Source: Paraspadella gotoi
Lineage: Eukaryota; Animalia; Chaetognatha
Direction of reading: 5' to 3'
Length of the DNA: 64,000 nucleotides
Assembly (NCBI GenBank): GCA_051294375.1
Contig: CM119269.1
Location: 10,165,056 to 10,229,055 of the forward strand
A program made the translations under genes and the position numbers. Within the stretch, counting starts at the first letter, position 1. Every line of letters begins with the position of its first letter. Below the pieces are notes generated by a model that saw nothing but the letters and a program-made list of their open reading frames with translations, searched no databases and was not told the origin of the DNA. Below, in pieces: positions 1 through 64,000 of the stretch.

Positions 1-1592
1 AATTATGTATGAAAACAGACGAAAACTTTTTTTAAATCACCATGCTATTTTAATTGTTGAACTGATATAATATTACCTTGGACAAATTTAAAAAAGTTCT
101 TTTAAACAATTCCCAAACTAGACATTTTAGGTTGTTCAAATGTAATAAATATTTTTGATATTCGGACTGCTTTGTAGGTTAACTTAATTTCATTAGCCTC
201 TTTTTAATATGATAGAAAAGCAGTATATTTTAACAGTTTTTTTATTTTGAGTGGGCATTCAAAGTTCTAACACATATTAACATTCGTATATTTGTTAGTA
301 TAGTAATTCCTCTATAGATTTTTAATTTTTGAAAACCGTTTACTTTTTTTTTCTATAATTTTTTTGACACGCAACAACGTTTTTTTGATACGCGAAAGAG
401 AATTGTAAAAAATTAAAAATTAAATAGTACCAATAGTTATATTTATGTCTTAGAATAGATGAAAAAAAAACTTGTTTAAAAAAATTTGATCGGGAAGTGG
501 GGTAACTAAGGGCTTACCAACGGGTATCCTCCATGCTGATCGTTCTCTCCTATAGATTTTTTTAATTTAATACATTTGAAAGGAAAAAAAGAAAATTCAG
601 AATTCAGGGTGGCATTAAAGGGTAGAGAAATCTGTACATAGTGACATGAAATAATGACTTTTATGTCTGGCGAATTGGGGGCAGTAAAGAAACCCTTAAA
701 AAATACAATCATTTAAAGTCAGTCAATTGAACCTTTTCGGCGGAATTTTCTTTTTTCGTTAATTTAAAAGGGATGATAAAATAGAATTAAATTCCCTTTA
801 TAAAGCGTTTGTTATATTTAAAAAAAATTAGCAATTACAATTTCAACACAATGATGTCTTGCTTTGCAAATATGTCAGCAGTTAAGTAATTTTTGAAAAT
901 TTTATTATGATAAACAAGCAGTATATCAAGCTTTCTTTGCAGTTGAGATAATGAAAATGATATATTTTTTTTCACAGACAAGAAGGTAGACGTCCAGACT
1001 GTTTATATCAAAGCTGAAAACATTTTTATTATTATCATTTTTTATATTTAAAAAATATTTTATCAAGTACTACAAATTTTTTGCTTGTTTTTTACTTTAA
1101 CTGGAAAAATACAAGCAAATTTATTAAAGTAGAGAAAATTTATGGTAATTAAAATCGTAATTCAGACTTTCCTCTTTAATTTAACAAAAGAAAAAAAAAC
1201 AAAAAATTTTATATGCCTTCATTGATTTGTAATGCAAAAAAACTGTTATACTTTAACTCGTATTTAAATAAAAACTGTGTAAAGATTTATGGATAAAAAT
1301 TTAACAAAACTGTTCTAGAAATATTGTCCCATGGATTAGGGCTTAATTTGATACCACACTACCTTGCACCCCTTTTTTTTTTCAAAAGATATTCCAAGAA
1401 AATAACTTTTTTATTTACTTTTTTTGCATCTGCAGTTTTTTTTTAAACAAACCTAACTTTTGGCCTTAAAATGTTCTAGTGGGATTGTTTAAAACTTTTT
1501 AAATTTGGTCCAATGATAATATCTATATCAGATTTCAAACAATTAAATAGATGTGATTTAAAAAAAAAGTTTTCATCTGTTCATACATAATT
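1..1592. mobile_element. Probable non-autonomous DNA transposon with long degenerate inverted repeats (left end may run off the window)
   Basis: 1-130 is an imperfect reverse complement of ~1460-1592. The internal part ~900-1410 recurs at ~21050-21545. Confidence 0.5.
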
Positions 1593-2324
1593 TTTAATAA
1601 CCAGTTAATTTTTGGATTTTGTCCAAAAGTAAGTAAATATAGCAGTCAGTATTACTTTAAAAATAAAAAAAGTTATAAAATTATTATAATTTGAGAATGA
1701 TACAACTGACCAGTAGCTATTAAAAGCATTCATGAACAATTAATTAATAATTTATGTTTTATATGCTAAAAAAAAAATCTCAAAGTAAATTTTTCATATA
1801 TTTAATTATATAAATTATTTTATTTTCTATGTCAAAAATCATCATAATAAACTACTACTATATGTATTTGAAGGCCTATATTAGGTACGGTAAGTCCTTA
1901 TAATAAATAAATTTTTCTTCAATCATTGGCCATAGTATAAATTTTTTAATTAAATTATTTGAAAAAAAATTAAAATAAATATTTTAATAAAGAAAAAAAT
2001 TAATTACAAATAAACAATTAAAGATAGAATAATGGTTATGGACTCAAGACGAAAGAAAATTGTTCATATAGATTATGTATGATGCATGATATTTTCATTT
2101 TTTAAAATAATTTAAACCATTTTACAAATTTTTTTTATTTTACTTTTATGATTTTATATAGCTAATTTTAAATATTAATTTATAAAAAAAAACTGTCATT
2201 AGGAAAATTTTGGATACCCTTTTTTTTGTGTAGGCCCAAAAGGTCCGGAAACCGATCCCGCGGACATCTCATTTCTTGTGCACTCCATTGCCGAGTAAAT
2301 CGATGTAAAAAGAAAACCGTTGTA

Positions 2325-2452
2325 TAGCCTTACTGCGAAAATTGAAGAACATAAAATAAATTTTTTTACAAATTAATATTTAATGTGATGGTATGTTGTT
2401 CATAATTTTCTGACATTTAGAATTTTTGTATGTAACTTTTCACTACGCCTTA
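2325..2452 (+). mobile_element. Right end of hAT-type MITE
   Basis: Ends ...actttcactacgcctta like the complete copy at 33336-33944, and is followed by ATGATTAA. Confidence 0.7.
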
Positions 2453-2804
2453 ATGATTAATTGAGTAATTATTGGTTAAAATTAGCAAAAATGATTTAAA
2501 AGTTAATATGACTTTTTGTTTTTTTTCATTTAAACTCATTTCCACTCGCACGATTCCATCGAAATTTATATCCAGCTCAATTTACACACTTCCTGCCCCA
2601 CACACAAAACTTCATTCCAATTCCATCCATCCGAATCAATCACGAGAATTTTAGTTTTTTGCCTTAAGGGGGGACGGACGGAGGACGGACGGACATCGTT
2701 TTTTTTTGCTTTAATTTAGCATTAATTAGGGGGAACCGACAAAAGTGAATACTTATAAGGTGAATAGTTAGGCGAGCTAAAATTTTTAACACTTTTTACA
2801 ATAA

Positions 2805-3348
2805 ACCAAGTTTGAGCAAACAATGTCGATCTGCCTACGATAATTAATTAATTAATTGATTAATTAATTAATTTAATAGATTAATTAATAATAGATTAAT
2901 TATAAATTATATTCAGCTTGTCATCATCGAGCTGTACCTTAAAATTGAGTCAGACAGTTATTAAATGTTTTGTTTAATTTTATCAAAAACCAAAACAAAT
3001 ATCCTCTATTATCGAGCAGGGCGGGCAAAGCCCGTCCCTGTCTTTGATTTTCTTTTCGGTTAGGCCGGTTCTCCCGCTTTTTTTGGCAATCAATGGCTTC
3101 TGAAGTGTGATAATCATTAGGGAGGTTGGAATTTTCATATATGGCTTCTAATCATCAAGATCCTTTAAAATTCTCATGTTCATATCAATATTGGTATTTT
3201 TTATGTTTTATTTACAAAACAAACGTTAATAGGCCCGCACGGCCGCCCGCCAGTGCCTGAGAATATATGTCGCTCTCTCTCTCTCTCTTTTTTCTCCGTC
3301 CACGCTTCTTCTAAAACGATGTTCCGGCTCTGCAGCGTCTGTCAGCTT

Positions 3349-3401
<53 letters not shown>

Positions 3402-3879
3402 CTTACAAAAAATTTTTTAGATTATAATGTGGGTTCACTAATGTAAAAAATGATGCGGCGAAACAGGGCCGCGAACCCGGGTCCTTTGGGTAGAGATTAA
3501 GCTCACGCTACGTGCGGCCCATAAGTACTGCTGCATTTCTTTACGAGTAAAGGGCTGTAGAGCTTCTCTCTCTCTCTCTCTTTTAATTATTATAATATCG
3601 CTCTTTCCCTCTTCTCTTTTTCTCTGCAGCGGCTGTCTCTCTCCCTCTCTTTTTCTTCTCTCTCTCTTCTCTCTCTCTCTGTCTCTCTGTCTCTCTGTGT
3701 GTGTCTGTCCCTATCTGTCGATCTTTTCTTGTGATCGTTTTGTGTTTTTTTTGAAAAAATTCTGATTATTTCTTTTCCTTTCTAAAAACTTTTTATTATT
3801 GCCAATTTTATCCGCGCTTTTTTTCAATACAAAATCCCATATTTTCATCCGAGATTTTCGTGCATTTATCTCTTTTCTT

Positions 3880-3920
<41 letters not shown>

Positions 3921-4354
3921 TTCTCTCTCTCTCTTTCTTCTCTCTCTCTCTCTTTTCACTCATACACGCATTTGTTTGTATTGACTAATCATTCGCATCA
4001 ATGAATGACAATCATCGAATCAATGAATGGACAATCATCGCATCACTGAATGACTATCATCACAGCAGTGAATGACTATCATCGCATCAATAATTGATTA
4101 TCATCGAATCAATAATCAAGTCCTATTACATCAATAATTACTTTACGATCAATCAATTTAGTATTACCTCAATCAATTACTAGTACATCAAAAACCAATT
4201 TCGTTTATCGCATGATTCATTTTCGTTTTTTTCCGGTTTTTTCATTTAATTTTCTAGATTAGTGGCTTCTAGGCTCGATCTTGAGTCTTTTAGATTTTTT
4301 TATTTTGATGTCTCCTTCTCTCTCTCTCTCTCTCACTCTCTCTCTCTCTCTCAG

Positions 4355-4394
<40 letters not shown>

Positions 4395-5609
4395 ATGCAA
4401 TAGCGACGATCCTTATGCTTTTAAGATTTTTTTAACTTTGCATCATTTTTTCAACTTGCATCATTTTTCACTTGCATTCCGTTCAAGAACTTTATATCTA
4501 GCTTCTTCACTACTTTCCTTACCGGCTTCAAACAAAATTTCATCTCAATCTATTATGGTTAAAATAAATAAAAAGATTCAGTCAAATGATGACTCATATT
4601 TTTTCATTTTAAACTCATTTCCACTGGTCACCGGTTTCCACTGAAACTTTATTATCAAGCTTCGTCATTACGTTTCCTACCACACACCAAAATTTCAAAC
4701 TCAATCTATCCATCCAATTATGATTAATTGAGTATTTATTGGTTAAAATAAGTAAAAAGATGTTTTAGTAATTCGACTTATGTTTTTCCATTTAAACTAA
4801 TTTCCACTCACACGATTCCAACGAAATTTTATATCCAGCTTTATCACACACCTTAACCTACCCACACACAAAATTTTAATTCCAATCCAACCAGCCAATC
4901 ACGAGTATTGGAGCTTTTTGCTAAGATGGGACGGGATGGACGGATTGATTGACTAATTAATAATTATTGATTTAATTTATTACTAATTGATTAAATAACT
5001 GATTAATATTGATTATTAATACATCCTGCAGATTACATTTAATATAAAAGGAAAAAAGAAGCATAATCAAATTAGTAAAACAGGTTTTTGTTTTTTACCA
5101 TTTAAACTCATTTCCACCAACACTATTCCATCGAAACTTGATTTCCATGTTCAATTCACACCACTTCCTACCCACATACAAAATTCCAGGTCAATCAGCC
5201 CATTCCACTCATGAGCCAATTGGTGTTTTCAAATAGTGAATATATTTTTTTGTTTTTTCCATTTAAACTCATTTCCACTCGGAACGATCCATCGAAACTT
5301 AATATCCAGCTCAATCACACACTTACCTATCCACACACAAAATTTCATTTAAATCCATTCCATCCAATCACGAATTTATTGGTATTTTTGCTAAGGTGGG
5401 ACGACGGACGGACGGACGGACGGACAGACAGACGGCCGGACGGACATCATTTTTTTTGCATAATTTATCATAATTCGATGTTCTGACATGATATAAGTGT
5501 GTGCCCGACAATATTTGAGGGGCGGACCGACGCGACCGAAAAATGCTGAAGTTATAAAAAGTGAGTTATAGAGTCGGGATCTGCTGATAAGCAGCATCCG
5601 ACTAAAAAA
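2805..5609 (-). mobile_element. Helentron-associated (HINE/DINE-1-like) non-autonomous element
   Basis: Reverse complement of the family pattern: 5' subTIR hairpin gtcggatctgc..gcagatcccgac, (GTCC)n microsatellite, internal tandem blocks, and 3' gcagatccgacattgtttgctcaaacttgtt. Confidence 0.7.
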
Positions 5610-7018
5610 CTCGATGACCTTCAGGTCTGTAATAATCGAATTTCTAATATTTGCCCTTTTCATTTAATGATTTTTTAACGAAACTTTTTAATATTTAATA
5701 ATCATATTTAAGTAGTATTTTTTTAATTCTTTAGAATTTTTAATAACCGATACTAAACAGTTGTCAAAAAAGTAAGATTATAGATTAGTATAAATCTTAC
5801 TACTCGAGTAAATCCTTGGCAAAACAAACAATCGCAGTTCCAGCTAATAATTACTCCAACAGCGAGAACCAGCTATGGATATTATTACAGCAGGATGATA
5901 CATGAACTGAATCACACTGCGGCCGGCTGTACATAAAAAAATCAAATAAGAAACTTATTAAAATTTAGTATTACAGATGACTAAGTAATTATTTGAGTGT
6001 TGCCGCTTTTAATTTTGGTCACTTTTTGATGATCATATGGCTGCATAATTTGGGAGTGTAGTTAAAGTTGTGTCTAAGTTTTTATATTGATACGCATTTA
6101 CTATTCATATATAATGTTATAATTATAAAATAAAATATTACAATTTTCCTAGGTTTTTTTAGTGACGAAATGGATTAACCAAAAATTATTTGTAAAATTT
6201 AACATTTTATAAAAACGTTTTTTATTTGTGAAAACAATGATCATTAGAAAAATTGCGTTCATGTCGTTTCAGTTCTAATTTGAACCTTCATCACTTGGAT
6301 TAGTTTTTCCTTTTCTTTATTATCCCTTACCTCTCCATTTCCATACAATGATCCTATTTAGTATTATTCCCTCACATTGTTGATAATTATATGCACTATT
6401 AAATTTTTAAACTTTAAATTTTACTCTCAAGTTTGTGAACAAATTTTTAACTTTTGTACATGGGTAAAAAGTAATAATTAAAAACTTCTAAACCCATTCT
6501 TTTCCAAATTCTTTTCACTATAGTCTCACTTTCTATCCTTAAAAAAAGGGTATCATTTCAAGGTTTCTCTTAAAATAAGGGCTTAAGAGATGGAGTACAA
6601 ATTTCGCAGAAAACTAGCTGCTGGACGAGTTCCGAAAATTGTATGTCACTTTAAGCTCTTGTGAGCATTACTACCGGCCGCCGCATTCTTATATCCGGTA
6701 AAAACTATTAATTTGTATTCAGAGGCTTTAAAATTGAAAAGAAATACTATCTTGTCGAAGAGTGCAGGTCGAGAACTGAAGATAAAGAGGCCAAATCCGA
6801 CCTTCTATTATCTTTTCGTGAACTATTATTTATTCACCTTAATTAGAAAAATGTAATTAGATGGACACATTTTTAAATTTCAACTTGTATCTGAAATATG
6901 AAACGTTTTTAAACTTTAACCCTGAATTTCTTTCTAACTGGAACGCGTTTTATCAAAATGTCTCTCTATTACATTTTTACAAATGTTTTAAAGATTGCCT
7001 AATCAAATTTTAATGTCA

Positions 7019-7287
7019 GACTAATGAAGGATTTTTTTAAAAAGAGTTATATTTCTTTTTAACATCTTTTTATGACGAATCCAAATCTGCCAAAAATCTT
7101 AGAAAAAAACTGTTTTGAAATTTTAACATTTATTGGATTAGTACTAGTATAAATATGGCCTACTGCGTAAATTGTAAAATTTATTATAAATTTTTTTATT
7201 ACATAAATGTTTATTAGTATAATGTTGTTCGTTCCTCACTTTTAGAATTTTAATTAAAGTTAAATTTAGAAATTTTACTACGCCTTA
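7019..7287 (-). mobile_element. Left part of hAT-type MITE
   Basis: Reverse complement of 33336-33600. Flanked by TTAATCAT, the reverse complement of the ATGATTAA at 2453. Confidence 0.7.
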
Positions 7288-7664
7288 TTAATCATAATTG
7301 GATGGTTAGATTGAGATTAAATTTTGTGTGTGGGTAGGAAAGTGTGTGATGAAGCTGGATTTAAAATTTAGATGGAATCGTGCAAGTGGAAATGAGTTTA
7401 GATGGAAAAAACATAAGACACTTTTATTTGAATCTTTTTAATAATTTTAATCCATAATTAATCGAATTAATCATAATTGGATGGATAGATTGAGATTAAA
7501 TTTTGTGTGGGTAGGAAAGTGTGTGATTGAGCACGATATAGTGGAAATGAGTTTGCATGGAAAAAACCAAAGTCAAGTTGACCCTGAATTTTTATTATTA
7601 TATGATTACTCATGAATGTTTTAATTGATTGATTAATTAATTAATTAATTAATTATTAAGTGAA

Positions 7665-8950
7665 AAATGATGCAATTTGAAAAAAATGATGCAAGTTAAA
7701 AAAATGATGCATATTGAAAAAATGATGCAAGTTGAAAGATTGTTGCAAGTTGAAAGAATGATGTAAGTTGAAAAAAAGATGCAAGTTGAAAAATGATGCA
7801 AGTTGATAAAATGATGCAAGTTGAAAAAATAATGCAAGTTGCAAAAAGGATGCAAGTTGAAAAAATGATGCAGGATGAAAAAATGATGCAAGTTGATAAA
7901 ATGATGCAAGTTGAAAAAGTGATGCAAGTTGAAAGATTGTTGCAAGTTGAAAGAATGATGTAAGTTGATAAATGATGCAAGTTGAAAGAATGATGCAAGT
8001 TGAAAAAATGATGCTATTGAAAAAATGATGCAAGTTGAAAAAAAGATTCAAGTTGAAAAAATGATTCAAGTTGAAAAAATGATGCCAGTGAAAAAAAGAC
8101 GCAAGTTGAAAAAATGATGCAAGTTGAAAAAATGATGCCAGTTGAAAAAATGATGCAAGTTGAAAAAATGATGCAAGTTGATAAAATGAATGCAAGTTGA
8201 TAAAATGATGCAGGTTGAAAAAATGATGCAGGTTGAAAAATGATGCAAATTGATAAAATGATGCAAGTTATAAAAGTGATGCAAGTTGAAAAAAATGATG
8301 CGAGTTGAAATAATGATAATGAAATAATGGTANNNNNNNNNNNNNNNNNNNNNNNNNNNNNNNNNNNNNNNNNNNNNNNNNNNNNNNNNNNNNNNNNNNN
8401 NNNNNNNNNNNNNNNNNNNNNNNNNNNNNNNNNNNNNNNNNNNNNNNNNNNNNNNNNNNNNNNNNNNNNNNNNNNNNNNNNNNNNNNNNNNNNNNNNNNN
8501 NNNNNNNNNNNNNNNNNNNNNNNNNNNNNNNNNNNNNNNNNNNNNNNNNNNNNNNNNNNNNNNNNNNNNNNNNNNNNNNNNNNNNNNNNNNNNNNNNNNN
8601 NNNNNNNNNNNNNNNNNNNNNNNNNNNNNNNNNNNNNNNNNNNNNNNNNNNNNNNNNNNNNNNNNNNNNNNNNNNNNNNNNNNNNNNNNNNNNNNNNNNN
8701 NNNNNNNNNNNNNNNNNNNNNNNNNNNNNNNNNNNNNNNNNNNNNNNNNNNNNNNNNNNNNNNNNNNNNNNNNNNNNNNNNNNNNNNNNNNNNNNNNNNN
8801 NNNNNNNNNNNNNNNNNNNNNNNNNNNNNNNNNNNNNNNNNNNNNNNNNNNNNNNNNNNNNNNNNNNNNNNNNNNGTGATGCAAGTTGAAAAAAATGATA
8901 CAAATTGAAAAAATGATGCGAGTTGAAATAATGATAATGAAATAATGGTA
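7665..8950. repeat. ~17-18 bp minisatellite (TGATGCAAGTTGAAAAAA)n spanning an N-gap, inside a HINE-family element
   Basis: Dozens of direct units. Shorter arrays occur at ~16058 and ~30745, and a related array at ~14990-15250. Confidence 0.9.
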
Positions 8951-9692
8951 CCCTTTTTAAACTCTTCATAAACTCAGAGAAATAAAGAGACTATTTGATC
9001 GTCGATCTGCTCAAGCCACCAAATCATGCCTTTGAAGAATCTCTGGACTACCGAAGCATCTCGCCGGGGTTGAGGAGTTTCCTCAAATATTATTCGAATA
9101 TTCTTTTTTTTTTTTGGAAAAGTATTAAGTATACCAATGAAAATTATGAGTAAATATTATCAATATGGTTCCTAACATTTACACTAGGCCATTGGCAATT
9201 CTTTTTTTTAGTCATAGACAGAAACTTGGCAAATGAAAATCACGAGTAAATACTATCATTATGGTACCTAACATTTATACTAGGCAATTGCCTTTTTTTT
9301 TAAGTCATAGACAGAAACTTGTCAATTTTTTTTTTTTAGAATGGTCATACCAGATTAAAATTGTTGGAATTACCCTCATTCCTAATTATTATTATTCTTA
9401 TCATTAATGATACCATTATTATTTTTATAATTATTACTATTATTATTTTTACATTATTATTATTATTATTATTACTATGATTGGAATTACTATTATTGGA
9501 ATTACCCTCATTCCTAATTATTATTGTTCTTATCATTAATGATGCTATTATTATTTTTAGCATTATTACTATTATTATTTTTATCATTATTATTACTATG
9601 ATTATTATTATAAAACTTAATATTATTATTATTATTGTTATTATTACTGTTAATATTACTATTATTATTACTATAGTACTATTATTACTAAC

Positions 9693-10468
9693 TGTGTTGA
9701 ACTAAGTTCGGAGAAGTGGCTGTCTTTGAATTCTAACTGACTGGACTAATTCTGCGCATTGAAGACCAGATGGAATCGGGTATAAAATGGCGCAGAAGAG
9801 ACGATGGCGCCGGTCAAAACGCCCTGGAGATGACGACGACAGAGTCTCGGAAGATGACGTCGGCTAAGGCCGAAAGGACGACGATCTACGAAGCCCAGGA
9901 CTTGACGAAATGTCGTAGTTGTAAGTCTGATGCTGAAGAGTCTGTAGTAGCAGACAAGTCTGTAGAGAAGAGTTAGAAGTCCTGGGCAAGGAATAACAAA
10001 ACATTTATCACAAACTCAGCAAATATATATAAATTTAAAGTGTCTTTCTTACTTGTTTCTGAAGCCAATAATATACAAAAATAGAGATGCTTCTCTCATA
10101 GAAAAGTCCACCAAACCAGCGATCACACAAAAAATAAGATTCCGAGATATCTGATAAAAGAGTTTCTATGCTCTAAAAAGAACTAAAAACCCAGTGACAA
10201 CTTTGAGATCTGAAGATGCCACGTGGCCAGAATTCGATTAGAATCTTAATCGAAATCTATCGAAATCACGGGCACCAATCAGAATCAGCTGTACACTGCC
10301 TTCGGAAATCTGTACTTAAGTATAAACAAAAGAAAGAGCCTAAAGATGTCATGTCGATCGCTAGAATGGAAGCATTTTCGATGTCAGTAATAAAGAGCAA
10401 AAGAGCAACGGGGAAAAGGTAGAGAAGCTGGATTTCCTCGTTATATTAAAGATAGTTATTTCGTAACA
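9693..10468. mobile_element. Solo LTR (~776 bp)
   Basis: TG...CA termini flanked by the 5-bp direct repeat CTAAC (9688-9692 and 10469-10473). GC content is higher than the flanks. Confidence 0.65.
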
Positions 10469-11522
10469 CTAACGTCACCATTATCACACCATTATTAATA
10501 TTATATACTAAGTTTATGAATTTTTAAAACTTAATTCTTAATCCTTTATGAATTTTTAAATCTTAATCCTTAATCCTCACTTTACAATACCCAGTACTCA
10601 ATACATACCAAATTATTAGAATAAATTCCAATAACTAACCCTTGCCCTTTTTACTAAATTACCCCAATCTACCCGCCCCTCCTCATTCATCTTACCCAGA
10701 ATCCCTCCAACCAAAACTCCTTTCTCAAAACTCCGCAATCTTCCATTAAACTTTACCACCCAAAATTCTTCTTCCAATTCCTTTCTTAATTTTGAAACAA
10801 AAACATTCCACAACTTTTCAACTGCCGACTCCACACTTCTAATCCTTTCCCCTCTCATCATTAAAATTATAGACCTTAAAGTATACCCTAGCCTATTTCT
10901 AAGATTAATTTTAGCTCCTCTTCCTGTTAATCGAATATTCTCGGGGGCGTTTTAGGAGGACGGACCGGCGGGTCCTAACAATAATTTGTAATAAATAAGT
11001 GATAAATTAATCAGTATAATAAAATATTTTAAAATGAATAGATAAAAGAAAGTTGACTGTATTAGGAGCCGACGTGGATCTTAGAGATCGAGGAAGATTT
11101 TTTCAATGGAGATTTTTGTTCAAATCTGACTACCAAATAATATAAACGTTCCTGGGAAAAATTCTGGTAAAAAATTGACATTAAAACACTCGATTCCGAT
11201 CCTGTTGCATCTGAAGGGTTCGCATTTTTCTTCTCTTGTCAAATCATCATCATCTTGATATCAAACAAGCCAGAACAAATAGACTGCTTCTGTACGAAAA
11301 AAATTTCCATCTTTGATTTTATATAGAAATGAAAGGGATTTTTTCCCTTCAAGACAATATAAATGTGATTGAGATATGTTCCGGTTTTACAAATGACTTC
11401 AATTTAGGAATCCTCTGGCAAAGTGTCTGAAGGGCTCTCAAAATTTTCCTTTACATTTTATTTAGTTATTTTAATATAGAAGACGTTTTAGATTGTTTAA
11501 ACAACGATTTTATTATTATAAG

Positions 11523-11566
11523 ACGGACATGTTTCGGCTTTAGTCATACAAGCCTTCATCGGCGTC
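11523..11566 (-). ncRNA. Minimal type-I hammerhead ribozyme motif (Penelope pLTR-type, CCGAUGA variant)
   Basis: Minus strand reads GACG-CCGATGA-A-GGCTT..AAGCC-GAAA-CATG-TC-CGTC: stem I GACG/CGTC, stem II, and a palindromic ACATGT stem III. Confidence 0.7.
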
Positions 11567-11569
11567 AAA

Positions 11570-11688
11570 GAGGGACGGGGCGCTTAACTCGCCTGTAACA
11601 CGGTGTTACAGCCTGATCCGAAGCTCAGGGATTGCTTATATTGAACGGTTCTGTCACTAACACATAACAATAATTACTGTCTCTTCAA
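11570..11688 (+). ncRNA. 5'-truncated family-A element with twister ribozyme core
   Basis: GGG-A-CGGG-GCGC-T-TAA-CTC-GC-C-tgtaac..gttaca-G-CCTGA-TCCGAAGC-TCAGG followed by the family-A tail. Confidence 0.7.
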
Positions 11689-11738
11689 TACGAACAGACT
11701 ATCAATTACTTAAAATTAAAAGAGTCCTTAATTTTCAG

Positions 11739-14700
11739 GTAACAAGGATGAGACATGGTGTGAAAGATATAACAGATTGAATACTGAATATCCAAATGGA
11801 TTGAATTATTACAATAGTTTATTAGATGGACGAGCTCAAGTGAGTAAATCTATTTCCTTTATTTAATCTAAATTTTATTTCATATATAGTTTTCTACTCT
11901 TTTTCAAAATTTTTCAAAAAATTGACCACTTAAATCTTTTTAGTTCTTTAACCTCCAGTATTTTATTATATTATCAGAATGAATATTTAAATAAACAGTT
12001 AAGAATGTAAAAGTAAGTAATTAGAATAAATAAAATAAATATAATATAAATATAAATATAATCAATTTAATTAAAATAAATATATTAATCGTTAGGTTAA
12101 AATCCTTTTTAACTGTTAATAACCTTTAGCGGTTATCGTAATCCTAATCGATAGGGCTTGATATGTTATTGGAACCGATCTGATAAAGATTTGTCTGTCT
12201 CGCCCACGTATGCTGCTGTGCATAGGCCGCCCAATAGATGGCTCCTGATGTTTTCGGTCTTGAGATTTTGTCTTTCACCATTTGCTCACTTAAAGAACCG
12301 CGGGTCGTCACTGAAGTGGAGATCCCCTGCTTTGCCAGCACCCGCACCAATGATTCAGTGATCCCTTGGTGGTAGGGGCGGGACAGGTGACTCACGTTCT
12401 TGAGACGCTTCTGCCTATCTCCCGGTTGCGCTATGGTGGGCGCGGTTGGTCCTTCAACAGTAAGGTCTTGTTCTTCCTCCTGGGGGGGTGGAGGTTGAAC
12501 CTGCGTCAGCGGTTACTTGGACAATGGACAGCCGCTTGATGGCCACTGACCTCAGCCAGGTACTGCCCGAACCTTGCCTTCTCGAACTCCCACAGAGGGT
12601 AACCATTGATCGCCAGGGCTCTTTTGACATGCTCAAGCTCGGCAGCCTGAAGCTCGGGAGTCGACTGAATCAGAGCGGCTCTCCTGGTAAGGGACCTGAC
12701 CGTGGCCAGCTTGTGCGACAAGGGAGCATGAGAATCAAAGGGAATGTATTGGTCACTGGTCAATGGTCACTGTGTGTCAATTGGTCAGTGTGGGTCGGTT
12801 TGCGATATACTTAAAATTCCAATGAGCCGCCCTCTTTGCGCTTTATAAGCACATCGAGCATTGGACCATTTGACCATTGTCCTCCTTTTCACATGTCCAC
12901 GTGGTGCTAGCTTATATGCTGTTTAGATGGGTCAATAAGGTCTCAATGAGATCATTGCGCACGGCCAGGATGGTATCGTCTGCTTTCGAATACAATCAAC
13001 AACTTAAGGCTTTGTGACGAGGGTTTCCAAACCTACCTAATTTAAACATAAGACATTCCTTCTTTTAAATTTTTATAATCAAAATACGTAAAAATAATGT
13101 ATAAGCTATGCGCACATATTTTGAATATTTTTTTCTTTAGGAATGCGATGACGATGGACAGTTTGAGCCTACTTATTGCAACACAACTCATTGCATGTGC
13201 GTCAATGTCTATGGAATGATCAATGATTCTTCAGCCTTGGCCATTGCAAACGAATTAAGTTGTCCATCAGGTCTTTTAATCAATATTTTTAGCCGGATCT
13301 GCTTAAAGCAGATCTAGGCTCCAAAATTCACTCTGTGGGTCCGTCGGTTCGCCCCAACATCGATGATGATAAGTTGAATATAAATTTAAAATTAATTATT
13401 ACATATTAAAATTAATTAATTAATTAATAGATTAATTAATTAATTAATTAAATATCGTAGGCAGATCCGACATTGTTTGCTCAAACTTGTTCTTTTACAT
13501 CCTTTCTGCCCTGCCGATTGTGNNNNNNNNNNNNNNNNNNNNNNNNNNNNNNNNNNNNNNNNNNNNNNNNNNNNNNNNNNNNNNNNNNNNNNNNNNNNNN
13601 NNNNNNNNNNNNNNNNNNNNNNNNNNNNNNNNNNNNNNNNNNNNNNNNNNNNNNNNNNNNNNNNNNNNNNNNNNNNNNNNNNNNNNNNNNNNNNNNNNNN
13701 NNNNNNNNNNNNNNNNNNNNNNNNNNNNNNNNNNNNNNNNNNNNNNNNNNNNNNNNNNNNNNNNNNNNNNNNNNNNNNNNNNNNNNNNNNNNNNNNNNNN
13801 NNNNNNNNNNNNNNNNNNNNNNNNNNNNNNNNNNNNNNNNNNNNNNNNNNNNNNNNNNNNNNNNNNNNNNNNNNNNNNNNNNNNNNNNNNNNNNNNNNNN
13901 NNNNNNNNNNNNNNNNNNNNNNNNNNNNNNNNNNNNNNNNNNNNNNNNNNNNNNNNNNNNNNNNNNNNNNNNNNNNNNNNNNNNNNNNNNNNNNNNNNNN
14001 NNNNNNNNNNNNNNNNNNNNNNNNNNNNNNNNNNNNNNNNNNNNNNNNNNNNNNNNNNNNNNNNNNNNNNNNNNNNNNNNNNNNNNNNNNNNNNNNNNNN
14101 NNNNNNNNNNNNNNNNNNNNNNNNNNNNNNNNNNNNNNNNNNNNNNNNNNNNNNNNNNNNNNNNNNNNNNNNNNNNNNNNNNNNNNNGCATCTGCTTGAT
14201 TCAAAGCACAGGATCCCGGACCTTATGAACTCATCTTTGTCGGTCCGTCGGTCCGCCTCCCGTCCAATATTGCGGGCACCAACACTTATATCATGTCAGA
14301 ATATCGAATTATATGATTAATTATTGCAAAAAAACGATGGTTCCGGTCCGTCCGTCCGCTCGCGTCCGCTCCGTCGTCCGTCCGGTTCCGTCCCCCTTTA
14401 GCAAAAAACTCCAATTACTTCGTGATTTGGATGGATGGATTGAGTATGAAATTTTGTGTGTGAGAGGAAAGCTGCTTGTGATTTTGAGATGGATATGAAG
14501 TTTCGAGGGAATCGTGCGAGTGGAAATTGGTTTATAATGCTCGAAAAAACAAAAAAATATATTTCACTATTTGAACGCCAATTGCTCATGAGGCATTGGA
14601 TGGCCAATTGACTGAAACTTTGTGATTGATGGTAGGAAAGTGTGTGATTGAGCTGGATATAAAGGTTCTGATGTGAATCGTGCGAGTGGGAAATGAGTTA

Positions 14701-16157
14701 AAATGGAAAAAACAAAAGTCATATTTACCTTAAAGTATTTTTACTTAAATTTACTCATAATTATTATTGTTTATTAAAATTGGATAGATAAATCGAAATT
14801 GAATTGGGTGTGGTAAGAAAGTATGTGATAAAGCTGGATATAAATTTTTTGATGGAATCGTGAGAGTGGAAAAGAGTTCAAATTAGAAAACCAAAAGACA
14901 CACTTTATTTGAATTTTTTAAAGTTTCTCTCTCTCTATCTCTTTCTGATGATTGATGTGATTGATTGATTGATTGACCAAATTATGCCAATTGACAAAAA
15001 TATGCCAGTTGACCAATTCTTAAAGTTGACCAAATTCTGCAAGTTGATCAAGTTCTGCAAGTTGACCAAATTAGGCCAGTTTGATAAGAATTATGCCAGT
15101 TGACACAATTATGCTGGTTGACCAAATTATCTTAATTGATTAAATTATGTCAGCTGACACAATTATGTCAGTTGACCAAATTATGTCAGTAGACCAAATT
15201 TAGTAAGTTAACCAAATTATGTCAGTTGACCAAATTATGCAAGTTGACCAAGTTAGCTTATTACCATCTAATTATCGATTGACCTGGAATTTTGTATGTG
15301 AGTAGAAATGTGGTGATTGAACAGGAAACCAAGTTTCGATGGAATCTTTTGAGTGGAAATGAGTTTAAATGGAAAAAAACAAAAATCTGTTTCACTAATT
15401 GATTATGATTCTTTTTCCTTTTATATTAAATGTATATGCAGGAAGTATTAATAAATCAAATAATTAATTAGTTTATTAATAAATTATTCAATTAATTAAT
15501 CCATAATTAATTAATCAGTCAATCAATCCGTCCATCCGTTCCACCTTAGCAAAAAGATCCAATAAACTCGTGATTGGCTGGTTGGATTGCAATGAAATTT
15601 CGTGTGAGTGGAAATGAGTTTAAGTGGAAAAAAACATAAGTCGCATTTACTAAAAATATTTTACTTATTTTAACCAATAAGTTCTAATTAATCATAATTG
15701 GATGGATAGATTGAGTTCAAATTTTATGTGTGGGTATAAAAATGTGGAACGTGCTTGATATAAAGTTTCGATGGAAACGTATGAGTGGAAATGAATTTAA
15801 ATGAAAAAAAATATGAGTCACATTTACTTGAATCTTTTTATTTTATTTATACCCATAATAGATTGAGATGAATTTTGTGAGCGGGTAGGAAAGTGTGTGA
15901 AGAAGCTAGATATAAAGTTCTGACGGAATTGTGCCAGTGGAAATGAGTTTAAATGGAAAAAACATAAGTCACATTTACTCGAATCTTTATTATTATTGAT
16001 TACTAATTTATGATTACTAATAAATGTTTTAATTAATTAATTAATTAATGTGAAAAATGATGAATTTAAAAAAATTATGCAAGTTGAAAAAATGATGCTA
16101 GCAGAAAAATGATGGAAGTTAAAAAATCCTAAAGCATAAGGATCGTCGCAATTGCAA

Positions 16158-16189
<32 letters not shown>

Positions 16190-16296
16190 CAGAAAAATGA
16201 GCATAAGGATCATCGCAATTGCAAAGAGAGAGAGAGAGGAGAGAGAGAGAAAGAAAGAGAGCAGAAAAATGAGCATAAGGATCGTCGCAATTGCAA

Positions 16297-16334
<38 letters not shown>

Positions 16335-16367
16335 AGGAAAATGAGCATAAGGATCGTTGCAATTGCA

Positions 16368-16402
<35 letters not shown>

Positions 16403-19400
16403 CCGAGATAAAAATTAGCGAATAAAAAAGTTGTTATTTTACTCACTGAATAAAAATACTTAAAATACTTACAAAATACATAAAATTGATAAAATTATTA
16501 TTCTGATAACATTGTTTAATCACATGCAATATATCTTGTAAGGCGGGCCAAAATTGAACACTTTTATAACTTCTAGTTCTCTCAAAAAAATTTCTTTTTC
16601 CTTTTACTACTAAATCGATTTTCAATGTAACTTTTTGAATTAGTTCATTGGGTTGTTGCTCTGAAGCTTTTAAATATTTTATTAATAATATAATAATTAT
16701 ATAAAGTTTTGACGGAATTGTGCTAGTGGAAAGGAGTTTAGATGGAAAAAACATAAGTGTGGCAGCAAGACTTAAAGCTGCCTCACTGCTGTCCGTCCTC
16801 AGCCTCGTCTCATGGCTGAGCAGGCTAAATCATCTCATTCCATCCGTGCGTCCCGGGTTCAATCCTGGGTATCCCGGTTCTGGCTTAAATGCGATCTTCT
16901 CTGCTTTCGACTAAAAAAAGTGCTATTTCTGAAACCTGTAAAATCTCAAAACAGTTCATGTGGTAGGTCAGCAAAATCCGATCAAAGATGGATTTTTTAA
17001 AATGCTAATTATAAATAGAATTAGTTTTTAAAAATATTTAACATATAAATATTTTCGTAGTTTTAGTGAATGTTTTTAATTTGAATGTCTATATATCTAA
17101 CATTATCTCTGAATCATGAGCTTTAATTTTAGACCTCACCCAACTTTCTACGATTTTATAACTTAAATCAGCTCAGAACATCAAACTGTGATAAATCATG
17201 CATGACATGTCGAAATTCTTCGCGCTGCTTCCTTATTTGAACCTAGTGAGGCGACTTACCACCGGTCTCTCTCTCTAAACCCTNNNNNNNNNNNNNNNNN
17301 NNNNNNNNTGCGTAATAATATCACAGTAACCAAATGAAGTCCGAAGCTCTCTTAATGCTTCCCATCGGTTGAATCCGAATATTTTTCTGATACCATCATT
17401 AATAGCAACATTAATTCTGTTTCATGTCTCTAGCCAAAAAAGATTTTACCTCCATAGCCATATAGTAGTTATAGGACACAATTTGTATAAAACAATTTCA
17501 ATAGAACATCTTCAGATGGTTTATACAAAGCATTAATTTAAACAATTTACTAGATCGATATAAAGATGAGAGTTCTTTGCTGAGTGTAGAAGACGAAAAA
17601 TAGTAATAATAAAAGTAAGAAGGAAGGTGAAGATTGTGACGATGTAATTGGAAGTAGAAAAGTAAGTGATGTCTAAGCTTCTCTCGCTGTGCCACTCTTT
17701 ATCATGCCGCCGGAGCCACTTGACCTTGACGTCGCCATCCGGCGCTTATTACTCGTGTTCGCGATCAATCTAAGGTAATTGCCAAAGCTGCAGGGCAAAG
17801 TGAAGCCGTGTGGATTTGACCGGCTCGGAGAACAGAGGAGAGAGCGAAGGGTTCTTTAACTTTGTTTTGTCTTTAGACTTAGCTTTGTTTTTATGCTTAT
17901 GTATGTACTGAATCAACCTTGTTGTATTCAAAATAAAACGCATATTCGCCTCCCTACCCGGGTTTTAGCCCGGTGGTCGGCTCGGGGCGCTTTACCCGCC
18001 GGTAACACGGTAACACAGCCTGATCCGAAGCTCAGGGACTGCTTATATTGAATGGTTTTGTCACTAATTCAGCGTCCTTCAATCGAAACTAAAGTCAGCC
18101 AGCAAATAAGTGAACGAATCGAGAGAGGCACAAACAAATTGCGTTATATATCAATTAATTAATCATCTGATTAACTGCTTATCGCTAAATGATCGTAAGC
18201 ATATCCAGCTATGTTTGCTCCAAATTGTTACTTTCATCTTCAACTGCAACAAGATAATGATAAAACTAATAAACTAAAAATGGCTAAATAATTAAATGCA
18301 CTTTTTATATTTTTGATTACAGAATTTACTACTTGTACTCCACTGAAAGCCTATACTTTTGCTTGGTGTTTCAAATATGGGCACATTTTAGATGAAGATG
18401 GATGCCCGACAGAGAAATGTTATGATCCTTGCGAGGTGCAGTATGAAAANNNNNNNNNNTTGAAATGTTTTATCATTGTTACCCTTGTATGACATTGTGT
18501 ATTATAAGGAGTTGTGATAATAGTATTTGCTTCAAAGTTGCAACACAATTTAAATTAAATTAATCAAAAGATTAAAATAGAGATCTCTTTTTCAGGGTGT
18601 TCAATGCGGGGAATACTTATTTTGCGATGCAGATCCTTTTTATAACTGCTCGATGCCTTGCTCTAATCCAAACCCAACTTGTATATTTGAGGTAAAAGAA
18701 TTTCAATTCAATTTTTGAATTTCAGCTCTTTTTTCCAAAAGCGGCCCATTTTCGTTCCTTAATCCTTGATAATGAGGTTAACCTTATAATTAAATTTTAA
18801 TCTGTTATTAAACTTCTAACTAAATCAATAACTTTAATTTCTAATCTTCAACATAATCCTAACTTTATATTTAAAAGATTAATCTTTTACCTTAATTATC
18901 TAAATATAAAGCAATATCCTTAACTGTAATCCTTAAACTTATCCTAAACTTTTATATATAACTTAATTGTTAACTTAAATAATTAAGCTTAAAAATTATT
19001 TTAATTCCGAATTGAAGATGAAATGGGGCGCTCTGGGAAAATAAGGCCGGAACTTCCGAAGGGCTTTACAGGAAATCGTGCATTAATTGAATAAACAGTT
19101 TTATGGTTCAAAATAACATCAAGAGAGAGCTAGAAACATAGTTAATAAAATTATTGATTAATTTAAGCAAAAATTAAACACAAAGGTTTAATAATATATC
19201 AAAATAAAGCACTAGGTATCCTCAACTATCATTTAAATTAGTTTTCAGTTTGTGATCTCCTGTTCATTGCGTTAAATTTTCAGATTTTGGTTTTAATGAC
19301 TATTAATTTTTTGTTTATATTAAACTATGGTGGACTAAAATCCACCAACCGTTCATCAGCGGCCATTGGTGCCGGAGGCAAGTCATTCGCCTCCCAACCC

Positions 19401-22400
19401 AAAGGTCCGGGGTTCTAGCCCGGTGGTCGTCTGGCAGTTAAGAGGGACGGGGCGCTTAACCCGCCTGTAACATGGTGTTACAGCCTGATCCGAAGCTCAG
19501 GGACTGCTTATATTGAACGGTTCTGTCACTAACACAATAATAATCACTGTTTCTTCAAAACCTTAATATTTTTTTAATCTTTGCAGAAAAGACACTTTTG
19601 TCGGACCTCTAATTGGGCTCCGGATCCACTAATGAGAGACAATGTAACAATATTTACTTGTGATGGGCTCACTTTAACTGGATGTCCTCCGGGTTACAGA
19701 TGTCAGATCGAAGGTCTGAACCCTAATGAAAAAAATGATGGGTTTTGCTGCCCGGAGTTTGGTAAGATTTTGTAATCTTTGCTGTCATTCTTCAAATATT
19801 TTTTTAAAAAATTTGTCATAACTAATGTATTAAGATACAGCCATAATTTTTAGAAGCGTCAATGATGTTTAGGTTCAGGTCAGTGATTAAGGTTATTGGT
19901 TAGTTGAGAATTTGTTTAAAAAAATAATAGTAAAATTAAGTTTTGGGATTATGGAACTGAAATGGGACGCTTTTGAAAAGAAATACCAAATTTTAACTAA
20001 AATTTTTTGGGGTAATTCCAAATATCTCTGTTTTTAAAAAATAATGAAGTGATAAAGTAAAAGTTAAATAATAAAATAATCCTAATAATATATTTGTTTT
20101 ATTAGAAATTAACTATTTTTATTCTTCTTAAGACGCAGAGACAGATCACGCTTAATTTGCTTCCCACCCTACTTATGATCATTTTTACTTCACTCGTCGC
20201 CATATTTGATTCATAATCTTTTAGCTATAGTTGTTGTTTGGTACTCGGAGACCTAAGGTACTGTCTCCATGAGCGTTAACCGCCCGCAAGAAGGGCAATA
20301 GGGTCAGGAAAAGAAGAAATCTGACAAAAAGTCCAGAAAAATGCTTATAAAAAATTGTAGTAGCGTTATGTTAGGAGCCTTGGTTACCTTACAAATATAC
20401 ATAATGAGCTTTAACAATAGATATTCATTATCTCCAGAAAAAGAGCAATATTTCAGACCCATTAGTAAATATTTTTTTATCTGGGAATAGTACAAAATAT
20501 GCAAATGAATGATGATACTAGAATTACAAAAGAATTTTTTCTTTTTATCTATATTTGAACTTGTTCATTGTAATAGATCATCATCATCAACAGCAAAGAT
20601 TTTCAAAAAGATTTTTCAAAAGAGCAATCTTTTGCCAATATGCATGATAAATTTGGCTGCTTAATAGGCAAGAATAATATGCTTAATTATTTTTTAATTA
20701 TTAAAGAAGATAGAATAATTCAATATTTGAAAAAAAAATTTTTGTGTTCAGAAATTTTGGATCTAGACTATGAACCAAAATTTTGCATTTTGAAAAAAAT
20801 CAGATTCAAGGCATTTGATTTTGGAACAATCTGATGTTTTTTGTTTTTTAATATCTTTATTTTTTATGCAAAACTAAAATTCTGAATGACCATTGGTCAA
20901 GAAGAATAATTTTTTCCCAAATCTTTAAAGAAGTAAAGCATTGCTCAAATTGAGAATATTAAATGTTTTATATAAAAAAAATAATAAAAGCTTAAAATAA
21001 AATAGAATTTGAAAAATATATGTTTGTATTTGTATCTATTTAAAATTGTAATATGATAAACAAGCAGTGGGTCAAGCTTTTTGTTTCCAGTTAAAAATAA
21101 TGAAAAATGATTATTTTTTTTCACAGACAAAAAGGTAGACAACCAAACTGTTTATATTAAACTTTTAATTTATAATTTTACATATTTAAAATAACATTTT
21201 ATCATGCTACTATATGTATTTTGGCTTGTTTTTTACTTTAACTAAAAAATATATGCAAATTTATGGAGTAAAAGAGCTTTATTGGTAATCAAAATGTAAT
21301 TCAATTTTTCTTTTTTCCAAATCTGAAAGAAAAACAAAAAAAATTATATGCCTTCATTAAAATTTTTAACTCCGAAAACTGTTATACTTTTAACTAGGTT
21401 TTAAACAAACCTTGTCTTAACATTTTTGGATAAAATTTATAGAAACTAGTTCAGAAAGGTGCCCCATGATTAGGGCTTTAATTTTATACCTCGCCCACCA
21501 TCCTATCTCTTTTCTTTCAAAAGTTATGCTAAAAATTAACTTTTTTTATCATCGGAGAACTAAGGATTTGAACTACGCAGTACAAATCTTAATTAAATAA
21601 AAATTTTGGCAAAGCGGGAATATCTATATTTATCCTATTTGTATAATACCTAAATTTCAAAATAAAAACTAAAGAAAAATTTTTAATCATCTAGAGACAT
21701 ATCACTTTCAGTTATACCCATCGTCTTACTCGTTTATGGCTTATGGTTTAAGAATTCAGAGAAATAAAGTATCTAGTCCAAATTTCAACTTTTACACTGT
21801 ATTTTACTGTATCATTCTAGCCAAATCATATTTTGCATGTATTTGTCCAGCATAACTGTCAGGAAGGAATGGCTTGTTAGTACAAATGGTCAGACAAAGT
21901 AAATTCAATGACCGATAATTTTTTTTTCGTGCACATGAAATTAAGCGTGATCTGTCTCTGCGTCTTAAATAAATTAATTTATAAAATAAATGAAATAACG
22001 TTAATTTTACTTTAGCCGACCAGGGTTAAAGGTGAGGGTTAAGAGGAAAGGTCATTCAGCATAACAATATGTAATCATTGATGTGTTAGAGCTAATATAT
22101 CGAGAAATACATTATAGTCATCAGTAATCACAAAAAAATAAGTTCTTATTATATGTAAACATTCCGTTTTCAATAATTTTTTTAAATGGTAAATAACAAA
22201 ATGTTAAGTTAAATGGGTTAGCACATTTTTTAAAGATTAGTTTTTAATCTGATTGTTAAAAAATTCTAGTTAAGAAGTTAAAACACGGTAAGGATAATTA
22301 AAAGGGGAGAATTAAACAATTAATCTTGTTACTTCGTTTGGTTTCCAGTCATGAACAAAATCTTCAGTTAAATAGATGGTAAAGAAATTCGAGCTACAAT

Positions 22401-25400
22401 GAATCTACACTGAATTTGAAGAGTTGCAGCCTAAACGACTGCAATAATATTGAATTAAAAATTTGATTAGCAATCTAAAAACATTTGTAAAAATGTAATA
22501 GAGAGACATTTGATAAACGCGTTCCAGTTAGAAAGAATTCAGGGTTAAAGTTTAAAAACGTTTCATTTTCAAGGTTACAAGTTGAAATTTAAAAATGTCT
22601 CTCTATTACATTTTTCTAATTCAGTAATAAAAAATTCATAAAAAATATCATATGGATTGGTCTTTTCGTTTGACCTGCAACTCTTCAGATAGGTTTCTTT
22701 TATTTATATTATAATTAAACCGATATAAAATGGGGTAGAATGCATCAAATGCTTAAAGTGGATACATTTTCGGAATCGCCAGGACTCAGCTTTCTGAATT
22801 GTACTCCATTTTAGCCTATTTGAAGTTGAATTGAATGACCCTTTTTCTTAAGGGTGGTTTGGGGTGGTTTAAGGTTAGAGTGGTTAAGGTTTAAAGTGTT
22901 AGTTGGGAAATAATTTTATTAATTTTATTTTAAATATAAATATTTTTAAGTGTTTTTCAAAGACGCCAAAACCCCTGTCGGTGAAAGTAAAATTTAACTA
23001 ATGTATGCTATGATAATTATAAGGTTAGATAGCATTATGCATCCTTTATTTCTCAGACTGTAGAGCTCAATATTACGGATATACATATCGGGGGATAAAA
23101 TCTACTACAAGCGAAGGATATAAATGTCAAGCATGGAACACTCATACACCTCAACGGCATTCGTATACACAAGACAGCGATTTTTTGGGTAAGCTCAACG
23201 CTTTTCCTCATAAGATATAAGAAAAAATAAAAATATTGCAGTTTTACAACATAAAAAAAGATTTATAGATTACTTTCATAGTTATACCGTTTTTGCAGTT
23301 ATCTGCTTTGAATAGCCATAGCCGATTAAATTTAAATGCTAATGTATACCACGTTAAAATAATCTATCATGAGCATAGATTATAGTGTTAAAATATTTTT
23401 TGTCAAAAATTATTTTTTGTTAGAGTACTCGCCTAATCAAAATTATTATATTACTATATAAAAAACATTTTTATGGTGAAATCTTAAAATTTTTTAATGG
23501 ATTCTGATAGAGCATTAAAAGTTAAACAAGAAATATAATACAGTTTTTAAAAATTCTTATGTTTTCTTAGTAAAATTTTTAAATACTGATAAAATCATTG
23601 AAAGATGATAATGATGATGATTTTTTACAGTTTTTCTTATTTTTGACCTACTTATAATAAAAATTTTTAAAAAAGATTTATACTTTGTGCAGATAACTTT
23701 TTATGAGCTATCTGAATCTGGTCTTAAAAAAATTTTTGGCCTTTCCTATCTATAATAAATATTAAAATATTAATTACTAGGGTATAGAGCCATATAAAAA
23801 AATTTTGTTCATTGAAAGTATACTTAAAATGTAAAAATTTTCGTTTAAGCTTGTACTCACTCTAAATTTTTGACTTACCCCATTGAGTGCGGCTACCCAA
23901 CTTTAAACAATCTATCTCGTATCTCTGTCGTCCTTTATTTTAAAACCAAGACAAAGATCCTTCATTTGATCCCAAAACGAGGTTTCAAAGCCAAATATTA
24001 TAGAAGCTATACTTTATTAGTCGGATCTGCTTGTCAGCAGATCCCGTCACTATAATTGACTTTGTCGGTCCGTCAGTCCGCCCCCCCAATCTTGTCGGGA
24101 ATTCGCTTATATCATGTCAGAACATCGAATTATGATAAATTATGCAAAAAAAACGATATCATGATAGATTATTTTAACGCTGTATACATTAGCGTTTAAA
24201 TTTCATCGGCTATGGCTACCAACACAGAGTTGTGGAAAGGATAGTGGTCAGAGGTGAGGACAGGCTGATAGTAAGGACAGATTGAGTGAGTTTGAAAAAT
24301 AAGTGAAAATGATTAGAGAGAGAGAGTGAAACAGTTGGTAAATAATACATTGTGCAATGTACAATAAGGCGTAGTAAAATTTCTAAATTTGACTTTAATT
24401 AAAATTCTCTCTCTCCTTACCTTCACCTGTCCTCAATCTGACCACTGTCCTTATCTCAACCTTTGTTGGAAGCTTTATCTCTCTCTCTCTTTTCTCTCTC
24501 GCTCTGTCTCTCTCTCTCTCTCTCAATCTCTCTCTCTCTCTCTCTCTCTGACTCAATGTTAAGAGAAAAATTTGTCTGATTAATCAAACGCTGATGAAGG
24601 CTTATACTTAAAGCCGAAACATGTCCTATGTAAAAATAAATCGTTGTACATAAACAAATAAACTTTGTCTTTCTCTAATTAAAATTCTAAAAGTGAGGAA
24701 CAAATAATATTATACTAATGAACATTTATGTAATAAAAAAAATTATAATAAATTTTACAATTTATGCAGTAGGCCATATTTATACTAGTACTAAACCAAC
24801 AAATGTTAAATTTCAAAACAGTTTTTTCTAAATTTTTTTTCAAATTTGGATTCGTCATAAAAAGTTGATAAAAAGAAATATAACTCTTTTTGAAAAATTC
24901 CTTCATTAAGTGGGTCAAAAATTAGAAAAAAGCTATATTTTTAAGCTGAAAATTAACTTTTTATTATTAAATATAGTTTTTTAATTTTAACCACTTAATA
25001 AAAGAATTTTTAAAAATGATTTATATTTTCTTTTATCAACTTTTGACGAGAAATTCAAATCTGCAAGCAAAATTAAGAAAAGCCTATTTTGAATTTTTCG
25101 ATTTATAAGGATAAGTACTATATAATAATACAGCCTACTGCGAAAATTAAAAAACATAAAATAATTTTTTTTTACAAATTAATGTTCACTGATGGTATGT
25201 TGTTCATATTTAACTTTTAGATTTTCGTATGTAACTTTCACTACGCCTTAATGTACAACAAATATATAATTTTGAAAACTGAATAATAATTAAATGTTAA
25301 CAATTAACTAATAATAAATAAATCAATAAATCAATAAATGACAGAGAAAGAAAGGTTGAAATTTGAAAAAGATACAATTGGTGAGGGATAGCTAAGTAAG

Positions 25401-28400
25401 TGATGAAGTGAAAGTTTAAGAATTAAGATAGAGCTAAAAAATGAGCTGGCCCTCATTGGTTATGTAAATGAAAGACCTGATCGATGAGGTCGGATCATGT
25501 TCGTTATTGTTCTAAAAAATAAAATCACGGTGACGCAAGACCTTGAACTTGCTGGTTCTTATATTTTTCCTAGTGGCCTCGATTCAGCCTCAAATTTTTG
25601 CCGAAATCCTGGCTGGGAATATACTCTTCCTTGGTGCTACTCAACGTTTTTGCCTGAAGGAGAAACAAATAGAAAAAAAGTCTGTGGAGTTTTGTCCTGT
25701 AATCCCTTATGGCCTGATTTTAAAGGTACAATTTTTTAGAATTTTTGAAAAAAAATTTTTGTATATGTAATTTTCTGGCTACTAACGGTTTATCACCAGC
25801 ACTAAAATTCAGGCCATCCCTTTTGTTGAATTGTGTTGACTAGCTTCCTTGAATGTCTTCATTTTTTGAAACAAGATTAGATCAAGTTTTTATTTTCTGT
25901 ATTACGATTTTTGGTGTTTGTTATAAATATTTTTTCTTAATTTTATTAGTTCTTTTAAACACAATTATATCCACTAAAAGGATGACAACAAAATTTAAAT
26001 AATTGAAATAATTGAAAAAGAGTTGTCAAAAGTTTTTAGCAAAACCCAACTTAAATGTTAGGCAAACTGACCCTTAGACTAACCAAGAGAAGATTAATAC
26101 AGCCGTGCTTAATATTCAATACACCAGCTTATGTTTTAAGGGATTTTAAACTAAAATTATGCTTCGTTATCTGTTTTAGGTGTAATTAGACATTCCTCTG
26201 GACTCTGTTTTTCGCTTGAAAATAACTGGCCAACGTTTATACCAACTTGTCACAAAAAAAATCAGATAACCATAATCGATGGTTACTTCAGGATGATGTT
26301 TTTAGTTGAGAGACTGTAAGTATCACAATTTTCTGGAGCTCCCCTTATCCATTTCTTTATTCTTTTTTATTATTTATTTTTTATCTTGTATTATTTCCTT
26401 TCTTTTCGTTGTGTTTAGAAATTAGTTTACAGAGTAGGAATTTTTATTTTCATTAAACAATGGTTAAAAAAACCGTTTTAACCGTTGTTCAATAAAAAAA
26501 AATCTTATACTTTGTTCATCAGCAGGAATTGGTGCAAGTCAAAGGTCCGGGGTTCTAGCCCGGTGGTCGCCTCGCAGTTAAGAGGGACGGGGCGCTTAAC
26601 CCGCCTGTAATACGGTGTTACAGCCTGATCCAAAGCTCAGGGACTGCTTATATTTAACGGTTCTCTCACTAACACATAAAAGTAATTATTGTCTCTTCAT
26701 TGACGAGCCCAACTTCTGAACACAACAGCAACAACAACACTTTCAGGCAACATGCCTCAACTTGGCGACACACTTTCCGCCAACAACACATCAGGCAACA
26801 TGCCTTAACTTGGTGACGAACTTTCCACCAACAATTCACTGAAGAGACATAACAGATTTCTCCCTAGGGGAGGGGGGATGTATGGTGGACTAAAATCCAC
26901 CAACCGTTCATCAGCGGCCATTGGTGCCAGAGGCAAGTCATTTGCCTCCCAACCCAAAGGTCCGGGGTTCTAGCCTGATGGTCGCCTAGCAGTTAAGAGG
27001 GATGGGGCGCTTAACCCGCCTGTAACACGGTGTTACAGCCTGATCCGAAGCTCATGGACTGCTTATATTGAACGGTTCTCTCACTAACACATAGCAATAA
27101 TTACTGTCTCTATAGTTTTAATTTTATTCCTTATACAATCCCAAAACCCTAACCTTATTCTAATCCCAAACCCTGTAACCTAACCTTGATCCTTAATCAT
27201 TAACCATATTCTTCAACCTCATCAACCAACCTTCAACAATAATCCTTACCTTCTGGTGGTCCTATCACCACAGAAGGATTAAAGCTGTTTCTTTCGCAGC
27301 GCCTCAGTGGCTCAGTGGACTAATGCACCATCCCAATGTGCGTCCCTGGTTCGAGCCCTGAGGTTGTCATGTAGAAAGTGGGATGGACCGGGTAACCCGC
27401 CTGTAGGCATGGGCCTACTGCCAGATCCAAAGCTCTGGACTACATGAACATGCTATTTCGCTGTCGCCACGAGGTGACACCGCTGCGGGTGTGGCGCCCT
27501 GTAAAACCAGCCTCTTCAACCTAACCTTATTCCATTACCTAATGATCTCTAACCCAATCCCCGTCCTTCATCATTACCCTAATTCATAACCCTAATCCAA
27601 AACTTATTCATCAAATTTACATAAAACAAATTTAATTTGGATTTTAAGCAGATATGGGACGCTTATAGAAAATATGGTCGTGAGTAAGATTACAACTAAG
27701 TAAGATTAAGTAATGCACACTGCAGTTGATTTGCCATAGTAAAATTTGCAAGATTAATTTTTTATAAATAAATTAGTTACACAAAGCGGAAAACCCCACT
27801 TTACATTTTTATATCTTCATAAAAGTTAGATTATCCTAATTACGTATTACAAATTGTTATTGTTTAAAGAAATCAAAGCAAAGACAAAGAAAATAAATGG
27901 CAGGTAATTATTATTTTTCAGATATTCAATAAAAATTATATAAATAACTATATAACAGGTGCGCTATGAAGACTACTTATTATCCAAGTGCTGGAGACTT
28001 TTTGTCTGTACAATCATATTGTCTTAGCTACTACAATCGTCGTTTTTACAAACCAACAGGATCATTTGAGGTAACGAGTTTGAGGCCCTTATATCTATAT
28101 AAGACATAAAAATATAATTTAAAAAATATTCGGAAAGTATCTCCAAGCTGGTATTACGTGTAAATAATTGGTTAAATTTGTCATGTCAAATATGCAGTCT
28201 TGTCTCCTAACTTCCTAACAGATTATGTCGGATCCAACAGTTTATCAAACAATCTATCAAACAATTTAATCAGGATATATAATTTTATTAATGTAGATTA
28301 ACAGCGGGTTTTAGTTTCACATTTCTTTCATGAATATTTAGGAATCGGGGGGAGTTTGCTGGAATCTTGAAGAATTTATCAACCTAGATACTGGAAAAAC

Positions 28401-29529
28401 TGAGAAGAACAAGCGAGATCTGGTCATGGGGGATGAATGCCATACAATCCGTCAAAGAATGACCTTTTTGAACATAAGTGAGTTAAAATTTTTATCTCGC
28501 CAGACGGGCTAAAGCCCGACTTGGGCGAGATGTAGGATCTCTTCTGCAGCTCTGCTTCTTTGTGACCATCGTCGTCGTCGTTGTCGTCATCGTCACGCTT
28601 TTTTACCATTGGAAATTGTAAAGGTGTGTAACCAAGGAAGCTAAAAATTTAGATATAGCTCCTAATCAGCAATATCTTTCAGATTCACATGTTTCATGAT
28701 GCTACACGCATTTGTTCATGTTTTATTTACAAAACAATTTTTATATATATAAAAACTAATACGAATTACTATCTCTCTCTCTTTTTTAAATATATGTCGC
28801 TCGCTCTCTCTCTCTCTTTTTCCGTCGCTGCCTCTTCTTTTTCTCTCTCTCTTTCTTTCTCTCTCTCTCTTTCTCTTTCTTTTTCACTGTAATTATTTAA
28901 ATTCTTTCATTAATTCTAATTTAATAAATTTAAATTTCATTCATTCATTCTGTTTATTTCATTTATTTTATTTTATTCATTTATTTTTTATATTTATATT
29001 CATTTATTTTTTTATATTTATATATTTATTTATTTTTTATATATTAAGCCAAGTTTGTTATGTATAAAACTTAGTTTTCCTGTATCAAATATGATTTTTC
29101 GTTTGAGTATCAAAGTTTGTCATGATTCCAGAATGCGATTGCAACGATCCTTATACATTTTTAAGATTTTTAAAGTTTTATTTTAGAAGAAACCCGTAAA
29201 CCACGTTTAATATTTTGTATACCTAACTCTTAGCATACTCTTCTTCCATCTCTATCAGCTCGTAACAATTGCGATGAAGGAGATGAGAGGCACGACTGTG
29301 GCGACGACACCTGCGAAAATGTTAGGTGCAGCTTCCACTTGGAGGCCGCTTGCTTTATTGATCCCTGTGGAGGCTGTTCCACATTTTTCCTGGATATGGA
29401 AAATCATCAGGTGGCTGTCAACTTTAACAGATTTTACTAAGAAAATTTAATGTTTAAATTTAGGTTTTTGTTGTTACCCGAACTTAGTCTAAGCAATCTG
29501 TTCTTCTTCAGTTTTCCTTTGACCTCACC

Positions 29530-29571
<42 letters not shown>

Positions 29572-32500
29572 GATCAGACTATGTCTTTCTCTTTCTTCAA
29601 ATTGTTTTTAGTTGGTTATTATTTTAAATTTTTACTGCGTTGCTATCTTTTTTCAACTCATGAAAAAAAAATTTGACAAAATATATATCTGGCAAAACTG
29701 TTTTTAGTCAGATCTGCTTATCAGCAGATCCCGACTCTATAATTCACTTTGTTGGTCCGTAGGTCCGTCCCCTCAATATTGTTGGGCATTAACTTATATC
29801 ATGTCAGAACATCGAATTATGATAAATTATGCAAAAAAACGATGTCCGTCCATCCGTCCATCCATCCGTCCGTCCGTCCGTCCCACCTAAGCAAAAAACT
29901 CCAATAGCTCGTGATTGGATGGATGGATTGGAATGAAATTTTGTGTGTGGGTAGGGAAGCGTGTGATTGAGCTGGACATGAAGTTTCGATGGAATCGTCC
30001 GAGTGGAAATGAGTTTAAATGGAAAAAAAAATTTAATTATTTGAATGCCAATTACTCATGAGTGGATGGGGCGATTGACCTGAAATTTTGTATGTGGTTA
30101 CGAAAGTGTGTGATTAAGCTGGATATAAAATTTCTATGGAATCGTCCGAGTGGAAATGAGTTTAAATGGAAAAAATAAAAAACCTGTTTCACTAATTGAT
30201 TATGCTTCTTTTTCTTTTTCCTTTTATATTAAATGTAAATGCAAAATGCATTAATTAATCAAATATAATTAATACAGTTAATTAATCAATTAGCCAATTA
30301 ATTAATCAATAATTAATTAATCAGTCAATTAATCAATCAAAACAAAGATTTCGGATCAAATTAATTAATTAATTGCCTAATTAATTAATTAACTTGAATT
30401 AATTAATTAATTAATTAATTACCAATAATGATCGTGGGCAGATCCGACATTGTTTGCTCAAACTTGTTAATTAAAGGTCTGAATTCTCAAAATGAAATAC
30501 TTTCTAGTTGCACTGCAGTGCATGTCATAAATATGCATAGTAAATGCGGCATATTTTGATTAATGTCTGGTTGTTTGAAATGAAACTTAGCACAGAAGTG
30601 ATAAACCATATGGCATTTTGTTTAATTGGCCCTTTTTAAAGTAATTAATACTAATGATACATATTTGTTATGCGGACAACCATTTTCTAAAAAAATTTAG
30701 TCGGATCTGCTTATTAGCAGCTTAAAAAATTATGTAAATTAAAAAAATTATGCAAGTTGAAAAAATGATGCAGGTTGAAAAAATAATGCCAGTTGAAAAA
30801 ATAATGCCAGTTGAAAAAATGATGCAAAAATTGAAAGCATTATTGTGATTTATCATCTGATTAGCTGATTACCGCTTAATTATCTTAGGCAGATCCGACA
30901 TTGTTTGCTCAAACTTGTTATCTCATCATTCAGCTGACTGATGAGATACTTTCAACTCTTGGCAATTATTATAAAATATTATCTGTATAAAGAGAATGTC
31001 TATTTCTATAAACTAGTCGAGTGTTTCGATAAACAATAATTATAAGTTATTTTATCTGTTTTTCAAATATCATTGTTATACAAAGTTACATACATGTTAC
31101 ATGATTATTAACCATTGTTAACAATATTAAAAAAGCTTTTCTATCAAATTTAGGTCAACTGTTCAGTCCCGCCATCTAAATGCGAAAGGGATCAAGTGAG
31201 AGCTGAACGAGCCAGACGTCTCATGGAGGCAGAAGATGCTGAACTTGCCTTTGTACCTGATTGTCTTGATGACGGAAACTACAATGTTACACAATGTCTA
31301 CGTGAGTATTCATTTGTAAGAAAGTAATACATTTTTCTGTTAAAACCTAAATAAAGAACTAAACCTGACATGTTTTTGAGAAAAAAAAAGTATCAATTAA
31401 GAAATTAACTATAAAATGGTTTTCATTTGACGCAACTTTCACTTTTTTCTTTCTTAATCTTTTATTTTAAGGTAAAAAAACTTCTTGATGGGAAAAATTA
31501 GTAGGTCTGCATTAAAGTGTAGCAAAAAGTATAAATTTAACTTAAATTAAAATTCTAAAAGTGAGGAATGAACAACTTAACTAATGAACATTAATGTATA
31601 ATTTATATATAATTTTATATATTATTTAAGCAAATGCTGATGAAGACTCTCAACCACAGAGTCGAAACATGTCTCTATGAAATAAAAATTCGTTGTTATA
31701 CATTAAAAATCTGTTATTCCTTAAACACAAACACAACGAAAAAAAAAGAATCACAACAATGTCTAAAAATTTTATTATATTTTTTTAAAATTTACGCAGT
31801 AGACTTTATTTATATATAGTACTAAGCCTATAATGGTAAAATTTCAAAATGCTTTTTTATAAGATTTTTTTGCAGATTTGGATTCGTCATAAAAAGAAAT
31901 ATAAATCTTTTTTAAAAATTATTTCATTAAGTTGGTCAAAAATGGAAAAAACCTATATTTTAAGCTGAAAATTAAATTTTTGTATATTAAATATAGTTTT
32001 TTTAATTTTTAACTTACTTAATGAAATAATTTTTGAAAAGAAGTTTGTTTTTTTTTCAACTTAAACTTGACGAGGAATTTAAATCTGCCATCAAAATTAA
32101 GAAAAGTCCATTTTGAAATTTAAGATTTTTTAAGGATAGTACTATATATAAATATAGCCTACTGTGAAAATTAAAAAACATAAAATTATTTTTTTTATAA
32201 ATTAATGTTCACTGGTGGTACATTGTTCATAAATGACCATTAGAATTTTCATACATGACTTTCACTACGCTCTAGTCTGCATTACTAAGTATGTACATAC
32301 TATTCTACTTTTTAAGAAATCCTATAAAAATTTAAGGTTTATATAAATAATAAAAATTTGTCTCTGATATTCACAACGCAACTGGCATTTTCCTTAGCCA
32401 CTGGTGAATGTTGGTGTGTCTTTGTTTCTGGTACGCCAAGAAACGCTTCCCTCGTGGCGCCACCCAATTGTGACATTTGGACAATTGTGTCTGTTACCTT

Positions 32501-35500
32501 CATTCTCAAACTAGATCAGCCTTACCTATTTGTCAAAACATCTCTGTCTACTTTCTTAAGGTATTTTTAGTCGGTTCTGTTTACCGCTGATTCCGACTCT
32601 ATAATTCACTTTGTCGGTCCATTGGTTCCACCCCAAAATATTGTCTGTAAATCTTTTTTATAATATCAGAAACTCGAATTATGATAAATTATGCCAAAAA
32701 AAATGTCCGTTTGTCTGTCCGTCCGTCCGTCCCCCTTAGCATTAAACTCCAATTACTCGTGATTGGATGGATGGATGGATTGGAATGAAATTTTGTGTGT
32801 GATTGAGCTGGATATGATGAAATCATGCGAGTGGAAATGAGTTTAAATGGAAAAAACCAAGTCACATTTACTTAACGTTTTTTTACTTATATTTACTCAT
32901 AATTAAAAATTGAATATAAAATTGAAATGAAATTTTATGTGTGTGTAGGAAAGTATGTGATTAAGCTGGATATAAATTTTTGACTAGAATCGTAGGAGTT
33001 TAAATTAGAAAACCAAAAGACGCATTTACTTGAAATTTTAACTTTTTCTCTCTTTCTATTTCTCCTCTGATTGATTGATTGATTGTTAATTTGGTTAAAT
33101 AATTCATTGATAATTTTTCTAAATTGCATTAATTGAGAAATCTGTTATGATTTATAATGTTATGATTTAGTTATGATTACTTATGTTTCTCTCTCTCTAT
33201 TTATGAATTTTCTTATCAAATTCATCGGGCATCATTGTATCATTGATTAATAATTTTACTGGCAAATCTGTTGTAATAGGAAATGATCACAAATTAAAAG
33301 ACACATCATGACCTATCATCTGGTTAGCTGCTTACTAAGGCGTAGTAAAATTTCTAAATTTAACTTTAATTAAAATTCTAAAAGTGAGGAACTATATATA
33401 TACTAATGAGCATTTATGTAATAAAAAAATTATAATAAATTTTACAATTTATGCAGTAGGCCATATTTATACTAGTACTAAACTAATAAATGTTAAAATT
33501 TCAAAACAGTTTTTTATAAGATTTTTTGGCAGATTTGGATTCGTCATAAAAAGTTGATAAAAAGAAATATAACTCTTTTTGAAAAATTCCTTCATTAAGT
33601 GGGTCAAAAATTAGAAAAAGCTATATTTTAAGCTGAAAATTAACTTTTTATATATTAAATATAGTTTTTTTAATTTTTAACCCACTTAATGAAATAATTT
33701 TTAAAAATGATTTATATTTTCTTTCATCAACTTTTGACGAGGAATTCAAATCTGCAATCAAAATTAAGAAAAACCTATTTTGAAATTTTTCGATTTTATA
33801 AGGATATTACTATATATAAATATAGCCTACTGAGAAAATTAAAAAAATATAAAATTAATTTTTTTTACAAATTAATGTTCACTGATGGTATGTTGTTTAT
33901 AATTGACTTTTAGAATTTTCATATGTAACTTTCACTACGCCTTACTGCTTACTGCGAAATTATCGTAGGCAGATCTGACATTCTTTGCTTAAACTTGTTT
34001 CTTTACAATACAATATTCATAACTTATATCTGTATGTAATACATAATTACATACTATGTATGTATCCCTACTACAACTTTATATAAATATAAAGTCAAAT
34101 TTTTGTATCAACAAACAATATATTAAAATAACTTTTGAATTAAACCTGAATCTTTTAGTGTCATCAACTCTTACATGTCAATGACTTTTGATCTTCCATC
34201 TAACGCATTTTATGATGTCAAGTTGAACGCAGATATGGAGTTGGAGTTTACTCTGCGACCAGTGGGGGGTCTTCAGCACCCACCTTATGACGTCTCCTCT
34301 TTGGCCTACAGCATTGAATGCTGGGTAAGAAAAAACTTTAGCAAGCTTGATTGGGAACAGCTCAATTTTCAATAACTTATGTAAAGTGTCCTTTATGAGT
34401 CAACTGTTAAACTGTAAACAAAACATTATGGTCACGCTACAGTAGCTACTTGTATTTAGGTTAATGATGAAAGCTTCATGGTTGAATATGACCAACACGA
34501 ATTTAAAGCAAGATTACTCGAAGTTACATACAATCCATATGTGGTTCCGCCTCCAGAAGAAGTAATTTTTTAGTTGCGCCACGAGTACTCGCGGAGCAAC
34601 TCTTTAAGTCACTTTTCGGTCGGTCGGTCCGTTGGTATGTCTGTCTGTCGGTCTGTCCCACTTACGTTAAAAATGCTTATAACTTACATATAGTTGGTTG
34701 CTCATTGCTAGCGCTAACTTCAGGAAATAAAGGACAAAAGTCAAAATTCCGATGCAGTGCTTGTCATAGATACACAGGCTAAGAAAGTTATGGTAGTCAT
34801 GTCATGTCACGTCGTCATGTCATGTAATATCATGTCACAATAAACACTCACAATAAACAGTAACTGCAGCGCAACACATTTGAATTACCGGTCTTGTTTA
34901 TTTTCCAACTGATTTTCTTTTTTTTTTTTAATTCAGGAAAACAATTTGGTTATCTACATTATAGCTGCCATCATTCCTGTGATCGTCCTTGCAATTTTAG
35001 GATTCCTGATTGTAAAAGGGGTAAATTTTTTTTTTCAATTATGTATCAATTCTTGAAAAAAGACATCACCTGAGGGCATTATTTTTTTTCTAAAAACAGA
35101 CAAAAAAATCAAAACGACAAAAACAATTCAGTCACATTGATAACAATTCGGAAAATAAACAACAAATTCTCAGTGATTCTGACTACTACAATTATGATGG
35201 TTATGGATACAACAATCAAGGTAGTACGAATTCTACAAAAATTTACAAGGCTTAAATCTTCAGATGACCAAATGATATGTAAACTTATTTTTCAGAAAAT
35301 TATTATAACAATGGTTATTATAACAACAATGAACAAAATGCAAGCTGGAACACGCAACAAGAACAAGGATATTATTTGGTTAGTTTTATATTTGGATAAT
35401 AAATTATTATAATAATAATATTATCGGCAGATTACCTTGAAAATGAGATTTAATATATTTTTATGGTGGTTTTGATTTAAAAAGGTAAAATATGATCAAT

Positions 35501-35799
35501 AAAAAAATGAAAGTCAGGACGGGAAATGCAAGTTATTGAAATAAATAACTTATTGTATCTTTCAGCTGGGAACTAAAACTTATACAATTTTTCTCAACCA
35601 AGAATTGTTTAATGGAGTTTGAGGTTAAAAGAAATCATTTTGTATGAGGTTTCATGTGCAGTTTTTAATCAGGTTTTGGAGACAAGTAGAAATTGAGTTT
35701 TCATTGATGTAATCATTTATGCAGGATGAAAAACATCTTTATCCCCAAGAAAATTACGGGCAACAAGAAACAGAACAATATCATGGTTATTCTTACTGA
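11739..35799 (+). CDS. Multi-exon mosaic type-I membrane protein (thyroglobulin type-1 x2, antistasin-like, WR1/lustrin Cys-rich, kringle, ricin-B-like, TM, Tyr-rich tail); 5' exons not identified
   Basis: Phase-compatible GT-AG exons (approximate): 11739-11839, 13141-13270 (ECDDDGQFEPTYC..CMCVN), 18323-18435 (YGHILDEDGCP), 18596-18691, 19587-19761 (CPPGYRC..GFCCP), 23057-23188 (YRG..GYKCQAW), 25540-25725 (NFCRNPG..PWCY), 26180-26315, 27959-28070, 28342-28477, 29259-29410, 31154-31301, 32398-32559 (CWCV), 34159-34324, 34460-34561, 34937-35020 (TM), 35100-35220, 35296-35378, 35725-35799 (TGA). Confidence 0.8.
12150..12985 (-). mobile_element. Degenerate Penelope-like retroelement fragment (RT C-terminus and GIY-YIG remnant)
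   Basis: ADDT remnant near 12975, then YRKPTHTD..DQYIPFDSHAPLSHKLATVRSLTRRA..NGYP, then PYHQGITE..GAIY. Frameshifted. Confidence 0.85.
13286..13491 (+). mobile_element. Short internally deleted HINE copy
   Basis: Both family ends present (ttagccggatctgc..gcagatc and gcagatccgacattgtttgctcaaacttgtt). Confidence 0.7.
14188..18229 (+). mobile_element. Long HINE-family copy with nested insertions and (GA)n repeats
   Basis: Family 5' motif right after the gap, GTCC repeats, tandem internal blocks, and a degenerate 3' end at ~18193-18229. Confidence 0.55.
17944..18068 (+). ncRNA. Degenerate family-A element with decayed twister
   Basis: Retains CCTGATCCGAAGCTCAGG and the tail. The P2/L1 region and UAA are mutated. 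Confidence 0.65.
19327..19558 (+). mobile_element. Full-length family-A tRNA(Gly)-like SINE carrying a twister ribozyme
   Basis: 5' hairpin GGTGGA/TCCACC, A-box-like TGGTGCCGGAGG, anticodon-arm-like TCGCCTCCCAA, B-box-like GGTTCTAGCCC, twister, and tail. Seven whole or partial copies lie in the window. Confidence 0.8.
19434..19507 (+). ncRNA. Twister ribozyme, P5-permuted (family A)
   Basis: P5 GCAGTT/GACTGC; P2 GGG/CCC; A; T1 CGGG with loop-4 TCCG; N-UAA site (predicted cut 19457/19458); T2 GC/GC; P3 TGTAAC/GTTACA; P4 CCTGA/TCAGG with loop TCCGAAGC. Confidence 0.8.
20132..21964. mobile_element. Non-autonomous TIR element with TTAA target duplication (Kolobok-like)
   Basis: Perfect ~27-bp TIR gacgcagagacagatcacgcttaattt, TTAA on both sides, GA..TC termini. 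Confidence 0.75.
24365..25250 (+). mobile_element. hAT-type MITE with nested hammerhead-bearing insertion
   Basis: TIRs taaggcgtag/ctacgcctta; 8-bp TSD ATGTACAA on both sides. Confidence 0.85.
24587..24630 (+). ncRNA. Minimal type-I hammerhead ribozyme motif
   Basis: CTGATGA-A-GGCTT..AAGCC-GAAA-CATG-TC. Stem I is poorly paired, so it may be decayed. Confidence 0.65.
26529..26700 (+). ncRNA. Family-A element (head partly deleted) with twister at 26574-26647
   Basis: Same core as 19434. Loop 4 is TCCA, giving one T1 mismatch. Confidence 0.75.
26882..27111 (+). ncRNA. Full-length family-A element with twister at 26989-27062
   Basis: Near-identical to 19327-19558. T1 strand is TGGG and P4 has one mismatch. 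Confidence 0.78.
27296..27512 (+). ncRNA. Family-B tRNA-headed element with intact P5-type twister at 27368-27446
   Basis: Head AGTGGCTCAGTGG..GGTTCGAGCCC; P5 CATGTAG/CTACATG; GGG-A-TGGA-CCGG-G-TAA-CCC-GC; P3 GTAGGC/GCCTAC; P4 CCAGA/TCTGG; loop TCCAAAGC pairs with TGGA. Confidence 0.8.
29701..30468 (+). mobile_element. HINE-family element, complete
   Basis: 5' subTIR hairpin, GTCC repeats and 3' subTIR with terminal motif; T-rich flanks. Confidence 0.75.
30696..30919 (+). mobile_element. Short HINE-family copy
   Basis: Both family ends, enclosing a few 18-bp minisatellite units. Confidence 0.65.
31513..32274 (+). mobile_element. Older hAT-type MITE copy with nested hammerhead insertion
   Basis: Degenerate TIRs; 8-bp TSD GTCTGCAT on both sides. 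Confidence 0.8.
31633..31678 (+). ncRNA. Minimal type-I hammerhead ribozyme motif
   Basis: CTGATGA-A-GACTCT-caaccac-AGAGTC-GAAA-CATG-TC. Stem II differs in sequence from the 24591 copy but remains paired. Confidence 0.65.
32563..34000 (+). mobile_element. HINE-family element interrupted by a hAT MITE
   Basis: Family ends at ~32565 and ~33998. Confidence 0.7.
33336..33944 (+). mobile_element. Complete 609-bp hAT-type MITE
   Basis: TIRs taaggcgtagt/actacgcctta; 8-bp TSD CTGCTTAC. Confidence 0.88.
34566..34899 (+). mobile_element. Second HINE subfamily
   Basis: tttagttgcgcc..ggagcaac 5' hairpin, (GTCG/GTCT)n, and 3' gcgcaacacatttgaattaccggtcttgtt. An inverted relative lies at ~39988-40168. 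Confidence 0.55.
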
Positions 35800-36327
35800 G
35801 ATGAAATACTTATCAATGATCAAAGCTTGTAATTTTTTGGCGGTCAACAGAAAGAGAATTATAATATATAGTTCTTACGTCAGTGACTCACATCTTGTCT
35901 AAATGACAACTTTTAAAAACTACATGGAAATAGGCTTGTTGAATGTCTACTATAAAATTATTGGTACTCCTCTCAGATTTATTCTTTGTTTTTTGCCAAA
36001 AAATAAATGATCCTGTATTTTTATAAACTAATGTTTTTATTAATAAGATAAAAAAATTATAAATACATGATTTGTCTCATGAATGATCATTTAATAATAA
36101 AAATTTTGCCTTTATTGTTCATCCGACTATTCTCCTATTGTCTCACTGCAAATTAAAGTGGCATAAATAAATTTTCGTTCATCTTATTTACAAAATTGCT
36201 TGAACCAGATTAATAACATTAATAACAATAACCTTACTAAAGTTAACCAAAGTTACTAAAATTTAGCTCTTCTTGGCAGTTTATGCTCTTTGCCGAAGTA
36301 TCAGATAGAATATAAAATAAAAGTGTT

Positions 36328-36372
36328 ATGGTGGACTAAAATCCACCAACCGTTCATCAGCGGCCATTGGTG
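36328..36372 (+). repeat. 5' fragment of family-A element
   Basis: Identical to the first ~45 nt of 19327. Confidence 0.8.
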
Positions 36373-36759
36373 ATCCTTCACATAGCTTTGACGAAGTGAA
36401 GACCATTATGGCACACGTTATTTTAATGACGAGGACCAGCCCAAAATACCGTTTTCATATCAATAATCAAATGTTTTTAATTATGTATTTTCGAAATTTA
36501 TTTTTCTTTTTTTTAAATTAATTTTTAGTCGTATCTGCTTACAAGCAGATCCCGACTCTATAATCCACTTTGTCGGTCCGTCGGGCTGCCCCCTCAATCT
36601 TGTCGGCCATTCACTCATGTCATGTTTGCTATCTCCATGAAGCGTACAAAGCCGTACATCTAAACAACTTCTTAAATATCAGGTTCCCAGGATACCTGAC
36701 CCCAAACTCTCGTCATCCTTTCCCTTATTCATTCTTCTCGTGCAAATATTTATTTAAAT

Positions 36760-37476
36760 AAGTTTGAGCAAACAATGTCGGATCTGCCCACGATCATTAT
36801 CGGTAATTAATAATTAATTCAAGTTAATTATTTAATTAATTAAAAATTAATTTATTCAAGTTAATTATTGAATTAATTAGGCAATTTGATCAAAAGTTTG
36901 TTTTGATTGATTATTTGACTGATTAATTGTTTGATTAATTAATACATCTTGCATTTACATTTAAAATAAAAAGAAAAAGAAGCATAATCAATTAGTTAAA
37001 CAGGTTTTTTGTTTTTTCCATTTAAACTCATTTCACTCAAACGATTCCATCGAAACTTGATTTCCAGTTTAATAACACACTTTTCTACCCAAATACAAAA
37101 TTTCAAGTCAATCGCCCCATCCACTTATGAGTAATTGGTGTTCAAATAGTGAAATATATATATTTTTATCCATTTAAACTCATTTCCACTTGGACGATTC
37201 CATCGAAACTTCATATCCAGATCAATCACACACTTCCCTACCCACATAAAAAATTTCATTCCAATCCATCCATACAATCACGAATTCACGAGTAATTGGT
37301 GTTTTTTGCTAAGGTGGGACGGATGGACGGACATCGTTTTTTTTGCATAATTTATCATAATTCGATGTTCTGACATGATATAAGTGAATGCCCGACAAGA
37401 TTGAGGGGGCAATTGACGAACCGATAAAGTGAATTTATAGAGTCGGGATCTGCTGAAAAGCAGATCCGACTAAAAA
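36760..37476 (-). mobile_element. HINE-family element, complete
   Basis: Reverse-complement match to 29701-30468. Confidence 0.75.
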
Positions 37477-38012
37477 TCATATTTTCATCATTTAAGGAAA
37501 AACTCATTGAAGTCGAAGTCAAAGCTATTTCTACTAAATGATTGGACATCTAATTTATGTTTCACTGCATCCTAACTATAAAAATTTTATTTTAAAATTC
37601 TAATCTTACTTTACTTTATTATAATAAAAAAAGAAAAATAACTATACCAAAAGCATAGTATATTGGCTATAAATACTATCTTTTTGGTTCTTTATCAAAA
37701 AATAAAAATTATATATAACTTTAAATTTTTTTAAACTTTTTCTCCTAAGAATTTAGTTAAATGAGAAAATGAGAAACTATCTTCACTCCTTGTGTGCGGA
37801 TAGTGTGTGATCGAGGTAAAAACAAATCCAAAGAGAGGGAGAGAGAGAGAAAGAACAAAACAATTCTGTTTCCATAATTACTTACAATTATCGCAGTTTT
37901 CTTTCTGTTAAGTTGATATTTAAAACTAGTATTTAGATATTGATAATACTCTCAGGCTTGTTACTTACTGCCTGACAGAGTTTGTTAAAATCTCGGAGAA
38001 ATCTAAACGAAG

Positions 38013-41000
38013 ATGAGTGACGAAGAAACCCAAGAGGTATGAAGAAATCTTATGAAGTCAGAAATTATGTAAACTTTACAGTAAAGTCTGAAGTTACCAT
38101 TCAGTTCCAGAATATACAATAACTACAATGATTGTATTAATTAAGAAATTAATTTATAAAATATTAAACATACATTGCGTTCGGTTTCTAATTCAGGCGC
38201 CGACAGCGGAAACCTCCGATGAGGCTGGTGAGGAAGAATTGATTAATGAATAAATAAATTAATAAATGAATGAATTAATAAGAAAATAAATGAGTGGAAA
38301 AATAAAAGAAAAAAAAAACCTGATGAAGGCTTAAAAATCGTTGTTATCAAACAAACAAACTTTGTTTTCTTTAACTATATATACACAACGAAAAGAAAGG
38401 AAATAACATAAAGAATGAATGAATAAATAACTGAGTTGAAAATTTTAATTCAGGACCACCACATATTTAAGTTAAATGAGTGAATGAATATTGAATAAGT
38501 TAAAACAAATGAATTATAAAAAGAGATTAAATGAACGAAAAAAAGCGAAACCTTCTTTGTCCCCGACCCAGGTGCAGAGGCGGCGGCTCCCGCTGCTGCT
38601 GAAACGCCCGGCCTCGGCGTCCGTCGCGAGATCATCGAGACTCTGACTCCAGCAGAGCTGGAGTATTTCCACAACATCAGAAATTACCTCTCGACGCTGA
38701 AGCAACCGGAGAGAGAGAGATGGATCATAGCGGTGAGAGACTAAAAAGGGTCAAGGGATTAAGTTTAAGGAAAAGTCACATGGTCTCTTCCCTCTGATTT
38801 CCATCTCCTTTATCATATATGTTCTTTATTCTTTAGCTTAACTGAGCTTAGATTTTCTTTAGCTTTTATAATTATACCTACATTTCTTTTCTCTATCCCA
38901 TTATTTCTTCTTTATGCTTTCTATACTCATTCTTTCTTCTTTATATATTCTTTTTACTCTATCTTGTCCTCTCTATCCCCTCTCGTCTATCCTCTTTTCT
39001 TCCCTCCATCAGGAAATGCAAAAACTTCGCATCGAAAAAGAGTTGGAAGAAGCGACATCTATTGTTCTGCCGCCGCCGAAGTTCGTTAGATCCCGTCGTC
39101 GTCGTTGTCATCATCGTCCTCGTCGTTGTCATTATCGTCGTAGTCGTCATTATCGTTGTCGTTATCGTAGTCGTCATTGTAGTTATAGTCGTCTTCGCCG
39201 TCGTTATCGTCGTCGTTCTCATTGTTATCATTTTATTGAGTCATAAAAGTTTTCAAAAATGTTCTAAATCCCAACTGAGTTATTTTTTTCTGTTTTGTTT
39301 TAGTTTGTCAAATGTTTTATTTTCTTTTCTATTTAGTTTTCTTCAACCAAATGTTTTGTTTCTCGCTTCAGATCCGGAGATGAAGAGGAAGATTTGGAAG
39401 GAGAAGGAATGGAAGAAAGAACGAGTTAGTTTTTAATTATTTAACAATTAATTTACATTAAACATTGAAAAAATAAAGGCAATTTAAAAAAGCTGTCGGG
39501 TCATATTGAGTTTCTATTTATATGAAATTATTATCATTATTAGGCCTTATTTTCTCAGAATGACCCATTTTATCTTAAATTCGGAGTTAGGTTATTTTTA
39601 TCCGAAATGTGCTATAGCCTTATATTTCACTTTGTCGGTAAGTACCTAAATCATGTCAGAACATCGAATTCTGATAAATTATGCAAAAAAATCCGTCCGT
39701 CTATCCCCCCTTATTTTTAACGCCAATTATTCATGAGTGGATAGAGCGATTTACTTTAAATTTTGTAAGTCGTTAGGAAAGTGTATGATTGAGTGGAAAT
39801 GAGTTTAAATGGAAAAAAATAAAACCTGTTAAATGTAAATACAAACTGGAATAATTAATCAAATAATCAATTAATTAATCAATTAAATAATCGTTTAATT
39901 TATAAATCAATTAATTATTAAATCAATCAATTAATGAGTCATCGTAATCGTTTTTGTTGTGGTCAATGACCAAAACGCAAATAAATAACAAGAACGGAAA
40001 TTCAATTGCGTGTTGCGCCGGAGTGACTTTCTTTTATTCTTTAGTTTTATGATTTCCTGAAGGCGACGCTCGCCGTCACTTAGATTTCAGGTTTTTTCTT
40101 GTCTTAACAAATGAGCAACCGACTATAGGCGAGTTATGAGCATAGAGCCTCTATTAGAGGAGCAACTAACAAACAAGTTTGAGCAAACAATGAAGGATCT
40201 ACTTAATTAATTGATTAATTAATAAATAGTTAACTAATTAATTGATTAATTAATTATTTAATTACCGTTAATGATCCGGCATTGTTTGCTCAAACTTCTT
40301 TTAGTTAAAGATTAGGTAGGTTTTTATTAAGGATTAGGTTAGTGATTAAGATGAGGGACTTGGTTTGTGATTAGGGTTGGTGATTTGTATTAGGGACCAG
40401 TATTTAGGGTTAGAGGTTAGGATTAAAATTAAAAATAAAGGTTAAGGGTTAGGGTTCAGGATTAGATTAAGATTAGGGATTATGATTAGAGATTAGAATT
40501 AATTAATTAATAAATAGTTTATAAGTTTAAAAATATATTTACACTGAATATTAAGGTTAAAATTAAATTCTGGGATAAAAGAACAGAAAAGGAAAAGTGA
40601 GCCGTTAATTTAATAAATAAATAATTTTTAATTGGTCAAACCCATTAATTTCGAATCGGGCCTTCTCGTTTCCTTCTCCATCAGGCGGACAATCAGGCGG
40701 TGAGCAAGAAGCAGGCGAAGAAGGAGGAGAGACGGAGGCGGCAGTCGAAGCGGCGGAGGTGGAAGAGGAAATGACGGAAGAAGAACGAGCATTTCAAGCA
40801 TTTTTGGCAGACGAAGCCAAAAAGTGTCTCATTTGCAAAAGGCAAGCGAGAAAAAAGTTTTATAAAGTCTTTTATTAAAAAGATAAAATAAATACATATT
40901 TGCCAAAATATATAAACTAAATATTAAGCGGATATAAAAATTGATATTTTTATATAAAATTATATTGAATTATATTTCTATATTGAATCATTCTTTAAAA

Positions 41001-44000
41001 CATTATGTGGCAACTTATTCACCATCGCCACCCGCCTGAGTCCATCAGGTGGCGTAAGAGCGAGAATTCTCTCTTCCCACCTAGCGGTTTATGGTTCGCG
41101 CCCCATTGGTTTCTATGTTAGTAAGCGGGACGGGACGTCTAACCCACCTGTAGTTCCAAAGTTCTGAAACAAGCAGATAACAGGCGGTAATTTGTCCTGT
41201 CGTGTGGCACTAAGCGTGACGGTATCTGTGTAACCGCGCCAGTGGCATCTGTCGCTAAGTTTCCTAAACCCCCAATTACCACCAAGTGAGATACTCTACC
41301 CAGCTGGGAATTACTGGCAACCCGACTGTCGCTAAGATCTTAACCCACTATAGCTGTCTCACACCTCACGTGCAAACGCCCACTCCATCCGTCCGATTCA
41401 GGTATTGTCACAAAGAAGAAAACGCGGACTATCTTTACTTACCCTGTTCCGTCTGCGAGATCCGCGCTTGTCACATGTGCAAAAGATTTTGCTACAAATG
41501 CGCGCGACTAATTTGCATCAATTGCCTCCTGGTCAAGCAGAAGACCGGACGGTGAGTTAAAATCGAATGCTTGCTATTCGCCTGGTCGTTCATTGATTAG
41601 TCTCTGCTTTATTTCTTTAAAAAATGTCAGGAAATATTGTCACGACTGTTTTCAAGAGTCGAAACTGAATGAACGGGAACTCAAGTGCGAAGTCTGTTAC
41701 ATCAAGGTTTATTGATTGTTTGATTGTTTACTTATTTGTTGATTCATTTCATTAATTATTATTGGTGATTAACATCGTTTTATGAGGAAAATGCATATTA
41801 TTTTTATTTAAGCAATATATTTCGGTTAACATTGCTTAACCATAGTTCATTTGCGAAGTAAATGCAAGAAAAACAGTCACAAAAAAGTAAAAAAAATATT
41901 TTGGTTAAAAGAGAGAGAGAGAGAATAAGAGTGAAAAGAAACATGAGGTCAAAGTTAAGGACAAAAGCTCAAGAGAAAGAAAGAGAAAGAACCCCCCCCA
42001 TCTTCAATAGTCTTTTAGTTTTTGTAGAAGAGGATTCCATGCGTGTGTTTTTACATATCTAGAGAGATCATCGTTGAGGCCTTTTCCCGGGTCTGTCCCT
42101 TGACGACGAATCTCCAGGCTCTCACGAACATGCAAATTGAATTCAATTTTTTTTCGGTTTTTGTTTGAAAAAGTTGCAAGAACCACAGGGTCTTCCCAGG
42201 CGATTTCACCTTCGCAAGATTTTGCATGTTTGCTAATTCCCGACATATTCTGGCTGTCGTGTGAAGATGCGTATTCTCTTCGATGTTGTGCTGTGCGCTT
42301 TTTTATTGAGACGCTTGTTTTTCCAACGTAAGAAGAGGCGTTGTTGGGTGGGGTTTGGCAATTACAAGAAAGCTTATAAACCCCTTTTCTATCAACCAAA
42401 GGTGGTTGTGTTTTGTTGGGCCCACACAACAAATTGGCTAGTTTGGGACCTGACTTAAAAAAAATGCGACAATCATGTTTTTTAAATACATGTCTAAGTT
42501 TGTTACCAATAGATTGGCAAGAGGTAGGATTTCAAGTGAGACCAGTATTGGAACATTTCCGGTAAACTGAAGTTGAAAGAGTTCCATCTTCATTTCGAGA
42601 AAGAAGACAGTCTAAAAAAGCGAGTTTTTTGTGTTCTTCTCTTTCTTTCTCTTGAGCTTTTGTCCTTAACTTTGACCTAATGTTTCTTTTCACTCTTATT
42701 CTCTCTCTCTCTCTTTTAACCAAAATATTTTTTTACTTTTTTGTGACTGTTTTTCTTGCATTTACTTCGCAAATGAACTATGGTTAAGCAATGTTAACCA
42801 AAATATATTGCTCAAATAAAAATAATATGCATTTTCCTCATAAAACGATGTTAATCACCAATACTATGTACTCATACCGCATATACGATGACTCTCAAGT
42901 AATTAATTATTATTATATTGATTAAGTGAATTGATTGCTTGATTGATAGAATGATTTTTAATTGATATTTTTATTTGTTGGTTCAATGATTAATCATTAT
43001 TTTTTATTAACAGATTGATTGATCAAATAAGTTACTTATAGATAAAACAATTAATTGATTGCTTTATAGTTTATTGCCTGATTTATTGTCATCGTAGACG
43101 GATATGGAAGAGCGGGTGATCAGTTGTTGGAGATGCTTCAGCCTCGCCTGCATGAAAACTTGCGCCAGGTAACGAGATCAGTCGGTCTGTCTGTCTGTCG
43201 ATATATCTGTTAGGCTCACTGACTGGAAGTCCGTATGTCAGGCCATCAATCAATCTATAGTTTGGTCAATCTTTGGGCGAGTTGGCAACTTTGTCGGGTA
43301 GTCGGTTTATTTGCCAGCCGGTCCACAGTCAGGCAAAGCCCGACACCCTCTCCCTAACGCCATCTGCCTGACATCCTCTGTTCGACACCATTTGCCCAAC
43401 ACCTTCCACCTGACAGCATTTGCCCGACACCTTTCACCCGACAACCTTTGACCAACACCCTCCGCCAGACACCTTCTGCCAACACCTTCCGCCTGACCCC
43501 CTTTGCCTGACACTCTTTGGTCGAGGCCCTCAGCCCGACACCTTTCGCCAGACACTGCTTGATGCCCTCTGCCCAATACCTTTTGCCCAACGCTTTCTGC
43601 CTGACACCCTCTGCTTGACACCCTCTGCCCAATACCCTGTGCCCGATAATCTCTGCCTGACACCCTCTTCCCAACAATCTCAACCCTACACCTTCAGCCC
43701 AACACTCTCTGCCCGACACCCACTGCCCATTATGCCCACTGCCCTAGTGCCCAACACCCTCTTCCGGACACCCTCTGCCCGACAGATACACCCTGGATGG
43801 TTACATGTGTCGTCGCTGCCTTCAAGACTTGAAGGAGCAAGAGGAAGCGAGGAAGAGAGAAGCGGAGGGAATAGAGGCTGGGACCAATTTTGGTGAGATG
43901 ATGTTGTGATGATTGTAATGACGATGATAATAATGATGATGTATCGATTGCTTGCTTTAAAATTGATAATAAAAAAATCATGACGATGTTGGATGATTAT

Positions 44001-45370
44001 GTTGGTGATTATAGTGATAATGATATATTTTTTTAGTTGGATCTGCTTATCAGCAGATTCAGACTCTATAATTCACTTTGTCAGTCCGTCGGTCCCACCC
44101 CAAAATTTTGTCGGTAAATAATTATTATCATATCAGAACCTCGAATTATGATAAATTATGCAAATAAAATTAAGTCCGTCCGTACGTCCATCCGTCCCAC
44201 CTTTGCATTAAACTAAAATTACTCATGATTGGACGAATGGATTGGAATAAAATTTTGTGTGTGGGTAGGAAAGTGTGTGAATGAGCTGGATATAAAGTTT
44301 CAATGGAATCGTGCGAGTGGAAATGAGTTTAAATGGAAATAAACAAATGTCACATTTACTTAAAAAATTTTTACTCATAATTATTATATTTATTAAAAAT
44401 TGGATTGATGAATTGAAATGAAATTTTGTGTATGGGTAAGAAAGTATGGAATCAAGCTGGATATAATTTTTTTATGGAATCATAGGAGTGGAAAAGAGTT
44501 TAAATTAGAAAACCAAAAGACACATTTATTTGAATTTTAAAAATTTTTACTATTTTTCTGATTGATTGATTGGTTAAATGATTGATTGATAAATATTTTA
44601 ATTGATTAATTTAGAAATCTGTTATTATTCATAATGTTATGATCAAGTTTTGATTCATTACATTTCTCTCTTTATTTATTAAAAAAATTTCTTGTCAAAT
44701 TCATAAGACATCCCATCTGCTTAGCTACTTACTGCTAAATCATCGTAGGCAGATCCGACATTGTTTGCTCAAACTTGTTTATTTTTAGATGGCAACGTTA
44801 ACGCGGACATCCTTAATCTCGGCGCCAACCGAATGGAATCTATTCAGGTCATCAATCAGTCCATCCGTTTGTCAGTTTTGTTCCTCGGTCAGTGGAGGTG
44901 GTCGAGATAAAAAAGGCGAACAAAATGAGATGAATCGATTTATTAAAATCAACAAAGCAAATGGAATCGAATTTTCTCATTGTACAATGTGGCATTCATT
45001 TTTATATAGAGAGAAACTTAAGTGACGTTGTAAACAAAACTACAAAAAAGAATTCAAAATAATTTCATAGCGGGCAAAGGAATTTCTAAAGAATTCGTTT
45101 GGCGATTTTATTTTCCTTCTTAATTAATAATACTCAGGAACTCCACTGGTCTCAGGTTATCAATCCGTCAATCAGTTTCAATCTCAGGTCGTTGATCTGT
45201 CTAACCGTCTTTCCTTGTCGGTTATATTTATAAAATGTAAATTTTAAAAATACAATTTTATAATTCCTATTTTTTTTCAGGATTTGGATCGAACTTCATT
45301 AAATCTCAAAAGATTTAACTCGAAAATTTCCAAAAATTCTTTCATTTCTAAAACCTCCAAAATGGTATAA
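38013..45370 (+). CDS. Uncharacterised protein: acidic N-terminus followed by ~10 CxxC motifs (zinc-finger-like)
   Basis: Phase-compatible exons 38013-38036, 38197-38227, 38572-38732, 39013-39080, 39372-39424, 40685-40841 (GC donor), 41402-41551, 41631-41706, 43098-43168, 43786-43892, 44789-44847, 45281-45370. Motifs CLIC, CSVC, CHMC, CYKC, CINC, CHDC, CEVC, CWRC, CMKTC, CRRC. Confidence 0.72.
41027..41345 (+). ncRNA. Family-C tRNA-headed element with partly deleted twister and structured 3' region
   Basis: Head GGTGGCGTAAGAG..GGTTCGCGCCC; core GGG-A-CGGG-ACGT-C-TAA-CCC-AC..TCCAAAGT; P5 TGTTA/TAACA. Confidence 0.55.
41760..42863 (-). mobile_element. Internally deleted Penelope-like element flanked by ~230-bp inverted repeats
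   Basis: RT end LAFLDCLLSRNEDGTLSTSVYRK (42532-42630); GIY-YIG GVYKLSC..YVGKT..R..QH..RESLEI..GLN (42004-42432); 41760-41992 is inverted at 42633-42863. Confidence 0.88.
43338..43785. repeat. ~15-bp minisatellite (CCCTCTGCCCGACAC)-like
   Basis: About 28 degenerate direct units with strong C skew. Confidence 0.85.
44030..44780 (+). mobile_element. HINE-family element, complete
   Basis: Both family ends present; it fills nearly the whole intron. Confidence 0.75.
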
Positions 45371-45906
45371 AATGTATGAGTTCATGTTAAACTGAGATAA
45401 TTAATTTTTAGTTATTAAAAGATAGACCCTGGTTTGTAAAATTTTTTTCTTCTTTGAAACAAAATCTATATTTAGATCTGAAACCCAAAAAGTATATTGT
45501 TTTCCATACATTGACTGAGAAAATTCAATTTTCTTTCAATTTTTTTTTTGGAAGGATTGAGTAAAATAACTATTTTCTTATTCGAAAGGACAAAACCGAA
45601 TGAAAAATAATCTCATCTAATCTTAATTAATGAATATAAATTGCTTGTAGTTTTTTTTTTATTAATTTTTGATTTCCATCCCATCCTAACATTGCTGATG
45701 AAACTCTAAAAAGCCAACATTGTCTATGTAGCTGTCAATATCTCAAAGTAAATGTTGCATTTTTATAAACGTAAATTTATATTACTTAAATGAAAGATTG
45801 TAAAAAATGAAGATGGATAAATTAGAGCGACAAGAATTCAATTTTGCTCCTATAACGGAATATGAAAGTATTTTCCCCGCCAATGCATTTCCATCGTCGC
45901 CAGAAA

Positions 45907-46622
45907 TCACAAGTCTTCCCTGACGGAGTTCGGCGCATGAATGGGCATTAGTTCCTTGACTCGTTTGACAAAGTCAGACTTTTCGGTACAGGCGATGCAT
46001 TGCTCCTCCCAGTCGTTAAGTATTTTCTTCAACTCCTTCACTCTCAACTTGTTCAGGTCGGTGTTCTTGAGGTCGATCTCCTTGTCGTAACGGAGGTCGC
46101 ACACCTAAAATTGTTCGTTTATGTTTGTTTATGTAAGTTTAGTAGATATACTATATCAGTTCATGACAATTTCAAAAAAACAAATATTTGAAACTCACCT
46201 GCGCGTCTTTCTTTTCGATCTTCTCGCAGACCCTCTCCGGCGGCATTCCCCAACTCAAAGGTTTCGCCATTTCCCCGACGATGTAGGTGGCCGAAGTGGG
46301 GAGACCGCCGATGTAATAGCAAAATCTCTCTTCCTTCTTTTTGGCACTCTTGCACCACGTCTTGAATTGCTTCTCGATGGCGCTGGTGAAATGGAAGCGG
46401 AGTAACATTGTGTTCGAAATGTCATGAAAACCCCATAAAAACGAACCTTGGATCCGTCTTCTCTTCTGATGAAAGCGTCCCGGAAAACTTAGTTATGACC
46501 CCCACGCAAACTTCGCAATGGTCTGCCCTCTTCTTAGACTCCGCAAAGGAAGCCGCAACGGCGAGGAAGGCGACGAGGTACACGAAGCACCTGTAGCTTA
46601 TGGGAAATCCCAAGGAGATCAT
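45907..46622 (-). CDS. MANF: MANF/CDNF (ARMET) family ER-stress protein
   Basis: Exons 46622-46447, 46382-46199 and 46104-45907. Signal peptide, [48 protein letters not shown]-terminal REDL. Confidence 0.95.
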
Positions 46623-46814
46623 GGTGTCACGGAGGGCAAACGTTTTTTGTTAATTCTGGAGTTAGAAAGAAAGTTCACAACGATTCTATTACACCGAGAA
46701 GAGGGTAGAGTTTATAAGTAACGAGTGTCTTTTCTTAAATAATACGCAGTAAAGTGTCACTACGAAGATGAAAACGAGAAATAAGACCGGCGTGTCATAA
46801 AATCAAGAAAAGCA

Positions 46815-46843
46815 ACGTGGTCCAATGAGAGAGAAGCACGTCA
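46815..46843 (-). promoter_or_regulatory. ERSE-II (ATTGG-N-CCACG) overlapping an ERSE-I-like and a UPRE-like site in the MANF/NEMO-OPTN divergent promoter
   Basis: ACGTGGTCCAAT at 46815-46826; CCAAT-N9-GCACG at 46822-46840; TGACGTG on the minus strand at 46837-46843. Confidence 0.7.
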
Positions 46844-47094
46844 CTCGTCAGGGACACATGTTGAAAAAGGGTTGTTGCAGACGACGAAGGGCGAGCTTCG
46901 GGCGGAGAGCCTGACCTACGAACAAATGAACGTCGACGCGATGGCGCTCAGGTCGCTGCCCCTCTGACTTATCTCTTTGGAATTGAGGATATTGCCTGGA
47001 AACGCGCAATAGATTTTTTATAAACGAGATAAAGACTACCTCTCAAAATAAATAAAGGATTTTTCTAGCGACCCTCGGAAACCCAGATGGAGCA

Positions 47095-49740
47095 ATGATG
47101 CCGATGGGAACAGAGCCTCGCACGCTCGGGGTGGTGGAGGAAAGTTTCGAGGTGATCGATCACGGCGAAGGCGACTTCCGCCCGTCGATTCGAGAGAGAG
47201 CTCTAGACAACGAATACGAGGAACGCCTGGATAACCGTCCACGGTCATCGGAAAACGGAAACGACGTCTTCGTGGACGCGTCGGCCGCTCGCCCGGCGCC
47301 CTTGTCGATGAACGGAGAATCGTCAAACGCGGAGACGTTTACGCCGAGCACTCGGCGAACGTCCAGCAAGAGTTCCATGAGTTCGCGACCCAGCCTCGAC
47401 CAGATCCGATCGTCGCTGATGTACTCGCTCAACACCCAAGAGATCGAACCGCGCGAAATGGTGGATCGATTGTTGATTCTCCTCAGCGAGAATCGTCAGC
47501 AGCGGGAGAAGATGAAGCGACAAAACGTTAGCTTGCAGCAAGGCGTCGAACGCATTCTCCAGCTGCGGGAGGAAAATGCTAAGCTTATAGAGCGGGACCG
47601 CTTCAACTTTCAGCGGACCAAAGAGCTCATCGAAAACCTGAAGGGAGAACTTCGAGAACGGGATGCCCGTTTGGCAGCCAAGGATTCGGAGATCGTCGAG
47701 CTGAGTCGCTTCAGAGTAAACGCCGCCGATTATCTACAAAAATACGAGAACGCCGTTGCCCGAGTAAAACAACAGGATGCTGAGCTGACGAAGAAGGACA
47801 AGGAATTGAAGGAATCCAGAAGCCGATTGGAAAGGAGGGACGACGTCGACAAAGTCTCGCCGAGTTCAGATTCGGACGCCGACGCCGCGGCCGAGTTCGA
47901 ACCTGTCGCTGATCAAGGAGACTTTATCCTCGAACTCATGGACAAGACAAACCAGCTGGAGATGCAGAAGACGGCGCTCACCGAAGAATTAGAAGCGAGC
48001 AAGAGGCGCGCCAAAGAGTATCTGGCCGAGCTGGAAAACAAGCGTCAGGCCGAATTTCACAGGGATACAGAAATGATCGGACTTAGAGACACCATCGACG
48101 AGCATAAACGAGAAGTTGCCGTTCTGAAAAAACAAATCGAAGAATTACAACGGCATAATACAGACTTGACCGAAGAATCCAATGTCAAGGACCTCATGGA
48201 TGCCGCCCAAATCGCAATGATTGCGGAAGAAAAGACTGTAGTCTCCGAAAAATCGATGGCCTACGACTCGGCCGCCTCTATCATCCCGACAAACGAATTG
48301 TTGGAGAGAATGGAGTCGTTGCGCGCCGAGTTGGAGGCGACGAAGAAGAAGGAGGATGAGCTTAAATCGCAACTCTCGCTAAGAGAAACCCAATTGCTGC
48401 AGCAAACGCTAAAGACGGAGGAGATCGCCGGACTCCGGGCACAAGTCGTTTCACTGGTGGAAGAGCTGTCAAAAACAAAAGAGGAGAGAACGCGCGCGAA
48501 GGCGTTGGAGCAAGAGTACGAGAGATTCAAGACGCAGAAAGAGATCGACGAAGAACAAAACCGATCAATCCTCGCGCAGTTCAAGCTCGAGCTGGAGGCG
48601 CAAATGGAGCGAGCCACGCGCGAGTTAGGCGAGGCGTCAGAAGCTAAGAGGGAGCTGCGTAGCGTGGAAAGGGCGTTGGAAGCGGCGAAGAAGGACTTGG
48701 CGGAGAAGGAGTCAATCATAGAGTACTTTCAGTCGCAGAGTAGCGATGGCGCCGATCAGAGGCTTCTTTTCGCTGAGCAAGAGCTGAAGAAGTTGCGCTT
48801 CGAGGTCGATCGCCTTACGGCGCAGGTGAGAAGAGTATATATATATATATATAGTTATATTGTACAATTATAAATTCGCCTTCCCTTTCCCATTTGGCCT
48901 TTTTGTGTATAGTCATTGGCAGCAGAAGACGTCATTAACGAAAAAGATGAGCAGCTTTCGCGCGAACGAAAAGAAAATGGGAAACTACGCGCCAAGGTAG
49001 AGGACATAGGAATGCTGCAGGCACAGGCGCAAGTCTACAAAGAAGATTTCGAGCAAGAACGACAAGCCCGCGATAAAATGGCGCGAGAGAAGGAGCAAGT
49101 AAAGACGGAAAATCAGCAGCTGCACGATCAGATCGCTCACCTAAACGACTTGGTGCAAGGCGCCACACAGTTCGTCGGGGTGACCCAACCCACGCCCTCC
49201 AGTCCAGCGGCGAACGGGACCTTCCCGCGAGCGAGAAGTCAAAACTCTGGATTAGGGGAGCCGAACGGAAGACCTCACTACACGCTGGCCGACAGAGAGG
49301 CGGCGGCTTCTCATGGCCGCTTCGCGCCGCCGTCGACTCCGCCTGGGATTCAGAGGGGCTTGATGAACGGGGCATTCGCCATGTCGAACGGATCACCGAG
49401 ACCCGAGAGGTCGTTGATGACCGACGGAGCAGTTGGAAGGAGCGCGACGACAGCGAGAGTTGAGGACACATTTCTAACGCCTGCGGAAAGTGGAGCCGGA
49501 GCGGAGGGCCGGAAAATCAGCGTTCTCGTGCCAAAGTCTCCCTCGACGCATCGCTTGACACCGGAGGAGCCAACCCCGACCGCGACAACAATGTCGGAGC
49601 TTTCTCAGTCGCCCCTTGAAGTTTCCGACGAGTGGCAACTCCTTCGAGAAGATATGGAGCTGATTTGCCCGAAGTGTCGTGCAGGGGTTTCTACAATGGA
49701 TTTGCTTCAAGTTCATATTTTGGAGTGTTTAGATAGTTAA
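47095..49740 (+). CDS. NEMO (IKBKG)/optineurin-family ubiquitin-binding coiled-coil protein
   Basis: Exons 47095-48825 and 48913-49740. Long coiled coil, UBAN motif QAQVYKEDFEQERQARDKM, C-terminal CPKC..LQVHILECL zinc finger, N-terminal EESFEVI LIR-like motif. Confidence 0.88.
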
Positions 49741-50290
49741 AGCTTTTTCCTGGGAAGTCAATTATTGCGCGTGCTTTAGGAGACATCACAATCTTGATGA
49801 TTTGTCTAATCTAATTATGATACCATGTACGACGTACATTGTACGTTCTTTAGAACTGATTCTACTAGTCTTTTTTCTAACTTGCAGGAGACAATTTTAA
49901 CTATTTAATTATTCACTGATGCAACAGTTATTATCTTGAGAAAATGTATAAACATTGTTAACTATCAATATTGACAAATATATATTTTTACACGCATGAT
50001 AAAAAATCTCAGTAACGACATTGTCAAAGCAAAATAAGTCCGAAAAGGAGACAAAATCACGAAAACGGTCAGACTGAATCAAAATGTCAAATAACAGTGA
50101 GCCGTTGTTTTAAACTAAAGTGTCACTTCAGCTTTAACCTCGACAAAACAAAAAAAACAGATTCTAAATTTTAAAAATTCACCCGAACGAATTTTTTAAA
50201 AAATTAAGTACTTAATCAGAGATTCAGAAATCATAACTAAACGAAATATAAAAAAGTTATTGGTTCCCCTATTTTTGAAAGGGAATCATT

Positions 50291-56133
<5,843 letters not shown>

Positions 56134-56941
56134 CCTGACGTAAAAATTTGGACCACGGGAAGACACCTAATATTTTTTTTGTAAAATATAAACAATAAAT
56201 ATAAAATATAACCTGGGGCTGTGGTGGAACTTACTATTGGCAATCGAAGTTTTGAGTTAAAGAATTTGTATGGCAACAGCCGTCCACAGTTGACTATTAA
56301 CTATGCGCCTTTTCGATGTCGAACCAAAAGTTCGCGGTAAAAAAGATTTAACCGAGGGAGGAATAAAATTCGAGGTCAAGCTTAAGTCGACAAAGCCGCT
56401 GCTTCTTGTTTACTTTTGTCTAAGTATCACAGAAAAAGAATGGAAGGCATTTGGTATGTCTTGGTTGTTTTTTTTTTTTTGGTTTTGACTTTTCTGCAAT
56501 AAAAATAATAATATAGCAAGCGTTTAAACCTTGGTTTTCGGAATAGGATAAATTCAAAGCATGAATTCAAAAGAAATGCAATATACGTCAGCAAACTGAG
56601 ATCAGTTTTGCTAAGCAAATCAACAAAAGTTTATGTACTATTTGACTTCAATACTAATTTAATCATTAATATTACATATAATAAATTTGTAAAATTACAA
56701 TTTATAATTTTATTCTATAAAATTCTTACTAGTTTTACACATCGCTATACATTTTCCGCTAAACTAAAAGTAAATTTTTTTTTTCATAAACAGCGCTTCG
56801 TTGACACTTAGCTAATCAGGAATCACGATGGACATTGGACAACTAACTACAAAAAATATACTTTCAGCAATATCATTATGATATGGTCAGAGAAAAATAC
56901 TGCGCCTATTCGGGACGATAACCAACTGACGTCACTCTCTC

Positions 56942-59900
56942 TCAAACAGGCTGAACTTGCATAATGGTATAGGCTTCATTCTGAAAAACCATCTCGAAAT
57001 AGGGACGCCCGGCGAGCTTAGATTCCATGAGCTTTTTGCAGGCTGCCTCTTTTCCTCGATTAGCGGGATCGACGACGTCCCACACTCCGGGCATCGTGCA
57101 CTGACGAGCCGACGCGCCGGTGCACCAAAGGTGATCGATGATAACATAGTCGACTGACATGGAGGCCAATTGCCGGTGAATCTCTTGCATTGGTTTTCGG
57201 CTGGCCACCGTGTAAACTCTCATTGTCCGAGCTCGAAGGTCTGAGTCCTCGTAGTGTGGATGATTAACTATCGGTCGATCCGCGATCAATTTCACACTAA
57301 AAAAAATGCTATTTAAAAAAATATATCGGAGCAAATAGATCAAGCCAATCGAAAATTGAACCTGGCCATGGTGGGCATGGGTCCGGCAAAAACAGAATCG
57401 GGAGCGGTGTTAGATTTGACAAACTCCAACATTCGCTCCATAGGGGCGTTGTTGTACTCGCCCATTATTGACAACTGTCGATCCACGTTGATTTTACCCA
57501 TGATGGCGCTGACGGCCAGCAATACGCCAAAGAACCCAACCTTATCAAGGAAAGCGCAAAATAGTTACATTTTTATTTGGTTAAAACTAGTACGGTTTAT
57601 TTTAAAATAGGTTGAATATATTTAAAACGTAAATAAACTAATTAAGATTCTTTAAAACACCTGAATGTTTGGCGTCATAACTTCTTGCCACGGACAGATT
57701 TTTCGAGAGGGTAGGAGCCCCATAATGAGACACAGCATCGGAGTCCAAAAAAGCTTTAATCGCATGATAAGGACGGCCATCGCGGTGTAAAACGCTAACT
57801 GAATGAGAACGAAGACGAATTCCGCCGGAGGTGGCTCTATGGTACGTGTCTTCTTTAACGGGGGAGTTGGAGGCGGGGGTGGCGTTGATAAAAGGGGAGG
57901 AGACGGCAACGTGGGGGCGGTACTGCGGGGTTTCCTCTTCGACCGGATTGGGGCGGAATATGGAGCGGAAGAGTTACAGTCTTCGGTCTCGTTTTCGTCT
58001 GATCGTGACGGCGGCGCAAAGTCAAAAGTGACGCATTTAAAAAGGAAGAACAATAGTTGGCAAAGAATGATGAAGGCCACGAGAGAAGCGACCGGAAGGA
58101 GCAAAGTCTTGCTCGTGTTCCATATCACTGATGGAAAAAGAAAGATACTCAGTGTTTTTATTCGTTCGTAGTCAAGATTAGAGTAGATTAGCTTCCTTTT
58201 TTCACCTTCCAGCTCCATGAAGTCGAATTCGCGCGCGCACGTATACATTAAAGTATGAAAATTTCGAAAGGCTAAAATGACAAGAACAGATGGAATTTTT
58301 TTTAATAAATGAACTATGGAGGTCGAAATAGTTAACTTTTCTCACATGTAAATTTGGCTTTGAGAATTTCGGCTATGTGTGCATCGTCCTCTTGCTTTAT
58401 GACGCGAGTAACCAAGTGAAAAAGAACGACAAAATAGAGAAGAAAACCTTTTCCCAGTAGCAACCACATGACTGGCGAATACACAACATTTTTTTCTCGC
58501 TTCCAGATAAATTTTCTGTAGACAAGAGAAAGTTAAAGAGTGAATCCCGAGGGTGAAATTTTTCGGGATTGATGGCACCATACCTTGTTATCCGTAATAA
58601 CTCCATGCAGATGAGGGAAACAGTGAGGAATGAGCTCAATAGCATACGGTTACCGAATAATAAGCAAAGCGCAATGAAGAGCCCAACAATTTGAGATCTA
58701 ATGTAAAGCTTGAATACGTCGTCTCGGATCTTGAGAAAGTGGAGGTAATTTGAAGAGATAAATGTATATTAGTATAAACTTGAGATGAAGAAAATAACGG
58801 CCCTCTTAGATTATTCAAATTTGTTAGAAGGCTCGAAAATCAGACTTAACTTACCAGACCGAGGATGAAGCAAACGGTGACAGACAAAGCTTGCGTGAGC
58901 AGAGAGAACTGAGCAAACTGCCAAAATAATATAAACACGACAGTCAAAATGATGAGGGCGAAGGCGTGTAACGGAGAAGGCGAGGCGTTCCGGGGTGGTG
59001 TATCCGCTTCTTCGTCCGGAGGAGGAAAACGTCGGTTGACGTGACACGACTTTATCAGGTGGCAGACAACGGCAAAGTGAAAGACGCAAATCGGGTAGGC
59101 AAAGCTTTCGCGGAGACTAGAAAAAATAACGAAAAACTTCATTATAAGTATAACCTTCCTTTTATGTTCTTTTTAAATTGTTTCTAATCACTGAGAACAA
59201 ACATGGCATTCTTCTTAATCATCTAAAGAAAAAATGAACCTCGAGAAAAAAAAGTTAGGGAATCTAGCATCGATTTTATCGATCCACTTCAATTGTGCCA
59301 AAAAGGAATTTTTTAAAGAAAAGACTCGAGACACGAAACTCGAAAGGCTCGGCAAACAGAAGGGCGTCGAAACAGAAAGGAGATTCGTTCTTATCAAGGA
59401 ATAAAACCTTCCTTCCGTGAAAGGGTTCATACACCTCACATCTGTTTTTTAAGGCTACCTTTTAACACTTCCCCCTGTCTTATTTTTCAAACAAAAATCC
59501 TATTTTATCGAAGACAAGTTCGCACTTTAAGAAATTAACTGGAAGCAGTAAAAAGGCCTAATTGCTAATAATTGAGGGAAGTTTGGACATTGGCAATTTG
59601 AATATAGAAATATCTATTAATATATATTATGATTAAGAAAAGTTATTGATATTGTAAGTGTTATATATAATAATAATAATTTATACGTAATTTGTACTCC
59701 CGATAAGACGATGATGACCGGGCAAGTGGAAAATATAAAGGATAATAATGATAATTATAATAGAATATTGAATAAGCTGAAGTACCTGGGCGTCCACTGT
59801 ACGCGCGAACATTCCCCTTGATTGAAGAAAAATGCGGCGAAGGTGACGACTCCTCCGACTAAAGAGTTGCTTAAGTAGGCGGCCAAAAGAAAGAGAACCG

Positions 59901-60655
59901 AAAGCATAGCGCCGTTAAGCCAGTAGACAACGTGGATATAAAAGTACATGCGGTCACCGGCTCCCTCGCAACTCTCCACAGGCGGGAGCCCCTCCCCTCG
60001 ATTCACCTTCCAACATTCTTTAGTTTTCACACCGAGGCTATCAGACACGGTGACGAAAAGGCGATACAAGGCACCCACGAATACCTGGACATGAAAAAGC
60101 CAATGTAAGAAATGTTACAATCGCTAAGATTTACTTCGATGAGTACTCACTTCTGGATAGAGATTGAACCTCTTGAGCGCGTTGATGGTGCTGGGATATT
60201 CGGTTCCGTTGTCGATCGTCAGGTCAACGACGCCTTGGACGAACGACGGCTGATCGACCAAAGTTTTGTAATATGAATAATAAAATCCCATTTCCGTCCG
60301 AAACGACATTTCTCGCTCGGTGTCAGAGAGGTGTGAGAAATGCACCTCGTTTTCCTAAGTGAAAATTTTTTTTGTTTTTTGTTTTTGCGAACAGAACGTA
60401 TATAAACCCGAATAAAAATTCAATTATCACTACTGATCTTCATTATAACCCCGAAACCTTGAGAGTGAATATATGATTCCGATAGAGGACTCCGCAGACG
60501 ATCGTGAGAATAACGTGAAAAACTAAGATGGTTTTGGAAGATAAAATGCCGGACGTGACAATGTTAGGTGGTGTCGAGGCGTCAGAAAGTTCGGATCTTT
60601 CGTTGACGCCATTTCCAACACGTCGAGCGGCGTTGGCTTTTTTGTTTTGACCCAT
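56942..60655 (-). CDS. DPY19: DPY19-family C-mannosyltransferase
   Basis: [93 protein letters not shown]. Multi-exon. Confidence 0.95.
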
Positions 60656-60926
60656 CGGTGTTTCTTATGGTCTTTGTTTTTTTGGGGTTATAATTGTACC
60701 TAATCAAGATCACGGGAACCTATAAGTTCCATCTGAAAAATTGGAGAAAGGCCAGTTGTGGTAATTTTTAAAAAATTCAATCAAATTACGTCTGTTTTTT
60801 TTATAGATATAAATTAAGCCTTTGTTTTCCTAATAATAGACTATAGAGGTACCTAGAGCTGACTAGAAGTGGTTACAGGTATGGAAAAAATATCGATAAA
60901 TTTAAAATTTTTAAAAAAAGTAAAAT

Positions 60927-63432
60927 TCAAGAGGTATCGTCAAGAGCGACCTCCTCCATACAAGGCGCTAATTCGGGGACGACCAGCGCCACCGAACGAG
61001 AATCGGTTAAATTGGGGACTTCGACGATCCCCATTTCCGAATGCGCGGCACCACTGAGGGAAACATTGAGCCCGTCGAAGATGTGGATATCGCCCCATCC
61101 TCCGCCAGAAAGGGAACCAGTTTCGGAATCGTGACGTTTTCGTGGTTCCTCCATCTTTAAAGAATCATTGTAAATTGTAAATTGTTGGGCAACAACACTC
61201 AACCTCGGTCAAAACTGTCCTTACCAACCTTACCCTCGATCGTTTTCCCTCATTCTTTTTATGGTCAACTTTAACCTTATAAATACCATTGTTATAGACT
61301 AAGCATCTGAGCCTTTTGACTGATTTTGTTTTTAACCTTGTTAAAGAATAAAATCTTTCTTACTCTGAAACTTGTTGCGTCCACAAAATTTTCTATCGCA
61401 CCCTCACAAACCCTGGTCCTAGGTTTCCTAGGTTTACTTCGCTTCCTTGGCAAAACGACTAAACCGGTTTAATCATCATTAAAGAGGTACACGTTAACAT
61501 GAGAGTTAACATTTTGATAATGACAACTTGACAGTGAACGCGCAAGTCCAAAAAGAGCAAAATTGGGTTCGATGGTTAACTGATGCGGCTTTTAAATCTA
61601 TCCGTTTCCTTCTTACCCAAACAGCGTGGGAGTCGTTAACGGCGATTTGATAATTACGAGACGATGACTCTTTTGTCTCTCGACGGTCGCACGACCGCCG
61701 ATCGTATTGAGCCGAGTCGAGCAAAAAGGAAGAGTCGTTGGCGACGCTGGACTGCGGAGAGGGCCGTGAGGAATATCCTGATCGAGTAGCAATTTCCGCG
61801 GAGGCAACAAGATCCGGGTAAGTACTGGCATGTCGCAGGGACTTGTCCGCCTCCGAAGCTTTTGGTGTTCTGACCCGCGAGGAACTCGAAGCGGCCTGAT
61901 GAAGGGAGTGCGAAATCGTCGTTGGTCCGGCAGCGTTGCGAGTGCCTAATACCCCATCGCGACACCCGTCACCGCCGTAAATGGGACCAATCGAGGTCTG
62001 GGTCCAGTTATCGGTGGTGACGCACTGAATACGACAACGCCGGCACATATAATATCGAAGCACCTCCGCCGGTCGCCGCGCCTCCGAAGTGTAATGCATC
62101 AGCAGCCTATCCTGGTCTTCGGTGACCGAGGCCGACGAGCCGACAGAGGAAGCCCCGGGATGAGTAGCGTCGTCGAGCGCCGCTTCAAAGACGCGGGTCA
62201 AGACGGAAGTAGGAAGTTCGTCCGCAAAGTCATCGACCGGGGGTCCGTCTCCGCTTTCCGACGGGGAGAGTTGCCCTAAACGGCGGTAGGGAGAAAAACG
62301 TTAAAAAATTGCATTAAGAGTATTCAAGTTTCCAGCTCGTCGTTTTTCTTACCCGTCGAACTTGTCGTCGAAGTTTCGTTGGAAAAAGTCATCGCCGACG
62401 GAGGAAAGGTCGAGATGAAGTTGGACGGGGAGATGGTGAAATAACTCAAAAATCCCCCTATGAGGAAAAGAGCGAAAGACTTTTAAGAATAAAGAGGAGT
62501 AAGGAATTTTCCGACAGCGGGCGCTCAGGGATTTGCACCAGCAGAGAACATCCTATGTGTTTAAAATGTTTATGCTAGCACCATCACACTTATTCATTTT
62601 CTATTTCTCTTTACCCCTGGGTCCACCCTCGGATTTTCGAGACTCGTCCAGCGCTTTCATCTCGTCGTACGTGAGGCGAGCGCTGACGCGGTCGCGCAAT
62701 TCAGCAGGGAGATCATCGATGCGACGCGGCAGGAATGAAGAGGATCGGACGTGCAGTAGTCGCGTCGCTAGGGAGCAGTCATGGCGGAGTCGTGCGTTCG
62801 CATCCTCGAGTTGACGAACGCGAATCGTGGTCGACTGAAGAGAGAGAAATTGTTTGTGAATATGAACTTAGTCTTACCCCAATTTTCCCTCCGCAAACTA
62901 CTTTAAGTTCGGCGTCCAACGAGCGAACAAGCGCTTGAAGACATGAGTTTTTCCCGTCAACTTCGTCGGCTTTCGAAAGAATTTTCTCTTCCAGCATCTG
63001 GTTAACGCGTTGCATTTGTCGATGACTCTCCAACAACCGATCGTATTTGTCGCGGTGTGAGCGCAACTCCGTCTTAAAGGGTTAACCACGATGTAAGAGA
63101 GGTCACGGGGAAGCTGAGATTTTTTAAAAAGTTTGTCTCGAGACGATAAACACCTGCAACTTTTTGGCTTCATTCTGTCCGCGTTGACGGCTTTCGATAA
63201 GCGCATGTTCCAATTTTTGTACGTGTTCGTTGTTCTGCTTAAGACGGGCATTGAGGACCTCGATCTGATGCTGAAGATCGAGATTCGCGGTAGTCGTGAC
63301 GAGATGATGATGGTGATGATAGTGAGTCGTCGTTTTGGCGGGAGGAGACGATGTAGTAGAAAAAGATGGTTTTTGGTTAGCCAATTCCGAGTCCTTGTCA
63401 AATTCCTTCAAAGAGAAATGTGGTGAATTCAT
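60927..63432 (-). CDS. TJAP1 (Pilt)/BEGAIN-like coiled-coil protein
   Basis: KYDRLLESHRQMQRVNQMLEEKIL and RLRHDCSLATRLL..IDDLPAELRDRV resemble the family N-terminal domain. The 3' exons are Ser-rich and their boundaries approximate. Confidence 0.7.
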
Positions 63433-63692
63433 GTTGTGAATTTTATATCATATAAAATGTAGGAGAAAAAGTAAATTAATTACATCAGTTAATAATGCTA
63501 AAATAATTTAAATAATGCTAAATTGAATTATAAATTCACACGTCTTTTACTTGCATAGTTGAAAAGAGAAATGGGTGTGAGTTAAGAAACTATTAAAGAA
63601 TGGAATGTGAAAGATTAAAGAGCGTGGAAATCTTTTTTTCCATCTCTTTCATTCCTGGGTGAAAAGCATACTGCCATTAAAAAAAGTAAACA

Positions 63693-63752
<60 letters not shown>

Positions 63753-64000
63753 ATAAAAAAATTCAGTATAGTAATAATCGAGGACATTTAAAAATCAAGA
63801 ACGAAAAGGCACAAGTTGGAATCGCGGCAAAAACCACAAGGAGCTACGAATCACCTTCAGCACACAAAAGGGACAGAGGAAAAAAAATGCTAAGTAATTA
63901 GCGAAAGCCATCGACTCAAACAAGAGAGAAAAATGGGAAAGAAAGAAAAAAAAACGAGGCTGGCTTTTTCGGTCAGTGGCAAGTATGAAATGCAATAAGT

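Follow-up and report, generated by a model that had tools for sequence, protein, structure and literature searches.

Dimer-cleaving hammerheads are reportedly the subject of Forster 1988 and Lunse 2017, SINE-like hammerhead elements of Schistosoma that of Ferbeyre 1998, and type-P5 twisters that of Roth et al. 2014. The axolotl hammerhead, as described in PMC7229834, has one pair that ends in a palindromic tetraloop, and it cleaves better in dimeric constructs; the same palindromic-loop rule appears in PMC4209133, where the rationale given is cleavage in multimers and avoidance of cleavage in monomeric circles. In the Schistosoma SINE-like elements, a Pol III promoter is followed by a hammerhead that cleaves in cis or in trans (PMC6765202). 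The permutations of the twister, type P5 among them, have been reviewed (PMC5408937); P1 is dispensable in env22, P1-less twisters cut at a near wild-type rate, and the only twister dimer mentioned in the accessible sections of that review is a crystal artefact. The CHiTA survey of type-P1 twisters describes P1 imperfections without loss of cleavage (PMC11662667). The word "dimer" does not occur in the main text of PMC8501958 as available, which deals with Perere-3 RTE T-variant twisters, and the accessible portion of PMC8557442 states that Naiads lack canonical hammerheads and leaves the word "twister" unmentioned. In the literature searched (the Roth 2014 alignments and the CHiTA supplement lie outside it), we found neither a natural dimeric or palindromic-P1 twister nor a twister in a tRNA-derived SINE.

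Repeat families and their twister-like core

The window, the whole stretch of 64,000 nt that was analysed, is AT-rich (22-50% GC per 2 kb) and laden with repeats. It contains pieces of DPY19 and NEMO-like genes, which point to an animal genome, and also minimal hammerheads whose stem III is palindromic. Three repeat families, A, B, and C, have a common core, G-N-GG-GA-NGG-(6 nt)-UAA-CCC-RC; the next element is a hairpin whose loop reads UCCN-AA-GY. The core pattern has 5 matches in the 64,000-nt window and 0 in each of 100 dinucleotide shuffles. With BLAST and a covariance model, the cores in the window amount to eight (six in A, one in B, and one in C), and the covariance model run over the window gave no ninth; a descriptor search of the window likewise gave no type-P1 or type-P3 twister. 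Only family A (six core copies and a head fragment) shows dispersed copies with shared ends and with 5' truncation; it comprises the following elements.

19326..19556 (+), full-length copy with a 5' leader hairpin, a tRNA-like head, and a tail pairing with the leader; A box at 19367, B box at 19411, core 19433-19507, P1 segment GGCGCU 19451-19456
26881..27111 (+), full-length copy; P1 segment 27006-27011, T1 strand UGG, one P4 mismatch
26540..26696 (+), copy whose head is damaged; P1 segment 26591-26596, L4 UCCA
11568..11684 (+), 5'-truncated copy; P1 segment 11579-11584
17944..18067 (+), decayed copy; a deletion took the P2 strand and GA, GCGC retained
52562..52760 (-), diverged copy; tetramer GTGC (52653-52650)
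36327..36372 (+), head-only fragment sharing its 5' end with the full copies

Families B and C each occur as a single copy in the window, with approximate ends.

27295..27512 (+), B element, with a tRNA-like head, a twister-type core, and a structured tail
27308..27358 (+), tRNA-like head of B; A-box-like motif at 27308, B-box-like motif at 27348; a 7-bp acceptor-like stem closes the head
27367..27447 (+), twister core of B in type-P5 order; P5 27367-27374/27440-27447
27378,27380-27381/27396-27398 (+), P2 of the B core; catalytic-position GA at 27382-27383
27384-27386 with 27427-27429 (+), T1 pseudoknot of the B core; T2 pseudoknot 27399-27400 with 27432-27433
27403-27418 (+), P3 of the B core; P4 27421-27425/27434-27438
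27387..27392 (+), P1 segment of B, ACCGGG, with CCGG at 27388-27391 and without a closing pair
between 27393 and 27394 (+), predicted cut site of B, placed at U-A within the UAA loop, following PMC8501958
41005..41262 (+), C element; A-box-like and B-box-like motifs at 41050 and 41093; core without P3, T2 AC/GU, one T1 mismatch
41134-41139 (+), P1 segment of C, GACGUC, a perfect 6-nt palindrome

The A and B boxes lie 40-44 nt apart in all three families, and acceptor-like stems are found in A and B; within the window, ARAGORN gave no tRNA gene and Rfam no tRNA. By these predicted motifs, A, B, and C are tRNA-headed, SINE-like repeats with Pol III-type promoter motifs. In family A, about 40 nt precede the A box; a plain Pol III transcript would lack them. 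T4 runs are absent from the elements, as they are in 39-75% of the shuffles. No target-site duplications were seen by eye in the family A flanks, and no partner LINE with a common 3' tail was found in the window.

We infer that the core resembles a type-P5 twister but departs from it in two respects, lacking both the P1 hairpin and a sufficient Rfam score, and it is not filed as a member of RF02684. Instead of an intramolecular P1 hairpin, it has a 6-nt segment that could form at most 1 bp. Rfam returned no twister match on the window at E values up to 1 and none on 200-nt stretches around A and B at E values up to 10; the Twister-P5 gathering threshold of 37.6 bits is not reached by the window copies or by L223, a metagenome locus described below (no match in either case), nor by L217, a second locus outside the window (17.3 bits). 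As a positive control, the identical descriptor was run on viral contigs, yielding four distinct phage loci with long P1 hairpins, and all four score as Twister-P5 above the threshold (41.6-51.4 versus 37.6 bits). Because phage loci found by the same descriptor score as Twister-P5, the anatomy of the core is read correctly.

Pairing was followed in a 10-row alignment of the six A copies, B, C, L223, and L217. In total, 82.7% of the cells pair, and 13 of 28 pairs are changed on both sides (0 of 500 shuffles), a figure that is inflated by relatedness. The T1 pseudoknot, which joins L4 with the L1 strand, changes from CGG/CCG in A to UGG/CCA in B and L223, with one mismatch each in C and in the A copy at 26597; T2 is paired in 100% of the cells and changes from GC/GC to AC/GU in C, L223, and L217. 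P2 and P4 are paired in 83% and 91% of the cells, respectively, whereas P5 is clear in A and B and weak or absent in C. Compensatory differences among A, B, and C are present in T1, T2, P3, P4, P5, and the tetramer of the P1 segment; read as a palindrome, 96.7% of the P1 cells are paired, again inflated by relatedness and with L217 among the rows. Judged by sequence, the repeats carry an Rfam-invisible twister variant with type-P5 order, embedded in SINE-like elements, and are predicted to cut; in the window copies, cleavage would be expected between the U and A of the UAA loop.

It is extremely improbable that the core is no ribozyme at all, acting instead as a twister-like scaffold or as a DNA-level palindrome recognized by a protein for mobilisation. 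The Rfam results on the window and around A and B are in line with such a role; however, all 5 aligned intact copies have the catalytic-position G, the following A, and the UAA without variation (the GA is lost in the decayed copy 17944-18067), both pseudoknots covary, and the descriptor finds true Rfam Twister-P5 members. In addition, a DNA-binding site would not vary in sequence while retaining symmetry alone.

The P1 segment and its palindromes

The register of P1 was taken from Rfam RF02684 alignments of the control loci, in which the consensus P1 begins after GAGGG and stops at UAA. In this register, P1 consists of 6 nt: GGCGCU in A, ACCGGG in B, and GACGUC in C. The preliminary description of this DNA had allotted only 4 nt to P1, too short for a hairpin. 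The tetramer stands, but the segment is 6 nt long, because the Rfam register places in P1 both the "N" and the last base of what had been called the T1 strand, and a 1-bp stem with a palindromic tetraloop is possible. The closing pair over the tetraloop would be G.U in A and G-C in C, and B has none. All three palindromes lie where they had been reported (GCGC at 19452-19455 in A, CCGG at 27388-27391 in B, and ACGT at 41135-41138 in C), and five of the six A core copies have GCGC and one GTGC. That they are distinct is borne out; their independence is not, given the common core, the B-box-to-core spacing of 33, 32, and 34 nt, and the centre CG. Since the A/B-box heads are followed by the core 32-34 nt past the B box, the three families probably have a common ancestor. 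The centre CG is unchanged across all three, and only the outer pair varies; the window data alone would be explained by one covarying intramolecular pair around a CG loop.

Further information comes from a metagenome scan with the tetramer left free and a linker of 3-16 nt, in which 53 of 64 parts were scanned and 120 of about 140 stretches covered. The stretches are mostly chance matches. Among the 120 loci listed, L223 has the top score (25.4 bits) under a model built from the window copies only, with P1 left unpaired. Both of its pseudoknots are intact, P4 is present, a microsatellite lies nearby, and its P1 segment is AUGCAU, with the tetramer UGCA. With L223 included, every Watson-Crick state is represented in the outer tetramer pair (G-C in A, C-G in B, A-U in C, and U-A in L223). 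The inner pair changes from C-G to G-C in L223, a single sequence from outside the window. UGCA thereby changes an inner pair that no hairpin within one strand can form. The flanking pair lengthens the palindrome to 6 nt in A (with a wobble), C, and L223, so that a duplex between two copies would have 6 bp in A and C and 4 bp in B.

A palindromic tetramer is present in 4 of the 11 listed metagenome loci with a 6-nt segment (binomial p=0.0035), against 6 of 83 distinct metagenome loci with other segment lengths (Fisher p=0.015) and 2 of 53 chance matches from the viral contigs (Fisher p=0.006). One of the four, L152, lies antisense to a permease ORF and is a chance match, which leaves 3 of 10. 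Two ambiguous loci were not counted as members: L144 (AGCGCU), which ranks second with 23.6 bits, aided by its GCGC match, and L151 (GAAUUG). A score that merely counts structures fails to discriminate, with L223 at rank 20 and C at rank 85 of 123 and two chance-looking loci tying with A and B at 15. Species genomes of prokaryotes gave 5 matches to the 6-nt-segment pattern, none of the 5 with a convincing fold by eye. In the viral contigs, 92 sites matched with a segment of 6 nt; parsing reduced them to 53 distinct ones, the full structure was present in none, and these served as the null; 4 further viral-contig matches to a stricter pattern are chance-like.

If B, C, and L223 had drifted neutrally from a common ancestor, the chance of all three staying palindromic would be about (1/9)^3 = 1.4e-3; full independence of the four palindromes would give 1.5e-5. 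A rather unlikely explanation of the segment is a monomeric mini-twister, in which each copy folds and cuts alone, P1 is either one pair with a tetraloop or two pairs around a 2-nt loop, and the palindromes stem from an inherited CG centre and one covarying intramolecular pair. Sterically, a bridge of 1 bp with a tetraloop is feasible for the 6-nt segment, and the CG centre is present in all three window families. The chance of the inner-pair data would be about 1/12, the product of 1/4 for a centre that is self-complementary and 1/3 for L223, a value that is not small. Two-base loops are reportedly restricted to pyrimidine-purine closing pairs; A and C, however, close with purine-pyrimidine, B lacks a flanking pair, and neither the palindromes of all four lineages nor their enrichment in the blind scan would be explained by a free tetraloop. 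In a pseudoknot-free, nearest-neighbour energy model, the single P1 pair closes in the monomer at a cost of 3.9 kcal/mol in A, 2.2 in C, and 4.3 in L223. Folding alone is favoured by the dispensability or tolerance of P1 in the twisters tested in PMC5408937 and PMC11662667.

Proposed pairing between copies

Our preferred reading, with a probability of roughly 0.55, is that P1 forms between two copies to give a strand-swapped double twister and that this inter-copy pairing is what the palindrome is kept for. The palindromic 6-nt segments of two copies would pair into a P1 helix of 4-6 bp, bringing together the 5' half of copy 1 (P5 strand, P2 strand, GA, and T1 strand) and the 3' half of copy 2 (UAA, P2, P3, and P4/L4). 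By this swap of halves, the copy contributing the catalytic-position G would serve the cut site of its partner. As both P1 strands come from one sequence, only a palindrome permits such a helix. Where copies are transcribed together, in tandem or by read-through, an ordinary type-P1 twister would arise from the 3' half of copy n with the 5' half of copy n+1. Cleavage would then be fast in multimers or crowded RNA and slower in lone linear or circular monomers, and it would be family-specific; cross-family pairs should fail because P5 and T1 differ between A and B. Such an arrangement would apply the control logic of the double hammerhead to a twister.

Inter-copy P1 had been proposed in the preliminary description, and the changes in the outer and inner pairs, the blind enrichment, and the energies favour it indirectly. 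In the energy model, two open monomers compatible with the twister lie 8-12 kcal/mol above the swapped dimer, for whose energy the native tetramers take ranks 3, 3, 11, and 8 among 256; the favourable energy is not independent evidence, since any palindrome yields the same gain. Relative to two minimum-energy monomers in the same model, the swapped dimer lies 3-9 kcal/mol higher. Against the proposal, P1 pairing between neighbouring A copies in the read-through 26570-27067 has a probability of 0.000 (ViennaRNA, pseudoknot-free). The two neighbouring A cores (copies 26540..26696 and 26881..27111) are 415 nt apart, with B 381 nt further and all on one strand, and no head-to-tail tandem of any family lies within the window. 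The constant centre CG in the window, an inner-pair change known from L223 alone, the missing flanking pair of B, and the lack of any window copy that starts at the predicted cut site also argue against a dimer. An obligate dimer with nearly silent monomers is a doubtful extension of the preferred reading, less certain because P1 is dispensable in published twisters; the palindrome may speed or direct cleavage without being required.

Some of the evidence points instead to an inherited passenger, an improbable reading in which capture from an autonomous retroelement, at its 3' end, supplied the twister module and the dispersed copies no longer cut or matter; partial tandems of the donor retroelement may have supplied the partner. 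L217 has the same core at the end of the ORF of a retroelement-like gene, as such a capture would suggest. Its P1 segment is longer and contains two palindromes, GGCC and AGCGCU. Among the 20 proteins retrieved are five relatives (P0001, P0002, P0003, P0010, and P0015), and all five end in peptides that by eye match reading frames across the L217 core; their motif resembles a restriction-like endonuclease (RLE) of HERO-type LINEs. The partner of L217 received no Pfam or PDB assignment, the Atlas gave eukaryotic clusters with zf-RVT as a weak lead only, and a search of the viral contigs for this partner gave no locus. In the window, no autonomous donor of the A, B, and C module was found. Damage to the window copies also fits a passenger: T1 is mismatched in C and in the A copy at 26597, and GA is deleted at 17944-18067. 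On the other side, any repeat family is expected to contain single genomic copies in decay. The copies retain both flanks of the predicted cut site, so the template RNA was uncut or religated, which is again in keeping with a passenger. However, the compensatory differences imply selection after the family split unless each family captured a different donor, and the common head-to-core spacing of 32-34 nt favours a single capture.

Implications and comparison with known systems

If the dimer were obligate, cutting would take place only where two copies of the same family meet; monomers or circles would survive for retrotransposition, and multimers would be processed. A natural twister of this kind would represent convergence, in an unrelated fold, on control by a dimer-gated palindromic helix. 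The dimer role would also give P1, which is conserved and yet reported as dispensable, a concrete job, would reveal animal twisters missed by Rfam, and would supply a small, family-orthogonal, concentration-sensitive ribozyme. The broadest form of the idea is tentative at best: a second ribozyme class would have turned independently into an obligate strand-swapped dimer in animal retroelements, with a family-specific P1, and would be widespread in invertebrates and invisible to Rfam.

Among twisters, the window copies are closest to type P5 (RF02684), with which they share the element order, the GA-NGG strand, the UAA loop, the L4 sequence UCCN-AA-GY, T1, T2, P2, and P4. They differ in P1, an 8-bp hairpin in Rfam and at most 1 bp with a palindromic tetraloop in the window, and in their bulged P2; the phage type-P5 twisters, unlike the window copies, keep long P1 hairpins. 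The Perere-3 RTE T-variants are similar in that they sit in an animal retroelement and have a P1 that is weak or missing (PMC8501958). However, they are of type P1, lie at the 5' end of the element, and draw one P1 strand from the target site, whereas the window cores are internal, of type-P5 order, and would encode P1 as a palindrome. The Schistosoma elements likewise have a Pol III-type promoter upstream of an internal ribozyme in a short noncoding repeat, but that ribozyme is a hammerhead and not a predicted twister with a palindromic P1, and tandem arrays are not seen in the window.

The closest parallel in design is with the dimer-cleaving type I hammerheads of amphibian satellites or retrozymes and Penelope-like elements. 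The parallel drawn in the preliminary description matches exactly in layout with PMC7229834 and PMC4209133: in an animal repeat, the helix adjacent to the cut site is 1-2 bp long and ends in a palindromic loop, which becomes a duplex between two copies, as we infer for the twister. The two differ in that stem III is needed for hammerhead activity, whereas twister P1 is reported as dispensable, and in that the hammerhead repeats described there are mostly tandem, whereas the window twister copies are dispersed. Dimer gating by a palindromic helix is known for hammerheads; by this analogy, the repeats described here would provide a new counterpart among twisters.

T1 in neighbouring copies of family A

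The T1 pseudoknot between L4 and the L1 strand is altered in just two of the six core copies of the tRNA-headed, SINE-like family A, at 26586-26636 (+) and 27001-27051 (+). These two are the sole neighbouring pair among the six, and their changes are reciprocal: pairing within the single copies leaves a C.A mismatch in one and a U.G wobble in the other, and exchange of strands between them would yield a perfect T1 in both. Both changes are CpG transitions, a common type, and the chance of such a reciprocal pattern, computed post hoc, is approximately 2/30.

tRNA-like heads and the family A leader

Family A carries a leader of ~40 nt 5' of the A box (19326-19366, +), which has an identical starting base in three copies and pairs with the 3' tail at 19511-19522 (+). 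Such a leader would be missing from a plain Pol III monomer transcript. A further tRNA-like head is present in the window, and no twister core is found 3' of it:

3440-3525 (-), B-box motif at position 3477

Hammerhead motifs, genes and other repeats

Three minimal type I hammerhead motifs, each with the stem III palindrome CATG, are located in the window:

24591-24625 (+), hammerhead motif
31637-31672 (+), hammerhead motif
11524-11562 (-), hammerhead motif, slightly decayed

The last adjoins, in inverted orientation, the family A copy at 11568 that has lost its 5' end. The remaining features comprise coding pieces and repeats:

42004-42531 (-), GIY-YIG endonuclease fragment with a terminal stop (Pfam E=0.001, below the cut-off), flanked by inverted repeats of 94-96% identity at 41757-41987 and 42637-42866
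47056-49740 (+), NEMO/optineurin-like gene, coding segments with CC2-LZ and a C2H2 finger
56942-58341 (-), coding pieces of DPY19
7650-8330, 15015-15290, 30650-30840; 43310-43740, 18-bp and 14-bp tandem repeats; dispersed repeat families of ~140-150 bp

Twister cores and ambiguous matches at outside loci

Two metagenome matches are ambiguous: L144 386-472 (-), with the palindromic tetramer GCGC, and L151 325-386 (-), with AATT; the latter locus, AT-rich and microsatellite-bearing, shows an additional L4-like loop farther downstream. Locus L217 90-325 (+) has a decayed retroelement-like ORF with a twister core at its 3' end; in related proteins, the reading frame continues into the twister core, and the P1 segment of L217 has two palindromes inside. 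The phage controls were four distinct type-P5 twisters, each scoring above the Rfam threshold (L009/L080, L074/L110, L083, and L019).
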